Source of the DNA: Yuukianura sp. NJ FZ-2021
Lineage: Eukaryota
Assembly (NCBI GenBank): GCA_046563655.1
Contig: CM102286.1
Span: forward strand, 9,734,001-9,798,000
DNA: 64,000 nucleotides
Reading direction: 5' to 3'
Every line of letters begins with the position of its first letter. Within the stretch, counting starts at the first letter, position 1. Below the pieces are notes generated by a model. The model had not been told where the DNA came from and ran no database searches. It saw nothing but the letters and a program-made list of their open reading frames with translations. Position numbers and translations under genes: made by a program. Below, piece by piece: positions 1 through 64,000 of the stretch.

Positions 1-66
1 TGCACGGGCTGCAGGTTGGCCTGCAACCTGCGCAGGTTTACCTGCAGGCTACCACCTCTGGTAGGG
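1..66. mobile_element. Probable right end of a CMC/EnSpm-like DNA transposon or MITE (cut by window edge)
   Basis: Short palindromic GCAGG/CCTGC subterminal repeats ending in ...CTGGTAGGG (CCCTAC terminus on the - strand), with an abrupt shift to AT-rich DNA afterwards. Confidence 0.35.
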
Positions 67-299
67 TATTGTGGATTGTTTACTTAAGGAGAGTTTCTGC
101 ATTGGCGGAAATTAAAATGAATACCGGGAATTTTTAAAAATTAAAACCTCAATGATTTTACTCTTAAATATTAAGAAGAAAATAGAGTTGAAGAATCCTC
201 TTGGGGAAACAGAAAATAAAAGAAGCAATAGTTTGGATTCACATTCGATAAAAAAAATTAGAATTCAATTTCTTTCTTGAAATTTGAGTTAATTTTGTT

Positions 300-306
300 A
301 AAAAAA
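300..306 (-). terminator. RNA polymerase III oligo-T terminator of the 7SL gene
   Basis: T7 run on the - strand directly after the 7SL 3' end. Confidence 0.8.
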
Positions 307-605
307 TTGGATTGAGGTCCGACTGTATTGCCGAGGCTGGGTGAGGGGCGGAACTCCCAGACGCAATCCCCCTACTGCCCGACACGAAGGCTTTTGGCTG
401 CTGAGTTTCCCCCCTGGCCCGGTTCGCCTTTCCTTAGCAAACCTGGATGCATGAGACTCCTCCCACACACCCATATTGATGCCAGGCTTAGATGGGACGC
501 CCAGTCAACGTCACCAACCTCCCACCCAGAGCCCCCCAGCTCAAGCCATCCACTCACTCCGGCCTCCCAGACACTGGATTACAGGAGCACGCCACCACTC
601 CCAGC
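307..605 (-). ncRNA. 7SL: 7SL / signal recognition particle RNA
   Basis: Reverse complement reads GCTGGGAGTGGTGGCGTGCTCCTGTAATCC...GGCATCAATATGG...CCAGGTTTGCTAAGGAAAGGCGAACCGGGCCAGG...AGCAG...CCCAGCCTCGGCAATACAG, colinear with metazoan SRP RNA (Alu domain and S domain). About 300 nt, followed by an oligo-T tract, with a TATA-like TATAAG about 27 nt upstream. Confidence 0.93.
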
Positions 606-2264
606 CAAGGGAAACGCAGAAAATAGACAAACTTATACCTAGGACACGGCTTCGATTCCAGCAGGCCGCATTCTTTTTATTTCTTTTTTACTATAATTAT
701 AGTCCACATTGTCCATTTTTCAATCGGTTATGAATCAAATTGATGAAATTATTTTATTTCAGAAGTAAATTTGACCTTTTGTAGTAAGAAAATTAGCCAG
801 GAATAAGTTAACCAAACCTCGAAGTATTTTTGTTGTTACCGTAAGGGTTCTGAAGTGTGCGGGTGTGTATTATTCCATGCAGACGTAATTTTGTAATCTT
901 AGTATTTGTTACTGACTGGCGACGTAAATGCTTTATTACATTAAATTTTTGAAATTTGAAATAATTATGCTTTTTATTTCTTTTTGAATAAGGTAAGGTA
1001 AACGTTAACTCAGCTTTTGAAATTCTCTCTGATCTTTTTTCGTTCTTTGAAAGGAATTCAACTGGAGCATATACAGTTTTCATTAACATTGACTTGTATA
1101 ACGAGACGTTTGCAGTGAGTGTACTTTCTTGATTTATTGCTTTTTAAATTAAAAATGCTTTTGCTTAAAATGTTGCGCAGGTATACATCATCTTTTAACT
1201 CCACATCGTACTGATTGAAAGTTTCAAGCATTTTGTGATGTGGTGGTACCGCAGCCTGCATATTATCAATGATATCATGCGGATATAATTGTTTTATTTA
1301 TCTAACATGAGAGGAATAGGCATAACGATTATTCGATTCTCGGGTTCATATTAGACCTTTTACGGTAAACTTTTTGTTTCAAAGTTGAGAGAGGAAATGC
1401 TCGACAGTTCCGCGAGAGATGGCAGTAGTGCCCCGTCATTCCAAACAATATGACGCTTCAAAGTTAACAACTCAAACAAAATTATTTAACTCACTTCCGA
1501 ATCCGATCCGATTCTCGTCGTCGGTGGATTCATGTCGTAAATTGGCTGGCAATAAAGAATGGGTTAATTTGACTCATGTAACGTTATAAACCTGTAACAA
1601 CGTGGGGTTTTAGCCAACGCGAGTAATTAGCGATGCTATTTTTGTAAGGTTAACAGTAAGTTACTGTCAGTAACACGCGGACAGTCGTAGAAATTTTAAA
1701 CGTAAAGACAAAGTAATTCTGAAACTGTGACCTTCTGATTTTGAATTGTTTATGCAATCAAGCTTTCATAAGTTATGAATCATAACACGCGTTGTGTATA
1801 TATCTGAAAAAAAAACATTCACGATATTATTTTGTTGTTCTTTAGGAAACTTATTCAAGTTAGGAATTAAGTTTTCCTAGCCCGTTCTGGCAGTTTGCCC
1901 AAAAAATTTGACGGTTAATTGCTTCCGTCAAAAGATTTGCAGACGGACGAGGACGTGACTAACTTGACCTTTCTTTCAAAAATTTATCATCGTCATCTCC
2001 ATTAAAGTTGTTTTATGCGCTTAAGCTTAATTTTAAGCAGTTTTAAGTGTATATCTTATGATCAACATCCCTTTGTTTGCCTAAGAAATGAATTTTAAAA
2101 TGCTAATAGCATCCGGAACATAAATAATAATTTTAAAAGGCAAAAAAATGGCAGAAACTTAATAAAAGACAAGTTCCACGGAGAAATTTTCACATAGTCA
2201 CTTTAACTGTGTCTGGAATACAAAGCGACTGAAAACTTTAGGTCTTTAATTTCGCGATTTAGGT

Positions 2265-3297
2265 ATGGAACAGAAGACTACGAAATTGTTATTGGTGTGC
2301 TTAGTTGGTGCAATTACGACTACCAATGGGCAACGCGTGATCAAACCAGCATCATCCAATGAGCTGCAAGGAGCCCTGGCTCAGGCTTCACAGGGCGACA
2401 CAATCCAAATGCTTCCAATGGTATACCGAGGTGACTTTGTCGCTTCTGCCAACGGTGCTAAACTTACCGGAGACTACAATTCGACCATAGAAAGTGATGG
2501 AGTCGGTCTGACTGTTCGAGGGTCAAATTGGAAAATTGGCGGGTTTTGGATCAAGGGCCCAACACAAGGGCTCGTGATTGAAGGAAACGACAATTTCGTA
2601 GAAGGAGTCGTTCTGCAAAAGACAGGTCAAGCAATTGTAGTCAGAGGGGAAGGAAATACGGTCAAGGCATGCGTGATTTCTGAAGCTGATCTGGGCATAA
2701 TCTTAGAAAAGTCTAAAAATACACTACGAGCAAATTCGGTCAACATCCAAACTCCAGCTATCATTGTTCCGAAGGATTCATGTTGCAATGTGTTGGATGG
2801 AAATGTTGCCAATGGTGAGGTCAACATAGAAGGATCCGGGAATAAGCTGAGCGGGAACGTTTGTAATCACGGTAATTCAAAAACGAAGAAACTCGGAATA
2901 TCATGAAACTTACGTTTTCACATTGCGTTTTACCTGTGTAGGTCTTTATGTCACTGGATGTGACAACGAGTTTAGCGGTAATGTTGCCAACGGAGCATCG
3001 TTTCCAAAACATTGTCAGGCACATGACAAGGGAGGAAACGTTTACCGAGGACTTGGACCGGGAGACACTGACTTGCCAAATTCAAACCAGCCTAAAGACC
3101 CTGGTTACTATCAACAGTCTGGTCCTGGACCGAATAATTCTGGTTACTACCAGTCCCCGCCTGGACAGAATAATCCGGGTAACTATCAAGCCCCGCCTCC
3201 TGGACAAGGATATGGTCAACCAGGATCTGTTCCAGTTCAAGTATTTGGAAACAATGGAGGACCTGCTCCGAAATGTTCTTGCAGTTGTAATTATTAA
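2265..3297 (+). CDS. Secreted right-handed parallel beta-helix (pectin-lyase-fold-like) protein with Pro/Gly/Gln/Tyr-rich tail; exons 2265-2871 and 2942-3297, about 320 aa
   Basis: Hydrophobic signal peptide; 'LQGALAQASQGDTIQMLPMVYRG' cap; repeated (V/I)xGxxNxxxG(N) beta-helix coils. A 70-nt GT..AG intron (2872-2941) joins the two ORFs in frame (NH-G-LYVTGCDN). Confidence 0.85.
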
Positions 3298-5871
3298 GTA
3301 CTCTTCTGATGTTTACTTTCGGATCTAAAAGAAGCGACTATACAAAAGCTTAATCTCTTACGAAGAAAGTCAAAATACTTCCACCATGATATTTTCGACC
3401 TTATTTAAACATGTACGACGAAAAGTACCTGCTGATTCTACAATTGCAGTTGCAACTTTCAACTTCCCTAAAAGGCATTGAATTAATAATTTCTAATTTC
3501 AATGTTTTCCGAAATCCGGATTTAACTAAATAAAGCTATCCCACATGTTAAGAGGTCATTCTGCCATTTAACGAGGGCATTCGTCATTCGAAGGCATCAT
3601 CAACTCAAATATAATAAATTCAATCAACAATCGAATCTTAACAACGTTTTATTATTTATTGCTGCCGGCCAGGAGGAAGCTGAAAGCATAAAATTTAGAA
3701 CATAAAATGAACTAACTAACCTACGAAAAGGAGTACAACTGATCTGCTTGACCCCAAAACTTTTTACTAATACTGTAGTGGATGCAGTATTATCCAATTT
3801 TGATATTAAAGTGTCACTTTCATTTTCGTTTCATTTTGAAAGAATATGTGTGCGCTTTGAAAACTTCAATGCCCTCTTATTTGGTGCAGGGTTCGCAAAA
3901 TAAAACGTTATTTTCCGAAAATAACGTTGGAAACATTAATTTTGTTAGAAAAGTGTTAGAAACGGGAAAAAAGTGAAGTTCGTAATGCCGTTGTTCAAAC
4001 TGATTTTGAGCAGGAAATCGCTATTTACTAAAACACAAGCAACTCTTAATAAGACTAAAACTAAAAATTGTGGAAACTAATTATCCGTTTCGCCTTCAGA
4101 ATTGTAAAGTATCTCTTCAACGTCAGATCCACCGTTTGACTGAATTTAACTTGAAACAGTCAAAATCAACGAGAAGTCAAGCGAGAGTAAGTGATCGTTT
4201 GTCGACTTCTTCCTTGTTTCTTTTGTTTTCACTTAATTAATTTCCGCTCTCACTTTGCAAAATTCTCAAAGTCAATTCCTATGTATCAAGATTTGAATAA
4301 AAAAAACATGCGTTTTTTAAATTCTGTTTCCATCAACGTTCCTAACGTTAGAAGCACGACGTTTCTAACATTTGGCGAACCCTGATTTCATGTTTACAAA
4401 ATTGTTTAAATTGGGATTGGGATCAATAGCGGCAGCGCCATCTCTCAAAGCACGAAATGAATCTCATGTGTTTACTAACAACAAATTCCTCTTTGTTTTT
4501 TCGTGAGGAATCTCTGCGAATTGTACTGGAGGAACGTCGAATTTCTGGAATTCTAAAGTTACTAAAAACTGGCAAGTGGAAAGTGGCAATGTTCTGCTGC
4601 ATAGCTTTGGGATTCGTGTATTCGACATTACATTTATTTATCTTTAGCGAAGTTGGAATTTAATTCATCGGGGTTTACTTTCATTTGAGAAGTATAAGTT
4701 ATACTGTATAACTGTTCGATTCAGTTTCAGGATTTGGGTAACTACTAAATGATCATATCAAGTTAGTCTACCGAACCAGTTTGTAATTCGTATTTGCATT
4801 TCCATTTCTCCTAGGCAAGGTATTACTAAAACACTTGATTGCTCTGGTGTTGTATTGGACGATGTTCCGGTTTCGGCTCCAAAATAAGCAGTAAAATACT
4901 AAAATGTCATCTCATAAGTGCTACTTTTCAACATGGTGGTGGAACTGGAGTGAAAACGAGCATCATGGCTATGGCAGCGAAGGTATTTTTACGGTTTTAC
5001 CTGAACGTCTTATTCAATGGTCTGATTCGTACTACCTGTTCACTTTCACTGCTTAATCCGTCAACTTCAAATCACATAGAAAAGGCTTGAGCCAAACAAA
5101 GTCTTCAAGTTTAAACTTTTACCCTCGTTTTGTAGGCAGTGTTGTTGCTAGAGTGGGATCCGATCCCTACGTCACGGAGGACGACTGCATCATTTGGGAG
5201 TCACATAAATGGAAGTCTACGGAAACGGATAGAGGTACTACTATAGAACAGGTAAGTTAAGGATTCTATTGTGTCTCGGATCCACTTACTACGTTGCACT
5301 TGGGAACCCCTCATTAGGCTTAAGAGGTGGATTTGGTTTATACTTTTGTCTTTTTGTAGGGGTTGGTTGGATCTGTGGGGCTGGTAGTGCTAGAGATGAG
5401 GTATTTACCTGTGGGATTTTCTCTACAGGTGTGTTTATCCATTAGGAAGAAGAGTTCGTAAGGATTCTGAATGTTGATGATCTTGATGAGATAGTTGGAA
5501 AACTCCTCCAAGTCAGAACTTCATCAATCGGTGTCGGCTTAAGGTGTAGGGAATTTTTGGTCCGGCTTTTAACTATTTTAAGGGTTGAAGGGGGTTACGG
5601 GACTGGGGTGATTGTTTTTAGTTGAGTCCGAAGTAGATCATTTCGGTTATCAAATTAATCAGCAAAACTAACGTTAGCGATTAATTAATAACTGGTTTTT
5701 TGGTAGTAAGTTGGAAAGACTTCTAGCAGAGTCAACCGGTCAATTTCTGGAATTGTTTAGGGAAAGAGAAAGCCGAAATCAAACACCAGTTTAAGTCAAT
5801 TCGTTTAAGTTTGATTCCCACCACATCCAAATTTTGATATTATCTGATTGATATTTGGTCTAAACTGCAAG

Positions 5872-8800
5872 ATGGATCCAGAGTCCAACTTAATCGTTGA
5901 AATCAAGGATGAGGCCTCTGGAGACATTCCAAGTTCACCGCTACCGCCTAGTAATCCAGTGTCTCATTTGGGCGTTCTATTTATTGCTACTGCTGGTCAG
6001 AATGGTCCCAACTTGGGTTGTGATGAAGAAGAAATCGTTCTCCTGGTGCTATCTATTCTTAAAGTCTCCACTAACGAGGTACGTTATTGATTACTTTTTA
6101 ATTTAATTTCACTTTAATTCGACCAAGCGTCATGTTCCTGTTTTTGCAAAATTCGGGTTTTGCAAATCTGTCACTCTCGTACGTCACATTCTCCGGCGTC
6201 ACCAATCTACTTCCTGCACGAAAAAAACATTCCATCTTTCCATCCATTTTGATTCAAAATTTAGAAAAAAAAAACTATCTGTAATATTGAATTTGAGAAT
6301 TGCCATTGCAAAATATTTCCTCGACAACTTTAGTCGTGACTTAAATTCATGTTAAAAAATTTCTTTGGTTATGTTTTTTTCGTGATGTTTGAATTCAAAG
6401 CTTTCTGTTTTCGAAGTCTTCCAAACTTGGATTAATCGTAACTAAATTTACTAACTTCCGTTAGTATGACTGAAAACAAAATTTTATATTGATGAAATGA
6501 AATGAATTTTCATCATTTTAATCCTACGTCCGTTCCTCACAAAATATGGTCTATTAAAAATTGTTTCTTGCCATTGAAGCCATTCATGTACAAGTTTCAT
6601 ATAAACCGAATGAATGCTCATTCGTTCGTTTTTAAAATCTTAGAAAGACCACAGTTATGTATGGACTATGGCCGCCGACAGGAGAAACAGGTTTGCATTA
6701 GAGACCTAAAAAATAAGTTAACTCGTCCCCACCGGGCATCATTTTTCTTTGGTGGATGCAAGATTACTGGGCTCTTTGCAACGTAACGCCATTGTATCTT
6801 CCAAGAATTCAGCAAGCGAAATATTTCATCCCCCATCCATTTTTGTTTTAAGCTAAACTCAACCAATTTCCATAATAGTAATACCAACAAAAACGTTTTG
6901 CCAATTGCGACTGAGAGTGCATACAGTCGAAATGATGGAGAGAGTTCATAGCCCTTGGTAATACTTAAAAATTGTAAATTAGTTTCGACACTTCGCAGTC
7001 GCAGTTAGTCATTAGTCACTCCGGAATATTTTAGTCTCCGTTTACCCCCAAACTCTGCACTGGAAGTGAAGGCGAAATGCTGATGAATGTATTTTGTTTT
7101 TTGTTTTAGGTGGTGGAAACAAAATCATTCGTAGTTCAACCCCACACGTCCGATATTAATGAAAATCTCTTGTCCGAAGAATGTAAAGTTGACTTTAAAT
7201 TGTCCGAAGACCAAGTGAAGAATGCAAAAATACTGGACGAAGTCATTGAACAGGTCAGTTGATCTTACGGATCAATATTTTCTAATACTGAGATGCGTGG
7301 AGACCCTTAAATTTTGTATTTTTAGTTAGCTAACATAATTTTGTCAATCTTTTTGCAGATTGATGAATTTATCAGGATATTTGTTGGGCGCGACGATGTG
7401 TTTGTTCTAGTTGCGGATGGCCAGTTACCTCTTCGACAGTGTCTGCATCCCGAAACTTCAGCCAAAGAAATCAATCTACCCGAATACTATAATTCGTTTT
7501 TTGACCTCAGGAAAGAGTTCTTCGCTGGCTGTCATTATGTTCCAGAAAGCATTGACGAAATGCTAAAACGTAAGTCTCTTTTAAATATTTTCCATTTTTG
7601 GCGCGTATTGAAATTTTGTGGCAATTTTGTTGACTCTAAATAGTTTGGAACGGGTTCGTTCAACTGCGTCGTCACCTTGAAAATGCCTGCAAACATTGTT
7701 TGAGTCCCTATCATTTTTCATATTTAGGAGTAATTAGTTCAAGTATAATTGGAACCTTAAAATACATTTTGAATTCTCGAGATGATTTTTTGGAGCGTAG
7801 GGTTTTAATTGTTAAGGTGGAGTGTGAGTACTATTGCTTGGTGTGCATCTCAAGTTCGGAGTTTTCCATGCGAACTTCCGGTTACGCTTCAGCATGAAGT
7901 ACTATCATCTTGCTTTGAATCTTTTCTTGAAGACGAGTTTGGTCCGTTGAATTTTGGAAATGCTGACGGTGCGTATACTATTTTTGTTGTTTCCGTTTGT
8001 AGAACTTTTTCGTTTGTAAACGCATGAGCCCACAAACAGTCATCAACGGACCGTTGCCTTTCCTCCGAAATGGAGTTTTAGTGTTCATTTCCAGTACCTA
8101 CTTTTATTCAGGCGTAATTGCTTCTTCTAATGGCCAGTCAGCTAAAAACCTGTGCTCGTAGCTCGTTAACTGATGTTGGGGTACCTGTTGAAACCAGCCT
8201 AATTAGCTCTTAGCACCACAAGTAGCATAGACAAGTTCTCAGCGTCGGTACTTTCAGACTCGTCGTGGTAGGGATTTGCAATTCGTGGTTGCATTAAGAC
8301 AGACGGAAATAAAACGTTTTAAAGAGGAGAATTTATCAGATCGATGTTCGAATTTGGAAGAAAAATTCTTAGAAAGATTTAGCGATTTTAAGATAAGCAG
8401 GCAACAACTTTATGGCGAAAATATTTTGAAGACGAAGAAAATGTGTGGAAAGGGAGGTGGGGCTCTAGCATTAGAATGAATCCATTATTGTCAATACTGA
8501 ATTTCAAAATTTTATGAAAAAGGTTCTTACTATTTTAAATCGTTGTTGTAGTTTTTGAAAACTGTTCCTTTTTCTTTGGAAGAAAGTGTACCCAGTTTCC
8601 ACTTTATTTCTTGGTTCCGTTTTACCACTTTTGTTTGCGCTCGGCTTGATGAATTTTTTTCTAGAATTGGTTGCAATTGTTTTGGTCCAAGCAGTTAAAA
8701 GTAGTTTGTTCAACATAGACCCGGGAGAGCTAAAAAGAGTTCGGAAATGTGAAATTAGAACGTCGAATTTCTTTGTCCCTTTACATTTTTGAACATTTTA

Positions 8801-11800
8801 CAGATCATTTTTGATCATTTTTTTATTTGAACAAGAACGGGTTCCGCCCAAAAAGCCATTGTTTTCTTTTCCCGCTCATTTTTTTCGACAGCCACGTCAC
8901 TATTATGAAAAAGCTTGCTTTAGAAATTCGCGAGATTAAATATTTCTTTCCGTCTAAAATTTATGGCAACAGCTACTGACTGAGCGACAGACAAATGAAT
9001 CTTAAAGTTTTTAGCATCATAAATTAGAAAGTGCCGGCCGCTTATTTTAATTTAAGCTCAACTCCTCCCTGGTCAATGTTTTCCTAATTTTGACTAGGAT
9101 GTCTCAGCAGAATTTTTTGAAAGTGCATGGGTAAACATAAGGTAGAAACATTAACATTCTATGTGGCAATATATTCGTAGTAATTGACTTGTTTGTCTCA
9201 ACGATGCTAATTGTTCAGCCGAACGTTTCACAAGTGGGAACAAAAGTTGAAAGCACTCAATTATTGACACAACTCATTCTAAATGGCTACTGGAATTCCA
9301 CATCTGTAGTATGTAATAAGCAGTTCTCAAATTAAATTGCGATAAGTTGTAAAAAATTTACGGGAGAGACGAACAGTCCAATGATGATGCCTTTCCGTTT
9401 TATTGCCACCGTCTTGTCTAATTTTCTTTGAATATGAGAGAAAAGGCTAAAGAATTTTCGTGGTTGTGGTAATACTAATGACTGGTGCAGTTTAGCATGG
9501 CGTTGCAAATTCTTTGTATCATCATCGCGCCCTCGCTTATGGCAATCGTGTCCTGTAGAGTTGCGAGGATTGGCCGTCCTTCATTTGGCGATTTAAAAAT
9601 AGACATGTCCCGGAGTGTCCTAAGCGTGGGATTTAAATCTAGTTTATGCTAGACGGGAGTATAGGGAGTTCGTAGGGATTGGAAAATGTTCGTGATGGTC
9701 GGTGACCCCTTGAGACGTCTTTGGAATAAAAAAAGTAAATACCTCAGAGTACAAAAAGTCGTTTTTGAAAGGACGAAGGCTCTAGACTGCCTTGCATGCA
9801 CTGGGACTGAAGATGAGAAAGGGCTCCAGGGCGGATGATCATGGGAGAAAAAGCGGATGAATTGAAGGAGAAATGCCTTTTGAAGATGAGATTTTGAAGG
9901 AAGATGCAATCTAAGAAGGAGCCAAGAGGCGAAATTTCATCTCGTCCTCAAGTGGTTTCAGTCTTTGGGCCTTTGGAATCCACGTTCTTCCCATTATTTG
10001 AGCAGGCAGGGCTCGGGACCTGATAGTTAAGGAGGATTGCAATTGCAATAATAATATAAAAAGTGCAATTCACAATTCTTACATCCCCTTAAGAAGGCTC
10101 GTCTTGCCTATTTTACGGACGTTACATTATTCTTTTTTAGTGCATCCATCCCACTTCCCACAGGTACAGAGCAATACAATGCTAAGATGACGAGGAACAT
10201 TTTTCAGTCGTGTCTTGTCGAGATGCGAAAATCCTGTAGTTCAAACTATGCACATCCACATCGTAATAACCTTGCATCCTAATATATGTCGTTCTCGTCT
10301 GGCGAGTTTTCTGCGTTCTGTGGCGTCCTGGTTCTTATTTCTTTAAAAAAAAATTTTTTGAGTTTTGTGCAAGTTTTTTGGCAATTTAAAACTTTTTTTT
10401 TCATGTTTTTTGGACTTGGTTCGTGGGTTCCCTTGGGTAAAATGTTATGTTTTAGATTTGGAACTGGAGATTTGAAGCAATTTGAACACTGCAAAAGTAG
10501 ATAGTTGTTAAAGCATGCAATGCGAAGACACGCCGCCGTAAGCGGTTTGTAGGATTTCTGAATCCGAAATGGAAATTTTCTTGTGAAGTATTGTTGTAGT
10601 GGGTCTCAAGAGAATGAATCGACCGACCCTGAACTTGTTCCTTTTGGAAGTTGAGCCAGAGCCAAAAGAACTAAACTAACCAGTCTGCTCATGATTGCTA
10701 TGTTGGTTGATAGTGGTGAAGCTGCTTGGATGTGCTGAATTGCTAAAAAAAACACTGCTTGCGTATCACGTTCTTCCCCCTTAGCAAATCCTGTCTTGAA
10801 TGGAGAATGGACTCGATCAACTTACACTTTTCGAAGTGGCAGTTTATAATTCACGACACGATGGGAGATTGAAAAGAGGCGGGCGTGCAGAATCTAGTCA
10901 AGTGTTAAGCTCATTGTATTTTTTTTAATTCACGGATTAATTGTTTATTACAAAGTTAAACACATCCCTTATTCTAGACTAAATTGAGATCCCATTTTCT
11001 TTAATAATTTTTCATACGTGTCAAAATTGGCAAGGTGTAGTAATTACAAAAACCGAAACCGGTATTGATATTAAAGTTAATTTTTGTATATAGGAAAACT
11101 CATTAGGATTTGATTTTGATATGGGTAGGCAGTGGAGAAAGGCATGATTGATGTTTTTTTTCTACCGATAGTGGAAAAGAATAAAATCGTGTCCATTAAT
11201 TTTTTTTTCGGTGAAGGGGATGCAATAAAACTGAAAATTGAAAATATTCGGTGAAGAAACTTGTTTTTGGTTTGATCTTTCTGAACTGCCATTACTGGAA
11301 TGGCAGAGAACTCGTCAGATCAGAGGATATGAAAGCCACTCAAGATTTTTTCAGAAGCTTCAACTGCTATCACTAACAACTTTGATGTTGATCTTCCCAC
11401 AATATTTTTTGTAAACTGGCGACTTTTTTGTACTATTGTTCAACTTTTTTTGAGCAGTGATTAAGTGACCCATACCTCCATCGAAAAGCAGTGTCAATCC
11501 TTTGGCTTAGGATCCATCTTTGCTAGTTATGAATTATGTACTAAAATATTATGAATTTGGTAACTTTAATCGGTAGATTGGAGCTATTTGTGTAGTATTT
11601 TGCTGGACCGTCTGCGTTAGGCTTGAAATGAATAGCATTGTTGCATCGATCTCGTTTTTCAAGAATTCGTTTTCTGAAAAGCCGGTCTCACGCCCTGTGG
11701 TAGTATTACAAACTCCTGTACTTTTAAAGGGCTCTTTGGTATTTCATTTGAGCCCTTTAACATCCCTTGTGTAGCATGTGAGCTACATTGTTTTAAGGCG

Positions 11801-14800
11801 TGGCTGGCTGCTGAGGAACGAGAATCCTTTGTTTATAGAAAATCGTGCGCAGCCGTTATTCAAAGTTTTTGTTTTCAAGTTTTCGTTTTCACGAAAGAGG
11901 CAAACAGCTCCGTACTTTCGACTCATTATGTGGAAAAATGTGGATTTTGAAAATTAATTTTCTGTTTCATTCTCCAGTTTGAAAGGGAATTTAATTTTTA
12001 TTTACCAGCATTTTGCTCTGTTGAGTCAACTGAGCATTGTCCCATGCAATACGATTTCCTTGTTTGATGGCTTTTTTTCGCTTTTGTGTTTTCCCGCGCA
12101 CTTGTGCTGGTTACAGATGTGTGACTGCTATTTTCTCCAGTGGTTGCTCATAGCACTATCGTTGGTTCTGGAACTTTCTGGGCAATGGTAATGGTTGAGG
12201 ACGTTTTGGCAGACAGAATGGTTTTAAGCGAGCAACCAACTGGAAATTTAACAAAAACTATCAGTTAACAAAAGCTATAGCAGAGGCACCCTAATTCACG
12301 TCTCTCCATTGTTCTCAATGATGCTGGCTCCATTTCACCCGCATTGGTTATTTTAATGATGATAGTCGTCACAATCAACAGCCCCTGCTATTAGGAATAA
12401 TTCAGCAGTAACTTAACTAAACAGGCACCTTTATAGCTCGACGGAGAATGCGTTTTTTCTTGGAATTTTGTGAATAAAAGCTTCGCACGTTAAAGCGAAG
12501 AGAGTAAAAGAGAATTGAAATTTTTCTCTAGTCATTTATTCTAATTTTTTATTGAATTGTGAATCATGCGATATAAGACTTTCTTTGAAACGCTTTTTGT
12601 GTCAATTTCTAATTTAAGAAATGAAATATTGTTAATTTCAAACTTTATGTGAGTCACCGCCTACCGCATCTCGATCAATTCCGTAATGAGTTTTCGAATT
12701 GAGTTCTGTCATCTGTCAGGGAGCGAGCATTCTTTCTTAAAAATCAAAATCGGATAGCCCGCCATTTTATTTTCACCAGGCGTTAGACTGAATGCAACGC
12801 ACTGCGACAATTCTTGTAAACAGAATTCATGGAGCCATTTAAAAAAATGTTTTACAAAAAGTTTTGAGTGGTGCAGCAGTGGCGCCCTCGCTTCTCTTTT
12901 GTCTGCTTCTACTCTAGCTTTTACTTTGTATGTTTTCGAACACGCCCAGTATTACTTTTGCTGAAAACATTTTCATAATCAGCATTATGCACGTCTCGCT
13001 ATGGATTGGTTTTTCGTGTGTAAGTTTATGGATAACAACTTGGTCGAACTTTAATTTTAAAAGTTGTTCTGCTTTTGTAAGCACTAATAGCAATATAACA
13101 TAGGCTAAAAGATCGTTCCAGCATTCTAGTTCCAGCAACCAAGTTATTCAACATACATTTTGTCATCTATATTGTATTTTTATAAATTGATTTTTTTCTC
13201 GAAACGAGACTGGTATTTCCATCGTGTATCTATTCCGAACATGACTGTAGAATTTTTTTAAAAAATTTTATGTACGGGTTGAATAGACTTTTAGAACTTC
13301 CTCTTATGGGAATCCTGCGTACATTGTTCATGGAAGTGTACATTGAATGATCTGAGAACGCAACATTAAATGACACGACTTCCTTTCTCATGCCAAAAAC
13401 TTTGAGATTCGCCTATTGTGTAGGTTAATATCGTGCCGTGTCAGTCAATGGTGCGAGTTGTGCTGTCGAATTATTTCCGTCCATTTAAATACAATTAATA
13501 ATAGAGTTCACCAGTTCACCTCTCCTTTCAAAGGGAAACGAGTGAAGGAAACGATGGGAAGTGACGCCTATAGCTTACGCGTTGAGCCAAGCAACACATT
13601 CAATAGTTGTTTTTCTTTCATATTCTAGTATAACGTATATCAGAATTTTATTTTTAAAAAATAACAACGATAACAATTGTCTGGAACTGTAAAATTTAGT
13701 ACTTGACGTGGAAATACTGCGAATGACTGAATTCGTCTTCAATTAATCGTCTCAATAAAGGCGGTTTTCATCCGTTTCTGATATTTTTGTACTTATTGAA
13801 TGGTTAGCAGGGTTGAATTAAGGCTAGTGTTGTCTAGATCCGTTGCTTAAACGGTGTGGTGAATGTAATTTTAAAATTCACATAAACTCAATGTGGAAAA
13901 ATTTAACTTCACAGGTCCAATCATAAAACCTAAAATGGGGAATTGTGGTGTAAAGCTTTTCTGGCTATGATACTTTGTAAGTTGTGGTCGCATTTAGATC
14001 AGTCGGATCTTGTCAGACATATAAATAAAGCATGAGATTAGTTGTTGTCATTGTCAATACCATGCGTCAATGCTACTGATCCGGATTTGAGATTGCGGAT
14101 CAGAGACTTGTTAAGTTGAAAGGTCAGACGGAAATATGCCACTCGTATAAACTGTTAAAGATATTGTTTTGGTGGTGTGGAAATAAATCCATGGATGACC
14201 TTTAAACATTGAAAGCAGTACTTATCGAAGCACGCCATTACATCGAAAAAAAGACATCGAAGGAAAAGACATCGGAGAAAAAGACATCGAAAAGAAACAC
14301 ATCGAAAATACAAACACATCGAAAATATAAACACATCGAAACAAAAGACATCGAAATAAAAGACATCGAAAATGCAAACACATCGAAACAAAAGACATCG
14401 AAAACTACCCTCAGTCAGGCAAGCCTACGCACGCCGTCACTATTGCGTGCTATACCAAACCTAACGCCAAACCTAAAGTTTTCATTTTTAGACTAAAACT
14501 GAGCGCACAAATTTCGTTGGAATTTCCGCGCCGAAGGCGCGGCGTTAGGTTTGGTAAAGCACGCAATAGTGATTGCGTGCGTAGGTTTGGCTGACTGATG
14601 TTAGTTTTCGATGTCTTTTGTTTCGATGTGTTTGCATTTTCGATGTCTTTCTTTTCGATGTCTTTTGTTTCGATGTGTTTATATTTTCGATGTGTTTCTA
14701 CTTTCGATGTGTTTCTTTTCGATGTCTTTTTCTCCGATGTCTTTTTTTCGATGTAATGGCATGGACCCGTACTTATATGCATTTGACGTTGGCCTTTTCG

Positions 14801-17800
14801 TTGTAAAGAAAATGTTACTAAAATATCTTTTGCTGTTTGATGTGTTATCAGATTTTGCCTTGTCTTTCACCAGCATCCGACTCTTTTATGAACTAGACTT
14901 TGAATTTTGAATCTTAAAACTTCCGTCGTCCGATATATTTTAAAGTAGGGTTCGTCACACTTTTTTTTAATTCTTTCGTTTTTGGGTTTATTGTAGCACT
15001 TTTGACTCATAGCCCGAACCAAAGAAAATGTTGAATTTGTCCGTCCAAAGCCATCTTCCTATTTTCAACTTGCTACGGACTTGGCCAATTTATTTAAATC
15101 TGCAAAAAAGTAAATGCTAGAGGCATGTTTTGGTTGCTTTTAAGTTGGCATTTTTAAATTTTAGATTTGACCCTCGAAGTTCCAGAATGTCCTACACTGG
15201 ATGGCACCAAGGGAAAGGCCAATGAAATGACAGCTATCGTTCAACATTTACTCAGCATCGGTAATACTTTCATTAGTTTAACTTTTGAAACAAATCTTCA
15301 CCTAATCAGGAAGGGCATGGTTTTACGTTAACATTTTTTCGACTTTCTTTCAGGGCATACCTTCGACAAACCTGAGAAAATTCATATGAGATTAGAACCT
15401 GGGCTTTGGTGAGTTTTTGAGAGATTTGTGAGAGATGAAGAAATCGGGTTAAATAGAAATTGAATCTCAGACCTTTCCGTTGCAAAAGCTGTTACTTCTC
15501 CTATTTAACAAGCTAAATGCATGTCAACGATCCAGTTGCTTTACATTTCTTTTTGGGCATGATTTTTTTTGTTATAATAACTTCACAGCGAATCAAGAGC
15601 GTGGAAACCTTTTGTATTCACACTAAACAGTTTTTACGATTGCTTCGAGGTTAAAAATGCATAATCGTTAAATATCTGGTTTTATGGCATTAAGTACTAA
15701 AGTTGAGATTGTTTTCATATTCAGGGGTCTTCGGACGACATTCGGAACCGAACGTTCCCGTTGCAAAAAAAATGCTTACAATATTAACGGTTAAAAATTT
15801 CATTTTTCTGCACCGGAGTTGATTCTGTGTGCACACAAATCAATTCAAATGGCATTTTATTTTTTGTTCCCCCCTCCGGATTAAGTTGCCTTGAAATGTT
15901 TGGGCCGCAATAAGCAGCGTTCAAATGAATCAACATTTTTAAGTTAGCTGTGGAATTTCTGTATCAAAATGATGTTTATATTTTTGAATTTTATTTGTTT
16001 AGTTCGAAGAATGAGGAGGTCGACGGCCAAACTGTCGTTCGAGCCAGAGGTCTGCCTTGGCAATCTTCAGATGCTGACATTGCAAAGTTCTTCAGAGGTC
16101 TCAACATTGCCAAGTATTTCAAAGTTGACGTTTCTTAGCACTAGTTTGTGAATAACATTAATAGTACGTTATGTAATTATTTCTGTTGCGTTATTTGCAG
16201 GGGTGGAGTGGCTTTGTGTTTAAGTCCTCAGGGAAGAAGGAACGGCGAAGCGTTAATACGGTTTGAAAACCAAGAGCATCGGGACATGGCGCTAAGGCGC
16301 CACAAGCATCACATTGGCGCTCGGTACATTGAAGTCTATAAAGCCACTGGAGAAGACTTCATTGCTGTGGCTGGAGGTAAGGATTAAAAAAAAATTTTGA
16401 AGAAAAAAAATTCTCAACTGGGATTATTTTTTACTCCGAGGCTTTAGCTTTTAGTTGATGAAAACATTTTTGCAAAATTGCGTTTTTTCTAGAAATCTCT
16501 CAAGACAGGGGCAAGGTTACGAGAATGAGAGATTTTTAGTTAGAGATTAAGAAGAGAAGAACATCATAAACGTTCCGGATCTGCATTTAAATGTATGGAT
16601 TTTAGGATTTCTATGGACTGTTGGAATGGAATTGTTGCAACGTGTTCAGTAGTAGCTTGATAACTTAGAAAATGTCTTGCTGAAGTTGCATTTCCATCGA
16701 TAACATCAGATGCTACAAAGTTGCTTAGATTGCGTGGCGTAACCTCAGGTTTCAATGTGATTCCAAGTTAGGCTTGTACCCTTTATGGTTTCATTCTCCA
16801 GGCAGTTTCGTCATCCATTATTTTAAGTAAGGGAACTATTTTGTTAAATAGAGTTGACTAAAGTGGTGTTTCAGAATAAGGTCACGGAAGTTAAGAAATA
16901 AGGCCTTTGAGTGAACCTTGTTACAACATACACTCTTCCATGACTTTCCCTGCCATGGATCCCTTGGATAACCCCTTGACGAGGACGTTGCCTCAGAGTG
17001 GACTGGTTAATCATTCTGTGTCATTTTGTGGAAGTGGACTTGAAGGGCCTGGCATGATCAATGTGTGGTTTGGACATGGAAGCAATAAGTTAGCACAGTT
17101 CAACCTAAATGATCTCAAGAGGTTATCAGTGTTTTATATTTGGAGTAGCTTTGGGACGCAATGAGGTCTACTGATCAACACAATAATATAGCAACTTGGA
17201 ATCATATTCTTTGGAGTGTCTGATAAAATTTCAATAGGACACAGAACTAAGTTCCAGGGATTCTGCATTGGATACTTCAGTTCATCTGTGCACTTAGCAG
17301 TGGTATGTGTCAGCGGAAGTTTAGAATCAATTCTACACAGTTTCCAATTTAACATTTTTGAGCAGCAGAAATTCTAATTAGAAGTCCTGAATTGACTTTC
17401 TGGCTGAGACAGTTTTGGAGAATTTTGTTTCATCTTAATTTTCAAGTGCGACGTTATACTTAGAAGTGGTCATTTTACGGTTAACTTGAATCCGGATATT
17501 TGAAGTGGAAACTTTACGATTTCTTGCTGAAGTCATCAACCGTTGTCGGATTTTAGTTGTGCTGGTTTGTTCAAATAAGTCTGGAAGGATAATAGACACT
17601 TTTGTACATTATAAGATATGGTTTTTAGTGAAGAGAACAATGCCATTTTATGTTTATTGACATTCTCAGTCACAAGTTATTCATTGTCCGTTCCGTTTCT
17701 CAAAATCGTCATACAGAAGCCGCACCATTGACAACGTTCGTTTTGTTTTAGTTTCACCAGAACGAAGGTTGAAGCCCTCAATCCTACTGTGACAACTCCC

Positions 17801-20800
17801 CAGTTTTGTTTGAACTTAAATAGTTGTGTCGATTTAACTGTTTCCAATAGTCATATATCACTGTTACATAACAGCATGAGGATGTACTTTAAGCCGCCGT
17901 TCTCGTATCTTGAGTGTTAGTTTCACGCTTCACTTTTGCAAAAATTTTGTTAAAATTTATGTTAATTTAATTTTTAATTTTTTAATTTAATAATTATTTA
18001 TTTACAAGCATTAAATGACGCTTTGTTTGAATTTTCAGGGAGCAATAATGAAGCTCAGGCATTTCTTATCAAAGGAGGTCAAGTTATAATCCGAATGAGA
18101 GGACTTCCCTACGATTGCACAGCAAAACAAGTGGTAAATTCAACTGAATAATGTGGAAAACATAAAATATTGTGCATTCGTGTATTGTAGCTTTTGCGCC
18201 GGGTTGTGCGAATAACCTTGAAAAATTATATGCATTTTGCAGTTGGATTTTTTCAATTCTGGTGATAACGCTTGCCACGTACTGGACAACGAGGAAGGTG
18301 TTTTGTTTGTGCGTCGAACCGATGGGCGTGCTACTGGTGATGCATTTGTTCTATTCGCTGAAGAATCAGATGCTGGCAAGGCTTTAAGTAAACATCGTGA
18401 AAGCATCGGATCTCGTTATATCGAACTATTTCGGAGCACAACTGCGGAAGTGCAACAGGTATTTCATGACAACTTGTTAGGTCGATAAGGTTGTTTTTTT
18501 GTCGTCCTGCTAAAAGGAGGCGTTTAGTTCAAATTTCATATGAAAAGTTTTTTTTATTACCTACCTCAATTTTGATCAAGATAAATTTTAACAAACAACT
18601 CTAAAAATTTTTTTATAAACTCAAATTCATAAATTGACATCAAAACATTGCTTCCTATTTGTTCTGTTTCCTTTCTTTGCTCACTGGAAGCATCCAATTC
18701 CATTGTAAGTAAAATGTTGCATTGTATTCGTAATCTATTTGAATGATATTCACTTTAAGTGCCTATTGTTAATGGAAGAAAAGTAAACAGGAGGTAAACA
18801 CTTGTAACTATTGTATTTGTTTAATTAGGTGTTGAATCGATGTCTCGAAGCCACCAAATCCGCAGAAGTGTCACCTCAGCTCCCGTTGGCAGCTCCGGCG
18901 GGTCAATCAGGGTCATCGGTAGTTCAGGTACCGCCTGTCACTGTCTCCATTATGCCACAGCATATCATCACTGCTGGAACACGGAAAGATTGTATCCGAT
19001 TACGTGGACTTCCATATGAAGCGCAAGTGCAGAACATCCTCGACTTCCTTGGAGAACATGCCAAAAACATTGTTTATCAAGGGGTGCACATGGTCTACAA
19101 TGCACAGGTAAGTATTCATAAGTAAGTATATATGAAAGTGATGCTTGACAGGAATTCTTAAGTGTTTTTGTATTTGGCACAGGGTCAACCTTCTGGTGAA
19201 GCCTTCATTCAAATGGACTCTGAACACAGTGCATTCTTGGCGGCACAGGCGAAACATCATCGTTACATGGTCTACTTTAAGAAGCAGCGTTACATTGAAG
19301 TCTTTCAGTGCTCCGGAGAAGATATGAACTTGGTGCTTACTGGTGGCATTCCACTTTCTCCGCAGAAAGCTCTCGTTTCACCTGGTATGTTGTCACCTCC
19401 GCCAGAAGTGGGCGGGGCTTCATTACTTCCAGTAGGCTCTCATTCCCTGTCTCCACCCCTGCAGCGCCAAATGATTAGAACTCCAGGGTCAATGCCCCTC
19501 TCCGCCGCTGCAATTGCTGCCTCAATGAGGTGCCTAGCATATGCCCAGTCCCAGGCATACCTTCCTCATCTCAGTCAGCAAGGACTCCTGGGCACATCTC
19601 CTGGAGCATCCGCCCTTCCCCACGGTCTAATCGGCCCTCATCCATACTTCCAGTCACCTCCACAACTCCCGCATAACTTGATCCGCATCCCCCACCTTTC
19701 ACCGCCACTCCAGGAAGATCTTTCGAATCCTCTTACGAGACTTTCACTAATCAATTCACACCCACAGTTAATGCTTCCCACCCCTCAGCAACTCCTTTTG
19801 TCCAGCTTCATTGCCCAGGGAGGCGGGAATGCGCAGCTTTCGCAACTCATTGTTGGCAACAATTGTGGCAACCTTCCCGTCCAAAATGTTCAGGGGAAAA
19901 GATCATATGAAGAAGCATTTTCGGGGTATGAGTCAGGAGGAGTATTGTCGGCAAAACGCTGGCAACAAACTCCCAATATCCCAAGCAATATTTACCCTGC
20001 ACAACCTTTTACTTATAAAAAGGAGTAGAAGTGGAGGGTTAATGCTTCGTAGCAATTCTGGACTTGGTAGCTAAATGGAATATTAGTGTAGTTGACGTGA
20101 ATCCTCAAAATACTTAACTTTTGGTAACGGGGAATTGCTAATTTGTAGCCATGTGTTATGAAACATTTAGAAATGCTGAGATTTCTGGGTTTCAAAGTTT
20201 GACTTTTTTGGTGTTGCAACAAACACTGCTTATTTTTTAAGATTTTTCTCCTGTCCCCAGCCTCTATTCACTTCCCTGAAAAAATTTTGAAACAATCTAA
20301 ATCAATTCGTTTTCGTTGGCTAGTCTTTCAAAACGTCCATGGTGAACTTCGTAGGTTAATATTATGGACTGTTGTTAACACAGTTTTGGTCAATATCAAA
20401 TACGTAAATATTCCAGTCTTTTAATGGGATGCTTTCTCTTGAATAGTATTCGACAAGTTAACACTTTTTTCGGGTGAAAGTTTCACCACTTTTGCGTTTC
20501 ATGTGCTAAAATCCTTATTTTTTCTAATTCGCATTTGACACCAGTGACGGAATACAACAAAATCAAAGAAAAAAAATGTTAGATGACTATAGATTGTTAC
20601 TGTTAATCCCGAAAATTTTTCGCAAGTGAAAGCATAAGAATTTAACGATAACCGTTAGTGGTATAATTAGTAAATTGAGTAGTAGTTTTAGGTTTAGACA
20701 CTTATTTTATTTTCCTAACTGGAAATGGCCTGATGTGCAATACTAAAATTTGACTTTGGTTGGGCAGTAGTAAAATCGTTTGGGTTTGTAAAATTTGGCT

Positions 20801-22468
20801 GGTTGCTGATATGCTAATAACGAATGAAGGTTTTACCAGAATGCGGTTTTAGTTTAGTTTGAATTGCTTTATATTTTTGGAAAGTAATTTTCCATTGTTA
20901 ACTAATGCGTAGGTGGTTGCTTACACAAGTTACGTAAACCAGCGACCATTAATCAATACTGTAAATACTTGCATGCCTACTTGTGTTTTTAGTTTAAATT
21001 GGTTTACGGAACTTGTGAAACTAACCTTTATAGAAAAGAGTTCGGATTGGGCGTGGGATCTTTTGATGATTTATTAATTGTTTTTGGTCCTTTTGTCTGT
21101 CTACGCCTTTTTATAATTACTGTACTTGGCTACACTGAAAATGTCTGCGGAAAGTCCTGGAAACGGGTTTGGCCTCACTTTGACGCTGCGCTGCTCCTAC
21201 TCAGCTATAGATAAAAATTGGCGTGGTCGGTGGATTAATTTCTGGAACGTGACTTTTTGTTCTAACGGTTGGGTATTTTTATTTTTGCACGCTTTTTGGT
21301 TGTTTTTGGTGAGTTTTATTATTATTATTGATTTATTTACATTACATATTTCTGTGCTATTTGTCTCTGTATTACTTTAGTTATTTACGCTGTGAAGGGC
21401 TGGCTAAACGTTTTGGGATTCTTTGTTTGAATCAAAATTCCCTTCTAATTTAGTATAACATGCGGTTTGTGTCTTGGGAGCTGGTTATGGGGTTTATGGT
21501 CACCTTTTGTTGTCTTGTAGTCATTTTAAAGTTTCCGGCTTTTGATTTCATTTCCAAGTACTTTATGTACTTAATATTTTCGCTAGCTTTGATAATTTTT
21601 GACTCGATGAATTCCAGTCCTCTACTTATAACAGTTTATTATATAATTTGTCTCTTGTCGCTTTTGAATGCAACTTACCCAAGCGATTCATGTACTAATT
21701 GGAATAACCTCAAGCAGCCCGAGGTTTCAAATTGGGAACGGCCGGAAAGTTGGAAAGAAAATGTACCATACCATGCGAAATTTAGTGTAGTTTTGAAAAC
21801 ATTGTAATCCAAAAGCGTTTGGTCAACCCAAAATCCTTAATGTTACCTTATGATTTTGTGTAATTTTGGATCTTAATGACAAATAACTTTGACTATAATA
21901 GGGAGAACGCTGTTGGCTCCAGCTCCATACTCGTACGGAGCTTACTCCTATGTCCAAGGCCCTCATCTACCGTCCGTTACAGCCATGACACCTCGAAACG
22001 GCTCACATCAATACGCATATCCACAGATCTTCTATTGGCCGTATCCGTCCCCACCAGTGAGTCCATCAACGTATTACGGGACTCCAGTCACAGTTGCTAC
22101 GCAGGCTCTAGTAAGCCTTACTTTACAAATATCCCGGATACTAATATTTTCATTAACTTTTGTTGCTTTTTTAATCTTACCTGAAATAGATTCCGCCAGA
22201 GTGTTTGGGAGCTCTTTCCTTGGGAAGTCCAATTGGAAAATCGACTATTGGAAATCACCCTCTGAATAATCACAACAATCATATCCACTACAACGGAGCT
22301 AACGTTCCGCAAATGGGTTCAAATGGATTAGCTACTCCGGATATTGGTCAAAGACCTTTGAACGGAGAATCCTTTCGTCCAGAACTCAATATTTCTGATA
22401 AGCATCGTAATCCACCAGCTCTGCTGCCGACGAAGAACTATGCTGAGCTTCCGCTCTTCATTGCTTGA
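5872..22468 (+). CDS. ESRP/fus: Epithelial splicing regulatory protein (ESRP/fusilli): N-terminal DnaQ-like domain plus three RRMs. Exons 5872-6078, 7110-7253, 7359-7569, 15165-15260, 15354-15408, 16003-16113, 16201-16376, 18039-18133, 18243-18458, 18829-19107, 19183-19384, 21902-22110, 22190-22468
   Basis: Diagnostic peptides [87 protein letters not shown] and YPSPPVSP. All introns are GT..AG and phase-compatible. Confidence 0.93.
14231..14764. mobile_element. Foldback-type MITE in ESRP intron 3
   Basis: Inverted arms of about 230-250 bp (GCCATTACATCGAAAAAAAGACATCG... / ...CGATGTCTTTTTTTCGATGTAATGGC) built from 15-16-bp ACATCGAAAA subrepeats around a short spacer. No TSD identified. Confidence 0.75.
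19183..20028 (+). CDS. ESRP/fus: Alternative extended terminal exon of ESRP/fusilli (reads through the 19385 donor to TAG at 20026-20028)
   Basis: The frame stays open for about 214 codons beyond the internal G|GTATGT donor. Pro/Leu/Ser-rich, ending with a KRSYEEAF...SAKR basic motif. Confidence 0.75.
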
Positions 22469-24227
22469 GAGACTGCAGTTTTACATGAGTGTTCGACGAC
22501 CAAAATATTATGGAATCCTAAGCTTCCGATGAAATAATCAATCAAAAAGCGATGGTTGGACCAAATAGACAATCAAAAGACGGGTGCGCACATTTGGCAC
22601 TGAACCAATAACTAAATATGTATCTTTCTACATGTTGAATCTAATAATGCTTAGTTTTTGTATAAAAATACTTCACTGTTTAGCATTCAGCGTTTCATTC
22701 TCTTTCTATGAGACTGCTTTGACAAAGACTTAATGAAATTAAGAAATATTTGTTAAATAGTAATTCTGATTTCTTTAGAAAATTGTTGAAATACTTTTTA
22801 TATCTTGTTTTAAATATCTTTGTTGGAATGTGTGTTTTTATCTTAGGTTAGATGATTTTATTGTACGAATTCATTATTTTAAACCAGCTTTTAAATTATT
22901 TATTTCGTTCTAGTAAGAAGTAATACCTAAAAGTCCTTTTCCAAAAAACTTGGCTGAAAGAAATTTTTTTAGGTAAAACTGCAACAAATATAGTCAGAAA
23001 TAAGCAATTACCAAAGACGCGACACCGAAAAAATTCAAATTAAAAAGTTTCCTTACGTTAATTTTTTTTAGTAAATTAGCATTCATTAAGGTATTCTTCC
23101 CTCCATTGTGCTATTATGTTGTTAACAGGTGTTGGTCTCTTTTTAACACAACAATCTTTTAATGCTGGAAGCAAATTTAAGTTTACTGCTCAATTTTCTC
23201 GTTTGTTTTTTTTTATTTCAAGAGTTTGAATTTGTTGATGATGTGTTTTATTTACTCCAAACTGCTTTAGTTCCAACTAAGTCAATTACACTCAAAAATA
23301 TTAATGAGAAATTCCTTTACATTCTAGCCTATTGCCGTGTAGGACGCTAAATTGTCAGTTTTGAATGTTTGGTTTACTAAGTTACTGCTTTCCATTTAAA
23401 ATTTTGCCTACTGATTTGTTGAGCCCAATTATTCATGTCAGTCGGTTATTCGCTAGATTCGTTCCTAAGTTTCCATTATTTCTGTTACAGTAAATTACAT
23501 GCAAAGAACCGCTCCAAGGAACAACAGGATCAAAATGTCTTCCAATGCGTTGTTGCCGTTTGCTTCTCAAAATTGCATTTACACACTCGTAAATTTATGA
23601 AGTAATAAGTAATCTTGTTGTTATAAGTTGTAAATGTTGTACATAACTACCTACTATATTGAAAGTTACATCGTATGCAGGAAAATTCACAGCGCAGCGT
23701 TTTGTCAATTTACGAATAAGACAAATGCAAAACGTGTTTTAAGTGCAATTAATGACTTTCAGGCGATACTAAAATCAGCATCCAGTAAACTGTGTTCCAA
23801 ATTCGCGTTGTTGAAATTGTTAACACTTGCAAAAACCACTAATCGTTAAGACACGAAATAAAAGTGAACAAATTCGATTGTCAGTTGATTTTTTTTATGT
23901 AACAAATGCTGTTAAATGTTTTACACAGCTGAGTCGTGCTATCACAAAATAACTTTATACAAAATGTCGGAATTTGATTTTCTACTTTCGATTTGCACCG
24001 CGTTTTTTCATGCATGTAATTGATTGATTGATTGATTGATTTATTAACCACTGGTATCCTGCGTTGCAGGTAATTACACCGTGGATGGTAAATTGAGTAA
24101 TTGTTACAGCTACTAGCATATTATATTTGTGATTAGCATTAGTTTCCGTTGAAAAGTAATTTATATTGCGAATGTTAAATAATGTAAAATTGAGAAATTA
24201 ATTTTAAAATTCAAATTTATAAAATTA

Positions 24228-27065
24228 TTAAGATGTGTTAAAAATATGGAGTAGCAATTCAAGGCCATCGTCCATCTGTTCTAACATCTTCAATTCCGAG
24301 GTACGCTGAGACTCGAGAAGGAATTTGAATAAAGTAGCACGTACTTTAGTTGGAAATGCGTTGGACAGCATTGGCCGAAGCTCGGTTGGTAAGGCCATGA
24401 TGTGCCTTGAAACCGTGGGAATGAAGGATCTCGGATGATACCGCTTACTGTCTACAACGTAAGTTCCGGATCGTGTTGACGTTGTGGTTGAGGAGTATGC
24501 CATAACTTCCTTCGTAATGTGTTGGAAATAAGGAACGTTGTTATGTGCGAAGTTTGAAAACGTGAGCAGACATTCCAGTAAGCTCATGTTGGGTGGAGTC
24601 AACCAATTTAGCACGGAGTTGACTTTGGCACGAACACAGTCTCGTTTGTGCATCTTGAAGATGAATCGGACGCTTCTTCTGAATATTTTGTTAATGTTAT
24701 TGAATATGGAGAGATTTGATTTTGACCATAATATAATCATGTACTTGAACACTGGGATAATGTAGGACATGATCATGAGTTTCCTGTTTTCTTCCGACAG
24801 GAGATCTTGTATAGGATAGAAGGACCATAAGATTGCATTACACTTTTTCGCAGTCGCCATGACGTGTTCCGACCAGGATAAGGTGTTATCCAATATTAAC
24901 CCAAGAGTCTTGAAAGATGTAACGCTGGTGATTATTTTGTCAGCAACTTTGAGTTTGATTTGACCAATGGTTTGCACTACTTTCTTCTTCCCCACCAGCA
25001 GCAGTTTGGTTTTGTCAATATTGAGGTCCAAGCGATTCATTTTCATCCACTGAGTGATTGAGTAAATGACAGCTTCAGCTTTCGCAATTAATTCTTGTAG
25101 TAATTGCGGGTCACCTCCAATGACGACATTATTGTCGTCGGCAAATAAAATTGTGAAAGCGTCCTCTATACAATAAGGTAGATCATTAATCATGATTGAG
25201 AATAAGAGGGGGCCTAAGATGGAGCCCTGTGGAACTAAGAGTATCGTTGGTTTAGATCGCGAGCTTTTTCCATTGATTTTGACGTTCTGAGATCTCGAGT
25301 TGAGGTATGATGCGAACCATGACGAAGAAACGTTGTACCATTTGAGTTTTTCGATAAGTATTCCTTTGTCCACAGAGTCGAATGCTTTCTTCAGATCAAG
25401 GGAAATTATAAGGCATATTTTTCCCTGGTGGAGGTGAGCGTAAACTTGTTCAGTTAATGCAAGCTGAGCAGTTGTAGTAGAATGGTTTTCTCTGAATCCA
25501 AATTGGTTCTTGTGTAAAAGAGAGTTTTGCTTGAGAAAGTTTTTCAGTTGATCGTGAGCAAATTTTTTGCACAATTTTGCAATAGTTGGTTGAAGTGAGA
25601 TGGGTCTTGTATCACACCGTAGTTGAGGTTGTTTTATTTTTGGAATTACCACGGAATGCTGGAGCGATGAAGGAAATATTCAACTGGAGAGACTTTGATT
25701 GATTAAATTTACAATGTGATTGCAAATATTCGGTGCTTGGATGCAGTGCGAAAGAATTCAATTTGACATTCCAAATTGATCTTTCGTTTTTTTTCAGTTT
25801 GGATTTGCCCTTCTTCCATGTTTTGATTAAGTCAGATGTGTTGATTTCTTTAAAGTTGAATTTTTGGTTCGGTGTAATAATTCCCCTTGGTTTGTTCGGA
25901 AGTTCAGTGGAGACAGTTTGGGGAGTTGTGATTGAAATAAAATAATCGTTGATTTCATCGGGCGAAAAGGCTAGAACCACATTTGATTTTTCAGCGTTTG
26001 GTCGAATTTGATTTATGGCTTTGTGTGGTCCAAGTTTTTTGATTGCAAGATTAAGAGAGTTCTTTCTGTCAATTTTCACATTATCTTTCACTTGCTTTTT
26101 TAAAGCCACTAAGTTTTCTTTCTGAACTAAGGACAAGTTCAACGAATTAATCAGTAAATCACGCTGGGTGTTGAGCGATTTTGTTTTCTCTGATAATTGG
26201 AGTGGTATCGTCCGTTGTGTTAATGAGATAGTCTTTGTTTGGATCGTGTCTGTGAAATTTTTGCAGATTTTGGAGACAAGTTCTTGAAATTGCAATTCTA
26301 AGTCTCCATTGTTTTTGTCAAATGAAGTAAACACACACTTTAGTCCAAATTCTTCGTAGTCGAAGTTTTTGTAGTCTTCATATTTGATTTTTACTTTGGG
26401 GAGTTTCGGCTTTTTAAGGGTGACCGTTACATGAGTTGAAAGATGGTCCGAAATGCCAGGATTAATGACTACTGTGCTTGTCACAATTTCTGGGCAATTG
26501 GTGAAGATAAGATCTAGTGTTGAGTTTCCCCTCGTTGGAGTAGTGATAAGTTGTTTAAAGATTGAAGTCGTTTGTTTAAAATTGGTTTGACAGTTATTTG
26601 GAATGTAGGTTGGGTTTAGGTTGAAATCACCAAGAACAAAACAACTTTTGTTGGTGATAGCAAGTGTGCTGAAAAGTTCGGTCATAGAGTTCAAATCAGC
26701 TTCGATTGCACCTGTGTTGTAGTTTGGAATCCTGTATGCACTAGACACGATTATAGACTTGTTTGATTTCAGTTGTATGACAGCACTAATGACTTCAAAG
26801 TTTCGGTTTTCAGATATCGAAGTTAACTTCAGCGAAAATTTTAAGGACAACCTAATAAGAATTCCGACACCCCCTTTAGATTGCCAAGAACGGTCATTGT
26901 GAATGAAGTTGTAGCCTTCTACGGTGCGTGGCGGATGTTTTTCGTTCAAATGAGTTTCTGAGATGCACAGGATATCAACGTCGTAAGTGTCGAGAAAAAA
27001 ATTTATTAGGTCACACTTCGAATTGAAATTACAGACGTTTAGACCAGCAATTTTTAGTTGATTGA
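24228..27065 (-). pseudogene. LINE ORF2: apurinic-like endonuclease plus reverse transcriptase, with a frameshift and stops near 25600-25800
   Basis: EN motifs LKIAGLNV, DILCISETHL, GGVGI, LGDFN, TRGNSTLDLIF, ISDH. RT motifs RPISL, QFGFR, DLKKAFDSV, VPQGSILGPLLF, FADD, LGLILD. Confidence 0.9.
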
Positions 27066-27934
27066 AGTAGCATGATAGGTGTGTGCAAGAACGTAAAACG
27101 TTCTAGTTTCGAAAGTTGAGTCATCGAAATAACTCAAACAAGAATGGAAGGTGAAGGTCCAAAGTATCTTTTCAAAGTTTTCAAATGACCTTGACGTTCT
27201 TGTATGATGTTGAAGATGCAAATTGCGCAACTAAGCAAATTCTAGATTTGTTTGATATAAATAAGGATGTGTTGAAAATTAGATTTGTACAGTTGAGTCA
27301 ACGCACTGATTGGTGTGTGCAAGAACGTAAAACGTTTTTCTTTCGAAAGTTGATTCATCGAAATAACTCAAACAAGAATGCAAGGTGAAGGTCCAAAGTA
27401 TTTGGAAGTTGAGTCATAGAATTAGGTCGTTAATAAGTCATATAAGAAGGTTAAGTTCAATGATGGCATTTTAATTTGGAAGTCTTATTTGGTACAAAGT
27501 CCGATCTGTTTTCAAAGACGAAGGTGACTCATACCTTACGTGCACACGCGTGAACAAAGTCCAAAATCGTTTTTGTGTGGTCCACAGTCCGACCCTTTTT
27601 CAAGGACGGTGGTGAGTCATGTCCTTAGGTGCACACGTGGGAACAAAGTCCAGAATCGTATGTTCATCGTCATTTCAATTTGTACTATTAATAGCCGACC
27701 CTACAATTAGGTATGCGTATTTGATGCACCCCACCATCTCAAAAGATCCTTACATTGCATTCCCAACCATCCCGCCCCATTGCATTATTTCGATGAGGGT
27801 TACGCGGCGGAAAAGGGTCAAGACACACCACGGCTTCAAGTATGAGTACGCTGATTTTAAAGATCCCCAGAACTCATATCGTTATATATGGGTATGTTTG
27901 TACCAGGGCGCAAAATAACCTTCAAGAGTAATTA

Positions 27935-28291
27935 ATGCCAGCAGAGATTCAAAACGACAGCAATGTTGCAAAATATTTACAATTAAATGGAGACAACATG
28001 ACAGATTGTGTTCAACTGACCAAGAGTATACTTGGCTTTTCTGTATATAAAAAAAACCAAATATTTTCTAATTTCGCTTCGATGTACCACTGGAGTACAG
28101 TATTACACACCACTACCACCACCAACATCATCACCACCACCACCACCACCACCACGACCACCACCACCTCCACGACCGCCACCACCACCACAATTCGTTA
28201 TAAACTTAGCGTTACCGAGATATTGTTCAGTTGCAAGGTTGTATCCGCAGAGTGCGAATGTGCTGCACTTAAGATAATACTAACCACCTAA
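27935..28291 (+). CDS. Possible small Thr-rich (mucin-like) cargo ORF
   Basis: ATG-initiated 118-aa ORF with a poly-Thr tract encoded by an (ACC)n repeat; could be non-coding. Confidence 0.25.
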   Translation: MPAEIQNDSNVAKYLQLNGDNMTDCVQLTKSILGFSVYKKNQIFSNFASMYHWSTVLHTTTTTNIITTTTTTTTTTTTSTTATTTTIRYKLSVTEILFSCKVVSAECECAALKIILTT

Positions 28292-28317
28292 CCTCTACAA
28301 TTTTTGTAATTTACGTC

Positions 28318-28842
28318 ATGAACGTGTACTGCGAAATTTGTGGCATTCCTTTTTCTCGAACGGACGCACTAAATCGACACCGTCGTACTGTTCATTCATC
28401 TGGGATGTCATCAGAAGTTTACGAAGATGTACCAAACTCAGATTCTGAGGAATCAGAGAATGATGACAGCATCTCGGACGCTGAATCGGAAGAGAGCAAA
28501 ACCGAAGCAATAATGAGCAAATCCAGCATATCATTGATCTTACATGCTCTACACAATGCCGATGTCGGGGCTCATCGACTCACTTTAGATGGTTTGCGAA
28601 CAATTGTGGAAGCCGTAGATGACGATGACGAGGACAATGAGGAAAGTGAAGGCTCAGAGAGCTATTCGGAGGCTGACGAAGATGACAACGAGATGCAATC
28701 GGACTCGTCGGATAAAGATCAAGAGTCAAAATTAAATTCAAATCAGTTGGAATACTTGATAGCAATTGTAAAAGCAGGAAAACGAAATGTAATTCGTTTG
28801 ACCAAGTCTGCGTTAATGAAAATTCTTGATGATATGTCATAA
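28318..28842 (+). CDS. C2H2 zinc-finger protein with acidic tracts (cargo of the Maverick-like element)
   Basis: CEICGIPFSRTDALNRHRRTVH is a canonical C2H2 finger; Asp/Glu/Ser-rich remainder; AATAAA at about 28914. Confidence 0.7.
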   Translation: MNVYCEICGIPFSRTDALNRHRRTVHSSGMSSEVYEDVPNSDSEESENDDSISDAESEESKTEAIMSKSSISLILHALHNADVGAHRLTLDGLRTIVEAVDDDDEDNEESEGSESYSEADEDDNEMQSDSSDKDQESKLNSNQLEYLIAIVKAGKRNVIRLTKSALMKILDDMS

Positions 28843-29187
28843 GTGTGCTCTCCGAGGCATTGAACATTGCAAAGGTGTCATACTATAAGTTATACGACAA
28901 ATTCAATCTTGTGAATAAATCTTTGTATTGAATTTATGATTTGGCCTTGTTAAATGTCTAATTAAGTAACAAGGCGTTCTTTTTAAATTTGGGAGAATAT
29001 TTTGCGTAAGCAGTGGAATTTCTGAGAATAGTCAACTGATCATATTTTATTTAAGAACGATAGGAAGTATACGTGTTGTAGTAAAAACTGTGAATGAGTA
29101 TATTCCATAGTGTAAGGTCACTCGCACTGTCAAGGCCTATTTAAAATGGGCTTCTCAACATTCTGAAAATATAAGATGTGCACTTTG

Positions 29188-29305
29188 AAACAAGGTAGGG
29201 CGATGCTCAAGGGTTGAGCGTTGGTCTTCTGGAGGTAGTTGGCAATTGATACGGCTTTTAACCGGCTGTCCGCAAACCCGTTCAAGAAAAACGTTAAGAA
29301 AAAGC
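29188..29305 (-). mobile_element. 3' end fragment of a Helentron/HINE-like family
   Basis: Reverse complement matches the ends at 61350-61477 and 62833-62952 (CTCCAGAAGAC plus GCTCAA-NNN-TTGAGC hairpin plus CCCTACCTTG). Confidence 0.6.
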
Positions 29306-29494
29306 AGTCAGGTGTTTAAATTTTGTAGGATTATGCCGTATTTATACATTTCCATGGCGCTCTTCTTTCTGTTATTTTTTATGCCTTCTTTTCCAAATAA
29401 GGAAAAGAATCACACTTTTCTTATACAAAACAAACAACGAAAGAAATTGCAATTACAAATGCCGTTCCTATGCCATTCCTTTTTGGGTACAAAC

Positions 29495-30080
29495 TTGGGT
29501 ATAAACACTACGTGCAACCTGGGTTTTAAACCCTGCGTGCATTTTTAAAATTGCAAGTAGGGTTTATACCCACGTTGCACGCAGGGTTTAAACCCAAGTT
29601 GCACGCAGGGTTTAAACCCAAGTTGCACGCAGGGTTTAAACCCAAGTTGCACGCAGGGTTTAAACCCAAGTTTTATGCAGGGTTAAAAACCCAAGTTATG
29701 CAGTGTCTACGTGGGTTTTAGACCCTGCGTGCATTTTTAAAATTGCAAGTAGGGTTTAAACCCACGTTGCACGCAGGGTTTTAGACCCTGCGTGCATTTT
29801 TAAAATTGCAAGTAGAGTTTAAACCCACGTTGCACGCAGGGTTTAAACCCAAGTTGCACGCAGGGTTTAAACCCAAGTTGCACGCAGGGTTTAAACCCAA
29901 GTTGCACGCAGGGTTTAAACCCAAGTTGCACGCAGGGTTTAAACCCAAGTTGCATGCAGGGTTAAAACCCAAGTTACGCAGTGTCTACGTGGGTTTTAGA
30001 CCCTGCGTGCATTTTTAAAATTGCAAGCAGGGTTTAAACCCAAGTTGCACGCAGGGTTTAAACCCACGTGGGTAGTAGGG
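29495..30080. repeat. 24-bp tandem array (GGGTTTAAACCCAAGTTGCACGCA), probably subterminal repeats of a CMC/EnSpm-like end
   Basis: Directly visible units containing the palindrome GGGTTTAAACCC; the array ends in GTGGGTAGTAGGG (CCCTACT terminus on the - strand). Confidence 0.85.
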
Positions 30081-30107
30081 ATTAACACCCCACGTCGCAT
30101 GTTGGGT

Positions 30108-30656
30108 TTAAAACCCACCATGGCAAAGCAGGGACCGCGGGCGCGCGTGTCCCTGCAACCACGAGGTTTTTAAAAAAAAAAAATTCTCATATATGGTTTC
30201 CCAAATTTGTTTTTTGACAATTTTTTTCCATCTTATAGAATCCTCATTTGTAGTAATTACGCTTCCCCGTTTTTGTAACCTATCCTTGATTGATGAAGAT
30301 TTGAGTGGATATGAGTCTATAGCTTTGTCATATTGTTTTGGAGATAAGGTTGGTGGTGTGCCAAATGTATTACATTCGTCATGCTCCTCTTCTTCCTCAT
30401 CCCTAACAATTTCAGAATCTCTTTCAAAAAGTGATGGAAGGGGTGTTGTTTTGTTCCCTAGTTCTAGTAACCTTAAAATTTTTCCTTGTACTACCAGCTT
30501 GCTTTTTGTTGGTATTTTTTTTTTCAAGAATTCTATGGACAGTTTGTTGTTGTGTTTGTAGTTATTCAAATTTACGCAAATGTTTATTAACTTCATTCGA
30601 TCCTGCTGGTACATTGAAAAGTAAATTTCGTTTTTTCTTTGCCCTAGGACGTACAT
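30108..30656 (-). CDS. Hypothetical cargo ORF (182 aa), possibly decayed
   Basis: ATG-initiated ORF inside the Maverick-like element; no recognised domain. Confidence 0.3.
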   Translation of the reverse strand: MYVLGQRKNEIYFSMYQQDRMKLINICVNLNNYKHNNKLSIEFLKKKIPTKSKLVVQGKILRLLELGNKTTPLPSLFERDSEIVRDEEEEEHDECNTFGTPPTLSPKQYDKAIDSYPLKSSSIKDRLQKRGSVITTNEDSIRWKKIVKKQIWETIYENFFFLKTSWLQGHARPRSLLCHGGF

Positions 30657-31213
30657 GATATTTCAAGAAAGGATCTGCTGATTATCAATTAAAATTTCCC
30701 AATTAAATCATTTACAAAATATACAAATCATTTACAAATCAAAATCATTACAAAAACAAAGCATAACACAAAGAAAAAACACTTCCATTTTTTAATATTG
30801 TACAACACGCGATACGGAGCTTATATTTTACGAAAATGATTTCAGAGAAACAATAGTTTGAAACATGAGGCAGGCATACAATGTTTTTTTTCCTGGCAGC
30901 CCACACGTCCCTCAAACAGCATGCTATAGTATCTACATCTATGTTCAAGTCACATCCTACTGCATGATATCATGTCAGCTTCCTCAACACGGATGGAATG
31001 TTGCGAAGTTCAAAGTAGACACTCTTTTCATACAGCCATGTATAGGATCGACACAAATTGATGTAGTCCCGATGAAGCAGCTTCAACTTCTTGTGGTTAG
31101 GTCTCGTAGTTAGCTCCACATAGTTTAAAACCTCAGCGTCCAACCCTTGATCCGTAACTGTGTAATATAGAAAATCCACAACATGGCATTTCTGTAATTA
31201 ACAATAGTATACT

Positions 31214-31612
31214 CAGTGTTGGCGGATATCCACTTTTTCGACATTTCATCCACGGCTGGATATCCAGTGGAAGAAATGGACGAAATGGATGAATCCAAAG
31301 GGGCGGAGCTTTGCCCTCTGAATTTGAATTAATTGACTACAAACAACTAAAAAACGTGAAAACACAGTTCAAAAACTATGTATATATCGTTTTTAAATAC
31401 GTTTTAAAAAATATATTAACTATAATCGCGAAAGTAAAGCTTTCTGATATCATTTCGTAAATTTAAATTTGAATTTGATTTGAATTTCGCGCAAAATTTG
31501 TGATTTCTTCCATCCACTTTTAGTTTCGTCCATTTGGGGTGCGTTTCTTCCAGTGGATATCCACTGGATGTGGCAATTTAGCCACTGGACGTTTAAGCGT
31601 CCACCAACACTG
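31214..31612. mobile_element. hAT-type MITE (399 bp)
   Basis: TIR CAGTGTTGG / CCAACACTG flanked by the 8-bp duplication AGTATACT (31206-31213 and 31613-31620). Confidence 0.85.
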
Positions 31613-31963
31613 AGTATACTACACACTCACATTACCTTGGTTTAAGATTCTTCAAAATATTAACAAGCTTGTTCGCCAAGTGAATATCAATGGAAAATGA
31701 TATACCAATTCAACAACTCCTGATTATACCAATCGGAACATCACAACAATATCTTCTTTTCAAAAAAAATGACACGAAATTTTAAGGATTTAAATTTAGA
31801 ACAGCTTTGAGTCAAGGCATTGCTTTTCTCTACGTATGCACAAAATCAGGGAATAGCCAGCTTGAGTTTATTCATTTTCAAGTATTTAAATTTGTATTGT
31901 GTTACAAAAAACTCACTAGCATGTGACAAATTGTCTCGCCAGGATTTCTCCAAGAACGGGTTA

Positions 31964-32533
31964 TCAAACATCATCGAAGCGAACCATGACGGAATCGGCA
32001 GATCGATATTTCGACGAATTTGGATACAAGTAGAATCGGTGTGAACTAGGGGTGGCACGAATTGGTCGCAGTTCCCACCAGCGCGCAAAATAGTTTCGTT
32101 GATAAGTTGTGAAGTACACAATCCCTTCGTAGAGACTGTATGCGTCCGTATTGCGCAACTCGGCGTCGACGTAGTCAGCGATGGCGCCGCACCGAAATCT
32201 TCCGAGCAGAGTAAAGAATCGTTCAACAAACATACCTCTGCAAATTCCGGAGAATTCTCGCCCTCTTGATACGAAGAGTGAGTGACACCAAATGCTGGAG
32301 TTACAGAACTCCTGAACGTCGAGGTGCCAGTGGTAGAAAACTGCGTCGAGGGTACATTGTTTGAATTCATTTAAATTAGCTTGGCTGACTGAGCCTGGTC
32401 GATCGATGGCAAAAAGAGCACGGGCGTAACAGTCGAGTCCACGTTGGCCTCCGGGGCTTAAGGCTTCCTCTCGTAGGTACACGCGAAGGTCTGCTACTTC
32501 GGTTGCGGCCAAGAGCGGTTGATGCCTACTCAT
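31964..32533 (-). CDS. Hypothetical cargo protein (189 aa)
   Basis: ATG-initiated GC-richer ORF with a TATAAA about 110 nt upstream; no recognised domain. Confidence 0.45.
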   Translation of the reverse strand: MSRHQPLLAATEVADLRVYLREEALSPGGQRGLDCYARALFAIDRPGSVSQANLNEFKQCTLDAVFYHWHLDVQEFCNSSIWCHSLFVSRGREFSGICRGMFVERFFTLLGRFRCGAIADYVDAELRNTDAYSLYEGIVYFTTYQRNYFARWWELRPIRATPSSHRFYLYPNSSKYRSADSVMVRFDDV

Positions 32534-33728
32534 ACCAACTGGACTGAACTGTGACGGTTAGGCTAGGACTTACACCTTATTATTATTATCCCAGGTCCGT
32601 GCGCCTAATTCACTAAGCTACAACTGGTAGGTAACGACCTTTATAGCCACCCCACTGTACGTACCCACGGTATTAGGTTAGGTTCCTCAAACAAACGTTC
32701 GTTGTACCTCCATATTGTTCATAAATCCCTCCATTTCGTTCCGAATGATGACTTCCCTCCCAGATTCGCAGGTTATATGCATATTATATTATGCATATTA
32801 TATTATGCATATTATATGCATATTATATTATGAATTTAATTCGTAATATAAACGATTAGTCACAACGGATCTGGGCTCCTACGCACCGTTTGCATTCAGT
32901 TCTTGAGGGCGCTTGTGTACATCATACAACATCATTCACATTTCAAGCCTTCCATGATTCAAAAAACTTTCAATTAAAAAAGCTTTCAATTCAAAAAGAA
33001 ATTTCCTTAGATACTGTTAAAATGAACAAAGCGAAAGCAAACCTGGAAACCGAACTTGAGTTTTCAGAGCTATCCTGACAAACCTGCTGGCCGTGGCACT
33101 ACACACTCGTAATATGTTCTTAATCTTCCCAGTAATTCCCTCGTAATATCTTCCTACTCTCCTCCTCCACATTGTTCCCACTCATGACTCGTTCTTAACC
33201 CCCTACTCTCATCCAACGGTTGTCGGGACTTGGTGGGTGGTGGGTGGTGGTGGTAGGTGGTGGGTGGTCGTCGTCGTGGTAGTGGTGGTGGCGGTGGGTG
33301 GGAGGTGGTGGTTCTGTTTGTGCGAAATTATTCAGCACACGACTGTAGGCAACCGACAGAAATTAGTACAATTTATTCAGTTGCAAACAGGAAAACGTTT
33401 TTTTTTTAAATGATGTAACTTTGTATATGCAATCAAAAATCCATTCCTCGTTTCACAATTCTTCACCGTCGAAAAAAAATTTATTCAGTTGTCAAAAAAA
33501 AAACTTTCTGAAACAAATAGAATTTTTTTTTAAAAGCGTTTGATCTTTCGTCGCAAAGTGCGTTGCGTGGCAAACACATTTGGCGAAATCCCAACGCATT
33601 TGCGCGGTCGGCCTTTTCGTCGCCTGGGAGGATCCGCTCCTGCAACATCCGCTCCCGTTCCCCCTGCTTTTAGTTGAATTGGGTTGTGGGAGGACTTGGG
33701 AAACTCAACACAAAATACCAACACTTGA

Positions 33729-34648
33729 CTAAGTATACACCCTTAATCTAATTAGTATAGGTTCTCGGCAAACTGCACAACTTCTTAATGACAATGAACA
33801 TGTAGGACAAGCAACCAAATGTTTACATGGCAAGAATACGTCACAGGCTTCTTTGTCCCAACAAATCTTACAAGTAATACTGTTGCCAGAGTCGTCTCTG
33901 GTAACACCAGAAACCAAAACGCCGGATGCCGCACTTGAAACATGTTCAGATGTCCCGGCAACATCAGTTCCACCCACACTGGGAATATCAGTTTCGAGGC
34001 TAGTTATTTCTGCCACGTAACGTGTTGCCGACCCGGCCAAATCGGCTCCTCCATCGCTGGGGATGTCGGTTTCAGGCGCGGTTCTTCCCGCGCCGGCCAT
34101 GTCGGTTTCGGGGGCGGCTGCTGCTGCGGCCATGTCGGTTCCTCTCGTCCCAGCACCGGCAACATCTATTCCCCTCTGCCCAGGGTCGGTGGAAACATCA
34201 GAAGCTACCGTGCCGGGCATACCGGTTCCTGTGGTCACATATTCGAAAACATCAATCCTCGCTGCTCCGGTCGCTTCGGCTCCGTGGGTCCCAGTGACAT
34301 CCGGAACGGTAACAAACCCAACCCCGGATAGTAGACCGGTCATGACTACAACATACGGACAGCGTGGGAAATGTTTCCGGTGCTCCAACAACGGCTCATC
34401 ACCAACCACCCATTCCCCCACGACACCCCGGCAATATGGACACGCAACCTGTTCAACAGAAAACAAATTATTCCAAATTTTTTACTTTTTTTTAGAAAAA
34501 GTTGAAAATTACCCACCTTGTCATCTACTCCGAGGTAGTAAAATCCCGCAAACGAACATGCTTCCGGGGCCACAAAATTCAATGGCCATCTTACTTGAGC
34601 GTTCTGAAACGTTTGTAATCTCCCCTCATAACTCATGAGGCCCTCCAT
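33729..34648 (-). CDS. iap: Inhibitor of apoptosis protein (one BIR plus C-terminal RING); exons 34648-34517 and 34448-33729, about 283 aa
   Basis: After removing a 68-nt GT..AG intron (34449-34516), the BIR reads RLQTF...WP...AGFYYLGVDDKVACPYC...W...DEPLLEHRKHFPRC. The RING reads CKICWDKEACDVFLPCKHLVACPTCSLSLRSCAVCREPI. Confidence 0.9.
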
Positions 34649-35041
34649 ATTCCTTTGACTGACTTCTCACAACTCAAGCGTTACTATATATATACATGCG
34701 CAAAACCTAATTGTAGGGTCGGCTATTAATAGTACAAATTGAAATGACGATGAACATACGATTCTGGACTTTGTTCCCCGACTCAACTGTACAAATCTAA
34801 TTTTCAACACATCCTTATTTATATCAAACAAATCTAGAATTTGCTTAGTTGCGCAATTTGCATCTTCAACATCATACAAGAACGTCAAGGTCATTTGAAA
34901 ACTTTGAAAAGATACTTTGGACCTTCACCTTCCATTCTTGTTTGAGTTATTTCGATGACTCAACTTTCGAAACTAGAACGTTTTACGTTCTTGCACACAC
35001 CTATCATGCTACTGATTGAGAGTGGTCGAGTTTCGTGATAG

Positions 35042-35836
35042 TCAGGCTGTATTTTGATTGGGTAGTGGAGCAGGAGGCGGAGAACGTCGAGTGAGGGTGC
35101 TGTTGCCAAATACAGCGGAAGTTTGATTCGGGTAAGTAGATGTGGCTTGTGAGTAAGATTGTTGTGAATTTTGAATCGATCCTGGATATGCATTCCGATT
35201 TTGGCGACGCGCTGCGAGTTTTTGCCTAGTTTGCAGGGGTAGATCTTGAGTGAGATTAAGGTGAGGATAAGCAGTTTTGATTATGTTACGGTTTTTCCAA
35301 ATCGTGTTCCTTGCTTCAAGTGATTTGAAAATCACTTTGACTGGCTTGCTGGAGTTTTGTGGAGTAGGACGACCCAGACGATAGTTGTCGTCGATGATCG
35401 GAAGATTTATCAGCGGCACAGCAAGTGAGAAGATTCTTTCAAGTTCATTTTTGACGGAATCAGCCGTTTCATTCTTTGTAATTTGAAGACCGTGAAGGAT
35501 TAAGTTGATTTTGTTGACGCTGATTTGGAGACGTTCAAGGTCGGAATCATGAGATTCAATTTGAGTAGACAGTGTTCTTTGAAAATCATCGGATGCATTC
35601 ATTCTTTGTTTGATAGTTGTTACTTCAGTGCTGAGTGATTGAATCTGTTATTTTCAGCATGAGCAATGAGTTATTTCAGCATGGTTGGTGTCCATCTTGT
35701 CATTCAGTGATTTGATCAAAGCAAGAACTGAAGAAATGCTAGGCTCTCCCATTTTGAGTGATTTTGTAGCCGGTGATTCTTCCTGTTGTGATTTCCTTTT
35801 CCTTCCTCGGGTCTTTGGTTCTTCAGTAGAGGTCAT
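35042..35836 (-). pseudogene. LINE ORF1 (coiled coil plus RRM/CTD, L1/CR1 ORF1 type), disrupted by a small duplication near 35648-35683
   Basis: NLILHGL...YRLGR...KPVKVIF...QDLPLQTR motif. Two ORF pieces separated by a duplicated CATGCTGAAA(A)TAAC. Confidence 0.8.
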
Positions 35837-36354
35837 GGGAGGTCATTGATTGATGTAGTCTAGATAAATAAGACACAGGGTGCCAGTATCTTTGATTTAA
35901 GGATGACAACAAACGGTACAGTACCGACGAGTCCTCATTTACTGTATTAGATAGGAACTTACTTCAGTTGTCGAAATCAGCTGTCCAGTTCATTTAGTAA
36001 TCAGTGAACGATGGAGTTGATCTGAATCCGGTATGAAGAGGTCAGTATGACTGTAAGTGTGAGGAAAGTTAAGTAAAAAGAACGAAGGAATTTTTTCTTC
36101 ACACAATTGAGAATAGCGTTGTTTTAAGGCCATGTTTGCTGTTTAACGAAGCGGTCTAATTAGCCACTGAAAATTGACGTTTTTCTAAAAATCAATTAAA
36201 AATCGTAGGAACAGCATGGAAGGTGAAGATATCAAAATTTGCGGAAGGAAATTGGCGGGGATTTCCCTTAATATTTCAAATATCTTAACTCGTTCTTAAC
36301 CAGTTTAAAAGTTTATGTCCGATAGAAGCAAAGTATAGTCGCGAATAATCATCA

Positions 36355-36440
36355 TTTTTAATCTTCTGGAGACGCATGTCTACGGCATGATGAAGAAGAC
36401 TATTGATACGACCTTGTCTGTCTGTCTGTCTGTCCGTCGG
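36355..36440 (+). mobile_element. 5' end of a Helentron/HINE (DINE-1-like) element
   Basis: T-run, then subterminal TCTTCTGGAG (36362-36371), a partial inverted copy GAAGAAGACTA and a (GTCT)n-GTCC microsatellite, followed by tandem repeats. The subTIR is complementary to CTCCAGAAGA at 62906-62915. Confidence 0.6.
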
Positions 36441-36514
36441 TAACGTTTTTAGTACCCTTTCCCCTGAAATTCCCTTACCCTTCCCTTATATTTCCCTATA
36501 CCCTTAGCCCCATA

Positions 36515-37960
36515 TTGTAATATTCCGTTGTTATTTTGACGTTCCATATTCTGAAAATAACATCTTGCCAGTGCAAAGTTGCAACCCTTAAACATCGTGA
36601 AACTGATACTATTTGAAACGGCGTGTGATATACGCTTCGACAGCATTTGTGGGTCTGGTGTAATATTTCGTTGTTATTTTGGCTTTGAATATTCTGAAAA
36701 CAAAATCTTGCCAGTGCCAAGTTGTAAGCTTTAAATATCACGATCCTGATACGAATTTGAAACCCCGTGTGAAATTCGCTGTGACAGCACTAGTTTGTTG
36801 ATTGAAATATTCCGTTGTTATTTTGACGTACGTTCCATATTCTGAAAATAACATCTTGCCAGTGCAAAGTTGCAACCCTTAAACATCGTGAAACTGATAC
36901 TATTTGAAACGGCGTGTGATATACGCTTCGACAGCATTTGTGGGTCTGGTGTAATATTTTGTTGTTATTTTGGCTTTGAATATTCTGAAAACAAAATCTT
37001 GCCAGTGGCAGGTTGTAACCTTTAAACATCACGATAGTGATACGAATTTGAAACGGCGTGTGGTATACGCTGTGGCAGCACCAGTTTCGCGATGGTATCA
37101 TTCCGTTGTTATTTTGACGTTCCATATTCTGAAAATAACATCTTGCCAGTGCAAGGCTGCAACCCTTAATCACCGCGAAACTGATACTAATTGAAACGGC
37201 GTGTGATGTACGCTTCGACAGCATTTGTGGGTCTGGTGTAATATTTCGTTGTTATTTTGGCTTTGAATATTCTGAAAACAAAATCTTGCCAGCGCCAAGT
37301 TGTAAGCTTTAAATATCACGATCCTGATACGAATTTGAAACCCCGTGTGAAATTCGCTGTGACAGCACTAGTTTGTTGATTGAAATATTCCGTTGTTATT
37401 TTGACGTACGTTCCATATTCTGAAAATAACATCTTGCCAGTGCAAAGTTGCAACCCTTAAACATCGTGAAACTGATACTATTTGAAACGGCGTGTGATAT
37501 ACACTTCGACAGCATTTGTGGGTCTGGCGTAATATTTCGTTGTTATTTTGGCTTTGAATATTCTGAAAACAAAATCTTGCCAGTGGCAGGTTGTAACCTT
37601 TAAACATCACGATAGTGATACGAATTTGAAACGGCGTGTGGTATACGCTGTGGCAGCACCAGTTTCGCGATGGTATCATTCCGTTGTTATTTTGACGTTC
37701 CATATTCTGAAAATAACATCTTGCCAGTGCAAGGCTGCAACCCTTAATCACCGCGAAACTGATACTAATTGAAACAGCGTGTGATGTACGCTTCGACAGC
37801 ATTAGTGGGTCTGGTGTAATATTTCGTTGTTATTTTGGCTTTGAATATTCTGAAAACAAAATCTTGCCAGTGCCAAGTTGTAAGCTTTAAATATCACGAT
37901 CCTGATACGAATTTGAAACCCCGTGTGAAATACGCTGCGACAGCACTAGTTTGTTGATTG
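36515..37960. repeat. Satellite of about ten 144-bp monomers forming a 578-bp four-monomer higher-order repeat
   Basis: Recurring GTTGTTATTTTG...ATATTCTGAAAA...ATCTTGCCAGTG core; near-identical blocks 578 bp apart (36790 vs 37368). Confidence 0.92.
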
Positions 37961-39643
37961 TAAATTAGAAGTCGGAATCCGGAGCGAGTTTGTTAAAATC
38001 CGGTTTCTGGATTTCAGCGGATTTCAAAATTGAAATCCGGATTTGAATCCGGATTTCCAAAAAATTTTTTACAGCGTCCTCAATAACAAAAGGCGTGTTT
38101 TTAATAACCGCATTCCTATATTTACGAACAAACTAGTATTCAAAAGTTTGAATTCTGAAAGTAGAGAGAGGCGATTCTGCCATCGCTCTAGTATGAGACC
38201 TCACTGGACGTGGCCAAATTTGCGACATTTCCCAAAAACAGACAAGTGTTAGCAGTCAAATTTTGAAGTTACGGCCTCATGCAAACCGGGTAGAAACTTC
38301 GCTCACGGGGGGTTCTAGGGGCCGATGCAAACTTTTTAAATCAGTTAAAAATTATTTCCCGCTTGACGAACTCAGGGGTTTTAGTATTCAAAAGTTTGAA
38401 TTCTGAAAGTGGAGAGAGGCGATTCTGCCATCGCTCTAGTATGAGTCCTCCCTGGACGTGGCCAAATTTACGACATTTCCCAAAAACATACAAGAGTTAG
38501 CGGTCAAATTTTGAAGTTACGGCCTCATGCAAACCGGGTAGAAACTTCGCTCACGGGGGGTTCTAGGGGCCGATGCAAACTTTTTAAATCATTTAAAAAT
38601 TATTTCCCGCTTGACGAACTCAGGGGTTTTAGTATTCAAAAGTTTGAATTCTGAAAGTGGAGAGAGGCGATTCTGCCATCGCTCTAGTATGAGTCGTCCC
38701 TGGACGTGACCAAATTTGCGACATTCCCCTAAAACATACAAGAGTTAGCGGTCAAATTTTGAAGTTACGGCCTCATGCAAACCGGGTAGAAACTTCGCTC
38801 ACGGGGGGTTCTAGGGGCCGATGCAAACTTTTTAAATCATTTAAAAATTATTTCCCGCTTGACGAACTCAGGGGTTTTAGTATTCAAAAGTTTGAATTCT
38901 GAAAGTGGAGAGAGGCGATTCTGCCATCGCTCTAGTATGAGTCGTCCCTGGACGTGACCAAATTTGCGACATTCCCTAAAACATACAAGAGTTAGCGGTC
39001 AAATTTTGAAGTTACGGCCTCATGCAAACCGGGTAGAAACTTCGCTCACGGGGGTTCTAGGGGCCGATGCAAACTTTTTAAATCATTTAAAAATTATTTC
39101 CCGCTTGACGAACTCAGGGGTTTTAGTATTCAAAAGTTTGAATTCTGAAAGTGGAGAGAGGCGATTCTGCCATCGCTCTAGTATGAGTCCTCCCTGGACG
39201 TGGCGAAATTTACGACATTTCCCAAAAACATACAAGAGTTAGCGGTCAAATTTTGAAGTTACGGCCTCATGCAAACCGGGTAGAAACTTCGCTCACGGAG
39301 GGTTCTAGGGGCCGATGCAAACTTTTTAAATCAGTTAAAAATTATTTCCCGCTTGACGAACTCAGGGGTTTTAGTATTCAAAAGTTTGAATTCTGAAAGT
39401 GGAGAGAGGCGATTCTGCCATCGCTATAGTATGAGTCCTCCCTGGACGTGGCCAAATTTACGACATTTCCCAAAAACATACAAGAGTTAGCGGTCAAATT
39501 TTGAAGTTACGGCCTCATGCAAACCGGGTAGAAACTTCGCTCACGGGGGGTTCTAGGGGCCGATGCAAACTTTATAAATCATTTAAAAATTATTTCCCGC
39601 TTGACGAACTCAGGGGTTTTAGTATTCAAAAGTTTGAATTCTG

Positions 39644-41005
39644 GGAGTTCGATTCGAGACGTGAAACTGCTAAGACGTGTGTCACTAAGCTCTCTTTCTT
39701 TTGTCACAAGAAGTTATACCCTTACTAGGATTTAGACTCTTGTTTTTCCATTCGATCCCTAACTTATACAGTCCAGTCTCGCACAATGGAAATTGCGAAT
39801 TTTTGCTTTAGTTCACTAACGTCCTTACTCCAAAGCAACCAGTTTTCAAATTCGGAGCTATTGCACCTGAACCGGTTAAAAGACAAATTTGCGCAACGGC
39901 TCTCGGAAATTGTGACATTACAAAAACCCTGCGACAATCCCACTGTGATCATCCACGGATTACAAATTGAGCGAGTTTCTGTTTCAACCATTTCGGAATG
40001 GATTTTTGGACACTTAAAACTCCAAATTCAAATTCACTCCGTCCGTGTCTTCGGGAAAAAGAGAACAATTTCCGTGTCACTAATGTCAAATGCAGAAAAA
40101 GCAAAGTTATTCAGTCGATGTCATTTGCTTAAGGGATCAGCAATCGGAATCAGCGATGACTTACCACCTCATCAGAGAACGAAAAGTAAGTCCCAGAATG
40201 ACCACTCAGATGCCAAGCACGTGGAGAAAGTAGCAGTTTCATCTACAAATTCTATGTCCACAAGAAGTACTCCACCCGAGGTATTGTTTCACCCAACGGG
40301 AGAGGGAGAGCTCACCTCTCTCGTGGACAAACCGCAGCAGGTTATCCAGTCACAAATCCTCAATGAAAACCTTGACCCCAACCCAGGCGCTCCTTCAAAG
40401 TCTCCAACATCCGAAATTTTACATCAAGACGCCATTCAGCAAAACTCCACATCTCCACAAGAAGCAAGAAAGTCATCGAAGAGGTTTGTCGCTTCCCATG
40501 CAGATTCTCATCTTCCAAACTCTGCTCCCACGAAACATAACACCCTCACCACCAAACATCAGCAAATTCCAGTCACAAACTCAAGTCACAAGCAGCCCGA
40601 CCATCATGCACACAATGGAGGTCATACAGAACTCAACAAATTACATTCCTTCAAAGTAGCAGCAATTCAGGGCCGAGACGCCTTCAAAAAAGCAGTTGCT
40701 GAACATTATGGAGAAGTTAGTCATGAATCATTGGATCATCTCAACAAATCCCTTCTACAAGCGAAACTTGACGAAATGAAAGCAAAATTCAAAGAACGAA
40801 GAAGACGGAAATAAGTTCTATTAAATTTAAATACTTTCAACTTAACTCCTGTAATCAATCATTCCCCCAAATATGTTATCAGTTTGTACAGCCCCACACG
40901 TTAAACATTTGTTATTAGCTACATTTCAAACGAATCGAACTCCCTCTCCATGGGCTTCGGGCCCGCAGGGAGAGTAACATATAAATAAAAAAATAAAAAA
41001 AATAA
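39644..41005 (+). mobile_element. ORF1-only non-autonomous non-LTR retroposon (HAL1-like), copy 1
   Basis: 15-16-bp TSD AAAAGTTTGAATTCT(G), (TAAAAAA)n tail, 3' stem-loop, single ORF. Confidence 0.8.
39786..40814 (+). CDS. LINE ORF1-like protein (342 aa), copy 1
   Basis: VIIHGLQI...RVFGKKRTISVSL...LKGSAIGISDDLPPHQR aligns by eye with the LINE ORF1 in this window (LILHGLQI...RLGR...KPVKVIF...QDLPLQTR). Confidence 0.75.
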   Translation: MEIANFCFSSLTSLLQSNQFSNSELLHLNRLKDKFAQRLSEIVTLQKPCDNPTVIIHGLQIERVSVSTISEWIFGHLKLQIQIHSVRVFGKKRTISVSLMSNAEKAKLFSRCHLLKGSAIGISDDLPPHQRTKSKSQNDHSDAKHVEKVAVSSTNSMSTRSTPPEVLFHPTGEGELTSLVDKPQQVIQSQILNENLDPNPGAPSKSPTSEILHQDAIQQNSTSPQEARKSSKRFVASHADSHLPNSAPTKHNTLTTKHQQIPVTNSSHKQPDHHAHNGGHTELNKLHSFKVAAIQGRDAFKKAVAEHYGEVSHESLDHLNKSLLQAKLDEMKAKFKERRRRK

Positions 41006-44000
41006 AAAAGTTTGAATTCTGAAAGTGGAGAGAGGCGATTCTGCCATCGCTCTAGTATGAGTCGTCCCTGGACGTGGCCAAATTTGCGACATTTCCCAAA
41101 AACATACAAGTGTTAGCAGTCAAATTTTGAAGTTACGGCCTCATGCAAACCGGGTAGAAACTTCGCTCACGGGGGGTTCTAGGGGCCGATGCAAACTTTT
41201 TAAATCATTTAAAAATTATTTCCCGCTTGACGAACTCAGGGGTTTTAGTATTCAAAAGTTTGAATTCTGAAAGTGGAGAGAGGCGATTCTGCCATCGCTC
41301 TAGTATGAGTCCTCCTGGACGTGGCCAAATTTACGACATTTATCAAAAACATACAAGAGTTAGCGGTCAAATTTTGAAGTTACGGCCTCATGCAAACTGG
41401 GTAGAAACTTCGCTCACGGGGGTTCTAGGGGCCGATGCAAACTTTTTAAATCATTTAAAAATTATTTCCCGCTTGTCGAACTCAGGGGTTTTAGTATTCA
41501 AAAGTTTGAATTCTGAAAGTGGAGAGAGGCGATTCTGCCATCGCTCTAGTATGAGTCCTCCCTGGACGTGGCCAAATTTACGACATTTCCCAAAAACATA
41601 CAAGAGTTAGCGGTCAAATTTTGAAGTTACGGCCTCATGCAAACCGGGTAGAAACTTCGCTCACGGGGGGTTCTAGGGGCCGATGCAAACTTTTTAAATC
41701 ATTTAAAAATTATTTCCCGCTTGACGAACTCAGGGGTTTTAGTATTCAAAAGTTTGAATTCTGAAAGTGGAGAGAGGCGATTCTGCCATCGCTCTAGTAT
41801 GAGTCGTCCCTGGACGTGACCAAATTTGCGACATTCCCCTAAAACATACAAGAGTTAGCGGTCAAATTTTGAAGTTACGGCCTCATGCAAACCGGGTAGA
41901 AACTTCGCTCACGGGGGTTCTAGGGGCCGATGCAAACTTTTTAAATCATTTAAAAATTATTTCCCGCTTGACGAACTCAGGGGTTTTAGTATTCAAAAGT
42001 TTGAATTCTGAAAGTGGAGAGAGGCGATTCTGCCATCGCTCTAGTATGAGTCGTCCCTGGACGTGACCAAATTTGCGACATTCCCCTAAAACATACAAGA
42101 GTTAGCGGTCAAATTTTGAAGTTACGGCCTCATGCAAACCGGGTAGAAACTTCGCTCACGGGGGTTCTAGGGGCCGATGCAAACTTTTTAAATCATTTAA
42201 AAATTATTTCCCGCTTGACGAACTCAGGGGTTTTAGTATTCAAAAGTTTGAATTCTGAAAGTGGAGAGAGGCGATTCTGCCATCGCTCTAGTATGAGTCG
42301 TCCCTGGACGTGACCAAATTTGCGACATTTCCCCTAAAACATACAAGAGTTAGCGGTCAAATTTTGAAGTTACGGCCTCATGCAAACCGGGTAGAAACTT
42401 CGCTCACGGGGGTTCTAGGGGCCGATGCAAACTTTTTAAATCATTTAAAAATTATTTCCCGCTTGACGAACTCAGGGGTTTTAGTATTCAAAAGTTTGAA
42501 TTCTGAAAGTGGAGAGAGGCGATTCTGCCATCGCTCTAGTATGAGTCGTCCCTGGACGTGACCAAATTTGCGACATTCCCCTAAAACATACAAGAGTTAG
42601 CGGTCAAATTTTGAAGTTACGGCCTCATGCAAACCGGGTAGAAACTTCGCTCACGGGGGTTCTAGGGGCCGATGCAAACTTTTTAAATCATTTAAAAATT
42701 ATTTCCCGCTTGACGAACTCAGGGGTTTTAGTATTCAAAAGTTTGAATTCTGAAAGTGGAGAGAGGCGATTCTGCCATCGCTCTAGTATGAGTCGTCCCT
42801 GGACGTGACCAAATTTGCGACATTCCCCTAAAACATACAAGAGTTAGCGGTCAAATTTTGAAGTTACGGCCTCATGCAAACCGGGTAGAAACTTCGCTCA
42901 CGGGGGTTCTAGGGGCCGATGCAAACTTTTTAAATCATTTAAAAATTATTTCCCGCTTGACGAACTCAGGGGTTTTAGTATTCAAAAGTTTGAATTCTGA
43001 AAGTGGAGAGAGGCGATTCTGCCATCGCTCTAGTATGAGTCCTCCCTGGACGTGGCGAAATTTACGACATTTCCCAAAAACATACAAGAGTTAGCGGTCA
43101 AATTTTGAAGTTACGGCCTCATGCAAACCGGGTAGAAACTTCGCTCACGGAGGGTTCTAGGGGCCGATGCAAACTTTTTAAATCAGTTAAAAATTATTTC
43201 CCGCTTGACGAACTCAGGGGTTTTAGTATTCAAAAGTTTGAATTCTGAAAGTGGAGAGAGGCGATTCTGCCATCGCTATAGTATGAGTCCTCCCTGGACG
43301 TGGCCAAATTTACGACATTTCCCAAAAACATACAAGAGTTAGCGGTCAAATTTTGAAGTTACGGCCTCATGCAAACCGGGTAGAAACTTCGCTCACGGGG
43401 GGTTCTAGGGGCCGATGCAAACTTTTTAAATCAGTTAAAAATTATTTCCCGCTTGACGAACTCAGGGGTTTTAGTATTCAAAAGTTTGAATTCTGAAAGT
43501 GGAGAGAGGCGATTCTGCCATCGCTCTAGTATGAGTCCTCCCTGGACGTGGCCAAATTTACGACATTTCCCAAAAACATACAAGAGTTAGCGGTCAAATT
43601 TTGAAGTTACGGCCTCATGCAAACCGGGTAGAAACTTCGCTCACGGGGGGTTCTAGGGGCCGATGCAAACTTTTTAAATCATTTAAAAATTATTTCCCGC
43701 TTGACGAACTCAGGGGTTTTAGTATTCAAAAGTTTGAATTCTGAAAGTGGAGAGAGGCGATTCTGCCATCGCTCTAGTATGAGTCGTCCCTGGACGTGAC
43801 CAAATTTGCGACATTCCCCTAAAACATACAAGAGTTAGCGGTCAAATTTTGAAGTTACGGCCTCATGCAAACCGGGTAGAAACTTCGCTCACGGGGGGTT
43901 CTAGGGGCCGATGCAAACTTTTTAAATCATTTAAAAATTATTTCCCGCTTGACGAACTCAGGGGTTTTAGTATTCAAAAGTTTGAATTCTGAAAGTGGAG

Positions 44001-46448
44001 AGAGGCGATTCTGCCATCGCTCTAGTATGAGTCGTCCCTGGACGTGACCAAATTTGCGACATTCCCCTAAAACATACAAGAGTTAGCGGTCAAATTTTGA
44101 AGTTACGGCCTCATGCAAACCGGGTAGAAACTTCGCTCACGGGGGGTTCTAGGGGCCGATGCAAACTTTTTAAATCATTTAAAAATTATTTCCCGCTTGA
44201 CGAACTCAGGGGTTTTAGTATTCAAAAGTTTGAATTCTGAAAGTGGAGAGAGGCGATTCTGCCATCGCTCTAGTATGAGTCCTCCCTGGACGTGGCGAAA
44301 TTTACGACATTTCCCAAAAACATACAAGAGTTAGCGGTCAAATTTTGAAGTTACGGCCTCATGCAAACCGGGTAGAAACTTCGCTCACGGAGGGTTCTAG
44401 GGGCCGATGCAAACTTTTTAAATCATTTAAAAATTATTTCCCGCTTGACGAACTCAGGGGTTTTAGTATTCAAAAGTTTGAATTCTGAAAGTGGAGAGAG
44501 GCGATTCTGCCATCGCTCTAGTATGAGTCCTCCCTGGACGTGGCCAAATTTAAGACATTTCCCAAAAACATACAAGAGTTAGCGGTCAAATTTTGAAGTT
44601 ACGGCCTCATGCAAACCGGGTAGAAACTTCGCTCACGGGGGGTTCTAGGGGCCGATGCAAACTTTTTAAATCAGTTAAAAATTATTTCCCGCTTGACGAA
44701 CTCAGGGGTTTTAGTATTCAAAAGTTTGAATTCTGAAAGTGGAGAGAGGCGATTCTGCCATCGCTCTAGTATGAGTCCTCCCTGGACGTGGCCAAATTTA
44801 CGACATTTCCCAAAAACATACAAGAGTTAGCGGTCAAATTTTGAAGTTACGGCCTCATGCAAACCGGGTAGAAACTTCGCTCACGGGGGGTTCTAGGGGC
44901 CGATGCAAACTTTTTAAATCATTTAAAAATTATTTCCCGCTTGACGAACTCAGGGGTTTTAGTATTCAAAAGTTTGAATTCTGAAAGTGGAGAGAGGCGA
45001 TTCTGCCATCGCTCTAGTATGAGTCCTCCCTGGACGTGGCCAAATTTACGACATTTCCCAAAAACATACAAGAGTTAGCGGTCAAATTTTGAAGTTACGG
45101 CCTCATGCAAACCGGGTAGAAACTTCGCTCACGGGGGGTTCTAGGGGCCGATGCAAACTTTTTAAATCATTTAAAAATTATTTCCCGCTTGACGAACTCA
45201 GGGGTTTTAGTATTCAAAAGTTTGAATTCTGAAAGTGGAGAGAGGCGATTCTGCCATCGCTCTAGTATGAGTCGTCCCTGGACGTGACCAAATTTGCGAC
45301 ATTCCCCTAAAACATACAAGAGTTAGCGGTCAAATTTTGAAGTTACGGCCTCATGCAAACCGGGTAGAAACTTCGCTCACGGGGGGTTCTAGGGGCCGAT
45401 GCAAACTTTTTAAATCATTTAAAAATTATTTCCCGCTTGACGAACTCAGGGGTTTTAGTATTCAAAAGTTTGAATTCTGAAAGTGGAGAGAGGCGATTCT
45501 GCCATCGCTCTAGTATGAGTCGTCCCTGGACGTGACCAAATTTGCGACATTCCCCTAAAACATACAAGAGTTAGCGGTCAAATTTTGAAGTTACGGCCTC
45601 ATGCAAACCGGGTAGAAACTTCGCTCACGGGGGGTTCTAGGGGCCGATGCAAACTTTTTAAATCATTTAAAAATTATTTCCCGCTTGACGAACTCAGGGG
45701 TTTTAGTATTCAAAAGTTTGAATTCTGAAAGTGGAGAGAGGCGATTCTGCCATCGCTCTAGTATGAGTCCTCCCTGGACGTGGCGAAATTTACGACATTT
45801 CCCAAAAACATACAAGAGTTAGCGGTCAAATTTTGAAGTTACGGCCTCATGCAAACCGGGTAGAAACTTCGCTCACGGAGGGTTCTAGGGGCCGATGCAA
45901 ACTTTTTAAATCAGTTAAAAATTATTTCCCGCTTGACGAACTCAGGGGTTTTAGTATTCAAAAGTTTGAATTCTGAAAGTGGAGAGAGGCGATTCTGCCA
46001 TCGCTATAGTATGAGTCCTCCCTGGACGTGGCCAAATTTACGACATTTCCCAAAAACATACAAGAGTTAGCGGTCAAATTTTGAAGTTACGGCCTCATGC
46101 AAACCGGGTAGAAACTTCGCTCACGGGGGGTTCTAGGGGCCGATGCAAACTTTTTAAATCATTTAAAAATTATTTCCCGCTTGTCGAACTCAGGGGTTTT
46201 AGTATTCAAAAGTTTGAATTCTGAAAGTGGAGAGAGGCGATTCTGCCATCGCTCTAGTATGAGTCCTCCCTGGACGTGGCCAAATTTACGACATTTCCCA
46301 AAAACATACAAGAGTTAGCGGTCAAATTTTGAAGTTACGGCCTCATGCAAACCGGGTAGAAACTTCGCTCACGGGGGGTTCTAGGGGCCGATGCAAACTT
46401 TTTAAATCATTTAAAAATTATTTCCCGCTTGACGAACTCAGGGGTTTT

Positions 46449-48160
46449 CCCATCTTACCATTCGTACATATTTTGTGAATATCTAGAATATTTCGTAAAT
46501 AAACTGTGAGGAATATAGCGTGATTCCTTTTGCATTGCCATTTATGCGCTTAAATGGTTCTGATTTTTTGTATGCTGATACCTAAGATATTTAAAAAGTA
46601 GGCAAAATGCGTTTAAACTGTCGTAACTGAAACCTTCGGAAATAATGCGTACATATTCAGCGCTTCTTCTGCACTCATGCATATTGGTGTAAGATTTATG
46701 TGCGGTTTATGTGAGTGATTCTCATTTCTCTTTCTGAGAGCAGTTAGTGGTGAATTATAGGTGCTGAAAAAGTATATAGCAGAAGTTCGTTGTCCGTTAA
46801 GTTTTAATGAAAGTACGGTTTAGTTTTGTCTTCAACTCGTCCGTGATGGGGACCAACTACAACAACTTTTCAGTTGTCTTTTTCAAAGCGGAAAACAGGT
46901 TTTCAGTTGTTCCTTCATCATGGTTAGCGTTTGACGACGACCAAATACGGTGTCACTGGCTATCAAAGCTAACGAAAAACTTAAGGGAACTGGCCACATC
47001 GGCTGAGTCAAAGCCAGAGGACTGGAAAAAGTACGACATTGAATACATCAAATCATTCGGTAAGCGAATTAGTAGTTTAGTGCTTATTAAAATACCAATT
47101 ATGCTAGTAAACAACCTTCCTATAATTTCTAATAAACTTTTGTTAATTTTTTTTCAGTTTCACTTGAAAAAGCGGGGAAAAAATCCAACTCTCTGCGAAC
47201 TTCAAAAGTGCTAGAGATTCCAGATACTTCAGAAAGCGAGGGACAATCCCAAATCCGATTACCAGCACCGACAGTACCACTGCATTACAATTTTGTTGAA
47301 CAACCGCCACATGGAGCTGAAACTGGCCTTCATACCTTTGAGCATAACTTGACGGAGTCAGAAGGTGATTGCCATAAAGCTGTTTTGGCTTATGATAGGA
47401 CAAAATTGTAATTGTGTTGTTGTTTATTTTAGAAGTAGCTCCAGCAGCAGTTAATGAAGCTGCTCCACCAGCAGTTAATGAAGCAGTTCCACTGAGTCTT
47501 ACATTGGTCAATACTGTATCGATTGCTGAACTGCAGCACACGATTCAGCAACTGCAATACAGCATCGAGCAACAGCAATACGAGTTTTGAGGTAAATATT
47601 TATGTCACTACGCTGATCATATTACTGAATTTCGTATTCCTACTTATGACTCTTCTTGTTTACTTTTAGAATTCCAACAAGTTGTCCTTGAGAATCAAGC
47701 TACTTTGAAGCAGGAATTTGCCGACTTACTCAAACTGGTTAGACAAGCATTGTCTAGTAAGGACTATTTAAGGACAAAGTGTATTTGTTTACCCTTTAAG
47801 AAAAAGATGTTTTGTATTCCACTGTGCAATTATTAGCATTTTGTTGATACTATATATTTAATAGCATTGATTAATAAAAATTAACTTGATCAGATACTGA
47901 GTATATGCTATCATTTTAGTGGATATTTCGCGTACAAAAAGTAAATGAATTGTATATACAAGAGCAGCGCTGTTTATATGCAGAAATTTTATGTACCGAT
48001 TCGGTAAGGCATTCTTATGCACGCTCCTTTCTCAGTGCATTTTGTGTACATAAGTTTACGCACCGAAAATGTATATGAAATTTGGGCAAATCCTCACTCG
48101 AGCATAACGCACTTATATTCACTAAGTAAGTACATATTCCGTACGACTTGGTAACATGGG
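46449..48160 (+). mobile_element. Non-autonomous CMC/EnSpm-type DNA transposon (1712 bp)
   Basis: Imperfect TIRs CCCATCTTACCATTCGTAC / GTACGACTTGGTAACATGGG; 2-bp TSD TT in the satellite unit; no transposase. Confidence 0.8.
46807..47860 (+). pseudogene. Intron-containing accessory gene remnant of the EnSpm-like element
   Basis: FSVVFF...FSVVPSSW...CHW...W motif of the kind seen in animal EnSpm accessory ORFs. GT/AG sites near 47060/47157, 47365/47432 and 47592/47669; in-frame TGA near 47588. Confidence 0.5.
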
Positions 48161-49673
48161 TTAGTATTCAAAAGTTTGAATTCTGAAAGTGGAGAGAGGC
48201 GATTCTGCCATCGCTCTAGTATGAGTCGTCCCTGGACGTGACCAAATTTGCGACATTCCCTAAAACATACAAGAGTTTGCGGTCAAATTTTGAAGTTACG
48301 GCCTCATGCAAACCGGGTAGAAACTTCGCTCACGGGGGGTTCTAGGGGCCGATGCAAACTTTTTAAATCATTTAAAAATTATTTCCCGCTTGACGAACTC
48401 AGGGGTTTTAGTATTCAAAAGTTTGAATTCTGAAAGTGGAGAGAGGCGATTCTGCCATCGCTCTAGTATGAGTCCTCCCTGGACGTGGCCAAATTTACGA
48501 CATTTCCCAAAAACATACAAGAGTTAGCGGTCAAATTTTGAAGTTACGGCCTCATGCAAACCGGGTAGAAACTTCGCTCACGGGGGGTTCTAGGGGCCGA
48601 TGCAAACTTTTTAAATCATTTAAAAATTATTTCCCGCTTGACGAACTCAGGGGTTTTAGTATTCAAAAGTTTGAATTCTGAAAGTGGAGAGAGGCGATTC
48701 TGCCATCGCTCTAGTATGAGTCGTCCCTGGACGTGACCAAATTTGCGACATTCCCCTAAAACATACAAGAGTTAGCGGTCAAATTTTGAAGTTACGGCCT
48801 CATGCAAACCGGGTAGAAACTTCGCTCACGGGGGGTTCTAGGGGCCGATGCAAACTTTTTAAATCATTTAAAAATTATTTCCCGCTTGACGAACTCAGGG
48901 GTTTTAGTATTCAAAAGTTTGAATTCTGAAAGTGGAGAGAGGCGATTCTGCCATCGCTATAGTATGAGTCCTCCTGGACGTGGCCAAATTTACACGACAT
49001 TTCCCAAAAACATACAAGAGTTAGCGGTCAAATTTTGAAGTTACGGCCTCATGCAAACCGGGTAGAAACTTCGCTCACGGGGGGTTCTAGGGGCCGATGC
49101 AAACTTTTTAAATCATTTAAAAATTATTTCCCGCTTGACGAACTCAGGGGTTTTAGTATTCAAAAGTTTGAATTCTGAAAGTGGAGAGAGGCGATTCTGC
49201 CATCGCTCTAGTATGAGTCGTCCCTGGACGTGACCAAATTTGCGACATTCCCCTAAAACATACAAGAGTTAGCGGTCAAATTTTGAAGTTACGGCCTCAT
49301 GCAAACCGGGTAGAAACTTCGCTCACGGGGGGTTCTAGGGGCCGATGCAAACTTTTTAAATCATTTAAAAATTATTTCCCGCTTGACGAACTCAGGGGTT
49401 TTAGTATTCAAAAGTTTGAATTCTGAAAGTGGAGAGAGGCGATTCTGCCATCGCTATAGTATGAGTCCTCCCTGGACGTGGCCAAATTTACGACATTTCC
49501 CAAAAACATACAAGAGTTAGCGGTCAAATTTTGAAGTTACGGCCTCATGCAAACCGGGTAGAAACTTCGCTCACGGGGGGTTCTAGGGGCCGATGCAAAC
49601 TTTATAAATCATTTAAAAATTATTTCCCGCTTGACGAACTCAGGGGTTTTAGTATTCAAAAGTTTGAATTCTG

Positions 49674-51032
49674 GGAGTTCGATTCGAGACGTGAAACTGC
49701 TAAGACGTGTGTCACTAAGCTCTCTTTCTTTTGTCACAAGAAGTTATACCCTTACTAGGATTTAGACTCTTGTTTTTCCATTCGATCCCTAACTTATACA
49801 GTCCAGTCTCGCACAATGGAAATTGCGAATTTTTGCTTTAGTTCACTAACGTCCTTACTCCAAAGCAACCAGTTTTCAAATTCGGAGCTATTGCACCTGA
49901 ACCGGTTAAAAGACAAATTTGCGCAACGGCTCTCGGAAATTGTGACATTACAAAAACCCTGCGACAATCCCACTGTGATCATCCACGGATTACAAATTGA
50001 GCGAGTTTCTGTTTCAACCATTTCGGAATGGATTTTTGGACACTTAAAACTCCAAATTCAAATTCACTCCGTCCGTGTCTTCGGGAAAAAGAGAACAATT
50101 TCCGTGTCACTAATGTCAAATGCAGAAAAAGCAAAGTTATTCAGTCGATGTCATTTGCTTAAGGGATCAGCAATCGGAATCAGCGATGACTTACCACCTC
50201 ATCAGAGAACGAAAAGTAAGTCCCAGAATGACCACTCAGATGCCAAGCACGTGGAGAAAGTAGCAGTTTCATCTACAAATTCTATGTCCACAAGAAGTAC
50301 TCCACCCGAGGTATTGTTTCACCCAACGGGAGAGGGAGAGCTCACCTCTCTCGTGGACAAACCGCAGCAGGTTATCCAGTCACAAATCCTCAATGAAAAC
50401 CTTGACCCCAACCCAGGCGCTCCTTCAAAGTCTCCAACATCCGAAATTTTACATCAAGACGCCATTCAGCAAAACTCCACATCTCCACAAGAAGCAAGAA
50501 AGTCATCGAAGAGGTTTGTCGCTTCCCATGCAGATTCTCATCTTCCAAACTCTGCTCCCACGAAACATAACACCCTCACCACCAAACATCAGCAAATTCC
50601 AGTCACAAACTCAAGTCACAAGCAGCCCGACCATCATGCACACAATGGAGGTCATACAGAACTCAACAAATTACATTCCTTCAAAGTAGCAGCAATTCAG
50701 GGCCGAGACGCCTTCAAAAAAGCAGTTGCTGAACATTATGGAGAAGTTAGTCATGAATCATTGGATCATCTCAACAAATCCCTTCTACAAGCGAAACTTG
50801 ACGAAATGAAAGCAAAATTCAAAGAACGAAGAAGACGGAAATAAGTTCTATTAAATTTAAATACTTTCAACTTAACTCCTGTAATCAATCATTCCCCCAA
50901 ATATGTTATCAGTTTGTACAGCCCCACACGTTAAACATTTGTTATTAGCTACATTTCAAACGAATCGAACTCCCTCTCCATGGGCTTCGGGCCCGCAGGG
51001 AGAGTAACATATAAATAAAATAAAAAAATAAA
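49674..51032 (+). mobile_element. ORF1-only retroposon, copy 2 (ORF 49816-50844)
   Basis: Identical 342-aa ORF, same TSD and same position in the satellite unit as copy 1. Confidence 0.8.
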
Positions 51033-53522
51033 AAAAGTTTGAATTCTGAAAGTGGAGAGAGGCGATTCTGCCATCGCTCTAGTATGAGTCGTCCCTGGAC
51101 GTGGCCAAATTTGCGACATTTCCCAAAAACATACAAGTGTTAGCAGTCAAATTTTGAAGTTACGGCCTCATGCAAACCGGGTAGAAACTTCGCTCACGGG
51201 GGGTTCTAGGGGCCGATGCAAACTTTTTAAATCATTTAAAAATTATTTCCCGCTTGACGAACTCAGGGGTTTTAGTATTCAAAAGTTTGAATTCTGAAAG
51301 TGGAGAGAGGCGATTCTGCCATCGCTCTAGTATGAGTCCTCCTGGACGTGGCCAAATTTACGACATTTATCAAAAACATACAAGAGTTAGCGGTCAAATT
51401 TTGAAGTTACGGCCTCATGCAAACCGGGTAGAAACTTCGCTCACGGGGGTTCTAGGGGCCGATGCAAACTTTTTAAATCATTTAAAAATTATTTCCCGCT
51501 TGTCGAACTCAGGGGTTTTAGTATTCAAAAGTTTGAATTCTGAAAGTGGAGAGAGGCGATTCTGCCATCGCTCTAGTATGAGTCCTCCTGGACGTGGCCA
51601 AATTTACGACATTTCCCAAAAACATACAAGAGTTAGCGGTCAAATTTTGAAGTTACGGCCTCATGCAAACCGGGTAGAAACTTCGCTCACGGGGGGTTCT
51701 AGGGGCCGATGCAAACTTTTTAAATCATTTAAAAATTATTTCCCGCTTGACGAACTCAGGGGTTTTAGTATTCAAAAGTTTGAATTCTGAAAGTGGAGAG
51801 AGGCGATTCTGCCATCGCTCTAGTATGAGTCGTCCCTGGACGTGACCAAATTTGCGACATTCCCCTAAAACATACAAGAGTTAGCGGTCAAATTTTGAAG
51901 TTACGGCCTCATGCAAACCGGGTAGAAACTTCGCTCACGGGGGTTCTAGGGGCCGATGCAAACTTTTTAAATCATTTAAAAATTATTTCCCGCTTGACGA
52001 ACTCAGGGGTTTTAGTATTCAAAAGTTTGAATTCTGAAAGTGGAGAGAGGCGATTCTGCCATCGCTCTAGTATGAGTCGTCCCTGGACGTGACCAAATTT
52101 GCGACATTCCCCTAAAACATACAAGAGTTAGCGGTCAAATTTTGAAGTTACGGCCTCATGCAAACCGGGTAGAAACTTCGCTCACGGGGGTTCTAGGGGC
52201 CGATGCAAACTTTTTAAATCATTTAAAAATTATTTCCCGCTTGACGAACTCAGGGGTTTTAGTATTCAAAAGTTTGAATTCTGAAAGTGGAGAGAGGCGA
52301 TTCTGCCATCGCTCTAGTATGAGTCCTCCTGGACGTGGCCAAATTTACGACATTTCCCAAAAACATACAAGAGTTAGCGGTCAAATTTTGAAGTTACGGC
52401 CTCATGCAAACCGGGTAGAAACTTCGCTCACGGGGGGTTCTAGGGGCCGATGCAAACTTTTTAAATCATTTAAAAATTATTTCCCGCTTGACGAACTCAG
52501 GGGTTTTAGTATTCAAAAGTTTGAATTCTGAAAGTGGAGAGAGGCGATTCTGCCATCGCTCTAGTATGAGTCGTCCCTGGACGTGACCAAATTTGCGACA
52601 TTCCCCTAAAACATACAAGAGTTAGCGGTCAAATTTTGAAGTTACGGCCTCATGCAAACCGGGTAGAAACTTCGCTCACGGGGGTTCTAGGGGCCGATGC
52701 AAACTTTTTAAATCATTTAAAAATTATTTCCCGCTTGACGAACTCAGGGGTTTTAGTATTCAAAAGTTTGAATTCTGAAAGTGGAGAGAGGCGATTCTGC
52801 CATCGCTATAGTATGAGTCCTCCCTGGACGTGGCCAAATTTACACGACATTTCCCAAAAACATACAAGAGTTAGCGGTCAAATTTTGAAGTTACGGCCTC
52901 ATGCAAACCGGGTAGAAACTTCGCTCACGGGGGGTTCTAGGGGCCGATGCAAACTTTTTAAATCATTTAAAAATTATTTCCCGCTTGACGAACTCAGGGG
53001 TTTTAGTATTCAAAAGTTTGAATTCTGAAAGTGGAGAGAGGCGATTCTGCCATCGCTCTAGTATGAGTCGTCCCTGGACGTGACCAAATTTGCGACATTC
53101 CCTAAAACATACAAGAGTTAGCGGTCAAATTTTGAAGTTACGGCCTCATGCAAACCGGGTAGAAACTTCGCTCACGGGGGGTTCTAGGGGCCGATGCAAA
53201 CTTTTTAAATCATTTAAAAATTATTTCCCGCTTGACGAACTCAGGGGTTTTAGTATTCAAAAGTTTGAATTCTGAAAGTGGAGAGAGGCGATTCTGCCAT
53301 CGCTATAGTATGAGTCCTCCCTGGACGTGGCCAAATTTACGACATTTCCCAAAAACATACAAGAGTTAGCGGTCAAATTTTGAAGTTACGGCCTCATGCA
53401 AACCGGGTAGAAACTTCGCTCACGGGGGGTTCTAGGGGCCGATGCAAACTTTATAAATCATTTAAAAATTATTTCCCGCTTGACGAACTCAGGGGTTTTA
53501 GTATTCAAAAGTTTGAATTCTG

Positions 53523-54885
53523 GGAGTTCGATTCGAGACGTGAAACTGCTAAGACGTGTGTCACTAAGCTCTCTTTCTTTTGTCACAAGAAGTTATACCC
53601 TTACTAGGATTTAGACTCTTGTTTTTCCATTCGATCCCTAACTTATACAGTCCAGTCTCGCACAATGGAAATTGCGAATTTTTGCTTTAGTTCACTAACG
53701 TCCTTACTCCAAAGCAACCAGTTTTCAAATTCGGAGCTATTGCACCTGAACCGGTTAAAAGACAAATTTGCGCAACGGCTCTCGGAAATTGTGACATTAC
53801 AAAAACCCTGCGACAATCCCACTGTGATCATCCACGGATTACAAATTGAGCGAGTTTCTGTTTCAACCATTTCGGAATGGATTTTTGGACACTTAAAACT
53901 CCAAATTCAAATTCACTCCGTCCGTGTCTTCGGGAAAAAGAGAACAATTTCCGTGTCACTAATGTCAAATGCAGAAAAAGCAAAGTTATTCAGTCGATGT
54001 CATTTGCTTAAGGGATCAGCAATCGGAATCAGCGATGACTTACCACCTCATCAGAGAACGAAAAGTAAGTCCCAGAATGACCACTCAGATGCCAAGCACG
54101 TGGAGAAAGTAGCAGTTTCATCTACAAATTCTATGTCCACAAGAAGTACTCCACCCGAGGTATTGTTTCACCCAACGGGAGAGGGAGAGCTCACCTCTCT
54201 CGTGGACAAACCGCAGCAGGTTATCCAGTCACAAATCCTCAATGAAAACCTTGACCCCAACCCAGGCGCTCCTTCAAAGTCTCCAACATCCGAAATTTTA
54301 CATCAAGACGCCATTCAGCAAAACTCCACATCTCCACAAGAAGCAAGAAAGTCATCGAAGAGGTTTGTCGCTTCCCATGCAGATTCTCATCTTCCAAACT
54401 CTGCTCCCACGAAACATAACACCCTCACCACCAAACATCAGCAAATTCCAGTCACAAACTCAAGTCACAAGCAGCCCGACCATCATGCACACAATGGAGG
54501 TCATACAGAACTCAACAAATTACATTCCTTCAAAGTAGCAGCAATTCAGGGCCGAGACGCCTTCAAAAAAGCAGTTGCTGAACATTATGGAGAAGTTAGT
54601 CATGAATCATTGGATCATCTCAACAAATCCCTTCTACAAGCGAAACTTGACGAAATGAAAGCAAAATTCAAAGAACGAAGAAGACGGAAATAAGTTCTAT
54701 TAAATTTAAATACTTTCAACTTAACTCCTGTAATCAATCATTCCCCCAAATATGTTATCAGTTTGTACAGCCCCACACGTTAAACATTTGTTATTAGCTA
54801 CATTTCAAACGAATCGAACTCCCTCTCCATGGGCTTCGGGCCCGCAGGGAGAGTAACATATAAATAAAAAAATAAAAAAAATAAA
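53523..54885 (+). mobile_element. ORF1-only retroposon, copy 3 (ORF 53665-54693)
   Basis: Identical 342-aa ORF, same TSD and same position as copy 1. Confidence 0.8.
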
Positions 54886-57134
54886 AAAAGTTTGAATTCT
54901 GAAAGTGGAGAGAGGCGATTCTGCCATCGCTCTAGTATGAGTCGTCCCTGGACGTGGCCAAATTTGCGACATTTCCCAAAAACATACAAGTGTTAGCAGT
55001 CAAATTTTGAAGTTACGGCCTCATGCAAACCGGGTAGAAACTTCGCTCACGGGGGGTTCTAGGGGCCGATGCAAACTTTTTAAATCATTTAAAAATTATT
55101 TCCCGCTTGACGAACTCAGGGGTTTTAGTATTCAAAAGTTTGAATTCTGAAAGTGGAGAGAGGCGATTCTGCCATCGCTCTAGTATGAGTCCTCCCTGGA
55201 CGTGGCCAAATTTACGACATTTATCAAAAACATACAAGAGTTAGCGGTCAAATTTTGAAGTTACGGCCTCATGCAAACCGGGTAGAAACTTCGCTCACGG
55301 GGGGTTCTAGGGGCCGATGCAAACTTTTTAAATCATTTAAAAATTATTTCCCGCTTGTCGAACTCAGGGGTTTTAGTATTCAAAAGTTTGAATTCTGAAA
55401 GTGGAGAGAGGCGATTCTGCCATCGCTCTAGTATGAGTCCTCCCTGGACGTGGCCAAATTTACGACATTTCCCAAAAACATACAAGAGTTAGCGGTCAAA
55501 TTTTGAAGTTACGGCCTCATGCAAACCGGGTAGAAACTTCGCTCACGGGGGGTTCTAGGGGCCGATGCAAACTTTTTAAATCATTTAAAAATTATTTCCC
55601 GCTTGACGAACTCAGGGGTTTTAGTATTCAAAAGTTTGAATTCTGAAAGTGGAGAGAGGCGATTCTGCCATCGCTCTAGTATGAGTCGTCCCTGGACGTG
55701 ACCAAATTTGCGACATTCCCTAAAACATACAAGAGTTAGCGGTCAAATTTTGAAGTTACGGCCTCATGCAAACCGGGTAGAAACTTCGCTCACGGGGGTT
55801 CTAGGGGCCGATGCAAACTTTTTAAATCGTTTAAAAATTATTTCCCGCTTGACGAACTCAGGGGTTTTAGTATTCAAAAGTTTGAATTCTGAAAGTGGAG
55901 AGAGGCGATTCTGCCATCGCTCTAGTATGAGTCGTCCCTGGACGTGACCAAATTTGCGACATTCCCCTAAAACATACAAGAGTTAGCGGTCAAATTTTGA
56001 AGTTACGGCCTCATGCAAACCGGGTAGAAACTTCGCTCACGGGGGGTTCTAGGGCCGATGCAAACTTTTTAAATCATTTAAAAATTATTTCCCGCTTGAC
56101 GAACTCAGGGGTTTTAGTATTCAAAAGTTTGAATTCTGAAAGTGGAGAGAGGCGATTCTGCCATCGCTCTAGTATGAGTCGTCCCTGGACGTGGCCAAAT
56201 TTACGACATTTCCCTAAAACATACAAGAGTTAGCGGTCAAATTTTGAAGTTACGGCCTCATGCAAACCGGGTAGAAACTTCGCTCACGGGGGGTTCTAGG
56301 GCCGATGCAAACTTTTTAAATCATTTAAAAATTATTTCCCGCTTGACGAACTCAGGGGTTTTAGTATTCAAAAGTTTGAATTCTGAAAGTGGAGAGAGGC
56401 GATTCTGCCATCGCTCTAGTATGAGTCCTCCCTGGACGTGGCCAAATTTACGACATTTCCCAAAAACATACAAGAGTTAGCGGTCAAATTTTGAAGTTAC
56501 GGCCTCATGCAAACCGGGTAGAAACTTCGCTCACGGGGGGTTCTAGGGGCCGATGCAAACTTTTTAAATCATTTAAAAATTATTTCCCGCTTGACGAACT
56601 CAGGGGTTTTAGTATTCAAAAGTTTGAATTCTGAAAGTGGAGAGAGGCGATTCTGCCATCGCTCTAGTATGAGTCCTCCCTTGACGTGGCCAAATTTACG
56701 ACATTTCCCAAAAACATACAAGAGTTAGCGGTCAAATTTTGAAGTTACGGCCTCATGCAAACCGGGTAGTGTAGCGGCCTCGCACCGCTACTCTGCTAAA
56801 ATATGGCCGCAGCCACGCCCTCAGACTCCAAATCACTGATCAGCAGATCCACACAACTCCCAAAAGACCAGAAAACTCACCAACACTGGAAACCACATCA
56901 GCGGTTAACTATATAATATATATTTAATACGCTGAAATAATAATATAAACAAATAAAACAACTAATCACTCATAATATACAACTGATCTCCCTCCTCCTC
57001 CGATCACACCAAAAACCAGACTGCCACTAAACTATATACAAAATCCTCTGCTCGCTCGCTCCTCGCCTCAACTCAAATCTACCGCGAGCCACATCATCAT
57101 CTCAACCTGCCCCTAACCTAACACTCCACTAAAC

Positions 57135-58478
57135 CTATGGAAGAGCAGGCGTCTCACGTTCCCCCTTCCGATGGATGGCGTTCCAGTCGAACCACGGGCG
57201 ACATCCAACTGCGAAACCCCTAGGCGACTGCTCCTCCAGAATCTCGGCAACTCCGTCACCGTCATCATCATCATCATCATCATGGACATCAGCGGAGTCT
57301 TCATCATGGTAATCGTCAACCGCAGCATCGGATTCCTCCCTGATGGTCCAGCACGTCACACTTTTCACTTTCACTAATTTCTTCAAAATAAGTTCTTGTG
57401 GCAACCAATCATAAGCACTTGGTTTCAGCCACATTTCGAACATGATTGGAGCCCATAAATGGACTCCACTGCAATTGCATTTCCACAAACATTCGACTCC
57501 ACTTTTCGTCACTTTCCGGGACAGTGAGACCCTCAACCGTCGAAATTGTAGAAAATGAGCAATACTTTTAATTAAACACATAACTTCACTGAATTTTACA
57601 TTTCTGCACTGCAACCAATTCTGAGTTTCTCCTTCCATCACTTTACGGGACAGTGAGACCCTGAACGACTCAGAACTTGGCGCAGACTGAACTTCACAAA
57701 TCAACAATCTTTTTTCCAATAATTTCACATAATCACACTGACACTCACTTTTTAAATTGTCATTTCTCGAATTTTTAGGGAATACGACCCTTTTTGCACA
57801 GAATAGCACCGCAGCACTATTAACTTCACATTTTGAAGCTAGAGGAACGCCGCACTTCAGCATCGTGGCCGGGCTAACGTTCTCTGGAGCGATGTCGGAA
57901 GATTGAGGCCTCGTTCCCGCACATCTCTCTTTTTGAAGGATCCCGCAGTCTCCTCCATTTCCATTTTTCATAAAATTTTTCACAACACTTTTCACTTCAC
58001 ATTTCACTTCCTTGATCCTCGGAATTTGGAGACACAGTACCGCCAGTGCACTTAGCCGAATACTGCCTCCGGGAGAGTCCTGGTCGCAACCATAATCTTC
58101 ATCATCTGACGTCACCGGAGTCCACGAAAACGCGTCCGCTTCCATGTACTGCCAGCCAGCCAGAGGCACTCTCCATATCTTAATTTCCGGATTCATCAAT
58201 TCTCTTTTCCTCATCACTACCACCACATTCCACCAACACAATATGTACAATGGATTGGAGCCGCTAAAACGCGACTCCTGAGGCACTAACACTAATTTCA
58301 ACTGTACAGACACTTGCACCTTCTTAATAATGAGTGCGTGACAACACTCAACATGAAAAATAAACACAAAATTTAACTTATAACTTGAAGCACTGACAAG
58401 TTCACTATGTTCGTCCAAAAATTGAATTATGATTTGGGAAATGATGGACGAAACGTCATTCCCCACTTTTAGTTTAAA
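57135..58478 (-). CDS. Degenerate pol-derived ORF in the -1 frame relative to gag
   Basis: About 447 open codons after a T TTA AAC slippery site. Only vestigial resemblance to protease (FLDEHS), RNase H end (EADAFSWTPV) and integrase; no YxDD motif. Confidence 0.55.
   Translation of the reverse strand, partial: FKLKVGNDVSSIISQIIIQFLDEHSELVSASSYKLNFVFIFHVECCHALIIKKVQVSVQLKLVLVPQESRFSGSNPLYILCWWNVVVVMRKRELMNPEIKIWRVPLAGWQYMEADAFSWTPVTSDDEDYGCDQDSPGGSIRLSALAVLCLQIPRIKEVKCEVKSVVKNFMKNGNGGDCGILQKERCAGTRPQSSDIAPENVSPATMLKCGVPLASKCEVNSAAVLFCAKRVVFPKNSRNDNLKSECQCDYVKLLEKRLLICEVQSAPSSESFRVSLSRKVMEGETQNWLQCRNVKFSEVMCLIKSIAHFLQFRRLRVSLSRKVTKSGVECLWKCNCSGVHLWAPIMFEMWLKPSAYDWLPQELILKKLVKVKSVTCWTIREESDAAVDDYHDEDSADVHDDDDDDDGDGVAEILEEQSPRGFAVGCRPWFDWNAIHRKGERETPALP
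58436..58478 (-). promoter_or_regulatory. -1 programmed ribosomal frameshift signal
   Basis: Heptamer UUUAAAC in the gag frame just before UAA, 7-nt spacer, 9-bp stem GGGGAAUGA/UCAUUUCCC. Confidence 0.8.
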
Positions 58479-59719
58479 TATTCTGAATCGTCTTCTTCCT
58501 CTCCATATTCTCCATAATCCTCCACGACTTCCTCTGAAATGTCCAATTGAAAAGATCCAAGAGCGAAATCCACTGGCGTAGGACACTGAAACTGCTTGTG
58601 ACCACGCCCACTACATCTCCAGCAATAAATTTCATCCATATTTCGCCACTGCTCACTTCTGGAGCCATTAAAATGACTCCTGTTCTCATCTGGAGGCGCA
58701 TCCACTTCACTCTGAACTCCACTAGCACTAATTTCCAAGTCATCTCCTTGACCTTCGTCATCAAATGTCACTTCGGCTTCAATTTCACAATGATTGGAGC
58801 CAATATCATTGACTCCTTCCCCGCAGGGTACTTGTTCATCGTCAGTCTCCTCCTTTTCACTATCACTGTTTTCGTTTTTACAACCACTTTTTTCTTCCTC
58901 AGTATCACTTTCACTATTTACATCCGAATTTACCTTCACAATTGGAGGTAACTGATTTTTCAATTTGTACAGATCATCTTCTGCACATAAATTGGCATGA
59001 GCAACTCTGCATGCCACAAATAATTCATCAACTGTAGAATAACTGGTTGTTCCTAAGGCTGTACGAAGCCTAGGATAAAGAGCCAGCCTTGCCCGTAGCA
59101 CGGAATCAGCCTCTGACTCATTTGGGTGCACTAACTTGGCACTACGAACCATTTCGTAAATAAATTCTTCCACTGGTTCGTGTAGTTTCTGTATTCTGGT
59201 GTGCAGTAGTCTGGTCCTCTCAGCAACATCAATCCAATTATCATAACGATTGATGAACTGCACTTTGAATTCACTCCACAGTGTCACTGTACCAAGCACA
59301 TGATCCAACCACGGTTGTGATTCACTTGGTAAAACTGTTTTAATTAAGTAAAGAAACTGCCCTGTCGAATGACCTTGTGCAGTAAAGTACCGTTCCACTT
59401 CCACTAAATATCCAGCAGCACTCATTTTCCTCGTATCAAACTTTGGAACTGGTAATTTTGAATTCAGAGATGTGAATTTCACATTTTGCAGGGCCGTAAT
59501 CAGCGCCCTCGTTTGCTCACTTGGTGTGATTGGAGCCCCCGCAGCGACTCCGACGGAACTTGATGCAACTATTTTTTCCTCCATGCCTCGCAAGGCTTTA
59601 GCTACCGCAGCAGCCACAATTTTATCAACTTCTTCTTTGGTGTATGTAGACATGACCGGATCACTCACTTTTGCCGGCACTGCACTACTTGGAGTGGGAG
59701 ATGCACTGGGGGTAGACAT
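58469..59719 (-). CDS. gag: Gag (capsid-like region plus CCHC zinc knuckle), 416 aa
   Basis: Retrotransposon Gag features (PKFD...W.EFK.QFI.RY...Q...EPVEEFI) and CWRCSGRGHKQFQC. Confidence 0.88.
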   Translation of the reverse strand: MSTPSASPTPSSAVPAKVSDPVMSTYTKEEVDKIVAAAVAKALRGMEEKIVASSSVGVAAGAPITPSEQTRALITALQNVKFTSLNSKLPVPKFDTRKMSAAGYLVEVERYFTAQGHSTGQFLYLIKTVLPSESQPWLDHVLGTVTLWSEFKVQFINRYDNWIDVAERTRLLHTRIQKLHEPVEEFIYEMVRSAKLVHPNESEADSVLRARLALYPRLRTALGTTSYSTVDELFVACRVAHANLCAEDDLYKLKNQLPPIVKVNSDVNSESDTEEEKSGCKNENSDSEKEETDDEQVPCGEGVNDIGSNHCEIEAEVTFDDEGQGDDLEISASGVQSEVDAPPDENRSHFNGSRSEQWRNMDEIYCWRCSGRGHKQFQCPTPVDFALGSFQLDISEEVVEDYGEYGEEEDDSEYLN

Positions 59720-61338
59720 TTACCCCGCAAAAAATTTTCCTCCGCGTCGGCAACTAGATCCTCTTCTAGTACCGATAATTATACTAAATGTACAATGGTT
59801 AACTTTACACTGCACTCTGTATCTCCATTTTGGTCATATGCGACCTTTGACACGGATTGGAGCCCACGAGTGGACTCCTAAATGACTATGAGAGCCGTCG
59901 CAACGACTCTGATCACTTCACTATGAACAACCGCAGTTATCCTTATATTTTCACTAATTTTACCAAATTTTCGGGTCAAATCACACTTGACCTGGATGAC
60001 CTCCCTGGCCTTTGGTAGTTGAGACACGAACGGTCGCCACTGTGTAGCGGCCTCGCACCGCTACTCTGCTAAAATATGGCCGCAGCCACGCCCTCAGACT
60101 CCAAATCACTGATCAGCAGATCCACACAACTCCCAAAAGACCAGAAAACTCACCAACACTGGAAACCACATCAGCGGTTAAATATATAATATATATTTAA
60201 TACGCTGAAATAATAATATAAACAATAAAACAACTAATCACTCATAATATACAACTGATCTCCCACCTCCTCTCGTAACACCCAAAACCAGACTACCCCT
60301 CAACTATATACAAAATCCTCTGCTCGCTCGCTCCTCGCCTCCACTCAAATCTACCGCGAGCCACATCATCATCTCAACCTGCCCCTATCCTAGCACTACC
60401 CTAACGCTATGGACGAGCAGGCGTCTCAGTAGAAACTTCGCTCACGGGGGGTTCTAGGGGCCGATGCAAACTTTTTAAATCATTTAAAAATTATTTCCCG
60501 CTTGACGAACTCAGGGGTTTTAGTATTCAAAAGTTTGAATTCTGAAAGTGGAGAGAGGCGATTCTGCCATCGCTCTAGTATGAGTCCTCCTGGACGTGGC
60601 CAAATTTACGACATTTCCCAAAAACATACAAGAGTTAGCGGTCAAATTTTGAAGTTACGGCCTCATGCAAACCGGGTAGAAACTTCGCTCACGGGGGGTT
60701 CTAGGGGCCGATGCAAACTTTTTAAATCATTTAAAAATTATTTCCCGCTTGACGAACTCAGGGGTTTTAGTATTCAAAAGTTTGAATTCTGAAAGTGGAG
60801 AGAGGCGATTCTGCCATCGCTCTAGTATGAGTCCTCCTGGACGTGGCCAAATTTACGACATTTCCCAAAAACATACAAGAGTTAGCGGTCAAATTTTGAA
60901 GTTACGGCCTCATGCAAACCGGGTAGAAACTTCGCTCACGGGGGGTTCTAGGGGCCGATGCAAACTTTTTAAATCGTTTAAAAATTATTTCCCGCTTGAC
61001 GAACTCAGGGGTTTTAGTATTCAAAAGTTTGAATTCTGAAAGTGGAGAGAGGCGATTCTGCCATCGCTCTAGTATGAGTCGTCCCTGGACGTGGCCAAAT
61101 TTACGACATTTCCCAAAAACATACAAGAGTTAGCGGTCAAATTTTGAAGTTACGACCTCATGCAAACCGGGTAGAAACTTCGCTCACGGGGGGTTCTAGG
61201 GGCCGATGCAAACTTTTTAAATCATTTAAAAATTATTTCCCGCTTGACGAACTCAGGGGTTTTAGTATTCAAAAGTTTGAATTCTGAAAGTGGAGAGAGG
61301 CGATTCTGCCATCGCTCTAGTATGAGTCGTCCCTGGAC

Positions 61339-61477
61339 AGTTACAGCTTCAGTTACATGAAAACGGTTTCTCAATTCGTCCATAGTTTTGCGGTAGGCCG
61401 GTCTAAATGTCGTATCAATTGTCAACTCCCTCCTGAAGACCTATGCTCAACACTTGAGCATCGTCCTACCTTGTTTT
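61339..61477 (+). mobile_element. 3' end of a Helentron/HINE-like element directly joined to the 248-bp array
   Basis: CTCCTGAAGAC subTIR, ATGCTCAA-CAC-TTGAGCAT hairpin, then a T-rich end. Confidence 0.6.
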
Positions 61478-61619
61478 AAATTTGATTTGTCTTTTGAATT
61501 TCGCCCTAAATTTTTGATTTCTTTCATGCGCTAATAGTTTCGTCTAGTTGGGGCACATTTCTTCCAGTGGAAGTGGCAATTTAACCAATGTATCTACGTT
61601 TAAGCATACAGCAACACTG
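61478..61619. mobile_element. Diverged right half of the hAT MITE family seen at 31214-31612
   Basis: Colinear similarity (TGAATTTCGC...TAGTTTCGTC...CTTCCAGTGG...GTGGCAATTTA...CAACACTG). Confidence 0.6.
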
Positions 61620-62487
61620 CTCTGCCCACTTGTGTTACGTCTGCTTATGTGAAAAGATATTACGTGAAATGTACTTCATATTACAAACAGTTTAAAAAAG
61701 TATTCGCGTTCATTCTAGAAGCCTTTCTCAAAGCTCTCAAAATCCGTCAAATCCGGATTTCAACTTTTCAGAATCCGGATTTTGGATAATCCGAATCCGT
61801 CAAAAAATCAGGATTTGAATCCGGAGCCAAAATCCGGATTCCGACCCATAGCCCCATCGCAGTCGGAGGGTTATCTATGGCTCAAGTGTTTTTAGTAGGT
61901 CTACATTGTAGTTAAAGTCATACATTTACAACGTAGAAGTGGGCGGCTGCTTTACGTACCCGCAGTATCATGGCTCCGCAAAACTGTTTTGGTTTCGATT
62001 GCACTCAAAGTATTTATAAACAACGGAGTTTTGATCTTGTCATTTTCTGACCGTATGTTTAGTCACGTTGTTAAATTAAGACTGATTAGAGTGTAGAAAA
62101 TCCGGCTTAAATTGGTAACATGTAAACAGTGGATGACAACGGTACTTTGATGCTGGGCAATGAAAGTTGTTATTTCAAAATTTGTGCATATTGCAGAACA
62201 TCTTTCAACATACATCTTTTAGAATGATGAATACATCCGAATAATTGAATGGCTTCGCGGAACAAGGGGCAAACTGGAATTGGCAATTTGAGTTTCCATG
62301 GGCAACGAGTTGCGTGTTGGCTTTTCTGCTGAAATCGGACAAGAAAAAACCGCTAAATCGGTCTGAAAAACCGTTTTTTCGCCAGATTTTGTTTGTTTGA
62401 AAATTGAAAAAGAAAACGTCAAAACGTCAAAAGTTTGCCCCATGTTCCGCGAAGCCATTCAATTGTGCATTTTTTTTAATAGCTAAC

Positions 62488-62607
62488 ACAACAGAACTGT
62501 ATTATAAGTAATAAATTTCATCGAATTCTTTTCCTGGAGTAATAGTTCCGAGAATTGAGGCTGAATTCCCACGTTGAATAGCTAAACTAATTCGTTGTAG
62601 AAGGAGT
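62488..62607 (-). mobile_element. Short 3' fragment of the CRE-like retrotransposon
   Basis: Close match to 63348-63462. Confidence 0.7.
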
Positions 62608-62832
62608 GCATTTAGATGAACAGATTTAAGGGCATTCTAATTTTGTGCATACTTGAGAACAATTTGATGCAAAAATGTTGTGCATCAAAAAATTTGAACA
62701 GAGTGAAATTTGAGCTAATCTTGAACAACATTTTCATGCAAACGGTTTTTTCACATATTGGTGCAATTGTGCACAAAAAGGCCCCATATCTCCACTGAAA
62801 ATTATGAGCCACGTTTCGTTGCATAAATCTTG

Positions 62833-62952
62833 TGAAAACGGTTTCTTAACGTTTTTACTGCGTTTGCGGACAGCCGGTTGAAGAACCGTATCAATTGCCA
62901 ACTCCCTCCAGAAGACCTATGCTCAACCCTTGAGCATCGCCCTACCTTTTGT
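62833..62952 (+). mobile_element. Second Helentron/HINE-like 3' end
   Basis: CTCCAGAAGAC plus ATGCTCAA-CCC-TTGAGCAT hairpin plus CCCTACCTTTT. Confidence 0.6.
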
Positions 62953-62982
62953 AATTTTGAACTTAAATTTACTATATTTAAA

Positions 62983-63214
62983 TTAATAAACGTTTAAGTG
63001 TACTTTAGATGTGGTTAACTAAGTGAAACTATTTGGAATTAGAGGAGATTTTATTTAATAGTAGAGTTTAAACTCGCGAACTGGAAATACTGCGTACCTA
63101 ACATCATTGACCTCTGAAAATTACAGTTTTGTTGCAAGTGTTTCGAACAGTAGTTGGGTTGGGTCGATTGTCAGCGGTTAACCACATCTAAAGTAAATTT
63201 AAACGTTAAATTAA
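62983..63214. mobile_element. Small MITE-like inverted repeat
   Basis: AACGTTTAAGTGTACTTTAGATGTGGTTAAC versus GTTAACCACATCTAAAGTAAATTTAAACGTT. Confidence 0.5.
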
Positions 63215-63298
63215 CTATCTACATCTAAAGTTAATATGTACGTCTAGCAGTCTTAACCACTACTAGTCACAATTTCCAGAATCAAAGATAAGGGTTGA

Positions 63299-64000
63299 TT
63301 TTTTTTTTACTATTTTACGTTTTTCTTTTACTACTTCATTTTTTTTGCAGAACTGTATTATAAGTAATAAATTTCATCCAATTCTTTTCCGGGGGTAATA
63401 GTTCCGAGAATTGAGGCTGAATTCCCACGTTGGATAGCTATACTAATTCGTTGCAGAAGGAAGGCGGTTGACTTCGGTTCGCCAGTGTAATCAGTAATAC
63501 GATGTCCAATGGATTTGATGAGTTTTAAACCTTCGACCCCGAATACTCCTGATGTTTCCACTGCGATGATGCTCACGATGAATTCAGTTTCCAAGTCGGC
63601 GTAAAGGTTGGGCTTGTGGCCTTCTGCCAGAGAAGCAGCGTGTCCGAACTTCACAGAAGAGGCCTGAAGGTAGGATGTAGCATAGGTATCACGACAGGTG
63701 AAATCCCAAGCTAAAGAGCGTCCAGATTTCCAGGGGATGAGGGTGACTCCGTCCGGGCGTTTGCCGTCGCTTCTGGAACATCCAGGGGGTTCCTTGAGAC
63801 ATGGTATTCCTGACGATTATAGAGCTCTGTAGATCAGGTCATTCACTGAGTCGTGTCTTGACATTCGTCCTGCGCTTTTCTGACAACTGAGACCATGCAG
63901 TCCATCACTGGAAACATGAACACCGCACTTACATTGGTGAGGTAAGCAGATGTCACTTCCAAGCCGAAGACAACAAGCAATTCTGAAGCAATCATTGGAG
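63299..64000 (-). mobile_element. 3' part of a CRE-clade-like non-LTR retrotransposon (zinc knuckle plus restriction-like endonuclease), with one in-frame stop
   Basis: Manual translation: [16 protein letters not shown]...HGLSC...[25 protein letters not shown]...DGKRPDGVTLIPWKSGRSLAWDFTCRDT...QRISIAIQRGNSASILGT; poly(A) at about 63299-63308. Confidence 0.85.

Follow-up and report, generated by a model that had tools for sequence, protein, structure and literature searches.

The 64-kb stretch of DNA analysed here (the window) contains a unit of 7,948 bp (27066-35013), inserted as a single piece, with ends resembling those of Mavericks/Polintons and with an inhibitor of apoptosis (IAP) gene as cargo, which raises the question of what kind of mobile element it is and where this cargo fits among cellular and viral relatives. 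We consider it most likely, with a rough probability of 0.55, that the element is a deletion derivative of an IAP-carrying, adintovirus-like Maverick that integrated as one unit in a LINE. The first-pass annotation had proposed a defective Maverick: its end structure, the absence of core genes and the intact IAP were borne out, while the novelty of the cargo and its link to insect viruses were overstated.

Element boundaries and target site

The borders were delimited by a repeat comparison of the window, in which the following features were located:

27060-27065: left copy of the target site duplication (TSD), GATTGA
27066-27299, plus strand: left terminal inverted repeat (TIR), outer perfect block of 234 nt starting 5'-AGTAGC, 100% complementary to 34780-35013
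27300-27638: 339-bp block found in the left arm only; its part 27307-27401 is a 94% copy of 27073-27167, and the 88-bp repeat begins in it
27490-27659: 88-bp tandem repeat (1.9 units), beginning inside the 339-bp block
27639-27720, plus strand: left TIR, inner block (27639-27712 pairs with 34705-34778, 74 nt at 100%; lengthened to 27720/34696, 83 nt at 96% to 34778-34696)
34696-35013, minus strand: right TIR, approximately 318 nt, terminus ...GCTACT-3'
35014-35019: right TSD copy, GATTGA
24231-27065, minus strand: ORF2 of the target LINE, endonuclease and reverse transcriptase (Pfam)
35045-35647, minus strand: ORF1-like ORF of the target LINE on the opposite side of the insertion, assigned by eye, no Pfam match

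The AG...CT termini (5'-AGTAG...CTACT-3'), the TIR of several hundred bp and the perfect 6-bp TSD of the first-pass annotation were thus all recovered. The left arm is asymmetric, as its extra block of 339 bp is absent from the right arm. The 28-nt end sequence has two sites in the window, one at each element end (0 expected, 100 shuffles), so that the element is single there, and the TIR end had no match in viral_contigs, metagenome_contigs or genome_contigs. The arms show zero differences over 308 aligned positions, a perfect TIR identity that points to a recent integration.

The insertion point lies between ORF1 (read by eye) and ORF2 of a LINE, both flanks being ORF1-like and EN/RT parts of the same LINE on a shared strand, and in an empty-site model 7 codons separate it from the ORF2 frame downstream. 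The surrounding region is very rich in repeats.

For vertebrate Mavericks, PMC8097293 describes a 6-bp TSD, the end motifs 5'-(AGT)2//(ACT)2-3' or (AG)3//(CT)3 and TIRs of 46-1447 bp, and 6 bp is also the TSD given for Polintons (PMC10045372, Kojima 2023). The ends, the TSD and the TIR length are therefore typical of Mavericks/Polintons, as had been claimed, with AGTAGC...GCTACT agreeing at 5 of 6 positions with the first of these motifs, a consensus for vertebrates. The incomplete motif match, the asymmetry of the left arm and the single copy in the window count against a Maverick reading.

Gene content of the element

A Pfam scan (E ≤ 0.1) of 77 ORFs, out of 111 with at least 40 aa, gave no match to protein-primed polymerase B (pPolB), rve integrase, adenain or an FtsK/A32-type ATPase, and likewise no capsid domain; the other 34 comprise one LINE ORF, 10 satellite ORFs, four of the (TGG)n tract and 19 over the IAP gene, right TIR and flank, three of the 34 being covered by a separate Pfam scan. 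A DDE transposase is also absent from the element, and its longest ORF does not exceed 250 aa. What the element does carry is the following:

28318-28842, plus strand: intronless C2H2 zinc-finger gene, 174 aa (Pfam zf-C2H2, E 1.2e-5)
28199-28231, plus strand: core promoter with TATAAA and an initiator-like TCAGT, 87-119 nt before the ATG of the C2H2 gene
34517-34648, minus strand: IAP exon 1, starting with the ATG at 34648 and comprising 44 codons, which encode the N-terminal half of the BIR
34449-34516, minus strand: IAP intron, 68 nt, GT...AG, phase 0, within the BIR
33729-34448, minus strand: IAP exon 2, 239 codons (34448-33732) and stop (33731-33729), C-terminal half of the BIR, linker and C-terminal RING
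34658-34694, minus strand: IAP core promoter with TATATATATA and an initiator-like TCAGT, directly adjoining the right TIR on its inner side
28015-28049, minus strand: third promoter-like TATA-N-TCAGT site, facing the left TIR, no clear gene downstream
30111-30656, minus strand: Lys-rich orphan ORF, 182 aa from its first ATG, 3' end entering the satellite
31967-32533, minus strand: orphan ORF, 189 aa from ATG, in the overlapping pair 31849-32533
31849-32370, minus strand: orphan ORF, 174 aa, in a different frame of the same pair
28108-28191: (CAC)n microsatellite, inverted relative to the (TGG)n tract
33231-33312: (TGG)n microsatellite
29184-29301: dispersed-repeat fragment, with copies at 61387-61480 and 62842-62948
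29483-30118: satellite of 24-bp units with a palindromic core, GGGTTTAAACCC, in arrays of both orientations
31205-31621: nested Tc1/mariner-like MITE, approximately 417 bp, 22-bp TIRs, partial relative at 61475-61619

The IAP has 283 aa with one BIR and one RING (Pfam BIR and zf-C3HC4_3), the CCHC and C3HC4 ligands being complete as read from the translation, and its linker is rich in Ala, Gly and Thr and bears repeated (P/L)ETD motifs. The Pfam BIR profile is matched at positions 1-37 by exon 1 and at 35-69 by exon 2, and the spliced BIR aligns across the exon junction ungapped with 11 of the 12 best homologues, at 50-57% identity. The protein had 3,687 library matches at E ≤ 0.001 and matched the cIAP1 BIR3-RING structure 3t6p with an E value of 1.5e-15. 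By these predictions the IAP gene is intact and spliceable. It adjoins the right TIR, and local GC is 44% vs. 36-41% elsewhere in the element.

The C2H2 protein has a single finger, after which come acidic tracts rich in Ser, Asp and Glu; an AATAAA lies at 28914, 71 nt beyond the stop, and the C2H2 and IAP genes each read inward from their own element end. The motif TATAWA-N18-28-TCAGT occurs three times on both strands of the window (0.77 expected), all three inside the element and two of them immediately preceding the ATGs of the C2H2 and IAP genes; at the IAP, TCAGT ends 10 nt before the ATG. Six ORFs of at least 170 aa were observed vs. 0.057 expected, so the orphan ORFs exceed the length expected by chance; they number two or three, as the overlapping pair may be one frameshifted gene or have only one real frame, and no relatives of them were found. 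The first-pass annotation is hence upheld in its account of the genes, from the lack of any recognisable polymerase, integrase, packaging ATPase, protease or capsid ORF to the spliceable BIR and RING protein, the C2H2 protein and the orphan ORFs.

Cellular and viral relatives of the IAP

IAPs had been presented as host-manipulation genes of insect DNA viruses, a link that proved overstated for this gene. Among the 20 best matches that were looked up, the 13 with an organism name were all animals and none was viral; the best cellular BIR match reached 94 bits (54% identity) vs. 78 bits (43%) for the best viral one in IMG/VR. A quick tree with host and viral IAPs agrees, the element's IAP falling in a clade of seven rows without a viral one. 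By these comparisons, the IAPs of large DNA viruses in IMG/VR are more distant from it than the cellular IAPs of ecdysozoans. The best matches are cellular DIAP1/BIRC7-type IAPs of arthropods and other protostomes, with BIR identities in the range given above and RING identities of up to 62%; in multi-BIR cellular IAPs it is the next-to-last BIR that resembles the one of the element. At least two BIR-like stretches are present in 149 of the 150 best library matches, whereas the element's protein has a single BIR, a repeat-bearing Ala/Gly/Thr linker and a location inside a TIR-bounded mobile unit.

The 60 IMG/VR loci share with it the architecture of BIR and C-terminal RING, and one of them (L030) has an ORF of 200 aa with a single BIR and a RING. 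Unlike in the element, these viral genes lie in genomes of 100-160 kb, which to judge by their size may be baculovirus-like, or in fragments with giant-virus genes, and neither pPolB nor rve was found on the four small IAP contigs examined out of about 10 shorter than 51 kb.

Proposed origin and alternative explanations

If the element descends from an IAP-carrying Maverick, the parent would have lost its whole core, i.e. the genes for the protein-primed polymerase B, rve integrase, protease, packaging ATPase and capsid, and the derivative would have retained both terminal repeats with the adjoining cargo and accessory regions. Because the element encodes no integrase, the enzyme would have been supplied by an autonomous relative present in the nucleus, unless the core was deleted while the parent replicated, just before integration. 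An rve-type integrase would have recognised the AGT-type ends and made a 6-bp staggered cut. The BIR may bind caspases or IAP antagonists and the RING may ubiquitylate, so that apoptosis would be damped as by cellular DIAP1-type or viral IAPs. The Maverick affinity is one of structure, given that neither the proteins nor the DNA of the element showed homology to any Maverick (77 ORFs free of core domains, orphan ORFs free of relatives), and the satellite and nested MITE would also suit any old non-coding stuffer DNA.

The closest competitor, unlikely in our view but to be taken seriously, is a non-autonomous cut-and-paste transposon of another, possibly undescribed superfamily with a 6-bp TSD, which would have captured the host's IAP and C2H2 genes in a Pack-MULE-like manner, depend on a DDE transposase encoded elsewhere and have no viral ancestry. 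It would account for the absence of Maverick genes or remnants, the closeness of the IAP to cellular animal IAPs, its spliceosomal intron and host-type promoter and the host repeats that fill the interior, and a 6-bp TSD is not exclusive to Mavericks, being also the usual one of IS3EU/GingerRoot as described in PMC10045372. The ends given there are TA..TA or occasionally TG..CA, not AG..CT as here, and Ginger termini are TGTNR (PMC2836005); moreover, alternative TSD registers, e.g. 8 bp (hAT), fail at the flanks, and AGT-type terminal reiteration is the end signature published for Mavericks (PMC8097293), which are equally expected to bear host-like, intron-bearing cargo (bioRxiv 2022.07.12.499685).

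It is rather improbable that a full-length Maverick was inserted here and its core was deleted later in place, leaving a dead remnant that was never mobile in core-less form and shuttles no genes. One deletion between the end-proximal accessory regions would yield exactly such a layout without gene fragments, the element is single within the window, and 96% of vertebrate Maverick loci are reported as degraded (PMC8097293). On the other hand, the TIR identity suggests a young insertion, in which a loss of at least ~8 kb plus the interior changes would have had little time to occur, and both kept genes are intact together with their promoters, although neither point is decisive. An assembly artefact, or two repeat copies paired by chance around ordinary host DNA, is very improbable even in such a repeat-rich region and with the DNA runs containing the stretch coming from one sample, maybe the assembly's own source, as perfect repeats are bounded exactly by a perfect duplication (the hexamer alone has a chance of ~1 in 4,096) and the flanks belong to one LINE, as neighbouring segments on a single strand.

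Comparison with known mobile elements and viruses

Pack-MULEs also have long TIRs around host-derived genes and lack a transposase; MULE TSDs are 8-10 bp and Pack-MULEs usually carry gene fragments, whereas the element has a TSD of 6 bp and kept two whole genes with their promoters. With IS3EU/GingerRoot it has the TSD length in common, the termini described for these differing as above. Mavericks/Polintons resemble it in their 6-bp TSD, in TIRs hundreds of bp long and in the AGT-type reiteration at their termini, and differ from it in their pPolB, integrase, protease, ATPase and capsid genes, in the vertebrate end hexamer (AGTAGT vs. AGTAGC) and in length, intact vertebrate Mavericks measuring 12.7-24.6 kb (PMC8097293, Barreat & Katzourakis 2021) vs. 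7.9 kb. As the definition worded in PMC5499653 requires an encoded pPolB and integrase, the element fails it and is only a putative derivative; in the literature searched, one paper used the exact wording of non-autonomous Polintons or Mavericks, and used it for Tlr1, so such derivatives are poorly documented.

The cargo is less novel than had been suggested. Adintoviruses, whose genomes are complete and include modules for virion and replication, neither of which the element has, are reported to have IAP and Bcl2 homologues among their accessory genes, with an IAP label on two supplementary maps (Starrett et al. 2021, PMC8502044); the likeness is one of reported gene presence, not of IAP sequence. 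Nematode Mavericks have intron-bearing cargo genes of higher GC in the 2-5 kb adjacent to a TIR (Widen et al., bioRxiv 2022.07.12.499685), just as the element's IAP lies directly inside one TIR. An IAP as cargo of a Maverick-like element is unusual, yet it has precedent.

Termini, target site and insertion

The element, a 7,948-bp unit at 27066-35013, is bounded by long terminal inverted repeats (TIRs) and a target-site duplication (TSD), and it carries an inhibitor-of-apoptosis gene (IAP) together with a C2H2 zinc-finger gene.

Features of the element (window coordinates, with strand where one applies)
27060-27065 and 35014-35019: TSD GATTGA, directly outside both element ends
27066-27299: outer block of the left TIR, 234 nt, 100% complementary to 34780-35013
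34780-35013: outer block of the right TIR, 234 nt, perfect partner of 27066-27299
27639-27712, pairing with 34705-34778: inner TIR block, perfect
28108-28191 and 33231-33312: microsatellites (CAC)n and (TGG)n, in inverted orientation, respectively ~1.0 and ~1.7 kb inside the two element ends
28318-28842, plus: C2H2 ORF, 174 aa, one C2H2 finger and acidic tracts
29483-30118: satellite of 24-bp units with the palindrome GGGTTTAAACCC as core
31205-31621: nested Tc1-like MITE, ~417 bp, 22-bp inverted ends like Tc1 ends, TA-flanked
Element interior: dispersed-repeat fragment
Element interior: three orphan ORFs of 174-189 aa
34648 (ATG) to 34517, minus: IAP exon 1
34516-34449, minus: IAP intron, 68 nt, GT...AG
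Up to 33732, with the stop at 33731-33729, minus: IAP exon 2

The first-pass annotation had described AG...CT termini, long TIRs and a perfect 6-bp TSD, and all three were recovered: the element starts with AGTAGC and ends with GCTACT, its outer TIR blocks pair perfectly over 234 nt and GATTGA is present on both sides. The right TIR arm is one unbroken repeat of ~318 nt, and the left arm consists of the same repeat plus 339 additional bases at 27300-27638, a block composed of a 94% copy of 27073-27167 and a portion of an 88-bp tandem repeat. The full-length pairing contains one indel, and a sensitive self-comparison followed the inner pairing to 27720/34696 at 96%. Window-wide, the 28-nt TIR end sequence was confined to the two ends of the element (0 in shuffles), only one copy of the element is present in the window, and the TIR end patterns had no match in public viral, metagenome and genome contig collections. 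Among sequencing runs, the region was matched by four DNA runs and by no RNA run; three of the four come from a single sample (word shares 0.78, 0.54 and 0.50) and one from a second organism (0.16). The arms are identical over 308 aligned positions, and this lack of any difference between them suggests that the integration was recent.

Several element classes were checked against the repeats and the flanks. An LTR pair was rejected, as the repeats are inverted rather than direct, and the flanks fit none of the TSD registers of hAT, Mutator, P, Transib, piggyBac or Tc1 elements; the 8-bp flanks are unequal (TTGATTGA vs. GATTGAGA) and 6 bp is the sole matching register. TSDs measure 8 bp in hAT and 8-10 bp in Mutator-type elements, and a gene-capturing element of either kind was rejected for the lack of a duplication of that length. 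The only other inverted repeat of at least 60 nt in the window that is unrelated to the element is a foldback at 14264-14745, with 205-nt arms (95% complementary, 72 nt apart) made of short internal repeats.

The left flank is a minus-strand LINE ORF with endonuclease and reverse transcriptase domains (Pfam Exo_endo_phos and RVT_1), and the right flank is a minus-strand ORF of 201 aa, LINE ORF1-like by eye and with no Pfam match. When the element and one copy of the hexamer were removed in silico to model the empty site, the junction fell between LINE ORF1 and ORF2, 7 codons ahead of the ORF2 frame; the 7,948 bp were thus inserted into the LINE as a single unit with a 6-bp duplication. The best matches of the LINE reverse transcriptase were 30-39% identical, the named ones being cnidarian and fish.

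Absence of core genes and possible explanations

Pfam profiles were run on the 10 larger ORFs and on 77 of the 111 element-overlapping ORFs of at least 40 aa (E ≤ 0.1). The other 34 comprise the LINE ORF, 10 ORFs in the satellite, 4 in (TGG)n and 19 over the IAP, the right repeat or the flank, and three of these 34 were covered by the 10-ORF scan. Neither the 77 ORFs at this threshold nor the 10 larger ones matched polymerase B (DNA_pol_B-type), rve integrase, adenain-like protease or FtsK/A32-type packaging ATPase. Major and minor capsid proteins likewise had no match in the scanned ORFs, although Pfam coverage of capsids may be poor, and no transposase was matched among the 77. The longest ORF of the element has 250 aa, and therefore no intact core gene, major capsid protein included, could fit. 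The lack of recognizable polymerase, integrase, ATPase, protease and capsid ORFs noted from the sequence at first reading thus holds at the level of Pfam profiles and ORF length. Within 26500-35600, neither Rfam nor tRNA scanning gave a match.

We consider it somewhat probable (roughly 0.55) that the element is a core-less Maverick derivative which used enzymes supplied by a helper or lost its core just before integration. In the first case, an autonomous relative would have provided the integrase and any protein-primed replication; in the second, the core would have been deleted while the parent was replicating. Either way, an rve-type integrase is presumed to have bound the AGT-type ends and cut with a 6-bp stagger. 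A possible but less favoured explanation is a gene-capturing TIR transposon of another family. TSDs of 6 bp also occur in IS3EU/GingerRoot elements, whose ends are given as TA..TA or TG..CA in the excerpted text of PMC10045372, and Ginger ends read TGTNR (PMC2836005), whereas the element has AG..CT ends and no transposase match among the 77 scanned ORFs. It is quite unlikely that the core was deleted in place after integration, the undiverged TIR arms speaking somewhat against it. An artefact is hardly credible for a unit with matching hexamers and flanks from a single LINE.

IAP gene and other cargo

The IAP product has 283 aa. The Pfam BIR profile is split between the exons (positions 1-37 and 35-69), and the spliced BIR crosses the exon junction without gaps in 11 of the 12 best homologues (50-57% identity), which confirms the intron at 34449-34516 and, with it, the proposal of an intact, spliceable BIR + RING IAP. 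As read from the translation, the BIR has the zinc-ligand spacing C-x2-C-x16-H-x6-C and the ligands of both BIR and RING are complete. The RING, at the end of exon 2, is of the IAP-type C3HC4 kind (Pfam zf-C3HC4_3, E = 2e−11). The top solved relative was the BIR3-RING of cIAP1 (3t6p, E = 1.5e−15), and RING structures of cIAP1, cIAP2 and XIAP matched at E-values of 1e−11 to 1e−6. If expressed, the protein is predicted to dampen apoptosis, its BIR acting by binding and its RING by ubiquitylation. The linker between BIR and RING (window 33950-34190, minus) is, in translation, rich in Ala, Gly and Thr and contains five units of the form x-T-D-[MIV], of which three read PETD or LETD. Such motifs resemble initiator-caspase cleavage sites, and on account of this resemblance the linker might serve as caspase bait.

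Besides the IAP, the element has a C2H2 ORF, with AATAAA 71 nt downstream of its stop, and three orphan ORFs. The C2H2 protein and the orphan ORFs had already been pointed out in the first reading and stand, the finger being recognized by Pfam and six ORFs of at least 170 aa being observed where block shuffles give an expectation of 0.057. The C2H2 and orphan ORFs matched no Pfam family except the zinc finger and gave no usable protein-atlas match, their exact sequences were absent from a collection of 15 billion proteins, and no relatives were found in the viral contig collection. For the 189-aa orphan ORF, no homologue was found and the AlphaFold model reached a mean pLDDT of 42.4; the orphan ORFs are without detectable relative or confident fold.

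A search of both strands of the window for TATAWA-N18-28-TCAGT, in which TCAGT resembles the arthropod initiator, gave only three sites (0.77 expected), all of them inside the element. Of these, one precedes the C2H2 ATG by 87-119 nt. A second is located just 5' of the IAP start codon, the last base of its TCAGT being 10 nt from the ATG. The third (28015-28049, minus) is arranged divergently to the C2H2 promoter and faces the left TIR. Beyond the TIRs, the two halves of the element are similar only in the (CAC)n/(TGG)n microsatellites. Within the satellite, arrays in both orientations produce many internal inverted repeats, and a partial relative of the nested MITE is located at 61475-61619.

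Origin of the IAP gene

A full HMMER scan returned 3,687 IAP relatives (E ≤ 0.001), the best being 40-51% identical over the matched stretches, while no close relative was retrieved by word-indexed search or from the metagenome contig collection. An organism name was carried by 13 of the 20 best matches looked up, namely 11 ecdysozoans (ticks, a spider, a mite, a horseshoe crab, a centipede, a springtail, three insects, and a tardigrade), 2 lophotrochozoans and no viruses. At least two BIR-like stretches were present in 149 of the 150 best matches, as against one in the element IAP, and among these best 150 of 3,687 the BIR of the element was most like the next-to-last BIR of multi-BIR relatives.

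IMG/VR contained 60 IAP loci, mainly in genomes of 100-160 kb. The four small IAP contigs examined from this set carried giant-virus genes, and pPolB and rve were absent from them. One locus on an 18.8-kb contig (L030, 9764-10363) encodes a 200-aa single-BIR + RING protein and so shares the reduced architecture of the element IAP, but its setting is different, being giant-virus-like with many ankyrin-repeat genes.

A link to the IAPs of insect DNA viruses, raised in the first-pass annotation, appears overstated, in so far as IMG/VR loci served as the comparison set: the BIR of the element scored 94 bits (54% identity) against its best cellular match vs. 78 bits (43%) against the best IMG/VR viral locus. 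The IAP tree, conceived with host and viral sequences, was run as a quick tree with library and IMG/VR viral rows (178 rows, 123 columns), after short matches (2 of 37 viral and 8 of 150 library rows) had been dropped; it placed the element IAP in a clade of seven rows (support 84) that held no viral rows. With the better cellular score, the virus-free clade and the lack of viral names among the best matches, the IAP looks like a cellular, probably ecdysozoan, gene taken up as genomic DNA. Its matches also hint at an ecdysozoan host.

Other features of the window

Three identical ORFs of 361 aa (39729-40814, 49759-50844 and 53608-54693), without a Pfam family and by eye similar to the ORF1 of another LINE, suggest that a block of several kb was recently triplicated, in tandem or segmentally. 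The minus-strand ORF at 58469-59719 (416 aa), which has a CCHC knuckle close to its end, resembles an LTR-retrotransposon Gag and had no Pfam match at E ≤ 0.001. An ORF of 218 aa at 2250-2903 had a weak match to the Pfam NosD-type (beta-helix) family (E = 2.2e−5), the sole non-transposon domain outside the element among 28 ORFs.

Significance and comparison with known elements

Mavericks/Polintons are now regarded as viruses in integrated form, by which host genes are carried from one species to another. Cut-and-paste transposons give rise to MITEs, and viruses give rise to satellites. If the element is indeed a recent core-less unit with Maverick-type ends and two intact, promoter-equipped genes, virus-like elements would in turn give rise to their own parasites, and cargo such as a cell-death inhibitor could be maintained and passed on in the absence of the viral core. 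A more far-reaching version, which we regard as doubtful, is that the element is a live satellite, with an autonomous Maverick or adintovirus as its helper. The polymerase, integrase and perhaps capsids of the helper would replicate, integrate and possibly package the core-less mini-genome, a working IAP and the C2H2 regulator would be kept since blocked host-cell death helps the helper-satellite pair, and the element could ferry the IAP between genomes or species. Should it instead be a dead remnant or belong to another transposon family, it would be an ordinary, though tidy, gene-carrying transposon.

The 6-bp TSD is characteristic of Polintons in the excerpted text of PMC10045372, and intact vertebrate Mavericks are described in the accessible part of PMC8097293 with 6-bp TSDs and TIRs of 46-1447 bp, a range that includes the perfect 234 nt and the ~318-nt repeat of the element, as GATTGA agrees with the TSD length. 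The end motifs given there are reiterated, most commonly 5'-(AGT)2//(ACT)2-3' and also (AG)3//(CT)3; AGTAGC...GCTACT agrees with the former at 5/6 positions at each end, the published motifs being those of vertebrates. The polymerase B, rve integrase and virion module of Mavericks are lacking among the scanned ORFs, and since Polintons by definition encode pPolB and integrase (PMC5499653, in the portion available), the element is no Maverick proper and only a putative derivative. In the literature searched, hardly any well-described non-autonomous Maverick/Polinton derivative is on record; the exact phrases for non-autonomous Polintons or Mavericks appeared in one paper, with reference to Tlr1.

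Nematode Mavericks have a higher-GC region of 2-5 kb adjoining one TIR, with intron-bearing genes read as host-derived cargo (bioRxiv 2022.07.12.499685), and the IAP likewise abuts the right TIR in a part of 44% GC. IAP and Bcl2 homologues are reported in adintoviruses, which are Maverick-like viruses of animals (PMC8502044, in the text available). Maverick cargo, its intron-bearing form next to a TIR and adintovirus IAP homologues are thus all known already, and no new category is needed; from the initial interpretation of a defective or satellite-like Maverick derivative, the Maverick-type ends, the absence of core genes and the intact IAP stand, and the novelty of the cargo was overstated. 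Taken by resemblance and not by homology, the ends, the cargo layout and the adintovirus precedent favour a Maverick origin of the element.

Follow-up and report, generated by a model that had tools for sequence, protein, structure and literature searches.

An LTR element without reverse transcriptase carries a probable inherited -1 frameshift signal leading into a 447-codon open frame that may be a drifted pol remnant

Introduction

Non-autonomous LTR retrotransposons include BARE-2 of barley, which keeps gag, and the LARD and TRIM classes, which are without coding capacity. Recoding signals of retroelements are usually explained by a fixed ratio of Gag to Gag-Pol, and viral -1 signals of the coronavirus type combine the heptamer U UUA AAC with an H-type pseudoknot. 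We know of no gag-keeping parasite described with a working-looking frameshift cassette into a long, domain-less open frame, and full-text literature searches listed none.

The element described here lies in a 64-kb window (the whole stretch of DNA that was analysed) from Yuukianura sp. NJ FZ-2021. It resembles BARE-2, LARD and TRIM elements in that LTRs, a putative primer-binding site (PBS) and a candidate polypurine tract (PPT) are kept, reverse transcriptase (RT) and integrase (IN) are missing, the family is high-copy and mobilisation would occur in trans. It differs from LARD and TRIM elements, which have no ORFs, in having an intact gag and a second open frame (ORF2) of 447 codons, and from autonomous elements in having no protease, RT, RNase H or integrase domains of its own. 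Its recoding site has the heptamer of coronavirus-type signals, the same 6-nt spacer and 10-bp stem 1, and a candidate 8-bp pairing of its loop with a stretch 17 nt downstream, but the zero-frame stop follows the heptamer directly and the predicted product of the shift contains no recognisable enzyme. The NMD-protective recoding elements of MoMLV (readthrough), TCV and PEMV-2 treated in PMC6277124 also place a recoding structure at a stop codon with a long stop-free frame downstream; in these, however, the downstream frame is an essential polymerase, whereas in the present element protection would be the sole remaining role.

Our reading, to which we assign a probability of about 0.55 as a whole, is that the element is an RT-less gypsy derivative in which an inherited frameshift signal leads into a pol-remnant frame that has been kept open.

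Results and Discussion

Structure and insertion site

The 3.66-kb element is on the minus strand and was inserted into a 247-bp satellite (Table 1). The satellite unit reads ...TTTCTACCCGG..., and CTAC is therefore duplicated at the two ends. The LTRs, both TG...CA, are 95.1% identical across 388 columns, and all 19 differences (4.9%) are clustered within the first 248 LTR positions, leaving the last 139 nt identical. Dating by LTR divergence was rejected because of this clustering. On the LTR comparison this copy may be young, and arguments drawn from it alone are correspondingly weaker. No tRNA genes were found within the 64-kb window, which also contains no further copies of the element and no pol or gag of the same clade at E <= 1e-3.

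Table 1. Features of the element in the 64-kb window (positions within the window).
Feature	Position	Strand	Basis
5' LTR, 386 nt, TG...CA	60043..60428	-	direct repeat with 56770-57156
3' LTR, 387 nt	56770..57156	-	direct-repeat comparison
Target-site duplication CTAC, 5' side	60429..60432	-	second copy 56766-56769; read from sequence
PBS-like stretch, begins TGG, 3 nt past 5' LTR	60025..60039	-	read from sequence
gag, 416 codons + TAA (58471-58469), intact	58469..59719	-	ORF list
CCHC zinc knuckle, C-X2-C-X4-H-X4-C	58580..58627	-	pattern in gag translation; aligned with P0001 knuckle
Slippery heptamer U UUA AAC, gag stop directly after	58472..58478	-	sequence; L001 gag end has same heptamer + TAA
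Stem 1 of stimulator, 10 bp (58465-58456 with 58444-58435), 11-nt loop	58435..58465	-	folding
Candidate pseudoknot stem 2 partner UGGACGAA, pairs with loop 58452-58445	58410..58417	-	pairing computation
ORF2 (-1 frame), 447 codons + TAG (57137-57135)	57135..58478	-	ORF list, stop counts
ORF2 aa 98-184, probable remnant of RNase H C-terminus and RH-IN linker	57927..58187	-	BLASTP, tblastn, profile
PPT GGAAGGGGGAA, inside ORF2, 2 nt ahead of 3' LTR	57159..57169	-	read from sequence
Five dispersed copies of GGCTCCAATC (57444, 58253, 58792, 59528, 59855)	57444..59864	-	motif count

The gag coding region (59719..58472, minus strand) ends GAA TAT TTA AAC TAA. A search of proteins of near-equal length gave a sole relative, P0001 (35% identity, E = 1.4e-52), and gag segments of gypsy gag-pol proteins with PF03732 also match (E 1.5e-9 to 1e-3), so that the gag is homologous to that of Ty3/gypsy (Metaviridae) members. 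Other gag relatives were found neither among longer proteins, in a weak search, nor in viral contigs or prokaryote genome contigs. The Pfam zf-CCHC model matches the zinc knuckle weakly (E = 0.086-0.15, under the cut-off).

The 10-mer GGCTCCAATC occurs five times in the window, always within the element, where 0.10 occurrences were expected and 0 of 100 shuffles reached five. Its copies sit in the 5' UTR, gag and ORF2 in differing codon phases, and it is absent from the metagenome contig L001 considered below. The element also contains a 29-35-nt internal nucleotide repeat.

The frameshift signal

The heptamer T TTA AAC stands in the X XXY YYZ register with respect to gag and within the overlap of gag and the -1 frame, the latter being already open from 58610, across the end of gag. 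The heptamer alone is common, with 53 occurrences of TTTAAAC on both strands of the window against 31 expected and only one inside the element, so the weight rests on its position, its frame and the identical heptamer and stop in L001.

Six nucleotides after the heptamer begins stem 1, whose 10 bp include a single G.U pair and, at the outer end, a U-A pair. The stem is predicted at -12.1 kcal/mol (z = -2.5), a stability matched by 3 of 200 shuffles. The candidate stem 2 would add 8 bp at -11.5 kcal/mol, and shuffling the downstream stretch gave pairing as good as this in 21 of 5000 cases; by eye, UGGACGAA is retained in two diverged sister contigs despite a different intervening loop. Longer folds of 84 nt and 91 nt around the site (z = -0.34 and -1.34) did not outdo the shuffles, in both cases by nested folding, which is unable to score pseudoknots. 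The site combines the canonical features of a -1 signal, an in-frame heptamer in an ORF overlap and a predicted structure 5-9 nt downstream.

These results agree with the preliminary description of this DNA, which had gag ending in U UUA AAC (the heptamer is at 58478-58472, in gag phase) followed by a 7-nt spacer and a 9-bp stem, the latter being the same hairpin without the outer U-A pair. The description had also called the recoding signal preserved; it looks genuine and inherited, with heptamer, stop and stem common to the autonomous relative.

An autonomous relative

P0001 is encoded on L001, in which gag ends CAT TTA AAC TAA and the -1 frame is a 1219-aa pol with protease, RVT_1, RNase H and integrase (E 6e-10 to 7e-35). 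The third ORF of this contig (ORF3) is an exonuclease. A hairpin follows the heptamer at the equivalent place (z = -2.85), and the loop-to-downstream pairing of L001 is equalled in 67 of 5000 shuffles. The PBS of L001 starts TGGCGA, to which the PBS-like stretch of the window element is similar.

L001 is a Ty3/gypsy relative with gag/pol -1 frameshifting that shares with the window element a homologous gag, the heptamer and stop, the hairpin and the pseudoknot candidate. It differs in its pol and third ORF: the order PR-RT-RH-IN is present only in L001, and the 447-aa frame of the window element, which is without RT, has no such domains. An autonomous element that has this heptamer and stop, and whose -1 frame encodes a complete PR-RT-RH-IN pol, argues that the frameshift signal was inherited. 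That the window element is a non-autonomous gypsy derivative carrying this inherited signal is very probable.

Openness and coding character of ORF2

The -1 frame had been described as open for about 447 codons into the 3' LTR, and it is, far beyond chance. ORF2 crosses the PPT and has its last 22 nt inside the 3' LTR (LTR start 57156). It has 0 in-frame stops, whereas the remaining forward frames have 33 and 40, so that all 73 stop triplets over ORF2 are off-frame where 29 would be expected in frame (P(0) of about 1e-13). The longest open frame among 2000 shuffles was 162 codons. Random substitutions would create a stop in ORF2 in 5% of cases.

Relative to a null of stop avoidance, codon position 2 of ORF2 is A-rich (z = +3.2) and G-poor (z = -3.0). 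Amino-acid composition also deviates from a null based on nucleotides only, and does so in the direction of gag (chi2 = 61.7, p = 2e-6), with D, E and K up and R and G down, and the correlation of codon usage with gag is highest in frame 0 (r = 0.71 vs 0.24 and 0.65). This protein-like composition and codon usage, together with the preserved frame, would suit a functional Gag-X protein in which ORF2 is a fast-evolving accessory domain delivered in the particle as a Gag fusion, where it might compete for helper enzymes or counter host defence. The composition is, however, partly due to TG-rich DNA. An accessory domain of this kind is also hard to reconcile with the AlphaFold model of ORF2, which has a pLDDT of 38 and no confident fold, with a recognition in the Atlas that is low (1297, in the range of shuffled sequences, with no usable match), and with the lack of homologues of ORF2 when the databases do contain gag and pol relatives. 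We regard it as quite unlikely.

Origin of ORF2

No Pfam family matched ORF2 at E <= 1, and phmmer returned 0 matches among 1.84e9 (1.84 billion) representative proteins. Relatives were likewise lacking in viral contigs and in the six frames of the window and of L001. The sole PDB match, SalC (E = 0.025), was taken as chance, and a relationship of ORF2 to the exonuclease ORF3 of L001 was rejected (best E = 0.33).

The one region with a likeness to pol is aa 98-184, which matches P0008 by BLASTP (E = 4e-5) and gave a tblastn match in the same frame as ORF2 (E = 8e-5). The likeness is borderline, with an empirical p of about 0.005-0.01: a pol profile matched only a 55-residue patch of ORF2, scored as highly by 13 of 2000 shuffles, and in a Smith-Waterman shuffle test the score of ORF2 against the best of 121 gypsy pols was reached by 1 of 244 shuffles. 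A comparison of ORF2 with pol by hhalign gave one weak match (2.4% probability, E = 0.02), the match of P0018 fell to E = 0.46 by BLASTP, and with the whole window as database the pol likeness did not reach E <= 1e-3. On these alignments, aa 98-184 probably derives from the end of RNase H and the linker of a pol, read in the same -1 frame as in the ancestor, and we think it likely that ORF2 is in part a pol remnant.

The preliminary description held that ORF2 has no RT and is catalytically erased, and both claims stand, since every catalytic domain is absent by Pfam, phmmer, hhalign and the pol profile. It had also seen eroded echoes of pol. One of these, EADAFSW as the end of RNase H, falls in the borderline pol-like patch. 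The protease echo FLDEHS and the integrase echo are unsupported though not disproved: Pfam, the profile and hhalign gave nothing for either, and the best integrase-like match had E = 1.0. Both are statistically indistinguishable from noise, which leaves about 360 of the 447 residues without a demonstrated origin in pol. The profile and structure comparisons that the description had proposed gained no fold, given the 2.4% hhalign match and the pLDDT of 38.

The residues outside the patch (aa 1-97 and 185-447) could instead be mostly foreign, acquired in frame from host sequence or from a different element. They have no significant likeness to the 121 gypsy pols, the pol profile or ORF3 of L001, and remodelling is suggested by the 10-mer motif together with the 29-35-nt repeat. 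Searches of the 1.84e9 proteins, the PDB and the window turned up no donor, though, and from the ancestral frameshift onwards a single frame runs through these residues and the pol-derived patch. We consider capture improbable.

Conservation of the frame in sister contigs

Contig pieces matching the element came from four runs of two studies (355, 404, 126 and 43 pieces) and cover all of ORF2. The element family carrying ORF2 is high-copy, a statement that is not derived from contig depth. Frame conservation was judged from pieces of sister ORF2s and from the rows listed: indels from 12 of 55 rows, with neighbouring rows grouped into events by hand and six ORF2 joints outside the count, and substitutions from 40 of 628 rows.

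Among the ORF2 pieces listed, 11 of 13 are gapless at about 6-10% divergence and the remaining two differ in net length by -9 and +6. Six of the eight scorable indel events in ORF2 among the rows listed preserve the frame (-3, -3 as three single deletions, 0 as +1/-1, -9, +6 and -48), for which P = 0.004 for at least six of eight at a chance of 0.25 each. The two frame-breaking events are -1 deletions at 57475 and 57937 in two minority sister forms. In the 5' UTR and LTR, all three indels among the rows listed are +/-1. One X3 contig has its ORF2 side joined to unlike sequence exactly at the heptamer.

The 21 ORF2 substitutions among the rows listed are distributed 7/7/7 by codon position; 4 are synonymous, close to the neutral expectation of 21-28%, 17 are not, and none creates a stop. 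Those polymorphic in X1/X2 are all non-synonymous among the rows listed (14/14; P = 0.02-0.03 under neutrality, post hoc). Diversifying selection on an accessory Gag-X domain could explain this post hoc pattern. The contrast between gag and ORF2 in synonymous and non-synonymous changes gives p = 0.14 over all rows listed and p = 0.003 only after a post hoc split.

Neutral-looking substitutions, the lack of a fold or homologues and the 1-nt deletions in some sister contigs would all be expected if ORF2 were a neutral relic, that is, the leftover of an internal deletion, open through recent expansion from one master copy, unselected and decaying; the identical last 139 nt of the LTRs, by which this copy may be young, point the same way. 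A recent piece of pol would, however, keep a recognisable protease and integrase, and neither is recognisable. Such drift with none of 73 stop triplets in frame is very unlikely when one random substitution in twenty makes a stop, and most sister contigs diverged by 6-10% have no gaps or differ in length by multiples of three. We consider a relic of this kind unlikely.

The comparison of sister copies had been proposed in the preliminary description as a check on its suggestion that ORF2 is selected. The outcome is divided. Openness far beyond chance, indels that are mostly frame-preserving among the rows listed and the absence of stops favour the suggestion. The two 1-nt deletions speak against it, and the listed substitutions look unconstrained. 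On balance we judge it rather likely that the frame is kept open by selection.

A model for the open frame

Under the reading of an inherited signal in front of a pol remnant kept open, the ancestor would have been a Ty3/gypsy-type element whose pol was expressed by a -1 shift at U UUA AAC, a heptamer placed over the final two sense codons of gag. The cis equipment would have been retained, comprising the LTRs, PBS, PPT, a gag with its CCHC knuckle, the heptamer, stop, spacer and stem, and a probable H-type pseudoknot, and protease, RT, RNase H and integrase would be supplied in trans by an autonomous relative outside the window. A minority of ribosomes would slip at the heptamer and, by reading on through ORF2, make a Gag-X protein some 860 residues long. 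ORF2 itself would be the old pol frame after a large in-frame loss, drifted or replaced beyond recognition outside aa 98-184. In the replicating lineage the frame would have stayed free of stops and frameshifts with its amino acids nearly unconstrained.

An open frame with nearly free amino acids is most likely to mean that selection acts on the transit of ribosomes as far as the 3' end, or on a fusion that is harmless and not truncated, rather than on an enzyme. Packaging in cis, avoidance of NMD and a decoy for the helper element, which the preliminary description had offered, would be candidate reasons. The one we prefer is that ribosomes that have shifted frame would clear the 1.3 kb beyond the end of gag and thereby protect the genomic RNA against NMD-type surveillance. 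According to PMC6277124, recoding elements protect NMD-sensitive RNAs because ribosomes displace UPF1, 1.5% readthrough is enough for protection, and downstream stops would abolish the effect. As an account of why this frame is open, ribosome transit or NMD is tentative and, taken by itself, rather unlikely. A strict form, in which ORF2 is a 'sequence-free' ORF whose 447 codons are stop-free solely so that slipped ribosomes run to the 3' LTR and strip surveillance factors, seems to us unlikely.

Significance

This successful, high-copy family has lost its enzymes but still carries the signal and, behind it, a long open frame. If the frame is a young relic, the element would be an ordinary deletion derivative. 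If it is selected while its amino acids are free, the family would be a natural experiment that separates the making of a protein from the movement of ribosomes, and roles for that movement, if real, would include RNA stability, evasion of surveillance and remodelling of RNA for packaging. Annotators would then be warned that 'open' does not equal 'encodes a functional protein', and a recoding signal and its open frame would have outlived the loss of every enzyme that they once served.

Structure of the element and its neighbourhood

The reverse transcriptase (RT)-less LTR element is 3.66 kb long and its anatomy is solid (see table). Its LTRs are 95.1% identical over 388 alignment columns, a 4-bp target duplication, CTAC, flanks it on both sides, and with CTAC at both ends a 247/248-nt satellite unit is restored around it. 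By its terminal repeats and target duplication the element qualifies structurally as an LTR retrotransposon, and it failed both the autonomous LTR retrotransposon test and the LARD/TRIM test; the 64-kb window holds no second copy. The 19 LTR differences (18 substitutions and one indel) all lie within the first 248 LTR positions, mainly in two clusters at about positions 15-41 and 128-164, and the final 139 nt are identical. This pattern is not clock-like and may be due to conversion or a hypervariable U3.

The neighbours, a non-LTR retrotransposon (endonuclease PF03372, E = 2.5e-11; reverse transcriptase PF00078, E = 6.2e-31) and a piece of a BIR/RING gene, indicate an animal genome. The satellite arrays are interrupted by three identical 361-codon ORFs (39729-40814, 49759-50844 and 53608-54693), for which Pfam gave no family.

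Features of the element and its neighbourhood (window positions)
Feature	Position	Strand	Basis or remark
Complete LTR element	56770-60428	-	read from sequence
5' LTR, 386 nt, TG...CA	60043-60428	-	direct repeat
Primer-binding-like stretch, starts TGG, 3 nt past 5' LTR	60039-60025	-	read from sequence
gag, 416 codons	59719-58472, stop 58471-58469	-	ORF
-1 frame, open span	58610 to TAG 57137-57135	-	ORF
Stem 1, 10 bp	58465-58456 with 58444-58435	-	6 nt past heptamer
Stem 2 candidate partner UGGACGAA, 17 nt downstream	58417-58410	-	pairs with loop 58452-58445
Polypurine tract GGAAGGGGGAA, 2 nt ahead of 3' LTR	57169-57159	-	read from sequence
3' LTR, 387 nt, TG...CA	56770-57156	-	direct repeat
10-mer GGCTCCAATC, five copies	57444-57453, 58253-58262, 58792-58801, 59528-59537, 59855-59864	-	exact count
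Non-LTR retrotransposon	24228-27102	-	two overlapping frames
Exon-like ORF, BIR domain end and RING finger, IAP-like	33729-34481	-	PF00653 E = 1.3e-8, PF13920 E = 2e-11
247/248-nt satellite arrays, 97-99% alike	38134-56769 and 60429-61338		element inserted in one unit

With no RT to place it, the element is assigned to Ty3/gypsy solely through gag homology. Gag carries a C-X2-C-X4-H-X4-C knuckle, weak in Pfam (E = 0.086-0.15, below the cut-off). Its single detected homologue is P0001 (E = 1.4e-52, 35% identity), encoded on a 7677-nt metagenome contig, L001. The 1219 aa encoded in the -1 frame of L001 include aspartic protease, RVT_1, RNase H, integrase zinc and integrase core domains (E values from 5.7e-10 to 6.9e-35); L001 is an autonomous Ty3/gypsy-type element. 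Behind pol, a third ORF (L001:6061-7566, plus strand, 501 aa) codes for a 3'-5' exonuclease domain (PF01612, E = 4.2e-26), with a CCHC-like knuckle close to its end. Because the contig stops 111 nt past it without a 3' LTR, this ORF is only putatively part of the element; an exonuclease ORF inside an LTR retrotransposon would be unusual.

Predicted frameshift signal

The gag gene ends GAA TAT TTA AAC TAA, with U UUA AAC (58478-58472) placed on its final two sense codons, in register as X XXY YYZ. As TTTAAAC is common in the window (53 occurrences vs 31 expected), its weight comes from position and frame. Many of these matches stem from a 24-nt unit repeated 18 times in tandem (29551-29975), which bears the palindrome GTTTAAAC.

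Stem 1, whose 10 bp include an outer U-A pair and one G.U pair, has an energy of -12.1 kcal/mol (z = -2.5), matched by 3 of 200 shuffles. Candidate stem 2 pairs 8 of the 11 loop nt at -11.5 kcal/mol, attained by 21/5000 shuffles of the downstream stretch and 23/5000 of the loop. Together they form a predicted H-type pseudoknot layout. Nested structures predicted for 84 nt and for 91 nt around the site had no advantage over shuffles (z = -0.34 and -1.34), values from a method unable to score pseudoknots. The predicted signal is of the classical type that combines U UUA AAC with a pseudoknot.

In L001, gag ends GAT CAT TTA AAC TAA, the heptamer and stop being identical to those of the element, and a hairpin lies directly past the slip site (z = -2.85, 4/200 shuffles as good). 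The GAUGA/UCAUC core of the inner stem is kept, with a two-sided change relative to the window, as judged by eye. The loop can pair with a downstream GGGGU (-9.8 kcal/mol) as a candidate stem 2, a pairing attained by 67/5000 downstream shuffles, but by 396/5000 loop shuffles. By these likenesses the recoding signal is inherited, common to the element and its gag relative.

An open frame behind gag

The preliminary description, in which the -1 frame stayed open for about 447 codons into the 3' LTR, was borne out. Counted from the slip site this frame, ORF2, has 447 codons, passes through the polypurine tract and ends 22 nt into the 3' LTR, thus covering the whole rest of the internal region. 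The 48 TGA, 15 TAA and 10 TAG triplets across it are all out of frame; the other two forward frames contain 33 and 40 stops, with 29 expected, and the probability of none is 1e-13. In 2000 shuffles the longest open run was at most 162 codons.

A null model forbidding nothing but stops accounts for codon positions 1 and 3 of ORF2 but fails at position 2, which, like that of gag, has an excess of A (z = +3.2) and a deficit of G (z = -3.0). Amino-acid composition departs from a nucleotide-only null (chi2 = 61.7, p = 2e-6) in the same direction as gag, with D/E/K raised and R/G/T lowered, and codon usage correlates with that of gag at r = 0.71 in frame vs 0.24 and 0.65 off frame. By these three measures ORF2 keeps a weak protein-like imprint.

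Searches with ORF2 yielded no Pfam family at E <= 1, no phmmer match at E <= 0.001 among 1.84 billion representatives, no usable Atlas match (recognition 1297, within the shuffled-sequence range) and a single, chance-level PDB match. AlphaFold without an alignment gave pLDDT 38 and pTM 0.25. ORF2 was also compared with pols related to L001 (of 8000 proteins scored, 1029 reached E <= 1e-20, and the 120 listed were used; alignment A2 comprises 14 of them at coverage of at least 91%). When 124 queries (P0001-P0121 and three L001 translations) were run against the element by tblastn, 68 rows had E <= 1. Three related pols matched in the region and frame of ORF2 (P0008, E = 8.2e-5; P0018, 2.6e-4; P0099, 0.25), all on aa 98-184, corresponding to the pol RNase H C-terminus and linker to integrase. 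BLASTP of this patch gave E = 4e-5 against P0008 (28/100 identities), 0.029 against the L001 pol and 0.46 against P0018. The pol profile found one patch (positions 576-628 on ORF2 107-161; 13/2000 shuffles score as high), the top Smith-Waterman score against 121 pols, 77, was attained by 1/244 shuffles, and hhalign returned the same RNase H-end patch at E = 0.02, but with a probability of 2.4%.

Eroded echoes of protease (FLDEHS), the RNase H end (EADAFSW) and integrase had been described in ORF2. For the RNase H echo, true homology is probable (p about 0.005-0.01), and it lies in the ancestral frame. Neither the protease echo nor the integrase echo gave anything significant (best integrase-like match E = 1.0). 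ORF2 proved unrelated to the third ORF of L001. Similarity being confined to one patch, about 360 of its 447 residues have no demonstrated origin, and one alternative is that ORF2 is largely foreign sequence.

Sister copies

Five sequencing runs from two studies, none recorded as RNA, contain 18-45% of the sampled words. In four of them, compared at a likeness of at least 80%, 355, 404, 126 and 43 contig pieces aligned, with identities from at least 99% to below 90%, covering 30/30 bins of the element in three runs and 27/30 in the fourth. This is an abundant family, to which the ORF2 region belongs.

Among the long ORF2 pieces listed, 11 of 13 were gapless at about 6-10% divergence and two had changed in net length, by -9 and +6, although a bias towards gapless alignments is possible among the longest pieces. 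Our indel tally covers 12 of 55 rows, with neighbouring rows grouped by us into events and six ORF2 joints with unknown inserts excluded. The listed ORF2 events were -3, -3, 0, -9, +6, -48 and -1 twice, so that 6 of 8 preserve the frame (P = 0.004 with a quarter expected, 0.02 with a third). One -3 event comprises three single deletions inside 5 nt in the same contigs, the zero-net event is +1/-1 within one contig, and the -1 deletions (57475 and 57937) are in minority contigs. Outside ORF2, the 5' UTR and LTR had three listed events, all +/-1, and gag one, of +21. Divergence beyond recognition outside one patch, the absence of stops in 447 codons and the mostly frame-preserving indels point to probable selection on the frame itself; an alternative is a young neutral relic.

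The substitutions are a selected sample, 40 of 628 rows, 28 of them within the two ORFs. The 21 in ORF2 fall 7/7/7 over codon positions, with 4 synonymous, 17 non-synonymous and no stops (neutral expectation 21-28% synonymous, 4-5% stops); in gag 4/7 were synonymous, a contrast that is not significant over all listed rows (p = 0.14). Seven ORF2 rows in which every contig of runs X1 and X2 differs from the window were set aside post hoc as private to this copy and uninformative; the polymorphic rows were then 14/14 non-synonymous in ORF2 and 4/6 synonymous in gag (p = 0.003, post hoc). Within this selected sample, the pattern fits constraint on gag and none on the amino acids of ORF2; one alternative is a Gag-X domain that is functional and evolves fast.

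Two sister contigs (loose ends 58435 and 58440) diverge from the window between stems 1 and 2 and, by eye, retain 6 letters of the stem 2 partner in one case and 7 in the other, in a similar place. They resemble the window up to the frameshift cassette and not beyond, as relatives or recombinants might that have the gag end and stem 1 in common with the element and differ downstream. Another contig is unlike the window upstream, breaking exactly at the heptamer (58472).

Interpretation

Selection on the ORF2 frame makes sense only with a working cassette that lets ribosomes into it. According to PMC6277124, readthrough and frameshift elements stabilise RNAs sensitive to nonsense-mediated decay (NMD), ribosomes displacing UPF1; 1.5% recoding is enough for protection, and stops within the downstream stretch would abolish it. 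An RT-less element with 1.3 kb behind its gag stop fits this logic, by analogy a possible reason for keeping the frame open.

The region may also carry nucleotide-level signals, as suggested by the dispersed 10-mer GGCTCCAATC. All five window copies (0.10 expected; 0/100 shuffles reach five) lie inside the element, in the 5' UTR, gag and ORF2, in differing codon phases, and L001 has none. Its role is perhaps in packaging or binding a factor, and it could be a reason for retention of the ORF2 region. ORF2 also contains a repeat of about 29-35 nt (57509-57537 and 57638-57666, minus strand; 93% identity), its copies 129 nt apart with unrelated sequence between them.

Among the papers listed by full-text searches, none was on a non-autonomous LTR element keeping a frameshift into a domain-less open frame. 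On the present reading, the element descends from a gypsy-type element and is itself non-autonomous, having kept gag, its cis signals and the recoding cassette between gag and pol. ORF2 is probably the former pol frame, stripped of RT and the other enzymes, in which one patch can still be recognised. The window shows no autonomous helper; the element has succeeded as a high-copy parasite, presumably of such a helper.
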